Shown piece by piece: positions 1 to 64,000 of a stretch of DNA of 64,000 nt. The position numbers were made by a program, and so were the translations under genes. The DNA comes from Candidatus Doudnabacteria bacterium RIFCSPHIGHO2_12_FULL_48_16 (lineage in GTDB: Bacteria; Patescibacteriota; Doudnabacteria; UBA920; O2-02-FULL-48-8), in contig MFEY01000007.1 in assembly GCA_001780035.1 (NCBI GenBank), positions 198,343 through 262,342 of the forward strand. The letters are read 5' to 3'. The notes under the pieces were generated by a model, which saw only the letters and a program-made list of their open reading frames with translations, was not told where the DNA came from and ran no database searches. Positions within the stretch are counted from its first letter, which is position 1; every line of letters begins with the position of its first letter.

Positions 1-23
1 TATAAGCGGACCAGAGCCACGGG

Positions 24-84
24 CGCAATCCTGACGAAAGTCAGGATCTCTCTATTGAGATCCCGAATCAAGTTCGGGATTGCC
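24..84 (-). repeat. Two-hairpin structured repeat element, copy C (inverted orientation)
   Basis: GCAAT-[hairpin 1]-ATCT..AGAT-[CCTGAC tttcg GTCAGG]-ATTGC architecture, shared with copies at 24504 and 43688. Confidence 0.6.
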
Positions 85-131
85 TCTCCTTTGCTTTTTT
101 GATTTAGTTTCTATTATCTATCACCTATCAG

Positions 132-872
132 CTACTGAATCAACCCCTGCTCCCTCGCGGATTTCTGGGCGGCTTCCAGTGACTTTTTGGCCGCCGCATT
201 ATCCGGCTCATACTGCAATATGGCGGTCCAGGCGTTGATCTCAATTAGCGGATCATTGATGGTATGACCATAGTAGGCATAAAAACGGACCAGATTTGCT
301 TCGTAATCAGTGGCTTTAAACGCTTCTTGAAACAACGGCTCCATTTCGTGCGGACGTTTTTTCAAATCATACCAAGACATCTCGATGAGTTTAGTATAAA
401 CAGAGGCGTTATTCGGAGCAATGGTTAGGGCTTTCCTAAATGACTCTTCAGCTTTCGCGTAATCCTTTAAGCGCCGGTAAATGCTCCCCAAATTGGAATA
501 CGGCACATACAAATTCGAGTCCGCTTTCGCGGCTTGCTCATAAGCGTAAATGGCCCGGCTCACCTGACCGAGTGATTCATGATTTAATCCCAGTTGAAGA
601 TAGAGGTCTGAGCACTTGTGGTCATCCTCCTTCGCTGAAGCTTCGGCGGACGGGTCGCTTGCTTGATCACAAGTTTTAATTTTGGTCTGCAGTTCCGCTA
701 TCACGGCTTCGACCCTCGCTCGCTGATCAGCCGTAATTTCCACTGGTTCGGTAATTTCTTCCGGCTGGCCAAAATATAAAATCATAGCCACCCCTGCAAT
801 GACGAGAACAACTAATCCTGCAATAATAGTTTTATTTTTTACGGTCCAAAATTTGATATCTGAGAGGTTCAT
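132..872 (-). CDS. TPR-repeat protein with N-terminal membrane anchor
   Basis: Single N-terminal hydrophobic helix (IIAGLVVLVIAGVAMILYF), then repeated A/Y/L-rich 34-aa TPR-like units (AIYAYEQAAK, YRRLKDYAKAEESFRKAL). Confidence 0.6.
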   Translation of the reverse strand: MNLSDIKFWTVKNKTIIAGLVVLVIAGVAMILYFGQPEEITEPVEITADQRARVEAVIAELQTKIKTCDQASDPSAEASAKEDDHKCSDLYLQLGLNHESLGQVSRAIYAYEQAAKADSNLYVPYSNLGSIYRRLKDYAKAEESFRKALTIAPNNASVYTKLIEMSWYDLKKRPHEMEPLFQEAFKATDYEANLVRFYAYYGHTINDPLIEINAWTAILQYEPDNAAAKKSLEAAQKSAREQGLIQ

Positions 873-946
873 AAATATAGGTTAATAGCCAAGATATAAT
901 AGTCCAATTATTAACCGATGGCAAGGGTGGGGTAGTTACCCAAACC

Positions 947-976
947 AAAAACCGCCTGCTTGCGCAAGGCGGTTTT
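947..976. terminator. Bidirectional rho-independent terminator (CCGCCTGC...GCAAGGCGG flanked by A-run and T-run)
   Basis: Hairpin with T-run on both strands; sits downstream of the surface-protein gene on the minus strand. Confidence 0.5.
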
Positions 977-1021
977 TGTGATGGTTTTAAGTTCCACCAA
1001 ACTTACACTAACTTACTAAAA

Positions 1022-4000
1022 TTAGTAAGAGAGAGTGCCACCATTGACAGGAATATTCTTGGTATCAGTGATGATACCGAAGGAAGTCTTGTCATCCCAG
1101 GTGAAGTCACCAACCGCTGCGAGAGCCGCAGTGATGGTTTCTGTCGCTGTGGAGGAGGCATTCGCGCCAGTGGTATCACCTTTGACCACGAAGGTCAAAG
1201 TGGTACCAGCAGCAACTGTCTGGCCGCTTGTGTTAATCAAGCCGGCCGTAACAGTAGCAGCGCTGTTGTGGTTCTTGGTCAACGCATTGGCTGTCGATCC
1301 ACTTGTGTAGTCGTAGTCAATGGTTGCGGCCAAGGTCACAGCAGTAACCGTAAGAGTGGTGGCATCCGGGATAGCCGTAATGACACCGCCTGCGGTTGAG
1401 GCCGTAGCAACACCAGTTCCACTGTAGCCAGTAACGGTCACTGTGTCACCGGTGGAAAATCCAGCGGTGGATGTGACGTTCAAGCTAGTGGAACCGTTCG
1501 CTTCGTCAGCAGTCAGAGTGGTCTGGGCTCCAAAGAAGAGCTTGCCAGTTCCTGGCTGCAACGGACGATAGTAAAGGATATCAGCATCGTCCAAGTCGAC
1601 TGTATAAGCAGCGCCGTTCTTGGTGAAGGTGATGGTGCAGTCGCCGCCGGTGACAGAGTCAACAACGGTAACCACCAAGTTACCCGTTACATAAGTTCCA
1701 CCGTCATCAACTCGGATAGTTGATCCGACTGGGATGCCATCGCAATCAGTCGGAACATCAATGACCTGGAAGGTGAGTTCAGCACCCCCGTCGCCACCGC
1801 TGTTGTCAGCGAAGGTAAGGGTTTGATACCCCTCAGTGGCCAAAGCCGTGTTGAGGTCAGTGCTCTTGTAGAGGTTGGCATTGCCAGAACTCGTCAAGAG
1901 AGCATTGCCGCTCAAAGTAACCGCAACCGCGTTCACGACTGCGTCGTAAGCGCTGTTAGCAGCAACATCAAAGCGGAACACTTCCTGAGTCGCGCTTTCA
2001 GATGTAGCACCTGAAGGTGACGCAGAGTTCAGAGCAACTGTGGCCTTGGTCCTGTAAATATCCTGGGCCGTACCGGCTGCAGATGAAACAGTTTCGGCAA
2101 TAGCCGCACCGGATGAAGCGCCGATTACGAGCACGTCATCAGTGGCGTGTACGATAGCCAAACTATGAGTTCCGCCGGAAACTGCGTTCGGGTAAGCGTT
2201 GACACTGCCCTTTAGAGTAAGGGTGGTGGTCGCGTTGCGAGGCAGAACCAAAGGAGTGGTCAAGTTAAAGGTCGCGGTGCCATCAACAGCAAGCGACAGT
2301 GAGGTTACGGTTGAACCAACCTGGGTGGAACCATTGAACAACTTGAGGTTGGACAAGGAACCGCCAAACTCATTCGGCGTGGTTGTGGAATCAGTCACAA
2401 TGATCTTGGTAATCTGTAGGTCTTCGGCTGAGCCGGCTTCAAAGTCGAACATAGCCAAAGTGACATCAGATTCACCCATGATCAATTGTCCAGCCACTGG
2501 TTGAGACGAGTTGGCCGAGACGGTGACAGAACCAGTCGAAGCGATCACTAAGCTCTGCAAATCAGCAGCGGTAGCATCCGAAGCGGACGAACCAGTAACT
2601 GCGCCAGTGGCGGATACGCTTACGTATTCCAAGCCGACTTCGGCAGTTGCATAATTTGCGGCGTTAGTGAGAATGTCAGCATACATATCGATGACAGCCT
2701 GTTGGCCGGCGGCGATAGTGAAAGCTGGGCTGGCGTTGAAGGTAAAGTCAACACCTTCAGTATCGGAGAGTTCGCCCTGAGTGACTCCGATTTGGGTGCT
2801 TCCATACATCATTCTCAGATTCTGGAAGTTGGCACCAAAGTCAGAAGTCGCATCTCCTGGGTCATCACCAACCACGATCTGGGTGACAGAGACGCCTTCG
2901 CCCGTACCGGCAGTTAAGACAAACGAACCAATTTTGACATTGGTCGCGCCCTTAACGCCAGTCGGGTTAGCCACAGTGGCGGAAGACATGGCGTTGTTAA
3001 TGGCTTCAGTCAAAGCGCCCGTCGCGGTGGTAACAGTGTTAGCATCGGATGAGGCGATAGTGATTGTAGCCAATGACACTTGACCGGTGGCAACCATGCC
3101 ACCGACAGAAACTTTGATTGTGGAAGCGGCAGTCAAAGCGCCACCTGTGGCGTCTTTGGTGTCAGCAACAACAGTCAATACTTTGGTCACGCCGGCTGGG
3201 ATGATGAAGGTATTACCTAAGCTAAAGGTCGTATCATCATCAGGAGAGGCGGTGGCCGTATCGACGAAGGTAGCTTCAGCAGTGTTGTCAGTGTCGAGAT
3301 CGGTGGTTGTCCCAACCTGTGAACCATCAACAAAGAGCTTGCCATTGTCGAGTCCAGCATCGTCGCCGGAAACAGTCAAGACAGTTCCAACGATAATCGT
3401 GGAAATCTTGACGGCTTCACCGGAGGCCTTGATGTTGAACTTAGCCAAGGTCACGCCAGTTGAAGCGGCGGTGACATTGCCAGTTGGGGAATCAGAAGCC
3501 TTGGTCACGGTCACGGTGCCGGAATTGATATCCGTCCCGTTGCCGGTTTCAGGCTCAATGATTGCCAAGGTGTCAGTCTGGTTCGGCTTGAGCGACACGC
3601 CGTAGTTCATGTCCTTAGCCGCGATGTCCGAAGACTTGCGGATAGTGAACTTGAACGAGCGGGAGGTGCCACCCACGATATCAGCGTGAACAGTGATCGT
3701 CTTGGTCTGGCCCGAAGTCAAAGAAATCGGGGAGGCCGAGAGATCAAATAAAACTGAATTGTCGGAAGCGACCTGCACGGTGGAACCGACTTGCACGCCA
3801 CTGTATTTCAGTTTGATGTTCTGAAGGTCAGTGGTGGCCACGGTGCCAACCAAAGTCAGGTTGAGCTTGGACACTTCAATAATCTGGTCAGCTGAGACCA
3901 AGTTGAAGCGCCAGACTTCCTGGTCATTCAATCCTGGGTCAATCGTCGCTGGGAACGAGGTGAAAGTGTTAATCGTCAATTTACCAAGGTCGGCCACGGT

Positions 4001-5140
4001 GGCAGTGGTCATCTTGTTGCCAACGAGTGGCAAACCGGAGACCGACGCGCCGCCGGAGAGAGCGACTGAGGTCAATGTGAGCGAGATGGTCTTACCAGAG
4101 GAAGTGCCGTTCGCCAAATCAGCCTTGACAGTGACGACACGGCTGGAGTTGGCAGGAACGGTGAACAAACCGGAAGAGTTGGTGAAGGTCGCAACTCCAT
4201 CAGAGTAGGAGTTGTATTCGGCCAATCGGGTGCTGCCATCATACAAGTAGATGTTGGACAAATCCGAGTTGGACGAAATACCGGTTCTCTTAACCGTGAC
4301 AGTCGTCACGACTGAAGCGGCAGAACCAGCGGTGAAGTTGACAGACAAGAACGGGATCAACGCTTGCGCGCCGTCGCCGGAAGTGGTGTCAGCAATGACT
4401 GAGGTAGCCACCGGGGTGGAAGCTGCGAGCGAAACGCTCAGAGCGCCGGAAACCGGAGGAGTGGTTGTGCCAGTGGTTGAGCAACCCGGGCGGGAGGCAA
4501 CCGCACCCTGGTCAGCCATAGCCAAGTCATAAGAGTTGGCTGCGACGACGTGGGCGAGATTGTAGCCAAATGAGCTAAAGTTGGCCATGGATGAAAAACC
4601 CATGCGGCCACTTGTACCCATCAGCCAGATTGCGCCATTGGAGATAACCTTGACACCAGCTGGGTGCGCAACTGCGCTGGAATCCAGGTTGGCGCCGGTG
4701 GAGAGATCGGCAAAGGTGTTGGCCGGAGCGGATTGGACGTTAGAGAAGCTAAATCCAAGACCGGTGAAGACCGAACCTGAGACGAATCCACGCTTTTGAC
4801 CGTTCGTCACTAAGTAAACGAGCGGGTCAGACGGACCTTTTACCAAGGTGCCGTCAGCGTAGGTCATAATAGGGCCGACTGGCAAAGCGACGTCTTCAGT
4901 GGTGGCAGTGACAACTTGCGAGAAGTTGTAACCCCAAGACTGGAAGACTTCAGCTGACGTGAAACCACGTCGGGTGCTGTTGGTGATCATCCAAACAACA
5001 CCGCCAGAGAGCACTAAACAACCTTCTGTGTGTACAGCAGCGGCAGCGAATGACGGGATAAGGCCGATTGACGCCCACAGGATTGTGGAAGCAGCCAAGC
5101 CGGCAGCCATTGCTTTCCGTGCTTTAGAAGATAATTGCAT
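1022..5140 (-). CDS. Giant cell-surface protein (1372 aa), S-layer/adhesin-like, Thr/Ser/Gly/Ala-rich with Ig-like repeat array
   Basis: Signal peptide (MQLSSKARKAMAAGLAASTILWASIGLIPSFAAAA). Three N-terminal ~60-aa repeats (G..R.GF.S..VF.S.GY.FS.V), then a long low-complexity beta-rich T/S/V/A region. AGGAGAA RBS, strong terminator downstream at about 947-976. Confidence 0.6.
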   Translation of the reverse strand: MQLSSKARKAMAAGLAASTILWASIGLIPSFAAAAVHTEGCLVLSGGVVWMITNSTRRGFTSAEVFQSWGYNFSQVVTATTEDVALPVGPIMTYADGTLVKGPSDPLVYLVTNGQKRGFVSGSVFTGLGFSFSNVQSAPANTFADLSTGANLDSSAVAHPAGVKVISNGAIWLMGTSGRMGFSSMANFSSFGYNLAHVVAANSYDLAMADQGAVASRPGCSTTGTTTPPVSGALSVSLAASTPVATSVIADTTSGDGAQALIPFLSVNFTAGSAASVVTTVTVKRTGISSNSDLSNIYLYDGSTRLAEYNSYSDGVATFTNSSGLFTVPANSSRVVTVKADLANGTSSGKTISLTLTSVALSGGASVSGLPLVGNKMTTATVADLGKLTINTFTSFPATIDPGLNDQEVWRFNLVSADQIIEVSKLNLTLVGTVATTDLQNIKLKYSGVQVGSTVQVASDNSVLFDLSASPISLTSGQTKTITVHADIVGGTSRSFKFTIRKSSDIAAKDMNYGVSLKPNQTDTLAIIEPETGNGTDINSGTVTVTKASDSPTGNVTAASTGVTLAKFNIKASGEAVKISTIIVGTVLTVSGDDAGLDNGKLFVDGSQVGTTTDLDTDNTAEATFVDTATASPDDDTTFSLGNTFIIPAGVTKVLTVVADTKDATGGALTAASTIKVSVGGMVATGQVSLATITIASSDANTVTTATGALTEAINNAMSSATVANPTGVKGATNVKIGSFVLTAGTGEGVSVTQIVVGDDPGDATSDFGANFQNLRMMYGSTQIGVTQGELSDTEGVDFTFNASPAFTIAAGQQAVIDMYADILTNAANYATAEVGLEYVSVSATGAVTGSSASDATAADLQSLVIASTGSVTVSANSSQPVAGQLIMGESDVTLAMFDFEAGSAEDLQITKIIVTDSTTTPNEFGGSLSNLKLFNGSTQVGSTVTSLSLAVDGTATFNLTTPLVLPRNATTTLTLKGSVNAYPNAVSGGTHSLAIVHATDDVLVIGASSGAAIAETVSSAAGTAQDIYRTKATVALNSASPSGATSESATQEVFRFDVAANSAYDAVVNAVAVTLSGNALLTSSGNANLYKSTDLNTALATEGYQTLTFADNSGGDGGAELTFQVIDVPTDCDGIPVGSTIRVDDGGTYVTGNLVVTVVDSVTGGDCTITFTKNGAAYTVDLDDADILYYRPLQPGTGKLFFGAQTTLTADEANGSTSLNVTSTAGFSTGDTVTVTGYSGTGVATASTAGGVITAIPDATTLTVTAVTLAATIDYDYTSGSTANALTKNHNSAATVTAGLINTSGQTVAAGTTLTFVVKGDTTGANASSTATETITAALAAVGDFTWDDKTSFGIITDTKNIPVNGGTLSY

Positions 5141-5624
5141 TGTATTCTCCTGTTTAACGGTTGCGCTTGCAGAATCAGGATTAATTATTCATATGAGACA
5201 ATCAATCCGTCATTCGAAACCAACCGATAAACATTTGTTTAATTTATTGCTCCGACGCTCTTGCGAGGTACGGAGTTCCGACTGTAACGTCGGAATAGAA
5301 TTAACTATTCGCCTTTTTACAGGCAAAAAAGCACAATGATCGACCCCGGGTTTTAAAGCCCCGATTGTGTTTCTATATAGTATTAATTCCACTTGTTAAG
5401 ACGAACGTCTGGAGAGGTTGGTTACAAAGAAATTATTCATAATTCCCCAGTATTCAGCCAGACGCAGACCCTCGATAAAATCCCCAAGGTTAGCCAATTT
5501 TCAGCAATAAAAAACCACCGCGGGTTAATTGCTCCCGGGCAGAGATATTGCTTAGTATTGAATTGATCCTGTGGGCATTTGCATCGAGTGTCAGTATTAT
5601 ATATAAAAGTGCCTTATTTGTCAA

Positions 5625-5687
5625 CCCTGTTAGAAGTCCACGCCAAAAAGCGTGGCATCCGCCTAAGGCGGATTACTTCTAACAGGG
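5625..5687. ncRNA. Y-shaped structured element: 13-bp closing stem CCCTGTTAGAAGT/ACTTCTAACAGGG enclosing two GC hairpins
   Basis: Inner hairpins CCACGCcaaaaaGCGTGG and TCCGCCtaaGGCGGA. Lies between two terminator-like hairpins downstream of tRNA-Gly. Confidence 0.35.
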
Positions 5688-5734
5688 TCAAGCTATAAGA
5701 AACAAAATTTAAATCCCCTTTCGGGGAGGTTTTT

Positions 5735-5808
5735 TGGAGCGGGATGCGGGAATCGAACCCGCGCCACCAGCTTGGAAGGCTAGCGTACTACCATTATACG
5801 AATCCCGC
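5735..5808 (-). tRNA. tRNA-Gly (anticodon TCC)
   Basis: Reverse complement GCGGGATTCGTATAATGGTAGTACGCTAGCCTTCCAAGCTGGTGGCGCGGGTTCGATTCCCGCATCCCGCTCCA. Cloverleaf with GTTCGATTC T-loop, anticodon loop CTTCCAA, encoded CCA. Confidence 0.85.
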
Positions 5809-5951
5809 TGAATCAATTCATAAGAAATTTTATCAAAATTTCCAGGTATTATCAATGGTCTATCGTTATCCACAAATTACTTGATAGGTATTGATAGGAT
5901 ATCTATTTTGTCCACAAAAGGAAGGCTGGCCTGTGAAGACCAGCCTTTTGC

Positions 5952-6767
5952 TTAACCATCGAGTTCTTCAGTACGCGTGATTGCGGCCGCAATCCCTGCC
6001 TCGATCACCTCGGACAGTTTCAGTTGCGCAAACACGTCGAGCCCGGCTTGTGTGATCCCGCCCTTGGTCGCCACGGATCGGACGATGTCAGCGAGATCCA
6101 ATTTTTGATCAAACGCCCTATGACAAAGGCCAAGCGTGGAAAGCAGGACTTCGCGCAGCGCCTCTTCTCGGCTCCAGCCTTGAGCCTCAATCGCGGCCAC
6201 GAAAGCTCCAAGTCCATACGCTACTAGTCCGGGCAGAGCGCCGATCGCAACAATCGCGGTTTTGACATCGTTCTCCACCACGGTTTCAAGCGCCTCACCC
6301 CAGCTGCGGATGATCTGAATCGCCATGCCACTCACTTCTGTGGCCATTGAAGGTTCGATCATATAGACGCTTCTCGCCTGGCCAGTCGCGGCCAAGATAC
6401 TTGTGCTCGCACGAACGAGACGACGTGTTCCGAGAACCCGAGTCAACGTGACAAAGGTCTTCCCTGTCACTACAGACAAGACGGTCTGTGTCGGGTTCAA
6501 AACCGGCGCCAAGTCACGCCCGACTTGCGCCAAATCCCCTGGCCTCACCGCCACGATCACGACCTCGGCGTCAGTAACTGCCTCAACCAAACACGCGCGG
6601 GCCTGGCATCTGGGAATCTGAGCTTCAATTTCCTTCAGGCGGCGTGAATCCTGACGACAAACCCACAACTCGCGAGGGTGGCAGACTTGCGTCTCGACCA
6701 ACCGCCTAGCAATGATTGAACCCAATTTCCCAAACCCGATTAACGCGACTTTCGAGCTGTTACTCAT
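5952..6767 (-). CDS. proC: Pyrroline-5-carboxylate reductase
   Basis: N-terminal Rossmann VALIGFGKLG. C-terminal P5CR signature ATKGGITQAGLDVF. AAGGAGGAGAG RBS. GC-richer than surroundings. Confidence 0.8.
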   Translation of the reverse strand: MSNSSKVALIGFGKLGSIIARRLVETQVCHPRELWVCRQDSRRLKEIEAQIPRCQARACLVEAVTDAEVVIVAVRPGDLAQVGRDLAPVLNPTQTVLSVVTGKTFVTLTRVLGTRRLVRASTSILAATGQARSVYMIEPSMATEVSGMAIQIIRSWGEALETVVENDVKTAIVAIGALPGLVAYGLGAFVAAIEAQGWSREEALREVLLSTLGLCHRAFDQKLDLADIVRSVATKGGITQAGLDVFAQLKLSEVIEAGIAAAITRTEELDG

Positions 6768-6968
6768 CGCTCTCCTCCTTTATTGTAAGCAAACAAAAAC
6801 TGACCCGAAGGGTCAGAGAATTGAGTTTGAAAAAATCCAACGCAAATCACTTATCCTTCGGATAAGTGGGTCGGCGGAACTTGATTGATAATTAAATAAT
6901 GCATGACTTTGACAGTATAGATCGGGTGTAAATCTGAGTCAAATTTTTCCAGAAACATCAGACGTTTC

Positions 6969-7042
6969 TGGTCGGGGTGCTGGGAATTGAACCCAGTCTA
7001 CCTGCTCCCAAAGCAGGCGTACTACCGGTATACGACACCCCG
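6969..7042 (-). tRNA. tRNA-Pro (anticodon TGG)
   Basis: Reverse complement CGGGGTGTCGTATACCGGTAGTACGCCTGCTTTGGGAGCAGGTAGACTGGGTTCAATTCCCAGCACCCCGACCA. Acceptor CGGGGTG/CACCCCG, anticodon loop TTTGGGA. Confidence 0.85.
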
Positions 7043-7119
7043 TAAGCAGCTGCCTAATTATATCTAATATTCACCTTTTTTAAAACCCCCTTGCGGGGGC
7101 TTTAAAAAATTTTTATATT

Positions 7120-7557
7120 TTATTGCTTAGAGGGATAGACTTCGTAAGTGCCGATCCATTCAACACCGCTTAAGTCAGTTCTGTGGCCCAAAGATTTTTT
7201 GAAGCCATGGTCGAGCATAAACACTTCGGGATTATCCAAACTGTAAACTACCAGGGTTCCAGTTTTGTGCGAGGACAATGCATTGATGGTGCCCGTATAA
7301 TCGTAGTTGCCGATCTGATTATCAGCGACCGTCCTAATTAGGCTCCAATCACTGCCGTAGCGCACCACATATGCTTCGCGCGACAGCGGCACGCGCTGTA
7401 AATTATCTTCGACCAAGAACACCGTGGCGTTGGTTTGGGTTTTTATGAGATCCCCCGCCTTCGGGGTGTATTCTGCAGCCGAGGCGTGGGAAGCGGTAAA
7501 AAGCATATAGCCGCCAGCCAATCCGAGACCCAGAAGAATCAGTTTGGATTTGCTCAT
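7120..7557 (-). CDS. Hypothetical secreted protein (signal peptide)
   Basis: Likely start at internal MSKSKLILLGLGLAGGYMLFTASHASA (cleavable signal peptide); the track ORF extends further upstream. Hairpin plus T-run terminator downstream. Confidence 0.5.
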   Translation of the reverse strand: MSKSKLILLGLGLAGGYMLFTASHASAAEYTPKAGDLIKTQTNATVFLVEDNLQRVPLSREAYVVRYGSDWSLIRTVADNQIGNYDYTGTINALSSHKTGTLVVYSLDNPEVFMLDHGFKKSLGHRTDLSGVEWIGTYEVYPSKQ

Positions 7558-7619
7558 AAATTGATTAATTAATGGACTTAAGAATATAGCAAATTTAGCG
7601 CTCGCCGTCAAGAAAAAAA

Positions 7620-7670
7620 CCCCAAAACCCACCAAAGGACGGGCAGGCAAGTTCGGGGTTGCGTTATTCC
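7620..7670 (-). terminator. Terminator hairpin with conserved 22-nt loop (CCAAAGGACGGGCAGGCAAGTTCGGGG core)
   Basis: Stem CCCCAAAAC/GTTCGGGG followed by T7 on the minus strand, downstream of the HU gene. Near-identical copy at 35160. Confidence 0.5.
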
Positions 7671-7797
7671 TTTTTCTTTTTAGCGAGGCGTGGCTGCAAA
7701 ACTAACCTGCGCAGTCCCGATCACATCGGGACGAGCACGTAGGCCGCAAATTCAGCAGAATTTGACGGCCGATAGTTTTGCGGCAGCGCCGAGCGCC

Positions 7798-8073
7798 CTA
7801 TCTTACTGCTTCTTTGAGGTTTTTGCCGGCGCGAAACTTGGGAACCTTGGTCGCCGCAATCTGGATTTTTTCTTCCGGCTTTTGCGGATTGACGCCCATG
7901 CGCGCGGACCTATTCATAACCACAAACGAGCCAAAGCCGGAGATATTCACTTCCTGCCCGCTCTTTAAAGTCTCGGTGATGACATCGACAAATCCGTGCA
8001 AAGCCCGTTCGGCATCCTGCTTGCCCATTGCGAGTTTCGCAGCCAGAGCATCAATCAGTTCTTGTTTATTCAT
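7798..8073 (-). CDS. hup: DNA-binding protein HU
   Basis: 91 aa: MNKQELIDALAAK...GFGSFVVMNRSARMGVNPQ...KVPKFRAGKNLKEAV, the canonical HU/IHF fold signature. Confidence 0.9.
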   Translation of the reverse strand: MNKQELIDALAAKLAMGKQDAERALHGFVDVITETLKSGQEVNISGFGSFVVMNRSARMGVNPQKPEEKIQIAATKVPKFRAGKNLKEAVR

Positions 8074-8083
8074 CCCGTTAGAA

Positions 8084-8178
8084 ATAATGATTAGTTGGAT
8101 AATAATTAAAATTTATACTGATTCCCGTTGATTATAATCTATATTATATATTAAGCTATGTCCAATTTCTAACGGGAT
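8084..8178. mobile_element. MITE-like element with 12-bp terminal inverted repeats CCCGTTAGAAAT / ATTTCTAACGGG, AT-rich 71-bp core
   Basis: Perfect terminal inverted repeats (TIRs) immediately upstream of the HU start codon. Core shares TACTG..ATTCCCGTTGA with the element at 50044. Confidence 0.45.
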
Positions 8179-8250
8179 TCAAAGGCTTGGGTTGAAACTT
8201 TACTAATTAAGCGATCCGAATGACCCGAATTAACATCCGAATTATCCGAA

Positions 8251-10377
8251 TCAACTGCAGCTATTCGTGATATTCGGATGCATTCGTAGATTAGGATCGC
8301 GATTGAGTCTGATATAAATATACCAAAATATTGACCAAATGACAAAGCCATCCCATAAGGTAAACGGCAGGTCATTGCCGGTGCGCGGCAGGGTCGCGCC
8401 AAGCACCTGGCCGCTAGCACCCAGGCTGGCGATTTTTATCTGATTCAATTCTCCCGGAGTGGCCAGCAGGCTCCAGGCAAATGTCCCGTCCGGTAATAAA
8501 TTATAGGATTGATTTTTGGGCGCATCTTCGTATTCGAGAGATGAAATAATTTGGCCGGCCGGGTCAATAACCGTGATTGTTTCTTTGCCGGAATTATTGA
8601 GGGCCAGATTGCTTTCGGATTTAAGCAGGACATAATAATGTCCCGGCTCAATTATCGGCGAATGAAAAGTATATTTACTCGCCGCATCCGCCACCTGCCA
8701 ACCATGCAGATCCAACGGCTGGCTGCCAGAATTAAACAGCTCAATAAATTCCTGCCCGCTAGTGGAAGGCTCCGGATACAGTTCGCTGATCAAGAGGCCG
8801 GAACTAACCGGCTCTAGCTCTTCGGGTCTTGCCTCATTGACCGCATTCGGCGTGGGGTCAATCCAAATCCATTGGCCGGCAAGGAGCGCATAGCTCTGGC
8901 CCTCTTTGCCCGCTTCAAAAGTGACCGAATCAATTAAGATTTTATTTTCATTAAACAGCCGCACGGTTTCGCTGCCGGTATTATCGAGTGCAAATCTACC
9001 GGCCGGAATCATGATCACGGCCAATCCCCCGGGATATACGATCGGGCTTTGGATCTTGTAAGCGGAAGATCTGATCGCCTGATCGGATGCGCCATCATCC
9101 AAAATCCAGTTGTGCAGATAAACCGGCTCTGACCCGGTGTTTAAGATCTCGACCCATTCTCCCCCGCTGTCGCTGCCGGCCGGATTCGGAAAAATTTCAT
9201 TAAACTTTATTTGCAATTGCGCCGGCGCGGTGACGGGCGGCGCAACTGCGCCGGCGCCAAACTGATTGGCCGCGCCTTTGGTAACAAAGCTCGTCCAGGC
9301 AAAAGATCCGTCGTCCTGCCGAGCGTAAGTTTCATTTTCTTTGGCTGGTTCTTTGTATGCAACCAATCTTAATTCTTGCTTGTCCGGCCACATCAGGCGC
9401 AAAGTGTCGCCGCCCGTATTGTTGAGTGCGAAACTGCCATCCAGCAGATCGATCACCAAAAATGATTTCGCGGCAACCTTGGTTTGGCCGGGAATGACAT
9501 AAGCGGAAGAACCGACGAGACCTGATTGGCCGGCATCATCCAAAATCCAATCGCTTAAGTCAACTTCGGAACTTGAATCATTGTATAATTCCACCCATTC
9601 TTCTCCGCCATCCGGGCCTTCGGGGTTGGGCGCAAATTCCGAAACCACAATGGCGCTGGAATAAAGCGGCGGCGCGGGAGCGGAGGTGCCGCTCGTTTCT
9701 GCCGGAGGAGTTGCCTCGCTGGCAGGCAACCCGTCCGCAGGCGGGTCAGCTGGCGGCGGCTCCGGCGCGAGCGGCAAGGCCGGCGTTGGGGTCGCCGACG
9801 AATTGCGCGGATGGCCGCTGACTTCCATAAAATCCGTGGAATTATTGTTTGTATCTAGGCCATTGCCCGCCTCCCCGCCAGGCAAGCGTTCAAGTGATTG
9901 GTTCGTGCCTGGGTTAGCGGCAAATGCTGACCCTTCGACAAATGCATTGGTGGCCTGGCCCCAGGCCACGCTGTCGATGATGGCCCCGGTATCATTGGCG
10001 CCATTGCGCAGGGCGACCGCATTGTCATCGGCAATGCTGCCGGTGGTGCTAGTGTCCGGCGCGGCTGAAATATCCGTAAAACTTGAATTGGCCCAAAGAT
10101 AAAAGCCGTGCGCTTTGACAATGGTTGAAGCGGTCCAGGATTTGAGCGCTGTGTCGGTCGTACCGGTTTTGGTCCGCTTGACCAGGCGATAACCTTTGAG
10201 GTCAATATCGGATGAAGTCGGATTGTAAATTTCCACGAAGTCGTTGGTCGTTTTGCCGCTGCCGCCGGTAATCTGGATTTGGCTGATGACCAGGTGGTCT
10301 GTGTCGGCGCGAGCCAGAAACGGCAAAAAGATTAAAACCCCTATAATAAAACAGATTTTTCTTGGTATTGGTTTCAT
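8251..10377 (-). CDS. Lamin-tail-domain (LTD) repeat surface protein with C-terminal LPxTG-type sorting signal
   Basis: Signal peptide MKPIPRKICFIIGVLIFLPFLARA. At least three LTD units (EFAPNPEGPDGGEEWVELYN..DLS.W.LDD; NEIFPNPAGSDSGGEWVEILN; SELYPEPSTSGQEFIELFN). Pro-rich linker. C-terminal LPRTG, then hydrophobic stretch, then RLNR. Confidence 0.7.
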   Translation of the reverse strand: MKPIPRKICFIIGVLIFLPFLARADTDHLVISQIQITGGSGKTTNDFVEIYNPTSSDIDLKGYRLVKRTKTGTTDTALKSWTASTIVKAHGFYLWANSSFTDISAAPDTSTTGSIADDNAVALRNGANDTGAIIDSVAWGQATNAFVEGSAFAANPGTNQSLERLPGGEAGNGLDTNNNSTDFMEVSGHPRNSSATPTPALPLAPEPPPADPPADGLPASEATPPAETSGTSAPAPPLYSSAIVVSEFAPNPEGPDGGEEWVELYNDSSSEVDLSDWILDDAGQSGLVGSSAYVIPGQTKVAAKSFLVIDLLDGSFALNNTGGDTLRLMWPDKQELRLVAYKEPAKENETYARQDDGSFAWTSFVTKGAANQFGAGAVAPPVTAPAQLQIKFNEIFPNPAGSDSGGEWVEILNTGSEPVYLHNWILDDGASDQAIRSSAYKIQSPIVYPGGLAVIMIPAGRFALDNTGSETVRLFNENKILIDSVTFEAGKEGQSYALLAGQWIWIDPTPNAVNEARPEELEPVSSGLLISELYPEPSTSGQEFIELFNSGSQPLDLHGWQVADAASKYTFHSPIIEPGHYYVLLKSESNLALNNSGKETITVIDPAGQIISSLEYEDAPKNQSYNLLPDGTFAWSLLATPGELNQIKIASLGASGQVLGATLPRTGNDLPFTLWDGFVIWSIFWYIYIRLNRDPNLRMHPNITNSCS

Positions 10378-10478
10378 GATGCTAATAACTTAGCATAAAA
10401 ATAGGATAATATTAATATATAATGACTTAAATATTAAGGCAAATATATCAACAATGACCGATCGGTCAAATATGATAT

Positions 10479-11024
10479 TTATTGCCAGTTTTCTATTTTA
10501 GCTTTCAAGATCGTGACGTTCTGGGCAATCCTCAATCGGTCGACTAAAATCTGAAATTCTTTAGGCAATAGGACGGGTCCAATCATCACGCTTTTTTGTA
10601 AATTAGTAAATCCGTTATTTAACAAAAATTTTCTCAAAAACCGCCGGTGGCGCCGCTTGTCTTCTGCAATATCAAAAACAATGACCGTGGCAAACCCATC
10701 AGTCCGCGGGGTCTTGTGTTTGGCCGCATGATTTATTAGCTGTTTCAACTCACCATCAATGGTCAATTGATAGTAAACCTTGTCGTCGGTTCGCTTTTTC
10801 GTGATCAATCCACTTTTTTGCAGACGATGTAATGCCGTTGTAATCGCCGGACCATTATACTGACCGCGCAATTTCTGCCGCAACCATTTATGATGATAGG
10901 CTCGACCCATCAGAGCGGCTGAGTAATACTCGTCAAATCCTTGAAAAAACTCCAATAATTTTCTCGGTAAGGACTCAATAGCTTTATTGACAGCTTTTTT
11001 AATTTTTTTACCTTTTTTAACCAT
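10479..11024 (-). CDS. Winged-helix regulator with C-terminal Cas2/PaaX_C-like domain
   Basis: N-terminal wHTH (LHRLQKSGLITKKRTDDKVYYQLTIDGE). C-terminus TVIVFDIAEDKRRHRRFLRKFLLNNGFTNLQKSVMIGPV resembles the Cas2 beta-alpha core (VIVYDI..DKRR..GxRVQxSV). Confidence 0.45.
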   Translation of the reverse strand: MVKKGKKIKKAVNKAIESLPRKLLEFFQGFDEYYSAALMGRAYHHKWLRQKLRGQYNGPAITTALHRLQKSGLITKKRTDDKVYYQLTIDGELKQLINHAAKHKTPRTDGFATVIVFDIAEDKRRHRRFLRKFLLNNGFTNLQKSVMIGPVLLPKEFQILVDRLRIAQNVTILKAKIENWQ

Positions 11025-11103
11025 AATTTTATTATATCATAAAGTGTCGATCGGTCTAAAGTGATATAAATTTAAATTAAACAAATCGGTTTAGATGGCT
11101 CGT

Positions 11104-11568
11104 TTACTCTTTTTTATGGCTTTCTTTTTCCTGTTCTTCCCCGGCTTTTTTGACCTCTTCCGGCAGTTGCTTATACAAAGTGCCCAGCACCCCGTTGACG
11201 AACTTGCCGCTGCTTTCCCCGCCGAAGGTCTTGCCCAGCTCCACCGCCTCGTTGATGGCAACCTTCGGCGGCACCTCATGAGCAAACAAGAGTTCGTAAA
11301 TTCCCAAGCGCAAGATACTACGGTCGATCACCGTAATCTGCTGCAGGGGCCATTCCGGCGCGGTTTTGACGATGATCTGGTCAATTTCCGGGATATGTTT
11401 TTCCACCCCGGCAATCAGATCAAATATAAAAGCGGGATCGTCGAGGCCCGGCGCAAACTGCTTGACATTGTGTTCGGTGATCGCAAGCAGCGAATTTTGC
11501 CGGTCATTGAAATCCCACTCATACAGACTTTGCATCGCGACCGTGCGCGAAAGGTGTCTGTTAGCCAT
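11104..11568 (-). CDS. nusB: Transcription antitermination factor NusB
   Basis: RSILRLGIYELLF...VAINEAVELGKTFGGESSGKFVNGVLG, a classic NusB motif. Confidence 0.9.
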   Translation of the reverse strand: MANRHLSRTVAMQSLYEWDFNDRQNSLLAITEHNVKQFAPGLDDPAFIFDLIAGVEKHIPEIDQIIVKTAPEWPLQQITVIDRSILRLGIYELLFAHEVPPKVAINEAVELGKTFGGESSGKFVNGVLGTLYKQLPEEVKKAGEEQEKESHKKE

Positions 11569-11571
11569 AAT

Positions 11572-11766
11572 TTATTTTTTTACTTTAGCGGTTTTGACCT
11601 TTACCACTTGCCGGCCCTTGTAGAAGCCGCAATTGGAGCAGGCTTCGTGGGGGCGGGACGGGAAATTGCAATTTTTGCAAACAGACAGGTTGGAAGCTTT
11701 GAGATGATCGTGGGAACGTCTCTGGTTTCGTCCGGACCGAGTCTTGTGTTTCTTTGGAACAGCCAT
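11572..11766 (-). CDS. rpmF: 50S ribosomal protein L32
   Basis: MAVPKKHKTRSGRNQRRSH... with a Cys cluster (CKNC...CSNC). Confidence 0.85.
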   Translation of the reverse strand: MAVPKKHKTRSGRNQRRSHDHLKASNLSVCKNCNFPSRPHEACSNCGFYKGRQVVKVKTAKVKK

Positions 11767-12041
11767 GGGATGATTTAGTGATTAGTGATTAGTAGCTATG
11801 AATTTATAACATAAAAATTTGATTTGGTCAACGCCCGATTTAACCTTTATCTGCCTCCGAGCGCCCTTCCCCAACATCTGCCGGCGAACAGGAGATCTGA
11901 CAAGCCTTGCGGCTTTTCAGATTCGCCGGCAGATGACAGGGGGGAACATACGATTGATCGCAGGTTCCCCGAATCGCATCGAGCCTTGCGGCCCTGCGAT
12001 TACTCAATGTCCAAGCACGGACATTTAACCCCCCTTATTGA

Positions 12042-12215
12042 CTAGCTATGCGGATCTGTGTGGGCCTCGAACAATCTGTGCGCGGGACGATCGTGGATCC
12101 AATCATCCGCCTTGTGGCCTTCCAGGAGAAGGACCAGGGCAAAGCCTAAAATCACGACCTCGGTAACCAGAATCCCCAGAACGACCAAGACAACGACGCC
12201 GAAGATCTTGCCCAT
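12042..12215 (-). CDS. Island gene: 57-aa single-TM hydrophobic peptide
   Basis: MGKIFGVVVLVVLGILVTEVVILGFALVLLLEGHKADDWIHDRPAHRLFEAHTDPHS. GGAGG RBS 4 nt upstream. Below the 60-aa track threshold. Confidence 0.5.
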   Translation of the reverse strand: MGKIFGVVVLVVLGILVTEVVILGFALVLLLEGHKADDWIHDRPAHRLFEAHTDPHS

Positions 12216-12236
12216 GCAGCCTCCGTTGAGAAACAG

Positions 12237-12296
12237 CTACCACTCGCGACGGATCGCGAGGCTGACCATTCCGATGAACGCCCCGCCGATCGCCAT
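12237..12296 (-). CDS. Island gene: 19-aa hydrophobic micropeptide (type I toxin-like?)
   Basis: MAIGGAFIGMVSLAIRREW, 21 nt upstream of the 57-aa peptide gene. No clear SD. Confidence 0.25.
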   Translation of the reverse strand: MAIGGAFIGMVSLAIRREW

Positions 12297-12438
12297 GATG
12301 ATCGGCGTCTGAGTGAACGATGCCAGTGGGATTGTAACCCAATACTGCTTGCATTCGCAAGCAATATTCCCACTTCTCCGGGTTTGAAAAAATTTCAAAT
12401 CCAGGGAAGTGGAGAGGAATTGAAAGCGGATATTCTTG

Positions 12439-12664
12439 CTAATCAATTCCTCTGTGGTTTCGCGAGTTATCGCGGACAGCCATCTGCCATCCGCGCCGTT
12501 CCTTGCGACTGCGGGGCTGAGCGGCACCGCCCTCATAGAGGTCGTAGCCGCGCCAGTAGGCTCGCCAGCGCTCGTGGCCGAAGAATTCCCCCCAGGCTTT
12601 CGGGCAGCCGAGCCGATGAAACGGCCACCATCGACGCTGGGGCCGGCAGGCTTCACAGATCATC
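12439..12664 (-). CDS. Island gene: 75-aa Cys/Trp/Arg-rich small protein
   Basis: MICEACRPQRRWWPFHRLGCPKAWGEFFGHERW... Its ATG overlaps the TGA of the upstream membrane gene (ATGA coupling). Confidence 0.4.
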
Positions 12665-13019
12665 GCCAGCTCCGACTTTTGACGGTCAGCCCCAGACCGG
12701 CACGCAGTTGGTTGAGGTAGTATCGCACGGCCGAGCGATACATCCAGCGCGGCCGTTGCATGATCCCCCAGACAATCATGGGGATCAGCACCGGCGCGAG
12801 CAGCAGCTCCACCAATCTGGCCGGTCGGGACCAGTATCGGGAAGCAATCTCGTGCTCGCCCATCCGGACGACGTAGTGGTGAAACGCAATCGCGCCCCAC
12901 ACGCCGAGGCCGATCAACGGCTGTTCGATGGCCAGGTAGTGGAGAATAGCCACCGCGCGGGAGACGACGAGCGAGACGAGCCCACCGATCATGCCGTAAA
13001 GCTCAATCACTGAGTCCAT
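12660..13019 (-). CDS. Island gene: 119-aa three-TM membrane protein
   Basis: MDSVIELYGMIGGLVSLVVSRAVAILHYLAIEQPLIGLGVWGAIAFHHYVV...LLAPVLIPMIVWGIM. AGAAAGAGG RBS. The track ORF 12660..13280 is N-terminally over-extended by Arg-rich translation. Confidence 0.5.
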   Translation of the reverse strand: MDSVIELYGMIGGLVSLVVSRAVAILHYLAIEQPLIGLGVWGAIAFHHYVVRMGEHEIASRYWSRPARLVELLLAPVLIPMIVWGIMQRPRWMYRSAVRYYLNQLRAGLGLTVKSRSWR

Positions 13020-13060
13020 GTATCGCCTCTTTCTTGAATAGCAACATGCCGAATCCCCCT

Positions 13061-13309
13061 TCAGTAATGACGAAATCCGGGCGGCGGCTGGTTGAGCGCC
13101 CTGATAACCCGAAGCAGCACGCGGCAGATCAATATGAGGATGATCAGGTCGTAGACCGCGTAAAGCGCCAGCACGAGGACGGGCACGCCGAGCAGAAAAT
13201 AACCGACGCGCTCGTGGCCGGTCGCGAACGGGATGATCACGATCCCGAGCAGGATCGCGGCGACGAAGCGATACTTCCACGACGGATGAAGTTCAAACTG
13301 CACACGCAT
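13061..13309 (-). CDS. Island gene: 82-aa two-TM membrane protein
   Basis: MRVQFELHPSWKYRFVAAILLGIVIIPFATGHERVGYFLLGVPVLVLALYAVYDLIILILICRVL. ATG 1 nt past the stop of the upstream ORF. Confidence 0.5.
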   Translation of the reverse strand: MRVQFELHPSWKYRFVAAILLGIVIIPFATGHERVGYFLLGVPVLVLALYAVYDLIILILICRVLLRVIRALNQPPPGFRHY

Positions 13310-13496
13310 GGGCCACCTCTTTGAGGAAGTAGTAATCCTTCTGGTTGACCAGGCCGCGCTTCTGGACCTCGGCCAGCCAGACCAGGTAGGTCGGCTACCG
13401 GTCGATGGGCAGCCGGACTTCGATCTCGTCCAGCAACTGCTGGCTCCACGACCCGAGACTGTCGGGCGCGAGCGGCAGATTGCGCCAGGTTGTCAT
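13293..13496 (-). pseudogene. Island gene interrupted by an in-frame TAG (33 aa + 33 aa)
   Basis: MTTWRNLPLAPDSLGSWSQQLLDEIEVRLPIDR-TAG-PTYLVWLAEVQKRGLVNQKDYYFLKEVAHACAV. GTGTGAGGTG RBS context. Coherent peptide on both sides of the amber codon. Confidence 0.35.
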
Positions 13497-13602
13497 ATCT
13501 ATTCACCTCACACAAAAAAAGAACCAACAATTGCAGCCACAATGTAAGGAATTAACCGCGAAAGTTCAAAGACTAAATTCTAGTGTTCTCTTTAACTGTC
13601 GG

Positions 13603-13630
13603 TTAACGCCCTAGCATTCTAGAAACAAAA
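13603..13630. repeat. Island R motif (single copy) TTAACGCCCTAGCATTCTAGAAACAA
   Basis: Matches the TAACGCCCnAGnATTnTnGAAACAA consensus shared with 14256-14282 and 14933-14960. About 108 nt upstream of the next island gene's ATG. Confidence 0.5.
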
Positions 13631-13846
13631 TTTTCAATTTTATATCTTACGTTTCGTTCTTGCGGAACAGGATTCCGATCCTCTGAACTCCATTCATCGC
13701 ACAATGCGATTGAAGTTCAAGGGAAGGGAGGGAGAAGTATTGGCGTACTTGCTCCCGGGGATTTGTTCGGGACTATTTCGCATGAGGACCATGCAACTTG
13801 ATCCACGAAGGAGAGACTTACAAACGGACTCGCCAAAGTCCACTGG

Positions 13847-14146
13847 TTACTCGCACTTGCCGCCTAACTGGTCCTTGGTCATAACGGCAATCTGGCCGCT
13901 CGACGTAGTAAACACGCAGGCGTGACCTCGCTCGGTCACGCGGATGGGATTAGCGATGAACGCCACCAGATGGAATATGATGGCGAAAACGATCACTACG
14001 CACATCAGCTTGAATGCGAAGACGGCGCTATTGATGTCGTTGAGAGTGTTGTTCGCACTCTCGAGAACGTTGGTGTCAGTCACCCACTGCGCGAATTTGG
14101 CAGTGGCTTCATCCACGAGTTCTTTTACCCGCTGACCTGAATACAT
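13847..14146 (-). CDS. Island gene: 99-aa protein with central TM helix
   Basis: MYSGQRVKELVDEATAKFAQWVTDTN...LMCVVIVFAIIFHLVAFIANPI. GTGTGAGGTCAAA-ATG RBS context. Confidence 0.55.
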   Translation of the reverse strand: MYSGQRVKELVDEATAKFAQWVTDTNVLESANNTLNDINSAVFAFKLMCVVIVFAIIFHLVAFIANPIRVTERGHACVFTTSSGQIAVMTKDQLGGKCE

Positions 14147-14203
14147 TTTGACCTCACACTTGCTTAGCTAAGAGTGTTGACGAAACTACGAACTTTTGTT
14201 TTC

Positions 14204-14282
14204 ACGATTCTGGGTGCTAAGTTTAACTTTCAAGGCTGTATAACTGAATTCATCCTTAGTTCTAACTAACGCCCAGGATTGT
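14204..14282. repeat. Island long imperfect palindrome (R-motif pair)
   Basis: TTGTTTTCACGATTCTGGGTGCTAAGTT ... AACTAACGCCCAGGATTGTGGAAACAA: about 24-bp arms with G-T wobbles, 24-nt loop. Confidence 0.55.
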
Positions 14283-14409
14283 GGAAACAATTTCCCTTCC
14301 GAAACTCTCAAGTTCTACTTACTGATTACTATTTACTGCTTACTTGAGTTCTTTGGAAGGGAGAGAGGAACCGGAAGGGATTGGACCTTCACGTTTCCTC
14401 TCAACTTGT

Positions 14410-14706
14410 CTAGCGTTCGTACATGGCGCCGCGGGGCTCTGGCTGACGCCAGAACGGGGTCGCGATGGATCCGGTGCAGACCATCTTCGGCGCGTGCTCC
14501 GCGATCGCCTTGCGCCGCATGTCGGCCGCGAACTCGTGCTCGGTCAGCGGGACGACCGGTCCGGCGATGTGCAGCTTGCGCTGCGCGTGGTGCACAGCCA
14601 CCCTGACCGCCTGGTGGAAGTTGGTCGCGTTCGTGACCTCGATGGTCACGGGCGGCATGCCGGGAAAAAGAGCCGAGGCGACGGGCAGTGCGAGTGTCAT
14701 GTTCAT
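14410..14706 (-). CDS. Island gene: 98-aa hypothetical protein
   Basis: MNMTLALPVASALFPGMPPVTIEVTNATNFHQAVRVAVHHAQ... GTGTGGAGGAC RBS context 8 nt upstream. The track ORF 14410..14724 starts slightly earlier. Confidence 0.5.
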   Translation of the reverse strand: MNMTLALPVASALFPGMPPVTIEVTNATNFHQAVRVAVHHAQRKLHIAGPVVPLTEHEFAADMRRKAIAEHAPKMVCTGSIATPFWRQPEPRGAMYER

Positions 14707-14870
14707 GTACTCTGTCCTCCACACGAGTTACCGAGTTTATTTTATTTGATCCAGCTGAGTGTCAGCCGGCACTGTTCGATACGAATCCTTTTTGCCCTTG
14801 AGACTTTCTTCGTGACAGTCTTTCGGGGCTTGTGCGTGTTTCTCTCATCTTGCACCCCTTTTGTTTTCAA

Positions 14871-14960
14871 AATTCTGGGGACTTATCTGATTGCTAGAGG
14901 GCAAATATATAATTTCCCTGCTAAATCGAGATAACCCTCCCAGAATCCTGGAAACAACCC
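14871..14960. repeat. Island long imperfect palindrome (R-motif pair)
   Basis: TTGTTTTCAAAATTCTGGGGACTTATC ... GATAACCCTCCCAGAATCCTGGAAACAA: about 25-bp arms, 36-nt loop. Confidence 0.55.
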
Positions 14961-15169
14961 CGACGCTTTGGTCAGGATAATTTCGCTCTTGCGAAATTAA
15001 AAAAGGTCCTTGCAGGACCAAAATGCGCTGATGCTTATTCGGTCCTGAACGAATAAGCACGACTATTCATTTTTAAAACAACATATAAGTATAGTCCGAT
15101 TTGGGGGGCTTGTCAAGAGATAAGGGTAGATAAGGGCTAGAGTTAGCCAAAAAGTGGTTAGTGGGCAGT

Positions 15170-15240
15170 GTTTAGTGGCTAGTTTAAAGCCCGGGAATTC
15201 CCGGGCTTTCTAATCACTAACCACTATTCACTAATCACTC
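15170..15240 (-). terminator. groEL terminator: AAAGCCCGGGAATTCCCGGGCTTT hairpin inside a ~30-nt imperfect inverted repeat (TTAGTGG / CCACTAA repeats)
   Basis: Perfect GC hairpin immediately after the groEL stop, flanked by AGTGGTTAGTGGGCAGTGTTTAGTGG and its imperfect complement. Confidence 0.5.
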
Positions 15241-17188
<1,948 letters not shown>

Positions 17189-17269
17189 ATTGCTTCTCCT
17201 TTGTTTAAATTGCTTAAAAAAATGCCCGGATGGACATTTTGTTTTTTTACTGCACTTTATTATAAAACT

Positions 17270-18253
17270 TTAACCAAGGTTGTGCAAGAGCCGCTCATAA
17301 GCCTGGGCGACTTCGGCCCGGACGTCGTAACCGTGCAGTTTCAGCATAGAAGCATTGGCAATCGTGCTCGAGGTGACGGTATTGTTTTCCGCCAGCTTGA
17401 AAGTGTGGCGGATATGGATCCGACGCAAAATCGGTTCAGCCAGAGCCGCGGGCAGCCAGAGGATCGTCTCCAGTAGGAATTTGATGACCGAAACCAAGAG
17501 CTCGCTGCGACGAACCGAGGACAAACGAGCCATCGGCTTGAAATTGGGGAAGTAACCGGTCAGCCACTGGTTCTGCTGCATCAATTGCCAATAATACCTA
17601 GCGCCCGTGACCGGCCGCATGCTGGCCAGCCAGAACATAAAATACGGATCCGCCGGAGAAATCAGCAATGGTTCAAAATTTAAATGGCGCGGGGTGACGA
17701 AAAATCCAAAACAAAACTTATCTTTGATTTTCTGCCGGGTTTTGTAAACGCCCAGCAGCCGGAACAGGACAATGATCAGGGAGCGGACAAAATAGAGGCG
17801 TCGATGTTTGGCAATGACGAAAAAATCGATATCCGAATCGCCATCCGCCGTACCCAAAGCCAGGCTGTTGATGACTGCGACGCTGCGCACAAACGGCAGG
17901 ACGGCCAGCCAATGAAAATACTGGTCAATCTTGGCCCACTTCTCGGCCAGGACCGCCTGGTTAGCCTGGTAAGCAGACGACCGCCAGGCTTTAACCGAAT
18001 AAAGATTGCCCGCCTGAATGACTTTTTGATCGAGGACTAAGCCGGCCAGCGCCTGCTCAACCTGGGGCAGGGTCGCGATTTGCTCAAGTAACAATTCGTG
18101 CACGCGGCGCGAAGAGAGCGGCAATTCGTAGAGCGCAAAAAACGCCAAGGTAGACACTACGGCTTGTTGCAGACGCTGATCTAGTTTAGTGTCGGCCGAC
18201 GTTTCAGTCGGCCCCCCGACCGAGCTATCGCGTCGGGGCAAATCCTTGTGCAT
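17270..18253 (-). CDS. Nucleotidyltransferase-fold protein (Pol-beta superfamily) with helical C-terminal domain
   Basis: NTase motif VINSLALGTADGDSDIDFFVIAK. Likely start at internal MHKDL; the track ORF 17270..18430 has a nonsense N-terminus overlapping the upstream gene. Confidence 0.45.
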   Translation of the reverse strand: MHKDLPRRDSSVGGPTETSADTKLDQRLQQAVVSTLAFFALYELPLSSRRVHELLLEQIATLPQVEQALAGLVLDQKVIQAGNLYSVKAWRSSAYQANQAVLAEKWAKIDQYFHWLAVLPFVRSVAVINSLALGTADGDSDIDFFVIAKHRRLYFVRSLIIVLFRLLGVYKTRQKIKDKFCFGFFVTPRHLNFEPLLISPADPYFMFWLASMRPVTGARYYWQLMQQNQWLTGYFPNFKPMARLSSVRRSELLVSVIKFLLETILWLPAALAEPILRRIHIRHTFKLAENNTVTSSTIANASMLKLHGYDVRAEVAQAYERLLHNLG

Positions 18254-18578
18254 CGATTTCCTTCCATTCATCGTTATAATCATCCCATTTGTAAGCCTTG
18301 ATCTTATGCGAAAATTCCGTTTCGGAAAATTTATACTCGACCCGCGCGGCCTTGCCTTGCTGGTGGGAATAAAATTCCTTTTTGTCGAGCACCACGGGCT
18401 TGGATTCGCGAACGAGCTTAATTTTACCAAGCGGGGTGGGGAAAATTAAAACTTCGGCCTTGCCCGTGATTACCGGGCCGTCCGCCGTCTGCATGATCAT
18501 ATCTTCAAAATGCGCATCTTCAACTTTGAATTTGCGGTGCAGTTCTTCTTTTAAGGCTTCCCATTTGTCGTCGATCAT
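18225..18578 (-). CDS. Hypothetical protein (117 aa, charged)
   Basis: MIDDKWEALKEELHRKFKVEDAHFED...: non-repetitive, balanced composition. No recognised motif. Confidence 0.45.
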   Translation of the reverse strand: MIDDKWEALKEELHRKFKVEDAHFEDMIMQTADGPVITGKAEVLIFPTPLGKIKLVRESKPVVLDKKEFYSHQQGKAARVEYKFSETEFSHKIKAYKWDDYNDEWKEIDAQGFAPTR

Positions 18579-18588
18579 AGATTATATT

Positions 18589-18780
18589 TCAATTCTTCTT
18601 CTCCCCTTGCGGGAGAAGATGTCCCGCCTTTGGCGGGACAGATGAGGGGTTATTGAGAATATCTTTAAGTTTATTCAGTAAACTTTTTTCGTGGTCCAAT
18701 TCGCTATTCCAGAATCTAATTACTTTAAAACCTTGAGCTTCTAAATACTTGGTTCGTTCAATATCATAGAATTTGCCCAA
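18589..18780 (-). pseudogene. DUF559 (Vsr-like endonuclease domain) C-terminal fragment
   Basis: DIERTKYLEAQGFKVIRFWNSEL matches the DUF559 C-terminal motif. No N-terminal half upstream. The tail is encoded by a two-hairpin repeat element. Confidence 0.45.
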
Positions 18781-18786
18781 CGGAAA

Positions 18787-19704
18787 TCAATGCTGGCAGC
18801 GGGGACAAAAGCTGCCGGTTCGGCCGTTAAACTTCATTGACTTTATTATACTACCACAAATTTTGCATTTCTCCCCAGCGCGGCCGTAGACCTTGTGGAT
18901 TAGGCCATAAGTGCCCCAATCGCCGCTCGGGCGGACAAAGTCGCCGACCGACGAGCCACAATGGTTGACTGCATCAGTTAGAATCTTTCTGATACCCTTA
19001 AAAATCCTATTTTTTTCCGACTTAGTCAACGACTTCACCAAACGCATGGGTTTCACTTTTGCATAATATAAAATCTCGTCCGAATAAATGTTGCCGATGC
19101 CAGCGACCAGATTCGGGTCCATCAAAAACTGCTTGAGTTTGGCTTTGGGCCGTTTATCCAAGATCGCCACAAATTTATCGATCGTGAAGTTTGTTGCCAA
19201 GGGTTCGGGGCCGTAATTTTGCAGCTCGGGCACCCGGGGCAATTCCCGGTCCGTCACCAACTTGAGGTAGCCAAACTGGCGGAAGTCATTATAAAAAAGT
19301 TTCGAGCCGTCCGTAAATTCAAAAATGACATGGGTGGATTTGGTTGGCAGATGGACCAGCGGCGAGGTTTTGATGTTAAACAGCCGGATTTGCTTGTCGA
19401 GTTCTTTTTTGCCGAAAAATATCAGCTGGCCGGTCATTTTCAGATGAACTAAGATCGCATACTTGCCGGCCAAATCAATAATCATCATCTTGGCGCGGCG
19501 CTGGACATCCGTAATGGTTTGGCCGCGCAACGTCGACGCAAACGTATACGTAATGCCATCGTGCGTTTGGCGCAAGTTCGACAAAGTCCCGGGGCCCATG
19601 GCCACCATTTTGCCCATCAGCACCCGGACCGCTTTGATTTTCTTCTGTTTGAGTTTGGGCCGCAGCTCGCGCACGACCGTTTCTACTTCAGGTAATTCGG
19701 GCAT
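18787..19704 (-). CDS. mutM: Formamidopyrimidine-DNA glycosylase
   Basis: Starts MPELPEVETVVREL (catalytic Pro2, Glu3). C-terminal zinc finger CKICGS...CPRCQ. The track ORF has 12 extra N-terminal codons. Confidence 0.9.
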   Translation of the reverse strand: MPELPEVETVVRELRPKLKQKKIKAVRVLMGKMVAMGPGTLSNLRQTHDGITYTFASTLRGQTITDVQRRAKMMIIDLAGKYAILVHLKMTGQLIFFGKKELDKQIRLFNIKTSPLVHLPTKSTHVIFEFTDGSKLFYNDFRQFGYLKLVTDRELPRVPELQNYGPEPLATNFTIDKFVAILDKRPKAKLKQFLMDPNLVAGIGNIYSDEILYYAKVKPMRLVKSLTKSEKNRIFKGIRKILTDAVNHCGSSVGDFVRPSGDWGTYGLIHKVYGRAGEKCKICGSIIKSMKFNGRTGSFCPRCQH

Positions 19705-19928
19705 ACGAGAATAATATAGCAGTTTCCACGACACTTGCAAAAATTATGTCGGAATTCGACGCGAACGAGGGGTAAATTTGCACTTGCCCGATTAGGGCTT
19801 TGCAAATTTCCCGAAGTGAGCTAAGAATTCCGGATAATTTTTGCCGTGTCGCAGTTTTGGCGCCACCTTTGTCTGTACAAAGGTGGCTAAATAAAAACAG
19901 CCCTTTTGGGCTGTTTTGTTTGGAGATA

Positions 19929-21005
19929 CTATAGTTCTAAGATCTTCACCATCTGCTTGATCATGCTCAGCACCACCGGCGGCGGCAACTGGCTGTATGA
20001 TTCCACTCCTTCATCATCCATAATGGTCCAGGGCTTTTCGATCACTTTGACTTTTTTGGTGGCCAGATCCAGTTCATACCCATATTCTGGGGTCAATTCG
20101 TAATCATCCACGGATTCAGCGGCCACGGCTTTCGGGATGGAATTGCGCAAAAAAATTTTCGGCACGCCATGGAGTTTCAACAGTTGCTGAAAAATTTTGT
20201 CATCAGTTTCGAGCCGGACTCGAATCGGCTCAATCCCCAGTTCATCGCCCTCTTTGGGCATCATGCGAGCTTTGTTGCAGGTAGGATTGTCGCACATCAG
20301 ATAAAAAGCTTTGGTCGCCTCATCATATCCCACCTCGCTCGTCACCATAAGTTTGACATTGCGCGGGGATTGGCAAATCGGACAGACAACCCGGTATTTG
20401 ATCCGTTCGTCGATAATCGCGTTCGGCACATTGATAAACACCAGGAAATCCGGATGATTTTCATAACCAATCAATTGCTTGAGGAACAAAGAATAGCCGA
20501 CTTGATCCAGAGCCCGAGGGAAGCCGTCAATAAACAAGGCTTGCCGGGGCCGCTTGCTGATTTCGTATTTGATCAAAGCCAAAATCAACTCAGACGAGAT
20601 CAGGCTCGACTGGTTGCGACCCATGATCAAATCAATAGTCTCTTCCACTGAATGATAACCGCGATAATTATTCTTCAAAAATTCGATTAATTCCTGCTTG
20701 CTTTGTTCTGATGTTTCCAGAGCTTGGTGCACATCGCGCACCAAATCACCAACTGAGAGGTGGCCAACTTTTTCCTGGCCCACGATTTCCATAAACATTT
20801 TGGAGTAAGTCCCCTTGCCGGAGTTTTTCTTGCCCAATAAAAAAGCCACGAACGAATTTTTGTCTAAGTAAGCCTTTAATTTTTTAACTTCGGGTCCGGC
20901 CTTGGCCTCGAAATACTGCTTGCGCCCAGCCGGATCATTCAGATCGAATTTTTGATTAAGCCCGGCGATCTTCGTCTTGAATACTGGAAAAGCGGAATTA
21001 TCCAT
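19929..21005 (-). CDS. Adenylate kinase-family nucleoside monophosphate kinase with N- and C-terminal extensions and zinc LID
   Basis: P-loop LLGKKNSGKGT, HLSVGDLVRD, IDGFPR motif, and CPICQ...C..C zinc LID. 358 aa versus about 215 for a typical Adk. Confidence 0.55.
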   Translation of the reverse strand: MDNSAFPVFKTKIAGLNQKFDLNDPAGRKQYFEAKAGPEVKKLKAYLDKNSFVAFLLGKKNSGKGTYSKMFMEIVGQEKVGHLSVGDLVRDVHQALETSEQSKQELIEFLKNNYRGYHSVEETIDLIMGRNQSSLISSELILALIKYEISKRPRQALFIDGFPRALDQVGYSLFLKQLIGYENHPDFLVFINVPNAIIDERIKYRVVCPICQSPRNVKLMVTSEVGYDEATKAFYLMCDNPTCNKARMMPKEGDELGIEPIRVRLETDDKIFQQLLKLHGVPKIFLRNSIPKAVAAESVDDYELTPEYGYELDLATKKVKVIEKPWTIMDDEGVESYSQLPPPVVLSMIKQMVKILEL

Positions 21006-21013
21006 AAACGGTA

Positions 21014-21682
21014 TTATTTGATCGTAATCTTCTTAATTATAACCGGGTTGATTGGGAGCGAGGGCTCGTCATACAGATTGGGCTGGACCGGCACCGCAGC
21101 GATTTTGGTCACCACGTCCATACCGGAAGTGACATAACCAAAGAAGGTGTAATTGCCGTCGAGCGAGGCCTGAACATCGGCCGATTCTTTGGTGACGATA
21201 AAAAATTGGCTGCCGGAAGACGGTCCCTTGGCCTGGGTCGAAGCCATACCGATGGCGCCGACGTTGGCTTTGAGTCCAATCTCTGCCGGCACGGTGTAGC
21301 CGGGTCCCCCCTGCCCCCAGGTGGTCGGATCATCCTGCTTGGAGTTCGGATCGCAACCCTGGATTACAAAGTCCTTAAGGATGCGGTGAAACTTCGTGTT
21401 GTTGCAGTAGCCGTCGGTGGCGAGTTTGATAAAATTCGCGACAGTTTTCGGCGCGGCCTTGCCGTTGAGCGTAACTTCAAACGAACCCATGTTGGTTTCG
21501 ATCAAAGCCACGGCCGATTCCGGAGTTGGATTTTCAGCGGCTGGTTCCTCGGTCGGCGCTTGAGTTTGTTCTTTCGCGGGTTCGGTATTGGGCATAGCGA
21601 CTTTGTGATCCTTAAAATAATAAAATCCCCAGATAATGAGGCCAATGACGACCAAAGTTCCAAAAATTTTTCCAAATGACAT
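21014..21682 (-). CDS. ppiB: Peptidyl-prolyl cis-trans isomerase (cyclophilin type), membrane-anchored
   Basis: FHRILKDFVIQGCDP, GGPGYTVPAE, GAIGMASTQAKGPSSGSQFFIV, with an N-terminal TM helix. Confidence 0.85.
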   Translation of the reverse strand: MSFGKIFGTLVVIGLIIWGFYYFKDHKVAMPNTEPAKEQTQAPTEEPAAENPTPESAVALIETNMGSFEVTLNGKAAPKTVANFIKLATDGYCNNTKFHRILKDFVIQGCDPNSKQDDPTTWGQGGPGYTVPAEIGLKANVGAIGMASTQAKGPSSGSQFFIVTKESADVQASLDGNYTFFGYVTSGMDVVTKIAAVPVQPNLYDEPSLPINPVIIKKITIK

Positions 21683-21801
21683 ATCTTTTTTGTCTCAATT
21701 GCTAATGATTACTGCCTAATTTTAACAAAAATCTCGAGTTTTGTAAAGGTTGGCAAGGGTCAGACTCTATATTATATTAGTTAATCCCAAAAGGAGGATC
21801 G

Positions 21802-22416
21802 ATGGGACTAAGACACCTGGCAATCATCCCTGACGGCAACCGCCGCTGGGCCAAGCAACACCGCGTCAACGTGATGGCGGGTTACAAGGCTGGCGCGGAT
21901 CGGATGCTGGAAGTTGTGGGATGGTGCTTGAAGCATCGTATCCCCCACCTTTCTGGTTTCATCTTGTCGAAAGACAACACGCGCAAACGGCCGGACGAAG
22001 AAATCGTGGCCATTCGGGAAGCGACGTTGTATTTCTTGCGTGAGATCGACAGACTCAAGCTCAACATCCGCTTGTGTGGTGATGTACGCGACCAGCACCG
22101 GTTGTGGAACCAAGAGGCGTTCAGCAGTCTCGACTGTACGGATCGACGAAAAGCACCTCTGACGTTCTGGGGCATGGTCAATCATTCCCGAACCGATGAC
22201 CTGGGCTTCGACTTTCCATACCAACATTGGGCTGTTCCCGATGTCGATCTGCTGATTCGCACCGGCGACCGGCAACGCCTCGATGGTTTCATGCCCATGA
22301 AAATCGCCTACAGCGAGATTCTGTTTCTGTCGAAGATGTGGCCGAACTTCACCGTGCGGGACATGGACAAGGCGCTGGCCTGGTACCGGTCCCGCAAGCG
22401 CACACAAGGAGAGTAA
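21802..22416 (+). CDS. uppS: Isoprenyl transferase (undecaprenyl diphosphate synthase family)
   Basis: HLAIIPDGNRRWAK, DLLIRTGDRQRLDGF. AAAGGAGGATCG RBS. GC-richer than surroundings. Confidence 0.75.
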   Translation: MGLRHLAIIPDGNRRWAKQHRVNVMAGYKAGADRMLEVVGWCLKHRIPHLSGFILSKDNTRKRPDEEIVAIREATLYFLREIDRLKLNIRLCGDVRDQHRLWNQEAFSSLDCTDRRKAPLTFWGMVNHSRTDDLGFDFPYQHWAVPDVDLLIRTGDRQRLDGFMPMKIAYSEILFLSKMWPNFTVRDMDKALAWYRSRKRTQGE

Positions 22417-22440
22417 TTGGCTCCTTGTGTGCGGTGTTTT
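22395..22440 (+). terminator. uppS intrinsic terminator (GCACACAAGGAG..CTCCTTGTGTGC + T7)
   Basis: 12-bp perfect stem spanning the stop codon, followed by GGTGTTTTTTT. Confidence 0.65.
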
Positions 22441-22446
22441 TTTACT

Positions 22447-22484
22447 TGTAACAACTATAGAGCGATAGGCGCATAGTTGTTACA
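22447..22484. repeat. Palindromic element E1 (TGTAACAACTAT-agagcgataggcgc-ATAGTTGTTACA)
   Basis: 12-bp perfect inverted repeat with conserved loop TAGAGCGATAGG, 30 nt after the uppS stop. Confidence 0.55.
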
Positions 22485-22487
22485 TTG

Positions 22488-23060
22488 TTATTTCTGCTCA
22501 ATTTTTTTGTATACTTCGTTGCCATCGGAAATAATTTCGCCCGTTTGATAACCTGATAATTTAATTTGCGTTTGGCCAAAACTAATTTGGCGGGCTTGCA
22601 AATCCAACAATGTGCCTGAATCCAGCATAATCCGCTGATTGGTATTCAAATAAGCAATAACCATTTGTTTCTGATTGATTAAGTCCAACAATTCTTTCAT
22701 GGCGGAGGAATTCATTTCCCCTGCTGGCAGTAAAACTTGTTGAACCTCATAACGTTTCAAAACGTAAACCAAACCGGTGGCGTGGAAGTCATCGGCCTGG
22801 GTTAAAATCAATAAATCGATTTGGTGATCGTAAAACGGCAAAATCCGGCCCAGCTCCGATAAAATTTTGTCACCCGGCCCGCCATTGATCAAAATCTTGT
22901 TCCCCTGATAGGTTTGGACAAAAATTTCGCCGGATTCATAAGAATTCACATGCAATTTCCAATCCGGTCGGGTTTGATACAATCCAAAACTAATTGCAAT
23001 CAGCAGCAGCGCTAAAGGTAAAATTAAATATTTGATGAGGTTTTTGGTCGAAGTGTCCAT
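22488..23060 (-). CDS. ComEC C-terminal metallo-beta-lactamase-like domain protein (degenerate active site)
   Basis: ILINGGPGDKILSELGR...IDLLILTQADDFHATGL resembles the ComEC MBL domain, but the HxHxDH motif is replaced. Overlaps the comEC stop by 37 nt. Confidence 0.5.
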   Translation of the reverse strand: MDTSTKNLIKYLILPLALLLIAISFGLYQTRPDWKLHVNSYESGEIFVQTYQGNKILINGGPGDKILSELGRILPFYDHQIDLLILTQADDFHATGLVYVLKRYEVQQVLLPAGEMNSSAMKELLDLINQKQMVIAYLNTNQRIMLDSGTLLDLQARQISFGQTQIKLSGYQTGEIISDGNEVYKKIEQK

Positions 23061-24490
23061 AATTTATAATACCAAACAAAAATACCGGCGAGAATTAAAT
23101 AATAAACCAGCACGCTGTAGATATTAATATTCAACCCCAGAGACGCGTATGGGATTGAGGCAAACAAGCCAACTACCTTGAGAATATAAGTTAACAGCAG
23201 CCACGAGATGGCCATCAAGGGCCAGGCCAGCTTCAGCCCGACAAACCCAACAAAACCAGCGAGGAAACCAAACAGCATGGCCACCGGCACCGCGAGCATA
23301 ACCAGCAAATTGACCGGCACGGCCACGATTGACAGTGAGCCAAAATAATAAAGCAAAATCGGCAACGTGAAGATCTGCGCCGCGAGGGTGGCCAGCAGAT
23401 AGTTGCGCAGCAACTTCGGCATCCACAAAAAATATGGCTCAATCAAAGGCGAGAAATATATCAATCCTAACACGGCGGCAAATGAGAGCTGAAAGCCAAT
23501 GTCAAAGTGCAGGATTTGCGGATTAAATGCCAGCATAACTGCGGCGCTGAAAACCAAGGCGTTGGTTATGGCATAGAGACGGCCGATGTTCAGCGCGATC
23601 AAAAGCAGAACGCCCATAACGCCGGCGCGGATCACGGACGCGGAAGCGCCGGTCATAAATACGAACGCGATGATCGCAATAACCGAAAGGGCAAATGAAA
23701 TGCGCTTGCGCAGGCCCAGCCACTGCAGGAGCCAGCCGATGCCGGCGGCGATAATGCTGATATTGTATCCGGAGACGGCCACGATGTGCGAAGTGCCGGT
23801 GGCGCTGAATTGATCCAGCAGGGTTTGCGGGATCGCCCGCTTGGCGCCCAGGAGCAGTCCGCCCATAAACGATGCCTGCGGCTCCGGCAGCAAATGATTG
23901 AGATTCTCCACGAATCGTTGTTTGAATTTCAAAATATAATATTTGATCGGGTTGCCAGAATTCCCATCCGCGCTTTCCACTTTGGGATAATAAGCCACGG
24001 CATCGATGCCGAAACGCGATAAATAATTTTTGTAGTTGAAATCCGGAAATTCCTTCGGCTCCTCCAGTTTGGCCGAAAAAACCACCTTCTGCCCATATTG
24101 GTATTCGGGAAACAGCGGCACCGTGGCCAAAACTTTGCTGGTTAGTTCCCGGTCGCCGATTATGATCTGACCGAGAGTTAGATAAACCTTGTCCGTTCGG
24201 ACATCTGGCTCTTCCATAATCAGGGAGGTCGCCAAAACCTCTAGGCCGTAAAATGGCGCCAAATCGTTTTGATGATAAGTGGCTTGGAACCTAAGCGACC
24301 CCAACAGAGCCACAACGCCGGCCAACCCAATCACAACGGCTAGCTTATTTTTCCAGCCGATGGTAATGAGGCCAATAAAAAACATGGCTGCGAATGCCAT
24401 GATAAAGTGGTTGATAAATCGCCCTAAAAAAACTCCAAGAATAAACGCTAAGCAAAAAATTAGAAAAGCTTTTGATTTTGACAACGACAT
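23024..24490 (-). CDS. comEC: DNA internalisation competence protein ComEC/Rec2 (DUF4131 + competence channel domains)
   Basis: Polytopic. Competence-domain motif GLLLGAKRAIPQTLLDQFSATGTSHIVAVSGYNISIIA. Confidence 0.8.
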   Translation of the reverse strand: MSLSKSKAFLIFCLAFILGVFLGRFINHFIMAFAAMFFIGLITIGWKNKLAVVIGLAGVVALLGSLRFQATYHQNDLAPFYGLEVLATSLIMEEPDVRTDKVYLTLGQIIIGDRELTSKVLATVPLFPEYQYGQKVVFSAKLEEPKEFPDFNYKNYLSRFGIDAVAYYPKVESADGNSGNPIKYYILKFKQRFVENLNHLLPEPQASFMGGLLLGAKRAIPQTLLDQFSATGTSHIVAVSGYNISIIAAGIGWLLQWLGLRKRISFALSVIAIIAFVFMTGASASVIRAGVMGVLLLIALNIGRLYAITNALVFSAAVMLAFNPQILHFDIGFQLSFAAVLGLIYFSPLIEPYFLWMPKLLRNYLLATLAAQIFTLPILLYYFGSLSIVAVPVNLLVMLAVPVAMLFGFLAGFVGFVGLKLAWPLMAISWLLLTYILKVVGLFASIPYASLGLNINIYSVLVYYLILAGIFVWYYKLWTLRPKTSSNI

Positions 24491-24503
24491 GGTCTTAAAT
24501 AAT

Positions 24504-24564
24504 GCAATGCTGAACTTGGTTCAGCATCTATTTTTAGAGATCCTGAAATAAATTCAGGATTGCG
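24504..24564 (+). repeat. Two-hairpin structured repeat element, copy A
   Basis: gcaatGCTGAACttggtTCAGCatct...agatCCTGAaataaatTCAGGattgcg, between hisS and comEC. Confidence 0.6.
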
Positions 24565-24571
24565 AATTATT

Positions 24572-25813
24572 TTACCACAGCATGGACTTGACTTCGGCCA
24601 CCAGATTGGCCAGATCGACAGTCCGCTGTTCTTTCTCGCGCAAATTTTTCAAAGTCACTTTCCGCGCCGAAGCTTCATCGGGCCCGAAAATCACGGCGAC
24701 CTGCATATTTTTCGCCTGCGCGTATTTGAACTGCTTGTCGAGTTTCGAGGGTTCGTAGACGACCTCGGCATCAATCCCGGCATTTCGCAAATTGGTGGTC
24801 ATATTCAAATAATCGGCAGTTAAGTTTTCATCCAGATTAAACACAATTACCTCAGCCGCGGTCTGGGGGGCGACCACATCCATTTCTTGAATCGCCGCAA
24901 ACAGCCGGTCCAGGCCAATCGAGCCGCCGACCGCCGGCATTTTGACGCCCGTAGTTTTTTCCAGCAAGTCATCATACCGCCCGCCGCCGCAGACGCTGCC
25001 AAATTCCGGTTTGGCCACCAAGACAAATTCAAACACTATACCCGTGTAATAAACCAAACCTCTCATTAAATATTTATCAAATTCCATCTGCTCCACCCCG
25101 AGGCCGGATAACAGTTGGGTCATCTGGTTAACATAGCCCTTGCTCGATTTCTCCATCAGTTGGGAATATTTTTTGAGAATATTACGATCAAATCCTTGCT
25201 CAACCAAACTCTCAACAACTTTTTCTTCGCCAATTTTATCCAGTTTATCCAATGTCCGCATAAAATTCCCAATATCCTTTTTGACAATATTGAGCTTGGT
25301 TAATACCTGGTCCACCAGTTTGCGGTCATTGAATTTTACCTTCACCTCGCCAATTTCCAATGATTTAAAAGCTGCATCAAAAGTCGCAATCACTTCGGCG
25401 TCCGCAATTATTGAATCCGAGCCGATAATATCCACGTCGCATTGCATAAACTCGCGGTAGCGGCCCTTCTGGGGTTTGTCTGCGCGCCACACCGGCGCCA
25501 TCTGATAACGCTTAAACGGTTTGGGCAGTTCGGGATAACTGGCCACGAATCTCGCCATTGGGACGGTCAGATCATAGCGCATAGCGACTTTGCGGCCACC
25601 CTGGTCTTCGAATTTATACATCAACTGCTCACCCTCCTCCCCGTATTTGCCGCCCAGGAGTTCATAATATTCCAGCGCCGGCGTGTCCATGGGGGCAAAG
25701 CCAAACCGCTCGAAGACTTCGGAAATCTTCTGCATAATTTTTTTGCGCGCCAGCTGCTCCTGGGGCAGATAGTCGCGAAAACCTTTTAAAATTTGGGGGA
25801 TCTCTTTTGCCAT
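24572..25813 (-). CDS. hisS: Histidine--tRNA ligase
   Basis: Class II motifs: RYDLTVPMARF, GRYREFMQCDVDIIG, C-terminal anticodon-binding domain. Confidence 0.9.
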   Translation of the reverse strand: MAKEIPQILKGFRDYLPQEQLARKKIMQKISEVFERFGFAPMDTPALEYYELLGGKYGEEGEQLMYKFEDQGGRKVAMRYDLTVPMARFVASYPELPKPFKRYQMAPVWRADKPQKGRYREFMQCDVDIIGSDSIIADAEVIATFDAAFKSLEIGEVKVKFNDRKLVDQVLTKLNIVKKDIGNFMRTLDKLDKIGEEKVVESLVEQGFDRNILKKYSQLMEKSSKGYVNQMTQLLSGLGVEQMEFDKYLMRGLVYYTGIVFEFVLVAKPEFGSVCGGGRYDDLLEKTTGVKMPAVGGSIGLDRLFAAIQEMDVVAPQTAAEVIVFNLDENLTADYLNMTTNLRNAGIDAEVVYEPSKLDKQFKYAQAKNMQVAVIFGPDEASARKVTLKNLREKEQRTVDLANLVAEVKSMLW

Positions 25814-25907
25814 GGATTAATTTTAGCACAAAAGTAAACTAAAAAAAACGAGGCGCGATCTTGTCTGTGAAGAACAAGACCGCGCCCAGGAAATCGATTG
25901 TTGGTCC

Positions 25908-26948
25908 TTAAACCCGCCGCTTAAAGACCGGCGGGGCTTCGCTGACCAGGCACCGAATCCCCGCTTGCGCAAAAACGGGGTAATGGCAGATTGGCGCCTC
26001 GGTCGTGAAGACTTGGTTCGTCCCCACCAACTCCTCCAACACGCCCCTGGCGATATCGTCGCCGCCCGTCATCAGGATGCGACCATCAGCGAGCTGGATC
26101 AGGTTGAGCGCGTAAGGCACCTCCAGGCCCGGCAAGCGATGAACGGTGACACCGAGAGGCTCGCACACCGTCCGGATGACTTTTTCCGAATCGGCCGGAT
26201 TGACGAGAGCCCAAGATTTACGCTCCACATCAACCCAAGCCGCGGTCATCACGCAGGGATCCAAAATCAAGTGCTTGCCGCCGTCCCGACCCGTGACCAG
26301 GCAGGCATAACGATCCCAGTGATCGTTAAAAAACACTCGATCCGTCACCCCCTCCATGGTACAAAAGACGGCCACCGGCAGAGGGAGAATGCCGACCTGC
26401 AACCCGGCGGCATGAAGAGGAGCGAGATCGTCGGGATTGACCCAACGCGACTTCCCTTCATGTTCAATGATTCGTTCGCCGACCAGGATTGTATTCCCGG
26501 TCGCCAGGGTTCGTCCCCCTTCTCCGAATGGGGAAGCAATCAATTCGACGCTCGATCGGAGCAACCGCGTCCAGCCCGAATTGATGAGATTGACTTTACC
26601 CGCGCGCATGGCGAGATCACGCGGATAGATCGTGCCGCCCGGAAAAAAATCCGGGCCGACGCCAGCCAGACGGCAACCCAGCGACAAAGCCATCCCGAGT
26701 GTCGTTTTGTCCACGTCTTCCGGGTGACCGTATACAATCCGGAATTCCGGGCCCATTTCCCGCAGAGCGGCCAGGATGGAAATATACTCAAATCGCAGCG
26801 CCTCCTGTAGCGTCTCAACCCTGTCCACTCGCCGTCTCAGATCGACGGCAAACTGAGCGGAGGTTGGCGGCGACGGGAATCGCTCGTCGGAGCTTTCCAA
26901 CTGCCGAGGAAAAACCGGCTCTCCCACCAGCAGAAACTCAAACCCCAT
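25908..26948 (-). CDS. Pentein-fold (amidinotransferase/DDAH/arginine deiminase superfamily) enzyme
   Basis: C-terminal catalytic-Cys motif AQAGIRCLVSE (compare GGGxRCMT). About 347 aa. GGAGG RBS. GC about 60 percent. Confidence 0.45.
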   Translation of the reverse strand: MGFEFLLVGEPVFPRQLESSDERFPSPPTSAQFAVDLRRRVDRVETLQEALRFEYISILAALREMGPEFRIVYGHPEDVDKTTLGMALSLGCRLAGVGPDFFPGGTIYPRDLAMRAGKVNLINSGWTRLLRSSVELIASPFGEGGRTLATGNTILVGERIIEHEGKSRWVNPDDLAPLHAAGLQVGILPLPVAVFCTMEGVTDRVFFNDHWDRYACLVTGRDGGKHLILDPCVMTAAWVDVERKSWALVNPADSEKVIRTVCEPLGVTVHRLPGLEVPYALNLIQLADGRILMTGGDDIARGVLEELVGTNQVFTTEAPICHYPVFAQAGIRCLVSEAPPVFKRRV

Positions 26949-27032
26949 GATCATCCTCCGTTTCGTAACTGAACGAAATATTATAACCGAATATTCCAAA
27001 ACAAACAAGACCCCATACGGGGTCTCTGGGCG

Positions 27033-27257
27033 TTAAGAAATTTCGATGAGTTTGTGGGTGCTTTTGTATCCGGAAACGATTCGAATGTTGGACGGCGCGG
27101 TATTGAAATATTCCGCCAAAATTTCGAGCGTCGCCTCGTTGGCTTGATTATCGGCCGGGGGCACCGTGACCCAAATTTTGTATTCATCCAGTCCTGTTTC
27201 TTCGATCTTTTCCTGGCTGGACTTGGCCTGGACTTTGACTTTGATGATTTGCGGCAC
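27033..27257 (-). CDS. DUF167 (YggU-like) protein
   Basis: 74 aa: KIWVTVPPADNQANEATLEILAEYFN...IRIVSGYKSTHKLIEI, matching the UPF0235 pattern. Confidence 0.6.
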   Translation of the reverse strand: MPQIIKVKVQAKSSQEKIEETGLDEYKIWVTVPPADNQANEATLEILAEYFNTAPSNIRIVSGYKSTHKLIEIS

Positions 27258-27262
27258 GGGGG

Positions 27263-27400
27263 TTAGCGCTCCAGGGGCGCAGCGGCGCTGCGATATTGGG
27301 CCGCCAGCTTGGGGGATTGTTTAAAAGCGTAAATAATTCCGATAATGGCAATGATCACGACAATGATGAAAATCTCAAGCTTTCTTAGGGAAATATTCAT
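27263..27400 (-). CDS. Possible 45-aa single-TM membrane peptide
   Basis: MNISLRKLEIFIIVVIIAIIGIIYAFKQSPKLAAQYRSAAAPLER, between DUF167 and the adenosyltransferase gene. No clear SD. Confidence 0.25.
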   Translation of the reverse strand: MNISLRKLEIFIIVVIIAIIGIIYAFKQSPKLAAQYRSAAAPLER

Positions 27401-27446
27401 AATTAAAGAGGGTTAAATCACGCCCTCAATATTAGCACTTAAAAAA

Positions 27447-27974
27447 TTAGTAATCAATACCCCGCTGGGCCAGGATACCCTGGTAATACGGATGCTTGAT
27501 CATGCGCATCTCCGTGACCAAGTCGGCCAGATCGATCAGCTTTTTGATCCGCTTGTGGCCGGTCAGGCACAAATGGGTCTGAACCGGCTTGGATTTGATA
27601 ATTTTAACCACATCGTCGACCGTCAACAAATCCGATTCAATGGCCGAGATCGCTTCATCCAGAATTACCAAATCGTATTTTTTGCTTTTGAGAGCCTTGA
27701 TCGATTCGGCCATGGCATTCTTCGCCGCCTTGATGTGCTCCGCGATCGGTTTGCGGTCGCCCAAAATCCCGACAAAGCCGCGGCCCATGAGTTTGACGTC
27801 CACGCCTTTGAGTTTGGACAAAACTTCCCGCTCGCCACTCGGCCAGTCGCCTTTGACAAACTGCAAATACAGAACCTTCAGGCTGGTGCCGGCCGCGCGA
27901 ATGGCCAAGCCCGCCGCAGCCGAGGTTTTTCCCTTGCCGTTGCCGATATAAATAATGGTTAAACCTTGGGCCAT
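27447..27974 (-). CDS. cobO: Cob(I)yrinic acid a,c-diamide / corrinoid adenosyltransferase (CobA/CobO/BtuR family)
   Basis: GNGKGKTSAAAGLAIRAAG...YLQFVKG..SGE. 175 aa. Confidence 0.8.
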   Translation of the reverse strand: MAQGLTIIYIGNGKGKTSAAAGLAIRAAGTSLKVLYLQFVKGDWPSGEREVLSKLKGVDVKLMGRGFVGILGDRKPIAEHIKAAKNAMAESIKALKSKKYDLVILDEAISAIESDLLTVDDVVKIIKSKPVQTHLCLTGHKRIKKLIDLADLVTEMRMIKHPYYQGILAQRGIDY

Positions 27975-28058
27975 GGGGTATTGTTTAATCCCTGATTAAC
28001 CTCTATACTATATCAAATCAAAATCGATTTCACCGCACCATAACCGGAGGAGGCTCCG

Positions 28059-28316
28059 ATGACAACCGAAGACCGTCCGCAATGGATCAAGGACTTGCAG
28101 GACTACGGGATTCACCCGCCGGCAGACAGGGACAAGGCACGGGAACTTTATGAGTTCCTGATGCACGGCACCAACCCGCCCAAAGTCACTCAGCGCGCCA
28201 AGCTGATCCGGCAACAACAGAAGCAAAGCGAAGGACTGAGGCAGGCTCGGCTGGAGGAAAGCCGGCAGACAATGGCTGCGCTCGTGGCCCGCCGCCACCA
28301 TCTTCCTCGCTCGTAG
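28059..28316 (+). CDS. Hypothetical 85-aa protein
   Basis: GGAGGAGG RBS. Strong terminator GGACGTCCC..GGGACGTCC + T6 at about 28357-28385. GC-rich. Confidence 0.4.
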   Translation: MTTEDRPQWIKDLQDYGIHPPADRDKARELYEFLMHGTNPPKVTQRAKLIRQQQKQSEGLRQARLEESRQTMAALVARRHHLPRS

Positions 28317-28388
28317 AATCGCCGCGCCTTCCCGATCGTCTTTGACAACAACAGGACGTCCCACAACCAGGGACGTCCGTTTTTTATT

Positions 28389-28646
28389 TTAATATTGCTC
28401 TGTGGGTTCCGGCTCGACCGAAACCCCCAGCTTCTCTTTCAGTTTGGCGATAAGCCGATCCAGAGCCGCAATATCTTGCGGGGTCATGCCCGGCTGCGTC
28501 TTGGCTTCTTCCAATCCCTTGATTCGATATTTAAGATCATCACCGAAGCCGTTTTTGGGTGCGCCATCTTCCCTTTTGTAGCCCCTGGGGGCCGATTTTT
28601 GATTATTTAAATCCATGTTTTTTCTTTCTCTTCTCTTCTCTCCCAA
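28389..28646 (-). CDS. Hypothetical small charged protein
   Basis: MDLNNQKSAPRGYKREDGAPKNGFGDDLKYRIKGLEEAK... Start may be the internal MDLNNQ (28616). Confidence 0.4.
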   Translation of the reverse strand: MGEKRRERKNMDLNNQKSAPRGYKREDGAPKNGFGDDLKYRIKGLEEAKTQPGMTPQDIAALDRLIAKLKEKLGVSVEPEPTEQY

Positions 28647-28766
28647 AAGAAATGCTAATAGCGAGGGCTGTAATTTTTAAGGACAACGTCGAAGGCTTTC
28701 CAATGCCTGAGACTTTAGCCCCGCCTTAGCGGGGCGTGTCCGCAAAAATTACAGCCCGAGCGACAT

Positions 28767-31421
28767 TTAGCATTTCGACCACCCACAACTTTCGCATTTT
28801 TGACACCCTTCGGTCATGCGCAGCATGTCGCCGCACATCATGCAGACCGGCGCATTGCCGTTGTCCGCAATCGAAACTTTTTGGCTGGTGAACGGGCTGC
28901 CGGCGGTATGAATCTCCTGCATCACGGCCTGGAACACCGGTTGCTGAATGACGACTTTCGGCGCTTCCACTTTCGGGATTTCGAGCTTAAGTTCAATTTG
29001 CCCGCGCTTAGTGTGGTTTTCCAGGACATTGGCAATGGCATCAGGCAGCGACAGAATTCGCTCCCCGTTGTGGAAGACCGGGTCCGGCCCGCGGATGCCC
29101 TTGAGCTGCTCAACGACGGTGGGCAGCGAAATACCCGAACGCAAGGCCAAAGAAATCATCCGGCAAATCGCTTCGGTCTGGGCACCGAAGAATCCGCCGG
29201 CCTTGCCGAGCTGCGAAAAAACTTCAAACGGGCCATATTCGTCTTCGTTAACCGTGACATACAAGTTGCCATAGGCCGTCGGGACTTTGTAGGTGGAACC
29301 CTGCATAACATCCGGCCGCTTGCGGGGAGAGATCTTGGTTGCACCGGTGGCTGGAATGGAAACTGGATTGACAATTGGTTCGGGTGCTGACAAAACAGGT
29401 GCTTCGAGTTTGGCGGCCGCCTGAATGGCTTCGTTCCTCTGCTGAGTCTCCACTTGGTCGGATGCGTCTTTGCCCAGTTTTTTATGATCCGTCGCCAGAA
29501 TCTGCTCGTCCCGGCTGCCATCGCGGTAAATCGTCCCGCCTTTGCAGCCCAGGTCATAAAGCATTTCGTAAAGCTTCGCGGTCTGTTCAACCGTGTAATT
29601 TTCCGGCGCATTCACGGTTTTGGAAATCGCGCTGTCCGTCCAGCGCTGGACCGCGGCCTGCACCCGCACATGCTCTTCCGGAGTCAATTCCATGGCGGTG
29701 ACAAAGTAATCGGGCAGCGATTCCCCGGGATGAGCATCCAGCCAGTCTTTGGCCAGCTTGATATGCTCCTGATGCACCCCCAGGCGGGATTTGCGGAAAT
29801 ATGTCCAGGAGAAGAACGGTTCAACGCCGGTGGAAGTGCCGACCATGGTGCCGATCGTGCCGGTGGGGGCCTGGGTCAGAATGGTGACGTTGCGAATGCC
29901 GTATTGCCGCACCAGGTGCCGGATATACTCCGGCATTTTTTTCATAAAACCCGATTGCAGGAATTGTTCCGCATCAAACTGGCCAAACGTTCCCTTTTCG
30001 CGGGCCAGGTCAATGGAAGTTTCATAGGCAGTAATGGCGATAAACTGGTAAAGCTTATCGATAAACTCCACGCCCTGGGGCGAGCCGTAGCGCAGGCCGA
30101 GGTTAATCAACATTTCCGCCAAGCCGATGGTGCCCATGCCGACGCGCCGTTCGCTCATCTGCTGCTTGTAATTTTGATCAAAGAAATAGGGTGTGGCGTC
30201 AATGACGTTGTCTTGGAACCGCACCGCATCCTGCACGGTCCGCTTGAGTTTGTTCCAATCGACATCTTTTTTGGCGGTATCCACGTGCTTGGCCAAGTTC
30301 ACATGGCCAAGATTGCACACTCCCCAAGCCGGCAGCGGCTGTTCGCCGCAAGGATTGGTGCAGGGCAGATCGGCATAGTAGCCGGAATTGGAATAGTAGT
30401 TGGCCCGGTCGATAAAATACATGCCCGGTTCCGCCGAGCCCCAAGCGGAAGAAATGATATTTTCCCAGATGTCCTTAGCCCGGACGGTCTTGTGCTTGAT
30501 GACCCGGCCGCCAATTTCTTTCCAGCGGGTGATGTTGCCGTCCCAGCGATCCTTAAACATCGGATCCGAGGTGTCGGGAAAAATCAAATCCCACGGCTGG
30601 TCGTTTTTGACAGCCAGCATAAAATCATCGGTGATGCCCACCGAAATATTGGCGTTGGTGATCCGGCCGGCTTCTTTTTTGGAATTGATAAAGTCAATCA
30701 CATCCGGATGCCAGACATTCAAAATCAGCATCAGGGCCCCGCGGCGCGAACCGCCCTGCTCGATCAAGCCGGTCACAAAACTGTAAAGCGATGCCCAGGA
30801 AACCGCGCCGGATGAGCGGCCGTTGACGCCTTTGACGTAAGCATAACGCGGACGCAGGGTCGAAACGTTGATGCCGACGCCGCCCCCCCGGCTCATAATT
30901 TCGGCCATCTGGCCCAGGGTGTCAAAAATCCCCTGGCGCGAATCCTTCGGCGACGGAATGACATAGCAATTGTAATAAGTTAAATTCTGGCCCGTGCCCG
31001 CGCCGGTAAAAATCCGACCGGCCGGCACGTATTTCCAATCATCCATAAGCTCGCGGAACCGGCCTTCCCATTCGGTCTGCGCTTCGGGCGTGGCTTCGAC
31101 GCTGGCGATGTGCTTGGCGATACGCTCAAACATCTGTTCCGGCACCGTCTCGAGAGGCTTATCGACATGCTCAATCGCCCGGGTTTCCAAACTGCCGTCG
31201 CGCAATTTCACGATAACTTCATGGTTGGCTTGGTCAACTTTTTCCACCGTGCCGATTTCCCGCTGGCCGGTTTTGAGGTTAACGCAAACCACCACGGTAT
31301 CTCCCACGGTCATAGTCTCCTTTTTGGCATCCTTAATCGCATAACGATCAAGGAAAATCTTTTCGCCCAGTTCGGCGAGGGCGTTAACTTTTCTGGTTTG
31401 GAGATTTTCTTTCGGCTGCAT
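28767..31421 (-). CDS. nrdJ: Ribonucleotide reductase class II (adenosylcobalamin-dependent), NrdJ
   Basis: Start at MQPKENLQTRKV (track ORF over-extended to 31646). Catalytic CGEQPLPAWGVCNLGHVNL. C-terminal zinc ribbon CMMCGDMLRMTEGCQKCESCGWSKC. Confidence 0.85.
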   Translation of the reverse strand: MQPKENLQTRKVNALAELGEKIFLDRYAIKDAKKETMTVGDTVVVCVNLKTGQREIGTVEKVDQANHEVIVKLRDGSLETRAIEHVDKPLETVPEQMFERIAKHIASVEATPEAQTEWEGRFRELMDDWKYVPAGRIFTGAGTGQNLTYYNCYVIPSPKDSRQGIFDTLGQMAEIMSRGGGVGINVSTLRPRYAYVKGVNGRSSGAVSWASLYSFVTGLIEQGGSRRGALMLILNVWHPDVIDFINSKKEAGRITNANISVGITDDFMLAVKNDQPWDLIFPDTSDPMFKDRWDGNITRWKEIGGRVIKHKTVRAKDIWENIISSAWGSAEPGMYFIDRANYYSNSGYYADLPCTNPCGEQPLPAWGVCNLGHVNLAKHVDTAKKDVDWNKLKRTVQDAVRFQDNVIDATPYFFDQNYKQQMSERRVGMGTIGLAEMLINLGLRYGSPQGVEFIDKLYQFIAITAYETSIDLAREKGTFGQFDAEQFLQSGFMKKMPEYIRHLVRQYGIRNVTILTQAPTGTIGTMVGTSTGVEPFFSWTYFRKSRLGVHQEHIKLAKDWLDAHPGESLPDYFVTAMELTPEEHVRVQAAVQRWTDSAISKTVNAPENYTVEQTAKLYEMLYDLGCKGGTIYRDGSRDEQILATDHKKLGKDASDQVETQQRNEAIQAAAKLEAPVLSAPEPIVNPVSIPATGATKISPRKRPDVMQGSTYKVPTAYGNLYVTVNEDEYGPFEVFSQLGKAGGFFGAQTEAICRMISLALRSGISLPTVVEQLKGIRGPDPVFHNGERILSLPDAIANVLENHTKRGQIELKLEIPKVEAPKVVIQQPVFQAVMQEIHTAGSPFTSQKVSIADNGNAPVCMMCGDMLRMTEGCQKCESCGWSKC

Positions 31422-31452
31422 GATTTTGTGGGACGGGTGGTTAATTATTTTG

Positions 31453-31899
31453 TTATTCCAATTTCTTGGCTTCCTTAATGAACTCTTCAACGTCAGCGAA
31501 CTGGCGATAGACGGAAGCGAAGCGGATATAAGCGACCTGATCCTTGCCCTTGATCCGGCGCATGACGATGTTGCCGATGTCTTTGGCCGGGATCTGCTCC
31601 TTGCCGGACTTCTGGATATCCTGCTCGATGCCGGAGACCAAGGCATGGAAATCGTCTCGCGTCAGAGGACGTTTCTCAAAGGCCTTGCGGATGCCGGATT
31701 CAATCTTTTCCCTCATGTAAGCTTCGGTTCGGCCGTCGCGCTTCACCACGGTCAGATCCAAAATTTCCATTTCCTCGTGGGTGGAGAATCGGGCGCCGCA
31801 TTTGGTGCATTCCCGGCGGCGCCGGATGGCCAAACCATCTGAAATCGGACGGGAGTCCAAAACTTTGGTGTCGTCATTTTGACAGTTGGGGCAGCGCAT
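31453..31899 (-). CDS. nrdR: Transcriptional repressor NrdR
   Basis: MRCPNCQNDDTKVLDSRP...CTKCGARFST zinc ribbon plus ATP-cone. Confidence 0.9.
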   Translation of the reverse strand: MRCPNCQNDDTKVLDSRPISDGLAIRRRRECTKCGARFSTHEEMEILDLTVVKRDGRTEAYMREKIESGIRKAFEKRPLTRDDFHALVSGIEQDIQKSGKEQIPAKDIGNIVMRRIKGKDQVAYIRFASVYRQFADVEEFIKEAKKLE

Positions 31900-32038
31900 G
31901 AAATTGTCTCCGGTTTTTTGGCGTAAAAAAAATAAGAGGGATTTTGCTTAAAATAAGCCTCTCGGTGATTTTTAGAATGTGCCCGTGTTGGTGTTTGTCT
32001 GGATATTTGTGTCCAAAGGGTAAGCCTTAGGGCTTCGA

Positions 32039-32088
32039 ACACAAGATATAGTGTTTACCATAGATAATATAACCCTATATATAGAATG
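32039..32088. promoter_or_regulatory. Two NrdR boxes upstream of nrdR-nrdJ
   Basis: ACACAAGATATAGTGT and ACCCTATATATAGAAT match the acaCwAtATaTwGtgt consensus. Centres about 33 bp apart. Confidence 0.6.
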
Positions 32089-32259
32089 CTGTCAAAAGCC
32101 AATTTCGGGCTATTTTCTACGGGCGGAACTACCGGTAGAGAAACTTATCAACAAAAGAGTGCCATGAGGGTTTCCCTGTGTCAATTTCAAATTTTCCCTC
32201 TCCCTTTGCGGGAGAGGGTGGCGCGAAGCGCCGGGTGAGGGGTATAATTAATTATATTT

Positions 32260-33447
32260 ATGACCTCTAATCTGGAAAAATCCAAATCAAGCTGTCTTTA
32301 CTGCGGCAACAACCCTATCCCACACACGGTTCATAAGTTTTATGAATCCCTCGACATCGCATTTGGGCCGATTCGGCGCGGCTTGTCTCAAAGTCCCCTC
32401 GGCGCCGCCGGGGACAAGCTTGGTAACTTGGTCGGCATCGGGCTTTATCGAATCCTCAAGGCTATGGGCCTGATCACCATCAATACCAGCATCGACGAAA
32501 TCAAATATGACCGGGCGCGGGTGATTTGGGCGGAAGCCATGCGGCGGCAAATCCCGATCGAGGAGATCAAACCATTTAACCGCTCGATTGATTTATACAA
32601 AAGCCGGATCAATAACCGGGATTTTTGGTTTATGAACCTGCCGCGGCGCGAACACGTCGCCACTAGCAACTTAACCTGGGTCGATGATAAATGGCTGCTC
32701 AAGAAAAAACTGCGCGAACATAGCCTGCCCACGGCCAAGGGCGGGGCGTTTTTCAGGTATGCGGCGGCCAAGCAAATGTTCCATCAACTGAATAAGCCGG
32801 TCATCGTCAAGCCGCGCGCCGGATCGCGTGGCCGGCACACCACGACCTTTATTTACACCGAAGATGATTTTTGGCAGGCGTTTAAAATCGCCAAACAACT
32901 CTGCCACTGGGTAATTGTCGAAGAACACCTCTTCGGCGATGTCCAGCGCGGCACCATCATCGGCGGCAAGCTGATTGGGGTCTTAGGCGGCAGCTCGCCC
33001 AAGGTCACCGGGGATGACCAAAACTCAATTTTAGAACTGATCCGACAAACCGACGCCGGCCGGCCGATGGGCGTAAAAGAAATCCAAGTCAATCCGTATT
33101 TCATGCAGCGGCAAGGGCTAACCATGGAAACCGTGTTGCCGGCCGGAAAAACCGTTTATCTGTCAGAAAAAATTGGAGTCAACTACGGTGGCACGAGTTT
33201 TGACGCTACCCCCTACACTCATCCAGAAACCAAAGCTATGCTGGAAAAAGCCGGCCAGGTGCTCAACGTTTCGATCTTGGGGTTTGATTTCATCGTGCCG
33301 GATATTAGAAAATCCTACAAAGAACAAAAAGCCGGCATTATCGAATGCAACGGCGCGCCGTTTATCAATTTACATCACGATCCCCTGATCGGAGAATCCA
33401 TCAACGCCGCCAAAGCCGTGTGGGATTTAGTTTTAGAAAATAAATAG
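32260..33447 (+). CDS. ATP-grasp protein resembling the N-terminal + ATP-grasp domains of cyanophycin synthetase (no Mur-ligase domain)
   Basis: KPVIVKPRAGSRGRHTTTF (compare CphA PVVVKPLDGNHGRGV). IIECNGAPFINLHHDPLIG (compare CphA IEVNAAPGFRMH). -10 TATAAT 16 nt upstream of the ATG. Confidence 0.5.
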   Translation: MTSNLEKSKSSCLYCGNNPIPHTVHKFYESLDIAFGPIRRGLSQSPLGAAGDKLGNLVGIGLYRILKAMGLITINTSIDEIKYDRARVIWAEAMRRQIPIEEIKPFNRSIDLYKSRINNRDFWFMNLPRREHVATSNLTWVDDKWLLKKKLREHSLPTAKGGAFFRYAAAKQMFHQLNKPVIVKPRAGSRGRHTTTFIYTEDDFWQAFKIAKQLCHWVIVEEHLFGDVQRGTIIGGKLIGVLGGSSPKVTGDDQNSILELIRQTDAGRPMGVKEIQVNPYFMQRQGLTMETVLPAGKTVYLSEKIGVNYGGTSFDATPYTHPETKAMLEKAGQVLNVSILGFDFIVPDIRKSYKEQKAGIIECNGAPFINLHHDPLIGESINAAKAVWDLVLENK

Positions 33448-33459
33448 AAAAAAACCGGT

Positions 33460-33496
33460 GTAACAACCATAGAGCGATAGGTTGGTGGTTGTTACA
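33460..33496. repeat. Palindromic element E2 (TGTAACAACCA-tagagcgataggttgg-TGGTTGTTACA)
   Basis: Same arms and loop as E1, 13 nt after the ATP-grasp gene stop. Confidence 0.55.
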
Positions 33497-33597
33497 TAAC
33501 GAATAGCATATAAAAAGAGGGACGGAGGCTGTCTTGGGTCGATGTCGAGTCGACTCCCAGCCTCCGTTTTTTTCGTCCTCCTCACCCTTCCTCCTGC

Positions 33598-34329
33598 TTA
33601 CGTCTGCTCCGGTTCCGGATGGGCCAGCATGGCCGCCTCGAGCCGATCCCATTCGTCCTTGGGCTTCCAGGCCACGTTGCCTTTCTCAATCTCCGCGGCG
33701 ACTTCCGGATCCTCCTGCTGGTATTGCGGCAGCGGGTCGTGGATCAGACTGACTACCGGCACGCCGAACCACACCCGATGGAGCGACCGGTTAAAGAACC
33801 CGGCAATAGCCACCGCCATGGCGCTCTTGCTCCCTACAAGGGCGACCCCTTCGCCCGTGGTCCGGAAGTTGTTCAGGACGTCGTCAGCCACGATCACCCG
33901 GTCATCCGGATCGAGATCGTGCCGTCCCAGAATGAGTATCGACTTCTCCCGGCTGGTCGACGTCGCCAGCGCGACGACCTTCCTATCGGCGTAGATCACA
34001 CGACAGGCCAATGCGCGGGCGATACTGTCGGCGACAAGAATCCCGCCCATGGGCATGCCCATGACGACGGTCGGATTGAACGGGCGCAACCGGTCGATCA
34101 TTTTGACCGCCCATTCATCGTAAACGAACCGATACTGCTCGATGGGAGCGAAGTTAAGGTAGACATCGCCCACATACTGCAAACCGGTGACCGGATCACA
34201 TTCGGTGTAGCCGACAACCGGTCCCAGCCATTCGCGATTCGGGCCCCGCGGGCATTTGTAGTAGCCTTTGAGCCCCCGCATCAAGGCCCGCGGATCCTTC
34301 TGGATCGCATCGATTCGTGTCAGTTTCAC
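33598..34329 (-). CDS. pyrE: Type I phosphoribosyltransferase (putative orotate PRTase)
   Basis: PRPP-binding loop RVIVADDVLNNFRTTGEGV. GTG start with GAAGGAGGAGG RBS. Adjacent to pyrF. Confidence 0.5.
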   Translation of the reverse strand: MKLTRIDAIQKDPRALMRGLKGYYKCPRGPNREWLGPVVGYTECDPVTGLQYVGDVYLNFAPIEQYRFVYDEWAVKMIDRLRPFNPTVVMGMPMGGILVADSIARALACRVIYADRKVVALATSTSREKSILILGRHDLDPDDRVIVADDVLNNFRTTGEGVALVGSKSAMAVAIAGFFNRSLHRVWFGVPVVSLIHDPLPQYQQEDPEVAAEIEKGNVAWKPKDEWDRLEAAMLAHPEPEQT

Positions 34330-34365
34330 GGCCTCCTCCTTCAGCCGCGTGGCGCGCGGCTTGTT

Positions 34366-35070
34366 TCAGTTGGTTACGGCGCTGATCTGCGCGACGATAT
34401 TGGCAATCGCCGCCTTCGGATCCGCGGCTTCGCTGAATTCACGACCCACCACGATGCCGCTGGCGCCATTCTTGAACGCATTCTCGTGCGTGTCGACCCG
34501 GGCCTGGTCATCCTGCTTCACACCTGCGGAACGGACTCCCGGCGTGTAGAACGGCAATCCCTGCAACTCACGCCGCTTGCTGAGCATCGCCAGCTCCTGC
34601 GGGGAGCAAACGATTCCGTTGAGCTCGACCAGCTTCGCGTTCCGCGCACGCTGCAGGACGACAGCTTTCGAGGGCTGGCCGGTCGTCAGGTGCACTTCCT
34701 CCTCGCCAAGCGAGGTGAGTGCCGTGATCCCCCAGACTTCGATCTTGCCGTCCGCGCCATCGAGCGCGCCGTAGAGCATGTCGATCCCGCCGGCGATGTG
34801 CACCGTGACGATGTCGGCCGCGGACTTGCAAACAGCCATGACGCGCTTCTTCGCAGTCACCGGGATGTCCTCGATCTTCAGATCGGCCATCACTTGCGCG
34901 ACGGCAGTGTCGTCCTTGAGCATCTGTGCGACACTCGGACCGCACTCATCCCAGAGATCATGGATCTTCGCGGCCTTGATCCATCCCATGAGCTCTTCGA
35001 GTTGCTTCATCTTCTCGACAGCCTGATTGTATCCCAAGCCATCAAGCGCCAGAATAATCAGTGGCTTCAT
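34366..35070 (-). CDS. pyrF: Orotidine 5'-phosphate decarboxylase
   Basis: ILALDGL, DLKIEDIPVT (D-x-K-x-x-D-I-P catalytic motif), VHIAGG, WGITALTS, IVVGR. Start at internal MKPLIILALDG with GAAGGAGAAG RBS. Confidence 0.8.
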   Translation of the reverse strand: MKPLIILALDGLGYNQAVEKMKQLEELMGWIKAAKIHDLWDECGPSVAQMLKDDTAVAQVMADLKIEDIPVTAKKRVMAVCKSAADIVTVHIAGGIDMLYGALDGADGKIEVWGITALTSLGEEEVHLTTGQPSKAVVLQRARNAKLVELNGIVCSPQELAMLSKRRELQGLPFYTPGVRSAGVKQDDQARVDTHENAFKNGASGIVVGREFSEAADPKAAIANIVAQISAVTN

Positions 35071-35159
35071 CCCTGCTTCTCCTTCTGAATTCACGCACCC
35101 ATTCATGGGCCGTGACAATATAGAATACCAAACGGGGGCATTGGTAAGCAAATGCAAAA

Positions 35160-35210
35160 ACAGACCCCGAACCCCGCCAAAGGGACGGGCAGGCGAGTTC
35201 GGGGTGGCAG
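35160..35210 (-). terminator. Terminator hairpin with the same conserved loop (CCAAAGGGACGGGCAGGCGAGTTCGGGG)
   Basis: Stem ACCCCGAAC/GTTCGGGGT + T-run on the minus strand, downstream of ftsZ. Confidence 0.5.
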
Positions 35211-35242
35211 TATTCTAAATTCCAGATTCTAGTTTCTAGATT

Positions 35243-36385
35243 CTATTTGATTTTCTTTCTGATAAACGCCGGGATTTCCAGTTCATCCTGATCCGCCGGG
35301 TCGATCTCCAGCTCTTCCTCAATCACCTTCGGCGCGTAAATGGGCTTTTTGACCTCACTCTTCATCACTATCGGTTCTTCCTTCCGGACCGGGGCGCTCA
35401 TTGATTCCGTGCGGCGCATATTTTCATCAAACCCGGTGGCGACCACGGTAATTTTGACTTCCTCATCCATTTCCTCATCAATGACCGTGCCAAAAATGAT
35501 TTTGGCTTCCGGATCCACGGACTTGGTGATGAATTTGGCAGCTTCCTCAACTTCGTGCATGGATAAATCTTTGCCGCCGGTGATATTGAACAACACGCCG
35601 CGCGCGCCGTCGATCGAAAGTTCGAGCAACGGCGAATCAATTGCCGCGCGCGCCGCATCCAGGGCCCGGTTTTCTCCGGTGCCGCGCCCGATGCCCATCA
35701 GAGCCGAGCCGGCATTCTGCATGACGGCCTTAACATCGGCAAAGTCGACGTTGATCGTGCCCGGAGTGGTGATCAAATCGGAAATTCCGGCCACGCCCTG
35801 GCGCAAAACATCATCCACAGTTTTAAACGCATCCAGGAGCGAGGTTTTCTTATCAATTATTTGTAAAATCCGGTCGTTGGGAATGACGATAATGGTATCA
35901 ACGTGCTGTTTGAGCATTTCCAAGCCCCGTTCCGCCAGTTCGCGGCGCTTGGCTCCTTCGAATGCAAACGGCTTGGTGACCACCCCGACGGTCAGGATGC
36001 CGGTTTTGCGGGCGAGCTCCGCCACAACCGGCGCAGCGCCGGTGCCGGTGCCGCCGCCAAGACCGCAGGTGATAAACACCATGTCCGCGTTATGGATGGC
36101 ATCGAGGATTTCTTCTTTTGATTCTTCCGCCGCCGCGCGTCCAATGTCCGGGTTCATGCCGGCGCCGAGGCCGCGGGTTATGGATTTACCAATGTGGATT
36201 TTTTCATCAGCCTGGGAATTATGCAGTGCCTGCGCGTCAGTGTTGACCGCGACAAACTCCACGCCGCGGATACCGGTTTCCATCATGCGATGAATGGCAT
36301 TGTGGCCGCTGCCGCCGACGCCGACAACTTTAATCCGGGCGAATGTTTCGATTTTGGGTTTAACCTCAGAGGATTTGTATTTCAT
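35243..36385 (-). CDS. ftsZ: Cell division GTPase FtsZ
   Basis: [15 protein letters not shown] tubulin signature. Confidence 0.95.
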
Positions 36386-36386
36386 A

Positions 36387-37634
36387 CTATGGCAAAAATG
36401 ATTTAAACCATTTGCGCATTTTGTTCACGGACTCGTGCTCCAGGAACTTGCGGGCAAATTTATTGACCGTGCGCGATGAGCCGAGCAAATATTCATTGGC
36501 CCACATGACCAGCCCGACGGCTGTGGCAAACTGCGGCTCATTGACCCGGTCCAAAACGGCGGTCACGGTGCCGGGCAAGCCAAGCGAAACAGGCAGGCGT
36601 AAATGCTTCTTGGCTAATTCTACTACACCGGGAAGTTTCGCGCCACCGCCAGTCAAAATCGCCCCCGCCGGCAGCTGGCCGTCACGGTTAATGCGTTTTA
36701 GCTCGCGGTTAACGAGGTCAAAAATCTCTTCCAACCGGGCCTCAATGATTTCCGCAATGTGTTTGATGCTGACCCGGCCCTCTTCCTGCTTGTCAATCTT
36801 GGCCAAATCGATTTCCACATCCTTTTTGACCTCGCGAGCTTCCGCGTGGCCATATTGCAACTTCACTTTTTCAGCGGTGTCAACCGAGGTGCGCAGGCCA
36901 ATCGCCAAGTCATTAGTAATGTGCATGCTACCGACTGGCAAAATCGTGCTGGCAGCCAGATCGCCTTCCTCAAACACGACGAGGCCGGTGGTGCCACCAC
37001 CGAGATCGATCAAAACCACACCCAGCTCCTTCTGTTTTTTATTCAGCACGGCCTGGGCCGAGGCCAATGGCGCCAAAACCAGATCATCGATTTCCAGTCC
37101 GGCCTGCAAAATGCATTTGGTGAGATTTTTAATAAACGGCACGGAGGCCTGAATGATCTGGCTATCGACTTCCAGGCGGATGCCGGACATGCCGACCGGA
37201 TCTTTGATGCCGGTTTGACCGTCGACAGTAAAATTTTTGGGGATAACATGTAAAATTTCCCGGTTGGCGGGAATGGAAATCGCTTGGGAGGCATCCACGA
37301 CCCGGACCACATCGGCCTCCGTGATTTCGCCGTCCGCCCGGGCCACCGCCACGACCCCGTGGCTTTCCTGGGAGGTAATCTGGGCCCCGCCGACCGAAAC
37401 CACGGCATGATCCAAAGTTAACCCCGTCATGCGCTCGGCTTTTTCCAGGGCTTCCGAAATGCTGGAAACCGCCTCATCGATGTCGACTATGACGCCGCGG
37501 CGGATGCCAGCTGAAGAGGCTTCGCCCACGCCGACAATACTGGGGCTCCCCAATTCTGATTCTTGCTTACCGACGACCACCCGGATAGTGGAGGAGCCGA
37601 CATCAAGCCCGATAAATATTTTTTCTTTCGCCAT
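36387..37634 (-). CDS. ftsA: Cell division protein FtsA
   Basis: Actin-like ATPase [17 protein letters not shown]. Immediately upstream of ftsZ. Confidence 0.9.
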
Positions 37635-37693
37635 TTGATTTTTTCTTTTTAGATTTCCCCTCCCCTGACGAGGGGAGGGAACAAACAGTTAAA

Positions 37694-38173
37694 TTATTTT
37701 AAACGTTCTTTGACCAGTTTGGAAATTACCGAACCGTCGGCTCTTGCGCCCACTTTCGCCACCACTTCTTTCATGACTCTGCCAAAGTCGGCCTTAGTGG
37801 CATTGCCAGTCGCAATCGTCTCATCCACGATTTTCGCGACTTCTGATTCCGGCAGGGCTTGCGGTAAATATTTTTCTAAGGTCTTCATCTGAGCCTGCTC
37901 GTTGGCAACCAGATCGGCGCGGCCACCGGCGGCAAAACTTTCGATCGAATCTTTATGCTGCTTAACTTTTTTTGCAACCACTTTGAGCGCTTCGCCGTCA
38001 CTTAGCAGTTCCCGCCCACCTTCGGTGGGCGAGGCTCGCCCAGACTGCGTCTGGGCGGCAATTTCCGCATTTTTGAATGCGGCCTTCAAATTACGCAGCG
38101 CTGAAACCGCAATTTCATCTTTGGCTTTCAGCGCCGTGGTTAAATCCTGATCAATAGTTTGAATTAAGCTCAT
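37694..38173 (-). CDS. GatB/YqeY domain protein
   Basis: 159 aa helical: DLTTALKAKDEIAVSALRNLKAAFKN. Confidence 0.7.
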   Translation of the reverse strand: MSLIQTIDQDLTTALKAKDEIAVSALRNLKAAFKNAEIAAQTQSGRASPTEGGRELLSDGEALKVVAKKVKQHKDSIESFAAGGRADLVANEQAQMKTLEKYLPQALPESEVAKIVDETIATGNATKADFGRVMKEVVAKVGARADGSVISKLVKERLK

Positions 38174-38204
38174 CAGTAATCAATCTTTACGGACAGTTAA
38201 ATTT

Positions 38205-38450
38205 TTAGCGTCTCTTAAAACTTCGGGTTGGCACAAACTTGCCTTGTTTCTTCAGTTCTTCGCGCTTTTCGCGATTTTCGCTGCGGCGCTGGGCCGCTTC
38301 ACGCAATAAGTTGCGGGATTTGGCCGGCTCGAAAAAGCGGATTCGGCGGGCGCGAATCAAAACTCCGCTTTGTTGAATCTTGCGGTTAAACCGCCTCAGC
38401 AATCCTTCGAAGGATTCGCCGTCTTTTTTCTTTACTACTACCAAAATCAA
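38205..38450 (-). CDS. rpsU: 30S ribosomal protein S21
   Basis: VVKKKDGESFEGLLRRFNRKIQQSGVLIRARRIRFFEPAKSRN. Confidence 0.8.
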   Translation of the reverse strand: MILVVVKKKDGESFEGLLRRFNRKIQQSGVLIRARRIRFFEPAKSRNLLREAAQRRSENREKREELKKQGKFVPTRSFKRR

Positions 38451-38568
38451 TCACCCCTTTCTTTCCCGACGCTTCGGTCGGGACTCCGACCTCCGATATT
38501 TCGGAGCGTCGGAGAAAATTCTACGTGGAATATACCACAAAACCGCTGAATGGTCAAATATCCACAGG

Positions 38569-39849
38569 TTACCGGCCTAATCTTTTTTTGACTTCATCGA
38601 TGATCCGGTCGATCACAAACAGCTCCTGCATACCTGACCGCACGTCGCGCAAAATCACGGTGCCTTCCCGGGCTTCCTTGTGGCCGATAATCAGAGCGAT
38701 ACTGGCTTTGCTCGATTCCGCCAGCTTAAGCTGCATTTTGATCGAACTGGGACCGGAAAATTCGGAAGCGATGATATCATGATTCCACAGTTCGGTAAAA
38801 AGTTTCAACGATTTTTTCGCAGCCAGCTCCCCCAACGGCACCAGAAACACTTCGGCCCGATGTTTGGCGGCAAATTTAATCTGGGCCAATTCCAAGGCTT
38901 TAAGGATGACTTCCTGAGTGGAATCAAATCCCAAGGCCGGACAGGCCGCTCCGCCCAACGATTGGATCAGCTCGTCGGAATGACCCCCGGTCCCGAGCAC
39001 GAAATCCTGATCGGCGATCCGGCAACGCAGTTCAAACACGGTCCGACGATTCCAAGGCCGGCCGATGACATGCGGATTGAGGTTATAGCTGATAGCCAGC
39101 TCATCCAGACCTTCCAGCACCGAAATCAGCTGGGCTCGGCAAGTCTCGCATAAATAGTCGACGATCACGGGCGCGTCGGTTGTTGTTGTGGAGCAGGCTA
39201 AATTTTTGCAGGCAAAAATCTGCAGCGGGTTGCCGGCCTCGAGGTAGATCAAACAATTTTCACATAAATCGTATTTCTTGTCTTTAAAATAAATTTTGAG
39301 CTGGTCCTGATAATTGGGCTGGCATTCCACGCAGCCGACATTGTTGACTTCCAGAGAAAAATTGCTTAAACCGACTTCGGTAAACAACCGCAGTAGTAAA
39401 TTGAGGAGTTGGGCATCGCTGACCGGCGCCACGGGTCCGAAAATCTGAAAGCCAAATTCCCGATTTTGCTTTAACTCATTTTTTTCATCCCAGCAGGCGA
39501 CCAGCATATCATAATACCATTTCACCACCTTTATCGGTTCCTGTTCCTGCAGGGGCAGATATAGCCGGGCAAGGCCAAAAATGCCGGCCGGAGCGGCAGC
39601 AATGCTGGGGCCTTTGGTTTGCAGAAAATTCAGCAACTGGCAGCCGACTTTGGACCAAAAGCCGAACAGCCGCGAGTCCTCGAACATCGGCGTCTGCACC
39701 TGACTAAAACCAAAAGTGCGCGAAAGCGCCACCACTTTCTCCCAAAATCCTTCCCAAGACATAAACTGGTCCTGACCCAGGTCAAAACTGCCGGGCAATC
39801 GATGAGGGGCTTTTTCAACATTTGGAGTTGGTTTTTTGGGGCGGCCCAT
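38569..39849 (-). CDS. Divergent histidyl-tRNA synthetase paralog with zinc-ribbon insertion
   Basis: HisRS-like N-terminus (ALSRTFGFSQVQTPMFEDSRLF), relic motif 2 (NREFGFQIFG), Cys cluster CVEC..C..C...C..C, and HisRS-type anticodon-binding domain (ALIIGHKEAREGTVILRDVRSG). Confidence 0.55.
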   Translation of the reverse strand: MGRPKKPTPNVEKAPHRLPGSFDLGQDQFMSWEGFWEKVVALSRTFGFSQVQTPMFEDSRLFGFWSKVGCQLLNFLQTKGPSIAAAPAGIFGLARLYLPLQEQEPIKVVKWYYDMLVACWDEKNELKQNREFGFQIFGPVAPVSDAQLLNLLLRLFTEVGLSNFSLEVNNVGCVECQPNYQDQLKIYFKDKKYDLCENCLIYLEAGNPLQIFACKNLACSTTTTDAPVIVDYLCETCRAQLISVLEGLDELAISYNLNPHVIGRPWNRRTVFELRCRIADQDFVLGTGGHSDELIQSLGGAACPALGFDSTQEVILKALELAQIKFAAKHRAEVFLVPLGELAAKKSLKLFTELWNHDIIASEFSGPSSIKMQLKLAESSKASIALIIGHKEAREGTVILRDVRSGMQELFVIDRIIDEVKKRLGR

Positions 39850-39938
39850 AATAAAAAGTAAAAAGTTAGAAATAAAAAGTCAAAACTTCCAGTTTATTTT
39901 ACTTTTGTTTTACTTTTTACTTTTTCCCTTTTACTTTG

Positions 39939-40571
39939 CTAAAAGCTATACGCTGGAGTTTTAGTGTATACCTCAAACTCGTTTAATGGCAAGGCCCGCA
40001 AAAACACCTTTCCGATGATATTGGACCGCTTGAGCACGCCCCAATCACGCGAATCCGATGACGCCAGGCGGTTATCGCCCATGACGAAATATTCGTCATC
40101 GCCAATGGTCAAGACATTCTTGCCACCGACCACGGCCGCGTCATGCGGAAAGGTCAATCCTTGATTGGACAAATAAGACTCATCCAGCGGCGCTCCTTCC
40201 GGGTTGCCCGGCGAAAAAATTATTACCTTACCGTTGTCAATTTCCACCCGTTCATGCGGCAGGCCGATCACCCGCTTGATAAAAAATTGTTTGGGATCTT
40301 TCGGATAGCGCAGGACGACCACTTGGCCACGGCTTGGATTGCCGAAATGATAAGTCAGTTCGTCAATGACCAAATATTGGCCGTTTTGGAAATTGGGTTC
40401 CATACTAGAACCGGAAACAATAAACGGCTGAAAAATAAAATAGCGAATCGGGACGATAATTGCCAGGGCAATGATCACTATTTTCAAAAAATCCCAGATG
40501 AACAGAAGGCCCGAAACAAATGTGCCGGAGGAGGGGTTTTGATTTTCTGGATTGGACTCGTTTGGAGACAT
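39939..40571 (-). CDS. lepB: Signal peptidase I
   Basis: GSSMEPNFQNGQYLV (Ser box), GDNRLASSDSRDWG. Confidence 0.9.
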   Translation of the reverse strand: MSPNESNPENQNPSSGTFVSGLLFIWDFLKIVIIALAIIVPIRYFIFQPFIVSGSSMEPNFQNGQYLVIDELTYHFGNPSRGQVVVLRYPKDPKQFFIKRVIGLPHERVEIDNGKVIIFSPGNPEGAPLDESYLSNQGLTFPHDAAVVGGKNVLTIGDDEYFVMGDNRLASSDSRDWGVLKRSNIIGKVFLRALPLNEFEVYTKTPAYSF

Positions 40572-40583
40572 AAAATTATTTTA

Positions 40584-40660
40584 TGGTGGATGATAGTGGA
40601 CTCGAACCACTGACCTCGTCGATGTGAACGACGCGCTCTAACCAGCTGAGCTAATCATCC
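40584..40660 (-). tRNA. tRNA-Val (anticodon CAC)
   Basis: Reverse complement GGATGATTAGCTCAGCTGGTTAGAGCGCGTCGTTCACATCGACGAGGTCAGTGGTTCGAGTCCACTATCATCCACCA. Anticodon loop TTCACAT. Confidence 0.85.
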
Positions 40661-40864
40661 AAATGTAAGATAAGGCTGCCGCCTCACTTTGTGAGGCGAG
40701 CCTCGCCCAACTGAAGTTGGGCGGAAGCTAACCGCCCGCATAACAAAGGACTTCATAAGCTTAACAAAGAAGGGGCGTGCCCGCAACGCCTGAGTCCCGC
40801 CGCGGCGGGACAATGGCGGGCGGGTGGAAAATCAATACTCTTTCCGGTATAATAACTTGGCATT

Positions 40865-42367
40865 ATGCCAAACTTTGATGTCATCAAACCCAATGGGATC
40901 AGACCGCCGGCTGGTTCCAATTTTACGCCGCCCCGCAAGAGGCGGTTTCGCAAATTGAAGTGGCTTTTGGTCGTGGTGATTTTATTGACTCTTGGCCTCT
41001 GGGGTGTAACCCGGGTTTTTTCCCGAACCAATCAAATCTTTACCAGTAAACAAAATATCTTTACCCGGATCGGGAATCTGATCATCAGCCCGGATCGGCC
41101 TTTAATCGGAGAAGAAGACGGCGCGGTTAACATTCTGCTTATGGGCATCGGCGGCGAGGGCCACGATGGCGCGCATCTGGCCGACACGATGATCGTCGCC
41201 AGCATTGATCTCAAGAGCCACGAGGTCGTGCTGACTTCGATCCCGCGTGATTTTGCCTTAGTTCTGCCCAAAGTCGGCTACAATAAAATCAACGCCGCTT
41301 ATGCTTACGGTTACCGCGATGATCCGAATACAGCCGGCGATGCCGCGATTTGGGCGGCGCAGGAAGTCACCGGCCTGACCATCCCTTACTACGCTGTGAT
41401 TGATTTCCAAGGATTTGTCAAAGCGGTTAACGATGTCGGCGGAGTTGACGTCGTGATCGATAATACATTTACCGATACAACATTCCCCAATGATTACCCC
41501 AACGATACCAAAGGCTATCTCTCTCCCGTGACTTTTGCCAAAGGCCCGGCCCATATGGACGGCCGCACGGCGCTGATTTTTGCTCGCTCCCGCCACAGCG
41601 AAAACAACAACGAAGGATCGGATTTTGCCCGGTCGGAACGCCAGAAAAAAATCATCACCGCGCTCAAGGAGCGGGTTTTGTCCCTTAATTTGACTGATCT
41701 GGCCACCATTAACAATTTACTGGCCGATTTTTCCGACAATTTCCGCACCAATCTCGAACCTTACGAAATGAAACGCCTGGCCGATCTGGCCAAAGAGACC
41801 GCCAGTGACGCTATCTACTCGTTCTCCCTGGAACCGCAGACCAATCTGATTTGTTCCGAGCTCGTCGACGCCAACACGGGCAAACACATTGTGGTGCCGG
41901 CCAAACCGGCGCCAGAAACCCCAACCGCAACTGAGACACTCGCAACAAAGCCCACGGCCCCTGCTCCGGATTCGGCCCCGGCAGAGCCGCAGGTCGTGCC
42001 AATGTATGTTATTCATCCCTGCGTCGGCAAAACGCTCGGGGACATCCACGAATTCGTGCGCCTGGCTCCGATTTTGGCCAAGCTTAGAAAAGAAGCGGCC
42101 AGCCTTGAACTCCAAAACTCCGTCGGCAAAACCGGTTTGGCCAACAAGCTCTTCGGCCCGCTGGCCGACTTTGGGGTAGTCATTAAATACACGACCTTCC
42201 AGGGCAAGGTTCCCTACGAACAAACTCTGCTTTACGATAATTCCCATAACGGCAAACCGCAGACCCTGGAATATTTAAAATCAAATTTCCGGTTGAATTT
42301 GTCAGACGTCAACTACCCGGCCAGTCCGGCCGACTTTGTCATTATTATCGGAAAGGATAATTTGTGA
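40865..42367 (+). CDS. LCP (LytR-CpsA-Psr) family cell-envelope protein with Pro/Thr-rich linker
   Basis: N-terminal TM. ILLMGIGGEGHDGAHLADTMIVASID...TSIPRD LCP core. PAKPAPETPTATE linker. Confidence 0.8.
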   Translation: MPNFDVIKPNGIRPPAGSNFTPPRKRRFRKLKWLLVVVILLTLGLWGVTRVFSRTNQIFTSKQNIFTRIGNLIISPDRPLIGEEDGAVNILLMGIGGEGHDGAHLADTMIVASIDLKSHEVVLTSIPRDFALVLPKVGYNKINAAYAYGYRDDPNTAGDAAIWAAQEVTGLTIPYYAVIDFQGFVKAVNDVGGVDVVIDNTFTDTTFPNDYPNDTKGYLSPVTFAKGPAHMDGRTALIFARSRHSENNNEGSDFARSERQKKIITALKERVLSLNLTDLATINNLLADFSDNFRTNLEPYEMKRLADLAKETASDAIYSFSLEPQTNLICSELVDANTGKHIVVPAKPAPETPTATETLATKPTAPAPDSAPAEPQVVPMYVIHPCVGKTLGDIHEFVRLAPILAKLRKEAASLELQNSVGKTGLANKLFGPLADFGVVIKYTTFQGKVPYEQTLLYDNSHNGKPQTLEYLKSNFRLNLSDVNYPASPADFVIIIGKDNL

Positions 42368-43686
42368 GAATTCCCCTGGTTGCCATCATTGGATCGCCCA
42401 ATTCCGGCAAATCGACTTTCTTCAACAAAGTTCTGGAAGAACGCAAGGCTCTGACCTACCCGGAAGCCGGCACCACCCGCGACCGGGCCTATGGTCTGGC
42501 CGCCTGGAACGGCCTGTCGTTTTATCTGATCGACACCGCCGGAATTATCGGCAATCCGGATTCTGATCTGGAAAAAAACGTGCAGAAACAAACCCAAATC
42601 GCGCGCGACGAAGCGGATTTGATCTTATACATCGTCGACGGGCAAACTCCGGTGGGCTCGGAAGACCTACGGGTTGCAGCGCAGCTGAAGCAAACCAAAA
42701 AGCCGATTGTCTTGGCCGTCAACAAGATTGATACCCGCAACGCCAAAACCGAAACCGCGGCCAGCGGCTATTTAAAACTCGGCCTGGGGGAAACCTATGC
42801 CATGTCCTCGATCAACGGCGCTGGCATCGGCGACCTGCTGGATGCCGTGGTGGCTGAACTTAAAAAACAATTTGACGCCGCCGATAAAAATCAAGAAGAG
42901 GGTTTGCGCATTGCCTTTGTCGGCAAGCCCAATGTCGGCAAATCATCTTTGATTAACGCCCTCTTAAAGCAAGAGCGGCTGATCACCTCGCCGATTGCGG
43001 GCACCACCCGCTCCACCGTAGAAGTGCCGTTCGAGCATGGCGGACAAAAATTCATTTTGCTCGATACCGCCGGGATTAAAAAGAAATGGAACCAGGATTC
43101 GGACGTGGCGGCAGCCGCGGCCATGCAGTCGATCCGCACCATCAGCCAGGCTGATGTGATCTTCTTTACGGTCGATGCCAGCCAAGAACTCTCGGTCCAG
43201 GACCAGATTATCGCGGAGCAAATTCTGGATGCCCAAAAAAGCTGCGTCGTGGCGCTCAATAAAATTGATTTGCTCGCCCCCAATGACCAGCAAAGGCTAC
43301 TCGATACCTTGCCGGACTATCTGCCTCAAATGTGGTATTTGCCGGTCCTGTTTATTTCCGCCAAAACTTCCCAGGGCCTCGACCTTCTGTTAAAATTCGC
43401 CATAGAGGCGCACCGGGCGGCTAGGCGCGAAATCGACCCGGACGAACTCGACGCTTTTCTCGAAAAAATCACCAAAGAGAGTATGCCGGGCAAGATGGAA
43501 GATCAGCGCGCGCCGAAAATCTATAACCTTAAGCAAATCGGCACTGCGCCGCCGACCTTCAAAATGACCGTCAATTTTCCGGCGGCCATCGCCACCGCCT
43601 GGAAAAGATGGTTCGAAAAACAATTCCGCCTGAAATTCGGCCTGGAGGGCACGCCGATTGAAATTAGATATACTAAGAAAAATTAA
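42364..43686 (+). CDS. der: Ribosome-associated GTPase Der (EngA)
   Basis: Two G domains (GSPNSGKST; GKPNVGKSS) plus KH-like C-terminus. GTG start overlapping the LCP stop. Confidence 0.9.
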   Translation: MRIPLVAIIGSPNSGKSTFFNKVLEERKALTYPEAGTTRDRAYGLAAWNGLSFYLIDTAGIIGNPDSDLEKNVQKQTQIARDEADLILYIVDGQTPVGSEDLRVAAQLKQTKKPIVLAVNKIDTRNAKTETAASGYLKLGLGETYAMSSINGAGIGDLLDAVVAELKKQFDAADKNQEEGLRIAFVGKPNVGKSSLINALLKQERLITSPIAGTTRSTVEVPFEHGGQKFILLDTAGIKKKWNQDSDVAAAAAMQSIRTISQADVIFFTVDASQELSVQDQIIAEQILDAQKSCVVALNKIDLLAPNDQQRLLDTLPDYLPQMWYLPVLFISAKTSQGLDLLLKFAIEAHRAARREIDPDELDAFLEKITKESMPGKMEDQRAPKIYNLKQIGTAPPTFKMTVNFPAAIATAWKRWFEKQFRLKFGLEGTPIEIRYTKKN

Positions 43687-43687
43687 C

Positions 43688-43746
43688 GCAATGCTGAACT
43701 TGTTTCAGCATCTCGGAAATAGATCCTGACTTTCGTCAGGATTGCG
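43688..43746 (+). repeat. Two-hairpin structured repeat element, copy B
   Basis: gcaatGCTGAACttgttTCAGCatctcggaaatagatCCTGACtttcgTCAGGattgcg, between der and pth. Confidence 0.6.
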
Positions 43747-43754
43747 AAAACTCT

Positions 43755-44294
43755 ATGTTTCTCATTATAGGTTTGGGCAATCCGGGCAACAAATACGGGC
43801 GAACCCGCCATAACCTGGGCTTTGCCGTCTTGGACTTGCTCTCCGGCGGCGCGGCTTGGAACAATAAATATGATTCCCAATTCATAAAGCTCGATGATGT
43901 CATCCTGGCTAAGCCCCAAACGTTTATGAACAAATCCGGGAAGGCGGTGAAAGAAATCATGAAATTTTATCCGGACGCGACTTTGGTGATCGTGCATGAT
44001 GATCTGGATTTCCCGCTCGGTGCCATCCGGATCCAAAAAAACGCCTCGGCCGCCGGCCACAACGGGGTGCAGAACATCATTGATGAACTGGGCACCCAAA
44101 ACTTTATCCGAATTCGGCTGGGCATTGATAACCCGGAACTGCGTGGTTTAATGCCGGGTGAAGATTTTGTCTTACAAAAATTTATGGCCCAAGAAGAGCC
44201 ACTAATGAAAGAAGTTTTGGAAAAAGCCAAACAAGCGGTGGAGGTGCTGCAAACCGAAGGGTTGGAAATTGCGCAGTCCAAATACAATGGATAA
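43755..44294 (+). CDS. pth: Peptidyl-tRNA hydrolase
   Basis: MFLIIGLGNPGNKYGRTRHNLGF, HNG catalytic region. Confidence 0.9.
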   Translation: MFLIIGLGNPGNKYGRTRHNLGFAVLDLLSGGAAWNNKYDSQFIKLDDVILAKPQTFMNKSGKAVKEIMKFYPDATLVIVHDDLDFPLGAIRIQKNASAAGHNGVQNIIDELGTQNFIRIRLGIDNPELRGLMPGEDFVLQKFMAQEEPLMKEVLEKAKQAVEVLQTEGLEIAQSKYNG

Positions 44295-44767
44295 TCGCTT
44301 TAACGCCTCACCCTATGTGAGGCGTTAAATTTAGCCAAAAGGAAGAGCCGCCGGTGACAATTGGAGAAGTTGTCACCTGCGGCCCGGAAAAACTGGTGCG
44401 GTGAGGCGGAGATTACGAATCGAGTTTGCCGACCCGGCGCACGTCGATGCCCAGGTCGATCGAACCCGAATGGCTGAGTGGCGGGAGCGGAGCCGGAGCC
44501 GGCTGCAAGCGCGGCGGGTTTGACGCCTGCCAGACCGTGGGGTCCGGCTTGCGTTCGAGACTCTGCTGGCCGCCCTTGCGCCCGGATTGCGGCTGAGACT
44601 TGCTCAGCACCTTTCGCGCGATTACCCGGTCAAAACCCGCAAGCTGTCCCACCCTAAAAAAATATCTTGCCACGATGGCCTCCAAACGATACCTACCTGG
44701 TTGATGTTAACGGCCGGGGAAACAGCCGTTTTGGGAAAGTCCGATTGGCCGAACCGGACTGGCGGGA

Positions 44768-45124
44768 CTACCAGAGCGCGGTCAAAAATCGGATCGGCTT
44801 TCGAACCAGCCGGCTGATCCGATCCCAGAAATGTCCGCCGGAGCGGATTAGACGGTTGGAGCTGAATGCCCATCTCGGCGGGGGCGGCGGTATCGGCACA
44901 TATTGATAACCGCGACCCGCAGGCAGGCTAGCCACCGGATCATCCTCTTGATCCGAAATTCGGGCGCCCGCCATAAACGAGATCAGGCCGAGTCCAACTC
45001 CGACCATGGCCAACAACAAACCGGCCACGACCTGCACCTGCAGACAGAAATAGATCGCCGAGAGCGCCAACCCAAGCAGGAGGGCGCAAAAACAGACAGC
45101 TCGGATAAAATCCTTATGCCTCAT
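44768..45124 (-). CDS. Possible two-TM membrane protein with Pro-rich tail (GC-rich region)
   Basis: MRHKDFIRAVCFCALLLGLALSAIYF...VAGLLLAMVGVGLGLISFMAGA...PIPPPPPRW. Weak support. Confidence 0.3.
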   Translation of the reverse strand: MRHKDFIRAVCFCALLLGLALSAIYFCLQVQVVAGLLLAMVGVGLGLISFMAGARISDQEDDPVASLPAGRGYQYVPIPPPPPRWAFSSNRLIRSGGHFWDRISRLVRKPIRFLTALW

Positions 45125-45431
45125 CGAAACCCTCCAGTCTCGATTGGAAAATGACGTTACAAAAAAATGCACCACGGGCTAATTCCCACAATGCACCTTA
45201 ACGTCCTTGACCCTACCTATAAGCGCAAGACCTATGCGGAAAACCGCACCAGCCTTAACTTGTGGTTACTCGGAAACAATAGGAGGGATGCTGTTTCCTT
45301 TCGCCGCTTGCTAGGTAGGATCAAAGACGCTAGCTATAAAATATTGTAAAATCAATACTGTATAATAGCTTAACGCTAATTAGCCAGCATGACAAGCAAT
45401 CTTAGCAAAAACCGCAAGTTTTGTCAACACT

Positions 45432-46529
45432 ATGGCCGCTAACCCGATCGCCAATAAAATTTTTGGAAACGGCTTTAACCTGATCCCGCAGATCGGCCCG
45501 GTGAGCCTCCTGCGGCTGTTTAAGCACTTCGGCGGATTTGAACCGGCCTGGTTCGCTGCACAAGCGGAATATTTGCACGCTGGCATTTCACAAAAACTGG
45601 CTCAGATCATCCGTGACAAAAAACCGCAGATCAATCCGGAGTTGGCGTTCGCGGAATTAACCCGCCGGCAGATTGAAGTGTTGACGATTGGCGAAGTCGG
45701 TTATCCCCCGCTGCTTAAGGAAGTCGCGGCCGCGCCGCCGGTCCTCTATGTTCGCGGCAACCAACAGATCCTCACTGCAGCGAGCGTGGCCGTGGTCGGC
45801 ACCCGCAAAATAACCAGCTACGGCCAGCAAGCCTGCCAAGAGCTAATCACCGGCCTGGTTCAAAACAACCTCAGCATTGTCTCGGGGCTGGCATTCGGCG
45901 TCGATGCCCAGGCGCTCAGCGTTTGCGTAGCGGAAGGCGGCATTCCGGTGGCCGTGCTGGCCTCGGATTTGGACAACAGCAGTATTTCCCCGCGCAGTAA
46001 TTTCCAGCTGGCGCAAAAAGTCGTGGAGCGCGGCTGCCTGGTCTCGGAATATCCGCTCGGTATGGTGGTGCAGAAACAAAATTTTCCCATCCGCAACCGG
46101 ATCATCTCCGCCTTGAGTTTAGGCACGCTGGTGATCGAAGCTGACATGGAAAGCGGCTCGCTGATTACCGCCAACTTTGCCCTGGAGCAAAATCGGGAGG
46201 TCTTTGCCGTGCCCGGCTCGATTTTTTCCCAGAGCAGCCGCGGCACCAATGCTCTGATCAAAAAAGGAGCCAAACTGGTGGCACGAGTTAATGATATTCT
46301 GGAAGAATTTGACATCACGAGCGCCAACCCGGCACCGATTGATCTCTCCGCCACGCCCCAAGAGCAAACCGTGCTCGATGTTTTGGCCAAAGAACCCATC
46401 CATATTGATGATTTAATCAAACTCCTCAAGCTTCGACCGGCAGATCTTAATTCCTTGTTAACCATGCTGGAAATGAAAGGCCGGGTAAAAAATTTAGGCG
46501 GCGGCAAGTATGCCAAAGTGAGGGGGTAA
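45432..46529 (+). CDS. dprA: DNA processing protein DprA (Smf)
   Basis: Rossmann-like LAFGVDAQALSV...AVPGSIFSQSSRGTNALIKKGAKLV. Confidence 0.85.
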   Translation: MAANPIANKIFGNGFNLIPQIGPVSLLRLFKHFGGFEPAWFAAQAEYLHAGISQKLAQIIRDKKPQINPELAFAELTRRQIEVLTIGEVGYPPLLKEVAAAPPVLYVRGNQQILTAASVAVVGTRKITSYGQQACQELITGLVQNNLSIVSGLAFGVDAQALSVCVAEGGIPVAVLASDLDNSSISPRSNFQLAQKVVERGCLVSEYPLGMVVQKQNFPIRNRIISALSLGTLVIEADMESGSLITANFALEQNREVFAVPGSIFSQSSRGTNALIKKGAKLVARVNDILEEFDITSANPAPIDLSATPQEQTVLDVLAKEPIHIDDLIKLLKLRPADLNSLLTMLEMKGRVKNLGGGKYAKVRG

Positions 46530-46567
46530 ACTTGACAAAAGGAAATTAAATCGTAAAGATTAATGGC

Positions 46568-48820
46568 ATGACTAAGTCACTGGTAATAGTGGAAAGCCCG
46601 ACCAAGGCCAAAACCATCACGCGATTCCTCGACGGCAAATACTTCGTTGCGGCGTCGTTCGGTCATATCCGCGATTTGCCCGCGAGCAAAATGGGCATTG
46701 ATATTGAACATGATTTCGAACCCACCTATGTCGTGCCGCCCAAAGCCAAAAAGCGCGTAGCGGAACTCAAAAAACTGGCCAAGGATGCGCCCGAAGTGAT
46801 TCTGGCAACGGACGAAGACCGCGAGGGCGAAGCCATTGCCTGGCATTTAATTTCAGCTTTGGGGTTGGAAAAGAAAACCATCAAGCGAATCGCCTTTCAT
46901 GAAATCACCAAAACCGCGATTGCTGAAGCCCTGGAACACCCCCGCCAACTCGATCTCCATCTGGTCGATGCCCAACAGGCGCGCCGCATCCTGGATCGGC
47001 TGGTCGGCTATGAACTCTCGCCATTTCTTTGGAAAAAAGTCCGACGCGGCCTGTCCGCTGGCCGGGTGCAATCCGTGGCCGTCCGCTTAATCGTGGAACG
47101 CGAACGGGAAATCCAAAAATTTCAACCGGTGGAGTATTGGAGCATTGAAGCGACTTTCAACAAAGACGGCCAGTTTATCGGCAAGCTCGCCAAAATTGAC
47201 GGTCAGGCCTTGGGCCAGATCGGCATCAAGGACGAAGCGCGGGCCAAGAAAATTTTGGCTGATCTAGCCAATCGCCCAGCCGAAATAATTGAAGTTACGA
47301 AAAAAAAAACCCGCCGCAATCCAGCCGCCCCCTTCATCACTTCGACGATGCAGCAGGAAGCCGCGCGCAAATTGGGCTTTAGCGCCAAGCAGACCATGAT
47401 GTATGCCCAACAATTATATGAAGGCGTGGAAATCGGCGAAGAGGGCGCCACGGGCCTGATCACATATATGAGAACCGATTCGGTCAACTTGTCGGACTTT
47501 GCCCTGGAATCGGCCAAACAAGCCATTACGGAAAAATACGGCAAGGATTATCTGCTCCCGGAACCCCGCAAATACGCCTCTAAGTCTAAAAACGCCCAAG
47601 AAGCCCACGAAGCGATCCGGCCGACCGACTTAAATCGGGATCCTGAAAGCGTCAAAGCCCACCTCGATCGCAATCAATATCGCCTCTACGATTTAATCTG
47701 GAAGCGCACCATCGCCACCCAGATGCCGGAAGCGGTGTTTGACCAAACCAGTGTGGATACCGCGATTAAGGGGGATAAGCAATATATTTTCCGTTCCACC
47801 GGCCAAGTGATCAAATTCGACGGCTTTATGAAAGTTTATTTGGAAGGCACGGATGAAGAAACCGCGGAAGAACAGGAAGGTCTGTTGCCCGAACTGGCCA
47901 AGGGCGACAAGCCCAAGGTCCTGAAAATTCTCCCCAAACAACACTTCACCCAGCCCCCGCCGCGGTTTAGCGACGCGTCGTTGATCAAAGCCCTGGAAGA
48001 ACAAGGCATCGGCCGGCCGTCGACCTATGCCCCGACCATCTCCACCATCCAAGATCGCGGCTACGTCGATAAAATTGAGAAAAAATTCCATCCGACCGAT
48101 ATCGGTTTTATCGTCAATGACATTTTGGTCGAACATTTCCCCAAAGTCGTTGACTTGCAGTTTACAGCGCAGATGGAAGAACAACTCGACCAGATTGCCG
48201 AAGGCGAAAAAGAATGGGTGCCGGTGATCAAGGAATTTTACGGCCCGTTCCACGACAACCTAAAAACCAAAGAAAAAGAAGTCGAGCGACACGTCGAACT
48301 GTTGGATGAAAAATGCCCGGACTGCGGCAACCCGCTGCAGGTCAAATTCGGCCGGTTCGGCAAATTCATTTGCTGCTCCACCTACCCGGAATGCAAATAT
48401 ACCCGGCCCTTACCGGAGGAACAAAAGATCATCGATGACAACGCCGGCGTAATCTGCGAGAAATGCGGTAAGCCGATGGTCGTCAAATTCGGCCGGTTCG
48501 GCTCATTCCTCGGCTGCTCCGGCTACCCGGAATGCAAAAACATCAAGAAGATTGTCAAAAGCACCGGCGTGCCCTGCCCGGTTTGCGGCGAAGGCGAAAT
48601 GGTGGAACGTAAATCCAAACGCGGCATTTTCTACTCCTGCTCCAAATATCCGCAGTGTAAATTCCTTATGAACGGCAAACCGACCGGGGAAAAATGCCCA
48701 AAATCCGGCGACCTCTTAATGGAAATGAAAAACGGCGTGATCAAATGCTCGAACAAAGAATGCGATTTCGAAAAAGAAATCAAGGCGGAAGCCGAAACCG
48801 TGGAAACAATTAAAACTTAA
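46568..48820 (+). CDS. topA: DNA topoisomerase I
   Basis: TOPRIM VIVESPTKAKTI. Active-site region. Three C-terminal C4 zinc ribbons (CPDCG...C; CEKCG...C; CPVCG...C). Confidence 0.95.
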   Translation: MTKSLVIVESPTKAKTITRFLDGKYFVAASFGHIRDLPASKMGIDIEHDFEPTYVVPPKAKKRVAELKKLAKDAPEVILATDEDREGEAIAWHLISALGLEKKTIKRIAFHEITKTAIAEALEHPRQLDLHLVDAQQARRILDRLVGYELSPFLWKKVRRGLSAGRVQSVAVRLIVEREREIQKFQPVEYWSIEATFNKDGQFIGKLAKIDGQALGQIGIKDEARAKKILADLANRPAEIIEVTKKKTRRNPAAPFITSTMQQEAARKLGFSAKQTMMYAQQLYEGVEIGEEGATGLITYMRTDSVNLSDFALESAKQAITEKYGKDYLLPEPRKYASKSKNAQEAHEAIRPTDLNRDPESVKAHLDRNQYRLYDLIWKRTIATQMPEAVFDQTSVDTAIKGDKQYIFRSTGQVIKFDGFMKVYLEGTDEETAEEQEGLLPELAKGDKPKVLKILPKQHFTQPPPRFSDASLIKALEEQGIGRPSTYAPTISTIQDRGYVDKIEKKFHPTDIGFIVNDILVEHFPKVVDLQFTAQMEEQLDQIAEGEKEWVPVIKEFYGPFHDNLKTKEKEVERHVELLDEKCPDCGNPLQVKFGRFGKFICCSTYPECKYTRPLPEEQKIIDDNAGVICEKCGKPMVVKFGRFGSFLGCSGYPECKNIKKIVKSTGVPCPVCGEGEMVERKSKRGIFYSCSKYPQCKFLMNGKPTGEKCPKSGDLLMEMKNGVIKCSNKECDFEKEIKAEAETVETIKT

Positions 48821-49071
48821 AAATTATTAACTTAAAAAATTTATGCGCGAAAATGCCTATGGTCGGGAGAACTCAAAACAAACATTAATTGAAGTCCAAC
48901 TCGCAGTTTGAAGAACTCGATAAAGCCGCCTAATACGCGGCTTTTGGTTTCTTTGGAAATTCGACCCTGTCCGAGCGACAAAAACTCGGTTAGATATGTC
49001 ATTGTCGCGAGTCCGTCGAATTTCCGACTTCTTTCCGCCGCTTTCTTCTAGAAGAAAGCGGCAAGAATAAA

Positions 49072-50070
49072 TTAATTATTTAATTTCGGGAAATGCTTGT
49101 GAATTATCCGCTCCACGTCCGCGGCAGTTTTGGCCTGTTCCATCAATTCCGTCCGGATTTCTTTGGCCCCGTCAAAACCGGCCACATAAGCCTTGTAGTG
49201 TTTCTTCATCACGTCAAAACTTTTAACGCCTGCAAAAGTTTGTTCAAACAGATAAGTGTGTTCAATCATCACCCGAAGTTTTTCCTCGGTTGATGGCTGA
49301 TGGCGGCTAAACAACCACGGATTGCCAAAGATTCCCCGGCCCAGCATCACGCCATCGCACCCGGTGTCTTTTACCTTTTGTTCAGCTTCGGCCAGGGACA
49401 TGACGTCGCCGTTGCCCAGGATCAATGGCCCTTTGATTCCGGATTCTTGATTCCTGATTCTCATTATTTCCGGCACAAGCTCCCAGTGCGCCGGCACCCG
49501 GGACATTTCTTTGACGGTGCGCAAATGCACAATCAAAGCCGCCGGCTTGGTGGCCAAAATCTGAGGGATCCAAGTCTCGATCTCATTGGTCTTGAATCCA
49601 ATCCGCGTTTTCACGGAAACCGGTAAGCCTCCCCCGCCTTCCCTGGCTGCCAAAATTATTTCCTGAGCCAGGGCCGGGGTTTTAATCAAGGCCGAACAGG
49701 ACGCCTGATTCAGAACCTTTTTGACCGGGCAGCCCATGTTGATGTCGATCCCGTCGAATCGCATTGCTTTGAGCATTTGAGCGACTTGGTAAAAATTTTC
49801 CGGCTTGGCGCCGAAAATCTGAGCCACGATCGGCCGTTCCGCTTCAGTATATTGCAAATCAACCAGCAATTTGGGCTTGCCCGGCGAGAGCAAGCCATCG
49901 ACCGAAACAAATTCCGTCCACATCACGGGCGGTTTGCCATATTTGGCGATTATCGTGCGAAAAGCCAAATCCGTGACATCCGCCATGGGCGCCAAAGCAA
50001 AAATCGGTTTGTTCAATTGATCCCAGAATCCTTTATTCACCCCGTTAGAAATTCCGTTGCTATTTTTCAT
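49072..50070 (-). CDS. dus: tRNA-dihydrouridine synthase
   Basis: FALAPMADVTDLAFR, DINMGCPVKKV. The first about 10 codons overlap a terminal-inverted-repeat element. Confidence 0.85.
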   Translation of the reverse strand: MKNSNGISNGVNKGFWDQLNKPIFALAPMADVTDLAFRTIIAKYGKPPVMWTEFVSVDGLLSPGKPKLLVDLQYTEAERPIVAQIFGAKPENFYQVAQMLKAMRFDGIDINMGCPVKKVLNQASCSALIKTPALAQEIILAAREGGGGLPVSVKTRIGFKTNEIETWIPQILATKPAALIVHLRTVKEMSRVPAHWELVPEIMRIRNQESGIKGPLILGNGDVMSLAEAEQKVKDTGCDGVMLGRGIFGNPWLFSRHQPSTEEKLRVMIEHTYLFEQTFAGVKSFDVMKKHYKAYVAGFDGAKEIRTELMEQAKTAADVERIIHKHFPKLNN

Positions 50071-50137
50071 TAGGCTAATATTATATTCTTACTGCATTAT
50101 TCCCATTGAACATAAAAAATACTTCATTTCTAACGGG
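50044..50137. mobile_element. MITE-like element with 13-bp terminal inverted repeats CCCCGTTAGAAAT / ATTTCTAACGGGG, 68-bp core; overlaps the dus start
   Basis: Left TIR lies within the first about 9 codons of dus (encoding GISNGV). Right TIR is in the 5' UTR. Core related to the 8084 element. Confidence 0.45.
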
Positions 50138-50232
50138 GTCCATAGCAATCTATTCTATAAAAAAAGGAACTCCGACGCAAGGTCGGAGTTCCGACCCGCG
50201 AAGCGGCGTCGGAACAAAAAAAGCCCGCGGGC

Positions 50233-50607
50233 TTACAACCCGATGGCTTGGCTTATCGTCCAAAAAATCACCCCGGCAATACCCCAAACTGGAATACACA
50301 ACCAGCTGACATAACCGTTGATATTCCACTGGGAATATTTCCAAAGTTTTTTATTTTCCAATTTATCGTAAATCAATCCCAAACTGTATTCCAAGAATAA
50401 ACCGATTATAGCGCTGGCAAAAAACAATTCCAAAATTCCATAGCCGTTCTGAGCCGTCAAAAATATTACATACAAAAGCGGCCAGATGATGATTGAGATA
50501 AAACCGAACCAATTAAACCGGTGCTGGCGGCTTCGGTGCAGATAAGCCAGCCGGTATCCGAGAAAAGTCAGGACCAAAAATACAAAATCAAAAAATATTA
50601 TGTTCAT
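50233..50607 (-). CDS. Hypothetical 4-TM membrane protein
   Basis: Hydrophobic. Translationally coupled (4-nt overlap) to the upstream polytopic membrane protein. Tandem terminators downstream. Confidence 0.5.
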   Translation of the reverse strand: MNIIFFDFVFLVLTFLGYRLAYLHRSRQHRFNWFGFISIIIWPLLYVIFLTAQNGYGILELFFASAIIGLFLEYSLGLIYDKLENKKLWKYSQWNINGYVSWLCIPVWGIAGVIFWTISQAIGL

Positions 50608-51731
50608 AACGGATGATCTGTTTTAGCGTACCTGGCCCAAAGTTGGAAGATCGTGCCGACCAGCAAGCCGCCCAAGGCGGCGGCAAACAGCGCGATCACA
50701 ATTTCATACAAACCATACTGGAATTCCGGAGCAAAAAACTGGGTCGATAGCCCGACCAGCAATGCCGCCCAAAGCGTCCCCGCCAGGAAACCGCGGGCAG
50801 GATAGCCGAAGCGACCTTTGGTCACATCCAACAATAGTGCCGGCAAGATAAATGAGAAAATAAACAGCCAGAGCGGCGGGCGGTCGTGCGGAATCATAAT
50901 TATGTTCAGGCTTGTCTCTTTGCCATACGAAACCAGGCTGAGCAACAAAAACATCATGGTCACCCAAACGGCGCTGGCGTGGCCTTTCATCGCCCGTTCG
51001 GCAATTAACAAATACCCGACGAGCCAGCACGCGATCACTCCAGCGCCGGCAAACCCCCAAACCTGGCCCCAGCCTTCGGTCGGATGGAATGGCAGAATCA
51101 AAAAAAATATTCCTCCCATAATGGCACCCAGACACAAATGGCCGTAAAAATTAAAATCCTTATCCTTGTGGAATTTTTTGAGTTCCACAAACAGCAACCC
51201 CAAAGCTGCCAGAGCGGACAGAGACAACAGCGCATGCGCCGGACTCCAGGATAAACTGACGGGCCGAGACAAGTCCTCCACCCCGTATATGGAGTGCCAA
51301 AAGTTATCCAGCGGCGCCGACAGCGGAATTAAGGTCAAAACAAAGGCAATTTTTTTCCAAATTTTCTCGCGGGTATGCCGCCAGATATGAATGCCGATCA
51401 GAATCGCCAAAATCGTGGATGAATACAGAAAGACATGAGGCAGAATCCAAAAACTATCCCGGCCGATGGCGCGGTGCCACCAGATATCCCAACCTGCCGC
51501 CATAATCCCCAACATAACGAACACAATCATAGCTTTAATCAGCCGGAGTTCTTTGTTTTTTGGCAAATGCTGTCTTTGCCGTCGCGGTAAGGCATCCATT
51601 AAGAAATAAACGCCAAATAACACCGCGGCAACCACGAGGGATGCCAAAAAAGCGGTTTGGGGCGTGCCGACAACCACCAGCTGCGATTGGGAAACCTGCC
51701 GAACAATTTGATCTGCATGAGCTAATAACAT
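50604..51731 (-). CDS. Hypothetical polytopic membrane protein (about 10 TM)
   Basis: 375 aa, multiple hydrophobic helices with W/H-rich loops. No recognised motif. Confidence 0.5.
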   Translation of the reverse strand: MLLAHADQIVRQVSQSQLVVVGTPQTAFLASLVVAAVLFGVYFLMDALPRRQRQHLPKNKELRLIKAMIVFVMLGIMAAGWDIWWHRAIGRDSFWILPHVFLYSSTILAILIGIHIWRHTREKIWKKIAFVLTLIPLSAPLDNFWHSIYGVEDLSRPVSLSWSPAHALLSLSALAALGLLFVELKKFHKDKDFNFYGHLCLGAIMGGIFFLILPFHPTEGWGQVWGFAGAGVIACWLVGYLLIAERAMKGHASAVWVTMMFLLLSLVSYGKETSLNIIMIPHDRPPLWLFIFSFILPALLLDVTKGRFGYPARGFLAGTLWAALLVGLSTQFFAPEFQYGLYEIVIALFAAALGGLLVGTIFQLWARYAKTDHPL

Positions 51732-51740
51732 ATTTTTTAT

Positions 51741-52994
51741 TTAATCATTTTTCATAAAGATTTTGTTTTCAAACAGCCAATACTTAAGCGCGGTCCATAA
51801 CGGCAAAACCGACCAAAAATATCGCAAGTCCGCCCCTTTGCGGATCAGCCAGCCCCAGAATCCGACGACCAATAAATTCGGGGTATACAAAATCGCGTAT
51901 TTGCCGCTCACTGGGATGACAAACCGGGTTGGCCCCACGCTGTAAGGCAACAATGGCCGGCCCTTGATCAGCCGGAAGATATTTTTTGCCACCAGGGCGC
52001 CGTGCCGGACCGCTTCCTGGCCGGTCTGGGCATTCGATTTTTTGGTTGCCGGATCGGTAAAGCAAAGGTTATCTCCGGCGATAAAAATATTCGGACTGTG
52101 TTTCAAGTTCAAAAAATCGGTAGTGATAATCCGGTCTTTTTTATCCGCTGCCAAATCTCCGCCAGCTGGCGGATCCACCGGCAGGCGGATTGAGCGCACG
52201 CCGCCGGTCCAGATCAGCAGATCAGAGTTGATCCGGTCTTTCATATTGATTATGATGTGATCCGCGGCGGCTTCGGTGATCAGGCTGGAAAACCGGGTTT
52301 CCACGCCCATGCCCGTCAGCCGCTCCCCGACCATCTTGGCCACTTTTTCCGATAGCCCGCCCAAAAATGACATTCCCCCCTCGACAATGATAATCTTAAA
52401 ATTCTCCAATTTTTTGCCGTGATCTTCGCACTCATGCTTCAAAAGGTTATGCAGCTCGCCGGCCAGCTCGGTTCCGGCAAACCCGCCGCCGCCGATGACG
52501 AACTGGGCCCGATCTTTCTTGATCACGATTTCCTCAATCCGGTTGCGGATCATGATCGCCTCGTCCAAATTCTTAAGCGGGTAACCGTGCTTATCCAATC
52601 CGGGAATATCGTAAAAATCCGCGATGGATCCCATGGCCACGACCAAATAATCAAAGCTCAAGATGCGCGAGTCAGTAATAACTTTCCCATCAGCAAGGGC
52701 AATCCGGTCAATATAAGCCTTAAAGACCTTGACTTTGGTTTTGTAAAAAATTTGGGCCAAGGAAATTGCCACCGTCCGTTTGACCCGCCGAACCTCAACC
52801 AATCCGTGTTCAGTCGTCGCCGCTTCATATAAACCGGGATGATAACATTGATAATCTTTGCGGTCGACCAGAATGATCTGGTAATCCGAGTTATCATGCA
52901 AATAATTATTCAAGTCCAAAGCGGCGCGGATGCCGGCAAAACCGCCGCCCAAGATGACGATATTTTTTTTCTCTTCAATTGTTTTATGTTTCAT
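51741..52994 (-). CDS. ndh: Type II NADH dehydrogenase (NDH-2)
   Basis: Two dinucleotide folds (NIVILGGGFAGIRAA; QFVIGGGGFAGTELAGE). Start at internal MKHKTIEEKK. Confidence 0.8.
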   Translation of the reverse strand: MKHKTIEEKKNIVILGGGFAGIRAALDLNNYLHDNSDYQIILVDRKDYQCYHPGLYEAATTEHGLVEVRRVKRTVAISLAQIFYKTKVKVFKAYIDRIALADGKVITDSRILSFDYLVVAMGSIADFYDIPGLDKHGYPLKNLDEAIMIRNRIEEIVIKKDRAQFVIGGGGFAGTELAGELHNLLKHECEDHGKKLENFKIIIVEGGMSFLGGLSEKVAKMVGERLTGMGVETRFSSLITEAAADHIIINMKDRINSDLLIWTGGVRSIRLPVDPPAGGDLAADKKDRIITTDFLNLKHSPNIFIAGDNLCFTDPATKKSNAQTGQEAVRHGALVAKNIFRLIKGRPLLPYSVGPTRFVIPVSGKYAILYTPNLLVVGFWGWLIRKGADLRYFWSVLPLWTALKYWLFENKIFMKND

Positions 52995-54472
52995 TGGATT
53001 CCGGCCGGCGAGAGAGTGTGCGGCCCGGCCGCATAGCCGCCGACAACGCCGCCCAAACAAAACGTTAGCGAATAATCACTGCCGCCGCCTTGGTATTTAT
53101 ATTGATTTTGCTCCATGCTACAGCCGCCGTCGGCCGGCTCGGGCGCTGCCGGCCAGGAAGAAATGTAAGTCGACCACTTGGGCGATCCATCGTTTGTATT
53201 AACTACGCCGTTTAAGGCCGTCGGATAACGGGCGTTATCATTGTAGAATAATTCCAAGGCCGTTTGCAGTTGGCGGATGTCGGAAATTCGTTTGGCGTCA
53301 CGGGAGTTCTCCCGGGCATCGCCGAGCGATTGGCCGGTGAGCAAGGCCGTAATTTCATCCACGGTTTTGTATTCAGCGGGTGCTTGAATGTTCAATGGCT
53401 GGTTGAAATTGGACATTTTAAATTCCCAATTGACCTGGCCTGAGCCCACGGAATTGGATTCGGTGCTGGCGCTGACCCCGCCGGTGATTTTGCGCAGATA
53501 ATAATCTTTTTTCCCGATCCATAATTCACCCGTGGTAAAAGTCACTCCCTTCAACAATTCCTGTTTTTCGGTATCATCCATCTCATGACCGGTAGCAATC
53601 TGCTCGGAACCGGCAATAAATTGCTTCAAGCGTTCGCGGTCAATCTGATATTGAAACCGGTAAACCGCAGCTCCATCAATTTTTTCATCCGGCAATTTGG
53701 CGCTGATGCTGAAGGGATTGGAAGTATCCCACAATTCGCGCAGCTTGCGCTTTTGCTCCGGGGTCAATTCGTCGCCGGCCGAACTTTGGCCCAATTCTGA
53801 TTCATCAATCTTGATCCAGATATTCTTGATTTTGCTCAAATCGATAAAACCCAAATCCGGCACCTGATCCAGTTTAATATAAACCGTTTTGGTCAAGGTT
53901 TTGGTTTCGACCCCAAACACAAAATCCTGAAAAGTCAGGGTAAAGGAAAATTCAACTTTTGGGTTGTTGACATCCGCCACTTCTGCCGCCCCGGTAAAAT
54001 CCAGGGTGACTTTCGAATTGGTGGTCCCGGCCACCTGGCCCGCGGCCTGGGGCTGATAAACGGTTTTACTATTAGTCAAAGCGGTGGGAACCAGGGACAT
54101 CAGGCTGGGAGCGTTCACTGTGCCGGTGACATTGCCCTCATAATTAAAAGAGGTCAGGCCGTCCATCTGATCAAACATCCGGGTCATGATGACCTCCGGG
54201 CCAACCGGCCAAAAAGCGTAAACGAGACCGCCAGCGATCAGTAAAACCGCCACGGCAGCGCCGCTTGTGATTAAAAATTTTTTGCTTTTGAAAAACGATA
54301 ATTTTCCTGGACCGGCCGGGGCCATACTCTCGGCGGCGGTGGGAGGTGTTAATCCCTCATCGATATCAGATACCGGCCAGCCTTGGGCGAGCAAAGCTTG
54401 CTTAATCTCGCTGTCGGCCAGGCCGCTTTGGCGGCTGGACTCAATGTATGCCAAAAGTTCCGGAGTTGTCAT
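52991..54472 (-). CDS. Membrane-anchored extracellular protein with C-terminal pilin-like domain
   Basis: TM at about residue 66-88. C-terminal ARDAKRISDIRQLQTALELFYNDNARYPT resembles the type IV pilin/pseudopilin N-terminal helix motif. Stop overlaps the ndh start (ATGA). Confidence 0.45.
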   Translation of the reverse strand: MTTPELLAYIESSRQSGLADSEIKQALLAQGWPVSDIDEGLTPPTAAESMAPAGPGKLSFFKSKKFLITSGAAVAVLLIAGGLVYAFWPVGPEVIMTRMFDQMDGLTSFNYEGNVTGTVNAPSLMSLVPTALTNSKTVYQPQAAGQVAGTTNSKVTLDFTGAAEVADVNNPKVEFSFTLTFQDFVFGVETKTLTKTVYIKLDQVPDLGFIDLSKIKNIWIKIDESELGQSSAGDELTPEQKRKLRELWDTSNPFSISAKLPDEKIDGAAVYRFQYQIDRERLKQFIAGSEQIATGHEMDDTEKQELLKGVTFTTGELWIGKKDYYLRKITGGVSASTESNSVGSGQVNWEFKMSNFNQPLNIQAPAEYKTVDEITALLTGQSLGDARENSRDAKRISDIRQLQTALELFYNDNARYPTALNGVVNTNDGSPKWSTYISSWPAAPEPADGGCSMEQNQYKYQGGGSDYSLTFCLGGVVGGYAAGPHTLSPAGIQ

Positions 54473-54611
54473 TTAGTTTGATTAATTTTGTTTCCCATCG
54501 GCAAAACTAGAAGTATTTTGTTATATTAACTCTTTTTTGTCGATAACCCGATACTCCCCTAATTGTAAACCCCCACACCATTGCATGGCAAATGGTGTGG
54601 GGGTGAATTAT

Positions 54612-55298
54612 TTAAACTATTTGACTTTTGTCCAAAAAAATAAATTTACCTACGGGTAAATCATTACCGAGCTTCAGTTTTCCAATCCGAATGCGCTTGA
54701 GGTTGCGGACCGAAAACCCGAGCTCGCCGAACATTTTGCGCACCTGGCGATTCATGCCCTCGTGAATGACAATGTGAACCGTGGTCCCAGCGGTTTTAAT
54801 TTTGGCCGGTGCGGTCATTTTACCGTCAATCATCATGCCGGTTTCGATTTTTTCGATCCGGCCGCGGCTCAATTCCTTATCGAGAATCACTTCATATTCT
54901 TTTTCGTGCTCCATCGACGGATGGGTCATGGCCTGGGTCAGCTCACCGTCGTTGGTGAATACCAACAGGCCCTCAGTATCGAAATCCAGACGGCCCACCG
55001 GCCAGACCACATTTTTCAATTCCGCCGGCAAGAGGTCAAAAACGGTACGGCGGGCGCGCGGATCATTCCTGGTGGTCATATAGCGCTTCGGTTTGTTCAA
55101 AACCAGATAAATCAATTTCTGCTGACCAATTTTTTTGCCGTCAACTTCCACTTTGTCCTTGGCCGAATCAACTTTGGTGCCCAAAATTTTAACCACCCGA
55201 CCATTAACCTTGACCTTACCGGCCAAAATTAATTCCTCGGCGTGGCGGCGCGAGGCAATTCCGGCTTGCGAAATGTATTTTTGGAGTCGTTCCTGCAT
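54612..55298 (-). CDS. rluB: Pseudouridine synthase (RsuA/RluB family)
   Basis: S4 domain (RLQKYISQAGIASRRHAEELILAGKVKVNG). Catalytic VGRLDFDTEGLLVFTNDGEL. Confidence 0.85.
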   Translation of the reverse strand: MQERLQKYISQAGIASRRHAEELILAGKVKVNGRVVKILGTKVDSAKDKVEVDGKKIGQQKLIYLVLNKPKRYMTTRNDPRARRTVFDLLPAELKNVVWPVGRLDFDTEGLLVFTNDGELTQAMTHPSMEHEKEYEVILDKELSRGRIEKIETGMMIDGKMTAPAKIKTAGTTVHIVIHEGMNRQVRKMFGELGFSVRNLKRIRIGKLKLGNDLPVGKFIFLDKSQIV

Positions 55299-55312
55299 GT
55301 TATCATTATACT

Positions 55313-55789
55313 ATGTTTCAAAGATTTTGGGATTGGTATCAAAAATACTACCGGGTCAATCTGACCGTAACCGTTTTTCTCTTTGCCCTCCAGCTGTTTC
55401 ACCTCTACTGGATGTTTACCGACATTATCCTGCTCAAACTGACCGGGCAGAGTTATTTCGGGCTGTCAAAAATCTGGGGCGTGCTCTCGACCTTTATCGA
55501 CTATTCGGAAATCCCGGCGCTAGTCTCGACCAATATCCTCTATATTTACCTGCTGAGAGAAAAATTTTCTTACAAATATCTCTGGTTTTTATTTTCGCTA
55601 AACATCCAGTTGCTGCATATCTTCTGGATTACCGATGAAATTGTGATTAAAAAATTCAATGCCAGCCTGCATTTGTTTCACTGGAGCACGGCCATCGCCT
55701 GGATCGCGATTTTGATTGACTATCTGGAGGTGCCGGTGATTTTCGATACCGCCCGCCGCCTCATTGTGGAAATAAAAAATAAATCCTAA
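55313..55789 (+). CDS. Hypothetical 4-5 TM membrane protein
   Basis: 158 aa, hydrophobic, AT-richer codon usage. Confidence 0.45.
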   Translation: MFQRFWDWYQKYYRVNLTVTVFLFALQLFHLYWMFTDIILLKLTGQSYFGLSKIWGVLSTFIDYSEIPALVSTNILYIYLLREKFSYKYLWFLFSLNIQLLHIFWITDEIVIKKFNASLHLFHWSTAIAWIAILIDYLEVPVIFDTARRLIVEIKNKS

Positions 55790-55862
55790 AAAAACGAACC
55801 GTGAGATCCCAAGGAGGAATCGCACGGTCATAGGCGCGAATAATGCGCCGGGTTAAGTGGGC

Positions 55863-56519
55863 TCAGCCGACTGCTTCGGACTTGACGACGACTTCGGGTT
55901 CGGACGGGACAGGGAGTTCCTGCCACACCAGATGGAGGGTCGATCGTCCCGGCAGCCGGAGCACATAGACAGCTCCGCCCAAAGCGCCGATCAAACAGAT
56001 GCCGGCCAGCCATCTCCAGCCGACATTGCCAGTCAGAATGGCCAGGACGCAAAGCGCCACAGCCACGATCACGCCGAAAGCAAAAACCCGGTTGAGGGTA
56101 TGCTGGCGGTCTGCCCAGATCTCGATCTGGCCGGAGGCCACCAGAGCTTCCTCGCGCTCGTTCATCGCTTCCTCGCGCAGACTCAGAGCCTCGTCTCGCG
56201 CTTGCAGCGCTTCTTCGCGTTCACTGAGCGCTGTCTCACGCGCTTGCAACGCCTCGTCGCGTTGACTCAGAGCTGCATCGCGGAGCTTCCGGGCCTCGTC
56301 ACCCTGAGCCCTCATGACTTCAAGCCCGAGCCTGCCTTTCTCGGCTTGGTGGTGCACGGCCTGAAGAAGATGACTCTGAGCCCCTGGCTCGTCGATTTCC
56401 AAAGTCTGCCCTTTCGGGTCCTGCGAACTATCCTTGACCTTGTTGGTCACTGTTTTTCCTCCGTGGGGAATTTGGGACACGGGCCCAAAAATAAAAACAT
56501 CTTTTCGCGCCCGTGACAC
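55863..56519 (-). CDS. Coiled-coil protein with tandem REEAL/RDEAL repeats and C-terminal TM helices
   Basis: EALQARETALSEREEALQARDEALSLREEAMNEREEAL, encoded by about 33-bp tandem DNA repeats at 56150-56300. Two C-terminal TM segments. GC-rich. Confidence 0.45.
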   Translation of the reverse strand: MSRARKDVFIFGPVSQIPHGGKTVTNKVKDSSQDPKGQTLEIDEPGAQSHLLQAVHHQAEKGRLGLEVMRAQGDEARKLRDAALSQRDEALQARETALSEREEALQARDEALSLREEAMNEREEALVASGQIEIWADRQHTLNRVFAFGVIVAVALCVLAILTGNVGWRWLAGICLIGALGGAVYVLRLPGRSTLHLVWQELPVPSEPEVVVKSEAVG

Positions 56520-56566
56520 AAAATGAGATTATCAAAATAGCAAAATAAAAAAGCCCCGTCAATGCC

Positions 56567-56595
56567 TTGAAAAATGCCGAAAACAAATGTATAAT
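56567..56595 (+). promoter_or_regulatory. Sigma-70 promoter for tRNA-Lys (TTGAAA-17-TATAAT)
   Basis: Perfect -35 and -10 hexamers with 17-nt spacer, about 18 nt upstream of the tRNA 5' end. Confidence 0.6.
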
Positions 56596-56613
56596 ACACG
56601 AGTATTTTTGCCT

Positions 56614-56688
56614 GGGTGTGTAGCTCAGTGGTAGAGCACCTGCCTTTTAAGCAGAGGGTCGCGCGTTCGATCCGCGCCACACCCACCA
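56614..56688 (+). tRNA. tRNA-Lys (anticodon TTT)
   Basis: GGGTGTGTAGCTCAGTGGTAGAGCACCTGCCTTTTAAGCAGAGGGTCGCGCGTTCGATCCGCGCCACACCCACCA. Terminator CCGCCCGATCGGGCG + T7 follows. Confidence 0.85.
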
Positions 56689-56689
56689 A

Positions 56690-56718
56690 AAAATTCCGCC
56701 CGATCGGGCGATTTTTTT
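56690..56718. terminator. Bidirectional terminator (CGCCCGATCGGGCG + T-run) shared by tRNA-Lys and dnaJ
   Basis: Palindromic GC hairpin with T-run after it on the plus strand and an A/T-run on the other side. Confidence 0.6.
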
Positions 56719-56720
56719 AT

Positions 56721-57860
56721 TTAGCCGACGATCTTGTCCCAAAAACTCTCATCAACTTGCGCGCTCTCGCCCGACTCTTCCGATAATTTTTTGAAGAGTT
56801 CTTTTTCTTTCTTATTAAGCTTGGTCGGCGTCACCACTCGCACCGTGAGCAGATGGTCACCGCGGCCGGAACCGTTAAGGATTGGCGCGCCGCGGCCTTT
56901 GAGTCGGAAAACTTTGCCTGACTGCGTGCCGGCCGGAATTTTGACCTGCGCTTTTCCATCCACGGTCGGTACATCCAGGATCGTGCCCAGGGCGGCTTGA
57001 TAAAAACTAATCGGAATTTCAGAAAAAACCGCGGCTCCTTCCCGCTTAAAACCGGATTTAGTCGCCACCCGCAATTGTAAATACAAATCGCCAAAATTTG
57101 AGCCTTTGTAGCCGACTTCGCCTTCTTTGCTGATCCGAATCCGCTGGCCGTTCTCCACCCCAGCCGGAATTTTGACCTTGATAGTTTTGGTCCGGCGCTG
57201 CTGGCCCGATCCTTTGCAAACCGAGCAGGCCCGTTCCGCCACTTTACCATTGCCATCACAACGATCACAGGTGCTGACCGAAGACATCTGGCCGAGGATC
57301 GTTTGGCGCGTAACCCGAATCTGGCCCTGGCCGTGGCATTTGGGACAAGTGTTGATTTTACTGCCGGGTTCGGCGCCTGAGCCGGAACAATGTTCGCAGG
57401 CATCGGTTTTTTCTAAGCTAATTTCTTTTTCCACTCCGAAAACGGCCTCGTCAAAAGACAGATCCATTGCCATTTCCAAATCAACTCCGCGCTCCCGCCG
57501 CGGTCGCCGGCCGCCACCAAAAATATTGCTAAAGATATCCATCGGGTCGTCAAAATCAAACCCGCCAAAACCCTGGGCAAAATCATTAAAATCAAATCCT
57601 TGGGCATTAAAACCGCCCTGTTGCGCACCCTGGCCGCGCGCCTGGTTCTGGTTGAAGGTCGTGCCAAACCGGTCATACTGCTGCCGTTTGCCCGGGTCGG
57701 ATAAGACCTGATAAGCTTCGCTGACTTCCTTAAATTTTGACTCGCTGCCCGCGCCCTTATCCGGATGGTACTGGTGGGCCAGCTTGCGATAGGCGCGTTT
57801 AATTTCCTCTGCCGAGGCAGATTTGGAAATACCTAGGATTTGGTAATAATCTTGCGCCAT
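56721..57860 (-). CDS. dnaJ: Chaperone DnaJ
   Basis: J domain ([32 protein letters not shown]), G/F region, four CxxCxGxG repeats. Confidence 0.95.
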
Positions 57861-57868
57861 AAACTTCC

Positions 57869-58843
57869 TTAAATTTGCAACTTATTGACTTCAACCTGGA
57901 CTTTTTCGATGCGGAAAAATTTAACCAGCAACAAAACCCGAAACAACAACCACACAATCAATGAAGTCAGCCAGATAAAAATGAAGGCCACGGTTCGCAG
58001 TAAAGCCACAATGATAATCGCGAAAATTACCGGAAAAAGCTTTTCGTGAGAGGCAGCCGCATGCTGGATCCGTTCCGCCGCCGCCCCGGCCACCACGTCG
58101 CCCAGCAACGGATTGCCAGAAATATTTATTTTGAACCGTTCGGCCAGCTGTTTTTTTAATTCTGCCAAAACCTGGTTCTTTTCCGCGGGCGGGACTTGCT
58201 GAAATTGCGGATCTTGCCGCTGCGCTTGTTTGACCACGAATTGTTCAAAGGTCTGATCGGGATCAAAATCGCCAAGGCCTTGCGGCACGTATTCCAGCCC
58301 TCGGGCGGCGTAACGGCCAATCTGGCCGTAGAATCGTTCCGGGTGCGTTTCAAAATCCCGGTTAATTTTATGGTAAACATTAAACCCCACCGCGATCAAT
58401 AAAGCATAGACCATGAGGTTGATAGCGGCGCTGACAATCCGATTGAGGGCAAAATCCGCCCGGGTTTTTTCATCGGAGCGGATCCGCCGTTCAAACAAAA
58501 AACTTAAAAAGAAGAACACTGCCCCGCCGGCCGCAATATACCAGTCCTTGGGCAACACGGCCAAATACCAGATCAGAATCCCCAGATTGGTGGCCCAAAA
58601 AATCCAAACCTTGGCATTCACAATTGCCAATAATGCCAAAAACCCTACCCCGACCGCGGCCAACAACAAAGGGAAGAGCCAAAACCCCTGTTCATGCGGG
58701 TGGCTCAAGCCGGCACCGAAAACTTGCCAAGCGGTGCCGAAGCTTATGATCGCCAAGACCGCCAAAAAAGCAGCCTTGAGCAAGCGAACCTGGTGGGTCC
58801 AGTCCGGGGCTTGCAGCCCCTGAGGCAAAGTTTTATTTTCCAT
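57869..58843 (-). CDS. Hypothetical membrane protein (between dnaK and dnaJ)
   Basis: Start at internal MENKTLPQ. Several TM helices. The track ORF is N-terminally over-extended. Confidence 0.45.
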
Positions 58844-58859
58844 TTGATATGAGGTCGAT

Positions 58860-59168
58860 TTAAAACCCGAACTTAGATGATTCCGATGTCGCGGCCGGCG
58901 AGTTCGGCAGATTGCCTTCAATCTTGCCGAAGCTTTCTTCATAGCGCTTGAGATTGTCGTTGAGGGCGGCCACAATGCGCTTGAAGTGGCCGGGACTGGT
59001 AATGATTTTCGCGACTTCGATCCCCTGCGGGCCGAACACGCTCATAAAATCCAAAACAAACTCTTCTTTGTTGTGGGCTGCAAACATCAAGTTGGAATAC
59101 GCTCCCTTAAGTATACCATCCTCGATCTTGATATTGATATTCTGTTCCGGGTTTTTATTCTCAGCCAT
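58860..59168 (-). CDS. DUF3467 protein
   Basis: Start at MAENKNPEQ. YSNLMFAAHNKEEFVLDFMSVFGPQGIEVAKIITSPGHFKRIVAALNDNLKRYEE matches the DUF3467 pattern. Confidence 0.6.
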   Translation of the reverse strand: MAENKNPEQNINIKIEDGILKGAYSNLMFAAHNKEEFVLDFMSVFGPQGIEVAKIITSPGHFKRIVAALNDNLKRYEESFGKIEGNLPNSPAATSESSKFGF

Positions 59169-59169
59169 A

Positions 59170-61044
59170 TTATTTCTTCTCTTCATTAATGACTTCGGCA
59201 TCCACCGGCCCTTGGTCTTTGGGTTTTTCTGCACCCTCAGCGCTCGGCGCTGCCCCCTGATTTTGATACATCGCGGCGCCGACTTTTTGAATGGCGGCGG
59301 ACAATTCATCCATGGTTTTTTTGATCGGATCAATCTCCGGCTTGTCTTTGATGGCTTTCAGCGCGTCAATTTTGGCTTGGACATCTTGCTTGTCCTCATC
59401 CTTGACCTTATCGCCAGCATCTTTGAGGGTGCGTTCCGAAACAGCGATCAGGGTATCGGCCTGGTTTCTGGTTTCTATAACTTCCTTGTTCTTGCGATCC
59501 TCTTCCGCATGCATTTCGGCTTCCTTTTTCATGCGCTCAACTTCTTCTTTGGACAGGTTCGAGGAACCGGTGATCGTGATATCCTGCGATTTGCCAGTGG
59601 CCTTGTCTTTGGCCGTCACTTTCAAAATCCCATTAGCGTCGATATCAAACGTGACTTCGACCTGCGGCACGCCCCGCGGCGCTGGCGGGATACCGTCGAG
59701 GTGAAACCGGCCCAGCGACTTGTTGGCAGTGGCCATCGGCCGTTCGCCCTGCACAACGTTGATTTCAACTGAAGTCTGATTGTCAGCCGCCGTGGAAAAA
59801 GTTTGGGATTTGGAAGTCGGGATGGTGGTGTTGCGTTCGATTAAGGGAGTGGCCACACCGCCCAGAGTTTCCAGGCCCAAGGTCAGAGGCGTGACATCCA
59901 AGAGCAAAATTTCCTTGCCCTGAACGTCGCCGGAGAGCACGCCGGCCTGCACGGCCGCGCCCTTGGCCACGGCTTCCATCGGATCAATGCCGCGCTCCAC
60001 CTGCTTGCCGATATATTCTTCCACGAACTTTTGCACGGCCGGCATGCGGGTCGGCCCGCCGACCATAATAATCTTGCCGATATCGGTTGGGGTTAGTTTG
60101 GCATCGGTTAAAGCCTGCTGCACCGGATGCTTGAGCCGAAGCAGGATCGGCTTAACCAAATCTTCCAGCTTGGCCCGGGTCAGCTTCAAGTTCAAATGCT
60201 TTGGCCCGCCCGCATCGGCGGAGATAAACGGCAGGTTCAAATCGCTCTCCAGCACGGTGGAGAGTTCGATCTTGGCTTTTTCCACGGCTTCCCGCACACG
60301 GTTCATGGCCATCTTGTCATTGTTGAGATCCAAGCCGGTTTCACGTTTAAATTCCGACGCGACATAATCAATCAAGGCCTGGTCCATATCCTTGCCGCCG
60401 AGCTGCGTATCGCCGCTAGTGGACAGAACTTCGAACGTGGCCTGACCTTCATGCTCGCCAAAATCCATGATCGTGACATCGAGCGTACCGCCGCCCAAGT
60501 CAAACACCAAAATCTTCTGATCTTTGCCGGTTTTGTCCAAACCATAGGCAAAGGCCGCGGCCGTCGGCTCATTAATTACCCGCACGACCTCCAAGCCGGC
60601 AATTTCCCCGGCATTCTTGGTCGCTTGCCGCTGCGAATCATCAAAATAAGCCGGCACGGTAATCACGGCTTTGGCCACCGGCGCGCCCAGATAAGCTTCC
60701 GCGTCTTTCTTGATCTTTTGGAGCAAGAAGGCGGAGAGTTGTTCTGGCGCGTATTCCTTGGCTCCCCCGCCCGAAGCGGCGGGGCCACCGAGTTTGTATT
60801 TAAAGTTGGTGCCCATCTTGCGCTTGAATTCAAACGCCGTGCCTTCCGGATTGGTCACCGCCTGCCGGCGAGCCGGTTCTCCGACCAACAGCTGGCCGTC
60901 TTTCGTAAACGCCACGTAAGACGGAAAAGCCTTGCCCGCCATGGTCTGGCCTTCGGCTGACGGGATAATTACGGGCTTGCCCGCTTCCATCACCGCCGCG
61001 GCCGAGTTGGAAGTTCCCAAATCGATTCCTATAATTTTTGCCAT
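59170..61044 (-). CDS. dnaK: Chaperone DnaK (Hsp70)
   Basis: Start at [14 protein letters not shown]. Hsp70 signatures throughout. The track ORF has 27 spurious N-terminal codons. Confidence 0.95.
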
Positions 61045-61282
61045 ACATATCCTTTCTTTAGCGAGGGTGTTGCTGAAAAATGAATTGTGAGGCCGAAGTT
61101 GCTTTACCGCAACGAGGCCGAGCACTTAGGTCTAAAATTCTGCGTCTGGCAAATTTTAGACCGTCATTTTTCACAATACCCGAGCGTTATTTCCCCACCG
61201 CAACTTTGGCGGGGATGATTATCCCGCCACCGAAAATTAATAACAAACGTCGGCGGGATCCCGCCAGAGGCGGGACTTGATA

Positions 61283-61771
61283 CTAATTAATTTTGGCTTT
61301 GCCAACCGCGACCTTGGCTGGAATAATCACTGCACCATTTAACATAAATCCTGGTTGCAATTCTTTGAGCACTTTGCCCACGTCGCCCGGCGTTTCCTCC
61401 ACCGCTTCGTGATGCGTGGGGTCGAACGGCTCGCCCACGGTTTTGATCTTCACGACTCCGAGTTCCTCCATGGTTTTTTCCAACTGCTGGATGGTCGCGC
61501 GAAGGCCGGTCAGCCAATCTTTATATTTATCATCCTTAGGGGCGTAAGTCAGGACTTGTTCGAGACTTTGCAGAGTGGGCATGAGTTTCATCACCGTCAC
61601 TTGTTTGGCGAATTCCAGCACCTCGCGGGTTTCGGCTTCCTTGCGCTTCTTGTAATTTTCAAAATCGGCCGCCGTGCGCTTCCAATTGGCGGTTAATTGC
61701 ACAATTTCATCTTCGGGGCTCAAAATTTCCGGTTCATCCGGATGGGCTGGAATTTGTTGTTCGTCTGCCAT
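61283..61771 (-). CDS. grpE: Nucleotide exchange factor GrpE
   Basis: 162 aa: coiled-coil N-terminus, C-terminal beta domain. Between hrcA and dnaK. Confidence 0.85.
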   Translation of the reverse strand: MADEQQIPAHPDEPEILSPEDEIVQLTANWKRTAADFENYKKRKEAETREVLEFAKQVTVMKLMPTLQSLEQVLTYAPKDDKYKDWLTGLRATIQQLEKTMEELGVVKIKTVGEPFDPTHHEAVEETPGDVGKVLKELQPGFMLNGAVIIPAKVAVGKAKIN

Positions 61772-61782
61772 GGATTAATAAT

Positions 61783-62520
61783 TTAAAATTTAACATTTAT
61801 AATTAAGAAGATAATTGCGGCGCCGGAAATTAGCTTCGCCAAATACTCGATAATAGACAGATTCTTGGCGTAGGCCATGCGCTTCGGGCCAATAATTCCA
61901 ATCACGCCTTGCTTGCCATCTTTCATGCGGACATTCGATACGATTAAACTCAAGTTCTTCGGCACCGGCACCGGTGATTCACCACCAATGATGGCTTCGA
62001 CCGTCACATCGGTTTTCTTGATCAATTTGTTCGCGCTCTGATCAATGTTTTCCAAAAGCTGCGCCACTTGCTTCATGGTTTTTGGATCAGTGAATTCCGG
62101 ATCCCCGATAATATGGGAGAGTCCGGTAGCAGACGATTGATTGGGTAAGAGCGCGAACGCAGCTTGCCCAGAAACTTGAGACAAAAGATTCGATATGGAT
62201 TTGCCCAATTGCTCGTGCTGGGCATTCAGCTTCACAAGCTCGCCTTTGAGCATCCGGCGTTCCTTTTCTGATAGCTCAAACCGGCGCATCAATTCGTTAA
62301 CGAAAAACCGGTAGCCCCGATCAGTCGGCACGCGGCCTGCGGATTTGTGCGGCTGCATAATAAACCCGGCCTTTTCCAGGGCGGCCATTTCATTGCGGAT
62401 TGTGGCCGAGGATTCCTTGAAATGGTATTTCTCGACCAATTCCTTGGAGCCGACCGGGTTGGCCGTTTCCGAGTATTCTTTGACAATGGCGGCTAAAATC
62501 CGCTGTTGGCGTAATTCCAT
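61783..62520 (-). CDS. hrcA: Heat-inducible transcription repressor HrcA
   Basis: Start at internal MELRQQRILAAIVKEYSETANPVGSKEL (wHTH). CIRCE operators immediately upstream. Confidence 0.85.
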   Translation of the reverse strand: MELRQQRILAAIVKEYSETANPVGSKELVEKYHFKESSATIRNEMAALEKAGFIMQPHKSAGRVPTDRGYRFFVNELMRRFELSEKERRMLKGELVKLNAQHEQLGKSISNLLSQVSGQAAFALLPNQSSATGLSHIIGDPEFTDPKTMKQVAQLLENIDQSANKLIKKTDVTVEAIIGGESPVPVPKNLSLIVSNVRMKDGKQGVIGIIGPKRMAYAKNLSIIEYLAKLISGAAIIFLIINVKF

Positions 62521-62567
62521 AAAATTTCGGAGAAATTTTACCCCGACCGAAGCGTCGGGGTAGCTTC

Positions 62568-62632
62568 TGGCACTAACTGACTCAGAGTGCCAAATAATTA
62601 TATTATTGGCACTCAAAGATGTCAAGTGCTAA
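62568..62632. promoter_or_regulatory. Two tandem CIRCE-like operators upstream of hrcA-grpE-dnaK
   Basis: TTGGCACTC-AAAGATGTC-AAGTGCTAA (one mismatch per half versus TTAGCACTC-N9-GAGTGCTAA), and a weaker TGGCACTAA-N9-AGAGTGCCA. Confidence 0.65.
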
Positions 62633-62645
62633 AAAGCCGCCATTT

Positions 62646-63521
62646 TTAGCGGCTAATCAGTTTAGCTGGATTACTGACCAACATCGTTTTTATTTCCCGC
62701 AAAGTTATCCCCTCCTGGATAAGGAGGTGCGTAAAATCCAATAATGCCTGATCAGGAGATTTGCTGAACACTTGGCCCATATCGGAACTAAGGATACAAC
62801 GGTCGGCGCCAATAACTTTTATCTGCCGCGCAATTTTCGAGATTGGTATTTTATCAATGGAATACATGGAATAACATTGTTCAATATACGCCCCTCGATC
62901 AGCCAGTTCTTTTTGCAAACCAAGTGACATGTTAATTTTTTGGTAAATCGGGTGAGTAACGATGATTCGTTTGATCCCCAATTGAACTGCCCGCCGGACC
63001 AATATCTGCGATTCTTGAGATGATATATGACCAGTCGCCAGGATGGCATTATAATTTTTGATAGCCTTTAAGACAGACAAGACTTCCGGTTTTAATCTTT
63101 GATCGTGACAAATACTATAACCTTCGAGCCTTTGATTTTTAATTTTTAATTTCCCTTTCGACCATTCCGGCGGAATTTCATATTTTTGCTTTCGGAGAAT
63201 GTTGGCCGCGCTTATCGTGGGGAACCAAACGATAATCGGTCGTTGGCTCAACTCAGCCACGGCGGTGATAATCTTATCATTAAAACCGCCGACATATTGA
63301 TTTAGAGCCACAGAAAAGATAATTCTCGGGCTGAGTGATTTGAAGGCCCCTCGGGAAGCCATGGCGACCGTGGGGAAAAAGTGATTTTTGACTCCAATCG
63401 CCTTAATCTTTCCTCGCTGGTCTTTAATTAACTCGGCCAAAGTGAATTTCCGCGGAATTATTTCCGGACCGATGTGAACATGCAGATCAATTGCTTGTCG
63501 GATAATTTTTTTAAGATTCAT
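62646..63521 (-). CDS. Metal-dependent hydrolase (amidohydrolase/TIM-barrel-like, DxHxH motif)
   Basis: N-terminal DLHVHIGPE. 291 aa. No further resolution possible by eye. Confidence 0.35.
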   Translation of the reverse strand: MNLKKIIRQAIDLHVHIGPEIIPRKFTLAELIKDQRGKIKAIGVKNHFFPTVAMASRGAFKSLSPRIIFSVALNQYVGGFNDKIITAVAELSQRPIIVWFPTISAANILRKQKYEIPPEWSKGKLKIKNQRLEGYSICHDQRLKPEVLSVLKAIKNYNAILATGHISSQESQILVRRAVQLGIKRIIVTHPIYQKINMSLGLQKELADRGAYIEQCYSMYSIDKIPISKIARQIKVIGADRCILSSDMGQVFSKSPDQALLDFTHLLIQEGITLREIKTMLVSNPAKLISR

Positions 63522-63583
63522 AAATGCTAAATAAAATTAAGAGAACGGATCGACGGGCCAGCGCCGATCCGTTTGTGAGTGGC

Positions 63584-63949
63584 CTAGCCCATCCAGGGTC
63601 GCTGCAACTCGGGTGGCACCAGGTAAAGCCGCGGCAGCTCCCCATCAACATGGTCGTCCTTATGCCTGGCCACAGCGGAGACTTTGATCGGTGAAAACTG
63701 CTGCTCGATAAGCGTAGCTTCGGTCAGCCGTTCAATGAGGTAGGGTCGATGATCCGCGCCTAACCCCATATTCCGGGCCGTGGTTGCGGCCTTGGCTTCC
63801 AGCCACGGTGGGAAATATTGCTGAAAGTTGGCCGCAATGTCGGCGCGAAGCACAGAGGCCGCCGGATCAAATTCCGACCAGAGCCGGAATTCAGCTTGAG
63901 GAATCAGCCCTGCCAGATGCTCGCGAAAGCTGGCAAAATATTCATCCAC
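63584..63949 (-). CDS. Hypothetical protein (GC-rich)
   Basis: 121-aa ORF with balanced composition. No motif recognised. Confidence 0.3.
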   Translation of the reverse strand: MDEYFASFREHLAGLIPQAEFRLWSEFDPAASVLRADIAANFQQYFPPWLEAKAATTARNMGLGADHRPYLIERLTEATLIEQQFSPIKVSAVARHKDDHVDGELPRLYLVPPELQRPWMG

Positions 63950-64000
63950 AGCCGGTGCCGGCAGCGAGTTGATGCGGCTGCCGTAGATGTCCGCCCCCAG

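Follow-up and report, generated by a model that had tools for sequence, protein, structure and literature searches.

The window, a 64,000 nt stretch of the Candidatus Doudnabacteria bacterium RIFCSPHIGHO2_12_FULL_48_16 genome, contains an island of small genes at positions 11830-15150, lying between rpmF/nusB (11104-11766) and groES/groEL (15241-17188), with all of these on the minus strand. The genuine island genes, one of which has homologues in related islands, are these minus-strand CDSs rather than the plus-strand ORFs that a preliminary description of this DNA had taken for genes; they have GAGGT or GGAGG ribosome-binding sites, and the same calls are made in public assemblies of the same strain. 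That description had also proposed that conserved elements separate the genes of an island, and in this respect it is borne out, the island being distinct in composition. The features of the island are listed in Table 1.

Three of these are imperfect palindromes, here termed hpA, each of which is predicted to fold into a hairpin along its entire 96-99 nt. Their right-hand arms are copies of a motif ending in GAAACAA (13604-13628, 14266-14290 and 14933-14957), all three of which had been recognised previously, although the coordinates given for the second copy and for both partner arms were out by around 8-10 nt. The inverted left-hand copies assigned to two of them are indeed present (14196-14214 and 14861-14879), but lie 57-59 nt from their partners rather than 25-36 nt, and the sequence between the arms pairs as well; what was thought to be an imperfect stem of about 24 bp is in fact a hairpin of 96-98 nt with 35-41 pairs. 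Similarly, the copy at 13604-13628, previously considered to be without a partner, pairs with a degenerate arm at 13530-13548 to form hpA-3. The five close copies of the motif all fall inside 1.4 kb, with no others in the 64 kb window, and 0.00 occurrences of the full motif pattern are expected by chance on the basis of dinucleotide shuffles. A constant spacing of 108-110 nt between the motif and a downstream plus-strand ATG was not found, the distances being 76, 133 and 66 nt and the genes being on the other strand; the next minus-strand start codons are 4, 48 and 32 nt from hpA-1, hpA-2 and hpA-3 respectively.

Table 1. Features of the island, in window coordinates and in order from the promoter; bit scores are from the hpA covariance model, and L133 and L136 are related loci
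Feature	Position	Strand	Description
Promoter of island	15088..15116	-	TTGACA-17-TATACT; 11/12 consensus positions; kept in 7/7 aligned leaders
Leader hairpin P1	15034..15057	-	CTTATTCG-TTCAGGAC-CGAATAAG; compensatory changes among leaders
Leader intrinsic terminator	14995..15019	-	GGTCCTGCAAGGACC followed by a T-run; from terminator scan
hpA-1	14860..14957	-	First hairpin of island; minus strand reads 5'-TTGTTTCCAGGATTCTGGG...CCCAGAATTTTGAAAACAAA-3'; 94.4 bits (model R1)
Small basic ORF	14742..14855	-	37 aa, GTG start, 4 nt past hpA-1
Gene C	14410..14706	-	98 aa; first larger island gene; called in public assemblies
Hairpin B	14293..14362	-	TCCCTTCC...GGAAGGGA; inverted repeat immediately 5' of hpA-2
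hpA-2	14195..14290	-	Centre of second type; 74.9 bits
Gene B	13847..14146	-	99 aa, one hydrophobic segment; GAGGT and ATG 48 nt past hpA-2
CCCTTCC-type motif	13714..13734	-	Gene B 3' region, upstream of hpA-3; direct repeat of 14347-14367
hpA-3	13530..13628	-	3' arm degenerate (CCTTACATTGTGGCTGCAAT); 53.4 bits
Short ORF	13396..13497	-	Starts 32 nt past hpA-3; broken by in-frame TAG
Remaining island ORFs	12042..13309	-	82, 119, 74 and 57 aa; no hpA between
Island 3'-end hairpin	11875..11935	-	CATCTGCCGGCGAA...TTCGCCGGCAGATG; also L133 13790-13860 and L136 9466-9545

Scanning metagenome contigs for paired arms retrieved two further prokaryotic contigs, one of which, when extended (L133), has the same synteny as the window: groES-groEL, around ten small island genes, then rpmF-nusB. 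A match in L130 from the same scan was rejected as a chance palindrome in eukaryotic DNA. Scanning GTDB genomes for single arms gave at least 120 single matches; of those listed none had a partner arm, and they are hence considered chance matches, whilst an exact look-up of GroES recovered only the same strain (≥99.9% identical) and gave no comparative signal. NusB homologues, which identify the organism as Candidatus Doudnabacteria, led to further loci, for seven additional species as DNA and for an eighth without DNA. At each of these loci the groEL|rpmF site is occupied by an island of 3-7 kb, made up of small ORFs that have no Pfam match.

The preliminary description had proposed searching CPR metagenomes with a covariance model. 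Such a model (R1), built from 18 aligned hpA copies, identifies 29 distinct copies in ten Candidatus Doudnabacteria loci, each from a different species, and all of these are within the islands between groEL and rpmF/nusB. The copies are 90-132 nt long and have 28-41 pairs each; all 29 are co-oriented with the genes and score more highly on the gene strand. None was detected by the model in approximately 220 kb of DNA flanking the islands at these loci, and in a control set of 753 kb, comprising unrelated loci each chosen for containing one exact arm, nothing scored above 23.5 bits. There was no match to hpA in Rfam 15, either at gathering thresholds or at E values of up to 10, nor in a blastn search of phages and plasmids or a paired-arm scan of viral contigs. 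Full-text literature searches found nothing relevant to either the element or the island, and both appear to be undescribed. These results show hpA to be a new structure-constrained family of hairpins, which occurs only within a variable gene array, and in the orientation of its genes, at the fixed site groES-groEL|island|rpmF-nusB.

The sequence of hpA is itself well conserved. Copies remain 75-89% identical between islands; hpA-1 is 86-89% identical to L133 9860-9957 and 11027-11124, in unrelated flanks, and hpA-2 is 86.5% identical to L133 11934-12021. Between the window and L133, the identity of hpA is 86-89%, whereas that of the rpmF-nusB DNA is 76%, so that the hairpins have changed less than coding DNA for housekeeping functions. 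The invariant positions of the basal stem are T1, T2, T4, T16, G90 and A97.

Selection also acts on the pairing. The alignment of the ten type-I members has a consensus hairpin of 34 pairs, in which 97.3% of cells are paired; when the partner is slid by one to three columns this falls to only 35-53%. Double compensatory changes are seen at 11 of the 34 pairs, compared with 4.4 ± 1.4 in shuffles, none of 500 of which reached 11. The arm variants CTGGG/CCCAG and CTGAA/TTCAG covary as a compensatory pair, and the L133 copies beginning at 9860 and 11027 differ by a compensatory change of C-G to T-A. The 18 basal pairs are 97.2% paired, with position 7 alone regularly unpaired. Type-I cells include 34 G:U and no A.C appositions, and the basal stem of the 18 aligned copies has 30 G:U to 4 A.C. 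Compensatory changes, taken with this bias towards G:U, show that the pairing of hpA is under selection in the gene-sense strand, which is the minus strand of the window.

Thermodynamic predictions follow the same strand. The sense RNA folds better in 22 of the 29 copies, with a mean gap of 5.8 kcal/mol (p = 0.001). Calculated with DNA parameters, the bias is weaker, at a mean of -1.7 kcal/mol, and the coding strand is favoured in 24 of 29. Hence the strand asymmetry reported previously is found when both strands are folded, and is real across the family, but it favours the minus strand of the window, the plus-strand wobble pairs on which the original observation was based being a feature only of the hairpin at 14195-14290. 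This element, hpA-2, is among the few copies to favour the antisense orientation as RNA (-37.2 kcal/mol for the plus strand, -27.1 kcal/mol for the minus), whilst both others are more stable on the minus strand: hpA-3 has a sense fold of -28.9 kcal/mol against -18.9 kcal/mol antisense, and the sense fold of hpA-1 is -41.6 kcal/mol. The suggestion that such sites are recognisable as folded single strands agrees with the family as a whole, in which G:U is tolerated and A.C avoided in a strand-specific manner. That the favoured strand is gene-sense argues against the accompanying proposal of antisense RNAs.

The island genes are co-oriented behind one strong, conserved promoter, and this promoter, the leader hairpin and the leader terminator are kept in seven species. 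A 20 nt stretch of P1 is 100% identical in L133. The loop of P1 can pair with the 5' half of the leader terminator, to which it is complementary. This arrangement recurs elsewhere with compensatory changes, and in five of the six other species with an equivalent terminator the first hpA begins, at its 5' arm, directly where the T-run ends. The 37 aa basic ORF that follows hpA-1 is 56% identical to one at L132 1153-1254, and homologues of Gene C are present in L136 and L138. Hairpin B belongs to the preceding cistron, as its terminator-like or 3'-end stem-loop, and CCCTTCC/GGAAGGG hairpins of this type also adjoin hpA in L132, L133 and L138. With the island's 3'-end hairpin recurring at other loci as well, control elements are conserved at both ends of the variable gene array.

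The junctions between the genes have a regular layout: a GC-rich stem-loop ends 0-14 nt upstream of most internal hpA copies, and a Shine-Dalgarno sequence and start codon are found within 95 nt downstream in 22 of the 29, mostly at 12-62 nt. Antisense calls of genes within the islands, such as L136 7236-7685, are probably spurious, as a plus-strand basic ORF ending at the stem-loop fits the usual junction better. A link between the island and a Cas2-like protein of the PaaX type (10479-11024) was considered and rejected, since the gap separating them differs from one species to another and several loci lack the protein altogether.

The genes themselves vary greatly. Few are common to different islands, and those that are shared are 32-62% identical, compared with 84-86% for NusB; the island proteins of the window and L133 are unrelated. 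No matches to island proteins, including those of Genes B and C, were found in Pfam, PHROGs or PADLOC, except for DUF5715 in L134, and the sole match to Gene B among 5.8 billion proteins is its own near-identical (99%) copy. Island G+C content is 50-53% in every species, against 39-50% for the flanks and host genomes, and this constancy despite the varying flanks suggests a shared gene pool. Two of the L133 hpA copies have an identical 75 nt centre, yet different termini and unrelated genes alongside, which points to exchange between copies at the DNA level. Nested insertions are present within the copies at L137 5125-5250 and L149 3795-3926. Assemblies frequently break at the island. Where contigs of the same species come from different samples, their islands are identical or at least 99.75% so, with a few substitutions and one 161 bp deletion at most.

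The reading we favour, albeit tentatively, is that hpA acts in cis as an RNA hairpin, marking off and stabilising the individual variable cistrons of a leader-controlled polycistronic transcript, the existence of which is suggested by the single promoter and co-oriented genes. In such an RNA, hpA would form a long double-stranded element, acting either as a processing site of the RNase III type or as a stem protecting 5' or 3' ends; the cistrons would thereby be uncoupled and stabilised, and each translation start shielded from whatever gene happened to be upstream. The conserved 19 nt basal stem could represent the part that is recognised, with the centre having merely to pair. Being the only conserved sequences inside otherwise unrelated islands, hpA copies probably double as homology anchors when genes are swapped.

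Four features make this the best fit: hpA has a fixed orientation, it lies after a closing stem-loop and ahead of the next ribosome-binding site, the island has a single promoter, and the asymmetry is greater at the RNA level. The 28-41 pairs in each copy exceed the minimum of about 20 bp of double-stranded RNA on which RNase III acts. A search for the RNase III signature motif produced no match in the sequences scanned and is uninformative. However, RNase III needs no specific sequence, and therefore does not explain the strong conservation of TTGTTTCC...ATTCTG, which suggests that a specific factor is involved. The terminator-like stem-loops preceding hpA also raise, against a role in RNA, the question of how the distal genes come to be transcribed; we infer from sequence both expression through the hairpins and any cleavage at them. 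Furthermore, G.T is the least harmful mismatch in DNA as well, and since the strand bias is also present under DNA parameters, recognition of the sense strand as single-stranded DNA fits these data equally.

Such recognition might occur if hpA were a recombination site, akin to attC without being one, at which the folded sense strand was used to swap, insert or delete the cassettes of a chromosomal array, whether by a recombinase not linked to the locus or through homologous recombination with DNA that had been taken up; we consider this possible, if doubtful. The sense strand would constitute the lagging-strand template if the genes are co-oriented with replication. Consistent with exchange of this kind, gene content differs almost wholly between species whilst shared hpA types persist, the genes are small, co-oriented and without detectable relatives behind one promoter, and island G+C content stays at 50-53% in every species. 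The two L133 copies with the same centre, the breaks in assemblies and the persistence of the strand bias with DNA parameters can likewise be read in this way. However, the near identity of islands across samples of the same species counts against ongoing rearrangement. Neither an integrase nor any tyrosine recombinase gene was found in or beside the island at the ten loci, each of 15-20 kb, the sole integrase seen being over 5 kb beyond nusB on one contig. In addition, the termini are mutually complementary within every hpA copy, with no chimeric, mismatched examples.

The folded, active strand of attC is the bottom one, complementary to the coding strand, whereas the better-folding strand of hpA is the top. 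The attC core is defined as 5'-RYYYAAC...GTTRRRY-3', containing the AAC triplet, in sites of 57-141 nt (PMC5027507). Though the hpA elements, as whole-length hairpins of 90-132 nt, are of matching size, this core is present in none of 22 copies on either strand. Instead they read 5'-TTGTTTCC...GGAAACAA-3', in which GTT belongs to the 5' arm and AAC to the 3' arm, a polarity opposite to that of attC. An unpaired central spacer of 5-6 nt, such as separates the R and L boxes, is lacking from the 18 basal pairs. Asymmetric single-base bulges, which might be compared with the extrahelical bases on one arm that set strand choice in attC, are present in hpA at arm position 7 and columns 20-22, though not at the attC positions. 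The attC-like character put forward in the preliminary description is consequently retained for the features of a folded strand, and not for the core, polarity, spacer or integrase.

A broader hypothesis, which we regard as improbable, joins these two roles. The island would then be an integrase-free cassette array, in which hpA was at once a new structure-specific recombination site and an RNA insulator at a single attenuator-controlled promoter, allowing these CPR bacteria, with their reduced genomes and natural competence, to acquire and shuffle genes for small secreted or membrane proteins from a shared pool. In that event, hpA would be unrelated to attC in both sequence and polarity.

The conservation of the basal stem, with its six invariant positions, is what would be anticipated if hpA were the RNA site of a sequence-specific factor, either a nut- or put-like signal for processive antitermination, re-loaded after each terminator-like stem-loop, or the binding site of a translational regulator. 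The elements do directly follow such stem-loops, the T-run of the leader terminator marks the start of the first hpA in five species, and the leader resembles an attenuator; small Arg/Lys-rich ORFs adjoin hpA both in the window (14742-14855) and in L132 (1153-1254). However, the known antitermination signals operate a single time close to the promoter, instead of recurring ahead of every gene. The basic ORF lacks conservation in most islands, nor does the locus have a candidate factor linked to it. Overall, we judge this explanation to be distinctly unlikely.

Less probable again is that hpA is a selfish miniature inverted-repeat element, similar to Correia, ERIC or REPIN sequences, which is mobilised by a transposase in trans and tolerated in intergenic DNA without a function of its own. 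The 19 nt terminal inverted repeats, the length of around 100 nt, the several near-identical copies in unrelated flanks and the nested insertions at L137 and L149 all resemble such elements, but target-site duplications accompany none of 22 copies, all 29 are in one orientation at one locus per genome with none in the flanking DNA, and both the selection for pairing in one strand and a conservation exceeding that of housekeeping genes make an origin of this type very unlikely. The IS200-like transposase gene of L135 was considered as a partner and rejected, as it is flanked by different repeats of the GTAG type.

Several simpler identities were also discarded. Despite ends of the form GTTT...GAAAC, hpA does not constitute a CRISPR array, which would have repeats of about 23-55 nt and short non-coding spacers, rather than palindromes of about 98 nt spaced some 665 nt apart by ORFs with ribosome-binding sites. 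With a G+C content of 33-47%, A-rich sequence following on the sense strand and no T-run on either, the elements do not have the form of intrinsic terminators. No pair of sigma-70-like hexamers at a workable spacing suggests a promoter inside hpA, other than a weak 9/12 match in hpA-3, and an ECF-like AAC/CGT promoter fits one copy only. Nor is the palindrome within the arm, CCAGAATTCTGG, a likely operator in double-stranded DNA, as it is not conserved, with many copies having CCAC...CTGG.

The genomes of CPR bacteria (Patescibacteria) are small and poorly understood, and the island bears on the question of how these organisms bring about variation in their small secreted and surface proteins, through which they are presumed to live on host cells. 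It represents a conserved platform, occupying one site in the chromosome across a candidate phylum and composed of a promoter, an attenuator-like leader, variable genes delimited by hairpins and a terminal hairpin. Within it, hpA is the only conserved internal sequence and is under structural selection in one strand, making it a concrete, testable handle. Were it an element that processes or insulates RNA, it would provide a modular design, of natural origin, by which arbitrary genes could be expressed; were it a recombination site, the integron principle would have been invented a second time, independently. Its distribution in metagenomes can be charted with the covariance model R1.

Of the known systems, REP/REPIN sequences resemble hpA in being inverted-repeat doublets that form extragenic hairpins of about 100 nt. 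Unlike those of REPIN-RAYT systems, however, hpA sequences have no GTAG head and are not dispersed, and the sole RAYT-like gene (L135 10692-11171) is flanked by the unrelated repeat GTAGCGGAAGGC. Enterobacterial ERIC/IRU sequences are transcribed palindromic intergenic repeats. The Correia elements of Neisseria give rise to long hairpins in RNA, which RNase III can bind and then either cleave or protect, altering the expression of adjacent genes (PMC2649163). Both of these are inverted repeats of around 100-150 nt that are co-transcribed with their neighbours, as hpA probably is. Yet they are found genome-wide in both orientations and with target-site duplications, whereas hpA is restricted to one island in one orientation, without duplications and with its pairing selected.

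The similarities to attC extend to the uniform repeats of sedentary chromosomal integrons, such as those of Vibrio cholerae: imperfect palindromes of roughly 60-140 nt, conserved at the ends and variable in between, that fold strand-specifically and remain alike within a lineage whilst the genes differ. Both types of repeat are found between small co-oriented genes, mostly without detectable relatives, that lie behind one promoter at a constant position in the chromosome. In contrast, hpA has neither the core, the polarity, the spacer nor the nearby integrase gene of an integron, its favoured strand is the coding one, and rather than immediately following a stop codon it lies near the next start codon, after a separate stem-loop. 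It is somewhat attC-like in its working, and not a member of that family. In the polycistronic mRNAs of phage T7, intercistronic RNase III hairpins leave stable ends on the processed messages. These have no sequence relationship to hpA, which is known from its sequence in CPR bacteria, rather than a phage, and is unmatched in phage collections; but like them, hpA is a long, imperfect hairpin between cistrons, situated shortly upstream of the next ribosome-binding site.

The island, the variable region of small ORFs between groES/groEL and rpmF/nusB, has a conserved leader, in which a promoter near the consensus is followed by a hairpin whose loop, TTCAGGAC, is conserved, and then by an intrinsic terminator. 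The TTCAGGAC loop is complementary to the 5' half of this terminator, and in the related locus L137 the complementarity includes a compensatory GGAG/CTCC change. The leader has no match in Rfam and looks like an undescribed transcription attenuator.

At the other end, the long conserved hairpin CATCTGCCG...CGGCAGATG forms the 3' boundary of the island, immediately upstream of the rpmF promoter; additional hairpins with a GCAA loop lie close to it. Short repeats of the CACTAATCAC type border the groEL terminator and recur as inverted copies in the rpmF 5' untranslated region, so that both outer edges of the island are marked; in L133 they are likewise found downstream of groEL.

Coordinates of features in and around the island, in the window and in related Doudnabacteria loci (L132-L137)
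Feature	Coordinates	Strand	Remarks
Island leader	window 14995-15125	minus	promoter, hairpin and intrinsic terminator; conserved
Leader counterparts	L132 805-1041; L133 9145-9354; L134 6255-6399; L135 4230-4374; L136 6400-6549; L137 4980-5124		
CATCTGCCG...CGGCAGATG hairpin	window 11875-11935	minus	inside structured stretch 11830-12040
Hairpin counterparts	L133 13790-13860; L136 9466-9545		
CACTAATCAC-type short repeats	window 15150-15240 and 11770-11800		
Arg-/Lys-rich small ORF	window 14742-14855	minus	33-37 aa
Arg-/Lys-rich small ORF	L132 1153-1254		33-37 aa
ORF 3' of hpA-3	window 13300-13497	minus	in-frame TAG
181-aa protein	window 10479-11024	minus	PadR/PaaX-type winged helix, Cas2-like middle domain
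IS200-like Y1 transposase gene	L135 10600-11300		directly past nusB, adjoining GIY-YIG gene

Within these boundaries the G+C content stays at 50-53% in all the species, while that of the flanks varies between 39 and 50%, and the proteins encoded in the island change much more rapidly than NusB (window and L133-L138). A gene pool that is shared between species and evolves fast would fit both observations. Two small ORFs lie beside copies of hpA, the ~95-base hairpin repeat found between island genes. The Arg-/Lys-rich ORF, which starts a few bases past the first copy, has a C-terminus (AKR[IV]RIEQ[CY]R..WIK) kept in two species, and was not found in most other islands. The ORF after hpA-3 runs for 33 codons to an in-frame TAG, then continues in the same frame into an overlap with the start of the next gene; it may be either a recent pseudogene or a candidate for read-through.

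The sole structural difference seen among nine contigs of the window's strain is a deletion of 161 bp from the window at about 12315, which takes out the greater part of an ORF for a 70-aa membrane protein; the segment is present in the same strain's NCBI assembly (L124 12117-12279). Many public metagenome contigs from two Doudnabacteria species (L126-L128, L142-L147) terminate at or inside the island, which hints at assembly breaks caused by repeats or strain heterogeneity; in L141, nusB is instead joined to a ribosomal-protein operon.

The gene for the 181-aa PadR/PaaX-Cas2-like protein adjoins nusB in the window, at a distance that varies among relatives, and no link between it and the hairpins was found. 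In L135, inverted pairs of a different hairpin repeat, GTAGCGGAAGGC...GCCTTCC, which bears no relation to hpA, lie on either side of the IS200-like Y1 transposase gene. This is the same arrangement as in REP/RAYT systems, here in a CPR genome.

Follow-up and report, generated by a model that had tools for sequence, protein, structure and literature searches.

The two palindromic elements E1 and E2, located at positions 22447-22484 and 33459-33496 of the window (the whole 64-kb stretch analysed here, from a Candidatus Doudnabacteria genome of the Rifle aquifer, groundwater), most likely correspond, with moderate confidence, to operator palindromes of the PaaX type, i.e. to candidate sites of a PaaX-like regulator. 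Both are solitary members of a family of elements that, in seven related genomes, occur in two copies on either side of a gene encoding a PaaX-family protein of ca. 186 aa with a wHTH and a Cas2-like domain.

The original prediction claimed a palindromic element at two sites, and it is present at both, E1 at the positions then given and E2 with a start one base earlier than the proposed 33460-33496. E1 reads TGTAACAACTATAGAGCGATAGGCGCATAGTTGTTACA and E2 TGTAACAACCATAGAGCGATAGGTTGGTGGTTGTTACA. As written, these matching sequences are both read on the + strand; the family orientation is on the minus strand for both, where they read TGTAACAACTATGCGCCTATCGCTCTATAGTTGTTACA, with perfect 12-bp arms, and TGTAACAACCACCAACCTATCGCTCTATGGTTGTTACA, in which the ATG of the family is retained. 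Each is 38 bp long and was recognised by direct reading and by covariance model R1 (E1, 48.5 bits, E 4.7e-9; E2, 52.1 bits). E2, which is identical across 5 strain contigs, was also aligned with the relatives, and matches the upstream copies of their PaaX-like genes. That E1 and E2 belong to the same family is supported. The 12-nt loop announced as identical is so (TAGAGCGATAGG in both copies), and the arms, said to differ slightly, do so at a single stem position where the change is compensatory (T-A to C-G), their outer 9 nt being the same. E1 also has 19 nt (AACAACTATGCGCCTATCG) in common with the downstream copy of L042. The element occurs exactly twice in the 64 kb for ca. 0 occurrences expected from shuffles, and a covariance-model search of the window detected no third copy, the next match having 15.8 bits vs 52 and 48.5 for E2 and E1. 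E1 and E2 fold into hairpins of 11-12 bp (z = -4.4 and -5.2), with AT-rich stems (39-42% GC).

In the related genomes, a bracket formed by two copies ca. 590 bp apart was found in every locus examined (L020/L048, L034, L037, L040, L042, L043 and L045), with covariance-model matches of 36-48 bits. At each of the seven loci the upstream copy overlaps a promoter, with an extended -10 (TGnTAnAAT) directly 5' and the copy beginning 3-6 nt after it; E1, E2 and the downstream copies are found instead at gene 3' ends. The start ATG of the PaaX-like gene is contained in the upstream copy, on its 3' side, and is the one used, as conservation of the N-terminal residues at the protein level shows. Past the stop, the downstream copy follows after 0-30 nt, in either orientation relative to the gene; at most loci the two flanking copies form direct, not inverted, repeats. 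Across species, the centre of the element (CCTAT-N3-4-CTAT) is conserved; the arms vary by species and match inside each locus, with 11 of 12 pairs changing on both sides and 84.7% paired vs 64.6% in shuffles. Solitary and downstream copies are closer to perfect palindromes than upstream ones, and at least three genomes have solitary copies, most of them located at a gene 3' end or between two convergent genes.

The bracketed protein matches Pfam PaaX_M (9e-19) and, in profile searches, wHTH domains of the ArsR/MarR type. With an AlphaFold model (pLDDT 83), the best Foldseek match is E. coli PaaX (8a39, E 5e-5), Cas2 structures coming next, and the Cas2 signature FDIPE...R...QRSLF is found in these proteins with an invariant Asp. 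One of them, P0001, is encoded on another contig of the source genome and is flanked by the copies E3 and E4, which carry the same GTAACAAC arms as E1 and E2. P0001 has no C-terminal PaaX_C domain and is encoded in GCA_001780075.1 and GCA_001777635.1, two assemblies that also carry the uppS gene of the window with E1. In a NJ tree, it groups with P0003, the syntenic gene of the closest relative. Since the same genome encodes P0001 flanked by the same half-sites, E1 and E2 are predicted to be bound by P0001. The PaaX-like gene of this element type sits outside the window and was not visible when the original prediction was made.

Comparison with relatives further indicates what probably happened at E2. 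This element starts 11 nt past the stop of an ATP-grasp (cyanophycin-synthetase-like) gene (32260-33447, + strand), and is followed by a phosphoribosyltransferase-like (PRTase-like) gene (33598-34329, minus strand) located downstream of pyrF. In L040, L042 and L043 the order is pyrF-PRTase-[PaaX-like]-ATP-grasp-NrdR-NrdJ, and in the window pyrF-PRTase-E2-ATP-grasp-NrdR-NrdJ; the PaaX-like gene of relatives comes after the PRTase-like gene or pyrD. Between the PRTase-like gene and E2, direct reading revealed a bidirectional intrinsic terminator hairpin (GGACGGAGGCTG...CAGCCTCCGT; 33512-33573) with T-runs on both strands; the relatives, too, have a terminator upstream of the promoter and of the upstream copy. 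Adjoining E2, alignment A3 identified a decayed promoter remnant (33497-33512, minus strand) reading TATATGCTATTCGTTA on the minus strand, for an extended -10 of TGCTATAAT in the relatives; the flank of E2 aligns with the promoter of their upstream copies but reads TGCTATTCG. As relatives carry the PaaX-like gene at this place and the decayed promoter has been kept, E2 appears to be a scar of gene loss or relocation, namely the former upstream operator (predicted) of a PaaX-like gene. This gene would once have been located between the PRTase-like and ATP-grasp genes and then been deleted or relocated, leaving one copy and the decayed promoter. The ATP-grasp gene itself has orthologs at a conserved position (tblastn, 79.5% identity in L042 and 53% in L043) and, on this comparison, belongs to the syntenic core and was not acquired.

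The situation differs at E1. It starts 30 nt past the stop of an orphan uppS-like cis-prenyltransferase gene (21802-22416, + strand, 204 aa; identified by profile and homolog searches), of which the best non-self homolog is 41% identical, and lies beyond the intrinsic terminator of uppS itself, a hairpin (CACACAAGGAG...CTCCTTGTGTG) followed by T7 and read directly at 22401-22443 (+ strand) between the uppS stop and E1. On the other side, and convergent with uppS, a gene encoding a truncated ComEC C-terminal (metallo-beta-lactamase) domain of 190 aa (22488-23060, minus strand) has its stop 3 nt from E1, which lies between both 3' ends. Together with its promoter, its terminator and E1, uppS forms a lineage-specific block of 755 bp (21733-22487) that is missing in L052 and L054, where the stop of the ComEC-C gene abuts a conserved PPIase promoter (TTTTTGTTAAAATTAG). 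E1 is thus regarded, from the comparison of these loci, as a copy at the junction or edge of a lineage-specific insertion carrying uppS. Both elements had been described as following GC-rich, likely acquired genes by 13-30 nt. This applies to uppS, which has 56.1% GC for a window mean of 51.2%, looks lineage-specific and lies 30 nt before E1, but not to the ATP-grasp gene, with 51.4% GC, a syntenic ortholog and an 11-nt interval. The proposed search for presence or absence in relatives did tie both copies to differences in gene content (the uppS block and the PaaX-like gene spot). The idea that the element travels with cargo genes found no support, the locus of the nearest uppS homolog being devoid of any copy and the ATP-grasp ortholog of L042 having no adjacent one.

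As operators, the upstream copies, which cover the transcription start and the start codon, would occupy a classic autorepression position, and the protein would recognise the outer half-sites, GTAACAAC-N20-GTTGTTAC, as a dimer. The downstream copy, just past the stop, may serve as an auxiliary operator or as a roadblock. Auxiliary operators acting by DNA looping are exemplified by O1/O2 of LacI and OE/OI of GalR, in which, as here, a distance of several hundred bp separates two copies of an operator placed around or within the regulated gene; in the present case, however, the second site is just past the stop of the regulator's own gene, ca. 590 bp away, and looping would be by analogy. The element family, its bracket arrangement, the synteny, the co-occurrence with P0001 in one genome and the protein fold are observed, and binding, repression and any present-day function of E1 and E2 are inferred. 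E. coli PaaX binds TGATTC(N27)GAATCA and represses its own promoter (PMC9493321). The proteins described here resemble it by their wHTH and Cas2-like middle domain (8a39 match, PaaX_M) and by a site that overlaps the regulator's own promoter, PaaX being autorepressed. The elements resemble its operator by inverted half-sites with a long spacer and a total length of 36-38 bp vs 39 bp (PMC9493321), although the half-site sequences are unrelated, the spacer is shorter and binding is predicted here. Further differences from E. coli PaaX are a size of ca. 186 aa without the C-terminal effector (phenylacetyl-CoA) domain, the absence of paa genes, a second copy past the stop, the conserved asymmetric motif of the spacer and solitary copies at gene 3' ends.

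Some features sit less well with operators. E1 and E2 occur between convergent 3' ends and not at promoters, which is odd for operators of a regulon, and the downstream copy of every bracket is likewise oddly placed. The asymmetric centre CCTATCGCTCTATG is conserved while the arms drift, which is not predicted by a simple operator with two half-sites and would be better explained by an additional contact or by a hairpin loop being recognised. The near-perfect palindromes of solitary and downstream copies would also fit a hairpin or cruciform function.

An element acting in the transcript is to be considered, though it seems quite unlikely. The PaaX-like mRNA would have its start codon masked by the 5' copy, and the 3' hairpin would stabilise or terminate the transcripts of the 190-aa gene (E1) and of the ATP-grasp gene (E2), possibly with the Cas2-like (RRM-like) domain attached to it. 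Stable hairpins are predicted on both strands (z -3.3 to -5.6), their stems covary, their centre is conserved as a loop would be, the AUG, on the 3' side of the upstream copy, is not preceded by a Shine-Dalgarno sequence, E1 and E2 come 3 nt and 11 nt after a stop codon, and the E2 stem is followed on the minus strand by CCGG and T8. However, G-U pairs (8) vs A-C (11) reveal no strand bias in either orientation, and downstream copies occur in both orientations, so that the sequence of an RNA loop would differ; these two observations speak for a reading of the element at the DNA rather than the RNA level. In addition, a U-run after the stem is missing in most copies, and uppS and the PRTase-like gene have canonical terminators of their own adjoining the elements. 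The element has no match in Rfam even at E <= 10, where chance matches fall far below gathering scores (a weak one to U6atac, 11 bits and E 1.4, spans E1); at gathering thresholds, only tRNAs match in the window. An intrinsic terminator was rejected, the stems being AT-rich, E1 having no T-run on either strand and E2 one on the minus strand only, after the CCGG spacer, and a terminator scanner listed neither E1 nor E2. Of the shared regulatory or terminator module once proposed, the regulatory part comes close to the operator reading preferred here, and the terminator part is not retained.

Alternatively, the PaaX/Cas2-like gene and its two palindromes may constitute a self-contained, REPtron-like cassette, its protein nicking or recombining at the palindromes and solitary copies representing footprints or dispersed copies that are hot spots of gene gain and loss. 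This is unlikely, yet several observations are in line with it: the cognate repeats of the gene lie on either side of it at every locus and across three divergent subfamilies; most of the recurrent solitary copies are at 3' ends or separate convergent genes; E1 and E2 both coincide with gene-content differences; the gene contexts are non-syntenic in L020, L034 and L045; the Cas2 signature is intact; and the grouping of P0001 with P0003 fits a relocation leaving E2. Against it, neither target-site duplications (around E1, E2 and the L043 solitary copy) nor strain-level presence/absence polymorphism (in ca. 24 contigs per site) were found, there are few copies (2 per 64 kb), four species (L037, L040, L042 and L043) have the gene in synteny, a pattern unlike that of an active mobile element, no fold of a transposase or recombinase was detected, and the Cas2-like domain of PaaX is described as a dimerisation motif (PMC9493321). 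Homologous deletion between 38-bp direct repeats would account for E2 with no enzyme needed. A previously unrecognised selfish or recombinogenic cassette of CPR bacteria, in which the wHTH would target the palindromes and the Cas2-like domain nick or cut, the gene being excised and relocated (E2 as footprint, P0001 relocated) and hot spots capturing foreign genes such as uppS at E1, is distinctly improbable. As in REP/RAYT systems (REPtrons), the imperfect extragenic palindromes have ca. 35-40 nt, frequently lie at 3' ends or separate convergent genes, flank a cognate gene and are species-specific in sequence. Membership was nevertheless rejected, the flanked gene being PaaX/Cas2-like and not a Y1 (HUH) transposase; the flanking copies are mostly direct rather than inverted. 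The head of the element reads TGTAAC, with no GTAG, and 4 copies occur in the ca. 90 kb of the source genome searched, a low number for this stretch; REP elements have a conserved GTAG/GTGG head and tens to hundreds of copies per genome. A MITE or IS end was rejected too, for lack of flanking duplications at the same three sites. The protein has the ferredoxin-like fold and signature of Cas2/VapD endonucleases, with the N-terminal Asp, in its C-terminal domain; unlike these it is fused to a wHTH, its gene neighbourhood contains no cas1, CRISPR array or VapX, and any activity is putative. As to the leading idea of the original prediction, an attC-like site of an integron or a cassette boundary of another kind that a tyrosine recombinase would recognise, it can be given very little credit. 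An imperfect palindrome at a gene 3' end and a lineage-specific block ending with E1 downstream of uppS would suit it, but the cores are violated (TAACAAC/TTGTAAC vs R'' RYYYAAC; GTTGTTA/GTTACAT vs R' GTTRRRY), 38 nt is short vs 57-141 nt for attC sites, and the two copies form no array, being 11 kb apart with core genes in between (HisRS, NrdJ, NrdR and ComEC). Moreover, the supposed ATP-grasp cassette belongs to the syntenic core, the element, unlike attC, is found on either side of the gene that it accompanies, and no integrase was detected in NCBIfam or Pfam scans of 30 ORFs of the window, which covered about half of its long ORFs.

To our knowledge, CPR bacteria, with their small genomes, have few recognisable regulators and almost no known regulator-site pairs. 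The PaaX-like family comprises ca. 5,500 clusters at 50% identity and, for each member examined, the flanks of the gene itself indicate the likely DNA target, so that regulons may be predicted by sequence. The bracket and its solitary copies also offer a concrete marker of gene loss or gain between close CPR relatives and, should the Cas2-like domain be active at these sites, would instead represent recombination elements of a new type, linked to the ancestry of Cas2.

Finally, a paralogous PaaX-like (wHTH and Cas2-like) gene was detected by tblastn and profiles in the window itself (10479-11024, minus strand, 181 aa; tblastn 4e-6 to the L020 protein, TIGR02277 PaaX 3e-10, Cas2 8e-6), with 23-28% identity to the family bracketed by the E1/E2 element. 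It is bracketed by a second palindrome of 34 bp (ATATCA-N6-GNCGATCGGTC-N5-TGATAT), with a downstream copy at 10445-10478 and an upstream copy at 11034-11067, 9 nt (11025-11033) upstream of its ATG. This palindrome is unrelated to E1 and E2 in sequence and alike in overall geometry (ATATCA-N22-TGATAT), and its arrangement around the paralog argues independently for the operator reading. A third copy, identical at 34/34 nt, is found in the same genome at positions 4351-4384 of L048.

Two palindromic elements of 38 bp were found in the window, both on the plus strand: E1 at 22447-22484 (TGTAACAACTATAGAGCGATAGGCGCATAGTTGTTACA) and E2 at 33459-33496 (TGTAACAACCATAGAGCGATAGGTTGGTGGTTGTTACA), the start of the latter having been placed one base too late in the original prediction. 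As had been proposed, their 12-nt centre is identical (TAGAGCGATAGG); the 9-nt outer arms are also the same, and the one stem position that differs between them carries a compensatory change. An element of this type is expected about zero times in shuffled sequence, and hairpins of 11-12 bp are predicted for both copies on either strand. No third copy was found in the 64-kb window by relaxed searches or with an unfiltered covariance model. E1 starts 30 nt after the stop codon of uppS, with a uppS hairpin and T7 terminator in between, and lies only 3 nt from the stop codon of a convergent gene of 190 aa; E2 starts 11 nt after the stop codon of the CphA-like ATP-grasp gene, with a bidirectional terminator of its own kind beyond the element. 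Both elements are identical in all contigs read, with no difference between strains. A shorter, perfect 13-bp hairpin (TTTAACGCCTCAC-CCTAT-GTGAGGCGTTAAA; 44300-44328), located 5 nt (44295-44299) past the stop codon of the peptidyl-tRNA hydrolase gene, has TTTAAC...GTTAAA ends and a CCTAT centre in common with the element (15.8 bits, E 0.4), to which it may be distantly related unless it is a mere terminator-like hairpin.

Further copies were sought with TAACAACNNTAGAGCGATAGG. The sole match in the genome collection was a chance one, in an archaeal MAG, indicating that the species of the window is absent from its representative genomes. The metagenome scan returned 21 loci, 19 of which were chance matches in coding sequence, leaving L020 and L022 as the only real ones; three viral-contig scans gave chance matches only, one of them in a giant-virus coding sequence. 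In L020, a fuzzy search detected two copies, E3 (4300-4337) and E4 (3708-3745), that flank a gene whose 187-aa product matches Pfam PaaX_M (9e-19). Homologs of this protein (P0001 to P0023, P0001 being the one flanked by E3 and E4) were mapped to their contigs, and at every homolog locus examined the PaaX-like gene is bracketed by two copies. No relatives of the PLD/DinB locus occur among the fetched loci, and the 190-aa gene next to E1 has no homology to the PLD-like gene of L020. An extended -10 (TGnTAnAAT) precedes the start of the upstream copy by 3-6 nt, and the start codon lies inside this copy (...CCTATCGCTCT ATG GTTGT...). The residues encoded after this ATG are kept at the protein level and the alternative internal Met is missing from two orthologs, so that translation starts at the in-element ATG. 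The downstream copy follows the stop codon by 0-30 nt, in direct orientation at five loci (L037, L040, L042, L043 and L045) and inverted at two (L020 and L034). P0001 is encoded on MFFD01000005.1 and MFEP01000019.1, and uppS with E1 is found on MFFD01000001.1 and MFEP01000011.1 of the same two assemblies. Since, in addition, the half-sites GTAACAAC and GTTGTTAC are common to E1, E2, E3 and E4, the elements of the window are additional copies of a site found on both sides of a regulator gene in that organism.

The PaaX-like protein gave weak matches to TIGR02277 PaaX and to Cas2, and a PDB profile search returned Cas2 (3exc), ArsR regulators and PaaX (8a39). Its AlphaFold model (pLDDT 83) has E. 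coli PaaX (8a39, E 5e-5) as top structural match, followed by many Cas2 structures. These matches make the protein a wHTH fused to the Cas2-like middle domain of PaaX and lacking the C-terminal effector domain; the residues of its Cas2 signature (FDIPE...R...QRSLF) do not vary. The family comprises 5,563 cluster representatives (E <= 1e-3), mostly of 180-200 aa; no match was found in PHROGs, and PADLOC gave weak Cas2 matches only. Near PaaX-like loci, genes matching PF05635 (23S rRNA intervening-sequence-protein) occur in L048 (within 13466-20510) and L040 (6080-6469); in L048, where the PF05635 gene also matches bAvd (PF22296), one gene of this type lies upstream of a giant beta-helix protein (>4,600 aa).

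In an alignment of 17 element copies, the centre CCTAT-N3-4-CTAT(G) is near-invariant. The arms vary between species with complementarity kept, both sides having changed in 11 of 12 pairs; paired cells amount to 84.7%, a share that drops to 64.6% on shuffling and to 26-47% on sliding of the partner columns. G-U pairs (8) are not in excess over A-C pairs (11), so that an RNA signature is absent on either strand. The palindrome is most perfect in downstream and solitary copies and less so in the upstream ones, whose sequence doubles as the first codons of the gene. The covariance model built for the element recovered all known copies and a new solitary one in L043 (2382-2417; TGACAACCATCCACCTATCGCATAATGGTTGTTCA), which lies upstream of pyrD and partly within the last codons of an ORF for a small membrane protein. 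The arms of this copy are unlike those of the bracket at its own locus and closer to those of L034, suggesting that the L043 genome encodes a second paralog. In L037, a third copy with different arms (TTGTACCA...TGGTACAA; 1511-1548) lies about 55 nt (1457-1510) past the downstream copy. Rfam has no relevant family for the element at gathering or permissive thresholds.

The window itself contains a paralog of the PaaX-like gene (10479-11024) with only 23-28% identity. This paralog is bracketed by a different palindrome, of 34 bp, ATATCA-N6-GNCGATCGGTC-N5-TGATAT, at 10445-10478 and 11034-11067. A third copy of it (34/34 identical) is solitary and located on the P0001 contig of the same genome (L048 4351-4384), with a NUDIX gene on one side and a gene of 389 aa on the other. 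A third subfamily (P0023, L045) has another arm sequence within the same bracket architecture. Both flanks of every paralog thus carry a palindrome particular to it, and each of the two paralogs of this genome has an extra solitary copy elsewhere, which argues for the encoded protein specifically recognising its own palindrome.

The two sites of the window differ in their probable history. Three relatives (L040, L042 and L043) have the order pyrF-PRTase-(pyrD)-[PaaX-like gene]-(purB-purC)-ATP-grasp-NrdR-NrdJ, which in the window reads pyrF-PRTase-terminator-E2-ATP-grasp-NrdR-NrdJ. The flank of E2 can be aligned with the terminator-promoter-upstream-copy arrangement of these relatives, the -10 being TGCTATTCG beside E2 and TGCTATAAT in the relatives. 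Synteny and aligned flank indicate that E2 is the upstream copy of a PaaX-like gene that was lost or moved; a deletion between two direct 38-bp repeats would yield exactly the structure seen. In a poorly resolved NJ tree, P0001 pairs with P0002 and the pair joins P0020 and P0003, the latter encoded in the syntenic position in the closest relative. Because of this grouping with P0003, P0001 may be the gene relocated from the E2 site.

At the E1 site, L052 and L054 have the ComEC-C gene directly followed by the PPIase promoter (TTTTTGTTAAAATTAG), with neither uppS nor element. In the window, an insertion of 755 bp (21733-22487) comprises the uppS promoter, uppS (21802-22416), its terminator and, at one of its edges, E1. 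A search of 5.8 billion proteins gave, besides uppS itself, a best homolog of 41% identity, with DPANN archaea among the distant matches; the uppS product (204 aa) is shorter than typical UppS and below every NCBIfam cut-off. The absence of the block from relatives and of any homolog above 41% points to a lineage-specific acquisition. The proposal that both genes are acquired and GC-rich therefore stands for uppS (56.1% GC, window mean 51.2%) but not for the ATP-grasp gene (51.4%), which has syntenic orthologs 79.5% and 53% identical. The idea that gene and element travel together was not borne out, no element being present where the nearest homolog of uppS (41%) is encoded. E1 is closest to the downstream copy of L042 (19 nt identical) and lacks the ATG. 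It contains GTAACA-N18-TATAGT; a promoter role was rejected for the family, in which the start ATG would precede the transcription start.

In the best-supported reading, the element would act at the DNA level, as a site bound by the PaaX-like protein. Upstream of the gene it would serve as an autorepression operator over transcription start and start codon, and downstream as a roadblock or an auxiliary site. Of the window elements, which still match the half-sites of the surviving regulator, E2 would be the relic of an operator and E1 a site standing alone. In E. coli, PaaX is an autorepressor with the binding site TGATTC(N27)GAATCA (PMC9493321). The predicted working of the element is likened to that of a PaaX operator, the protein here being a truncated member of the PaaX family. 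DNA is favoured over RNA by this likeness in architecture, by the lack of G-U bias, by downstream copies in either orientation and by the constant 34-38 bp geometry of unrelated palindromes. Against a simple operator stand the conserved, asymmetric centre and the location of most non-upstream copies at 3' ends. These features leave room for two less likely readings, a REP-like or recombinogenic element and an RNA hairpin, the latter countered by the pair counts and the two orientations. A Cas2-like recombination cassette has a low probability and, if true, would be of high interest. The element lacks at least one defining feature of each of attC, REP/RAYT, intrinsic terminator, MITE and Rfam families, so the attC-like boundary originally proposed is not retained. 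DNA uptake sequence, parS, dif, NrdR box and isolated CRISPR repeat were judged unlikely on grounds of copy number, sequence or spacing. We know of no description of gene bracketing combined with solitary copies, and no paper was found in the literature on PaaX together with Cas2.

Exact matches of the uppS and ATP-grasp proteins come from Rifle-aquifer contigs and NCBI assemblies GCA_001777635.1 and GCA_001780075.1; one related protein bears the label Candidatus Doudnabacteria. The window ORFs that were scanned include no integrase or transposase, and core genes surround the elements (GroEL/ES, Fpg, Adk, PPIase, ComEC, HisRS, CobA, NrdJ, NrdR, pyrF, FtsZ and FtsA). ComEC is split (22488-24490) into a membrane part of 488 aa and the overlapping 190-aa ORF, a truncated metallo-beta-lactamase domain; its closest relatives (64-70% identical) have the same short form of 185-186 aa, and distant homologs (38-44%) are about 285 aa with PF00753. 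Two HisRS-like genes occur in the window (24572-25813 and 38569-39849), one of which may be a HisZ-like paralog, and two are also found in L040. Finally, a 1372-aa ORF without Pfam match is located at 1022-5140, and 8251-10377 encodes a 708-aa protein that has four lamin-tail domains and begins with a stretch resembling a signal peptide.
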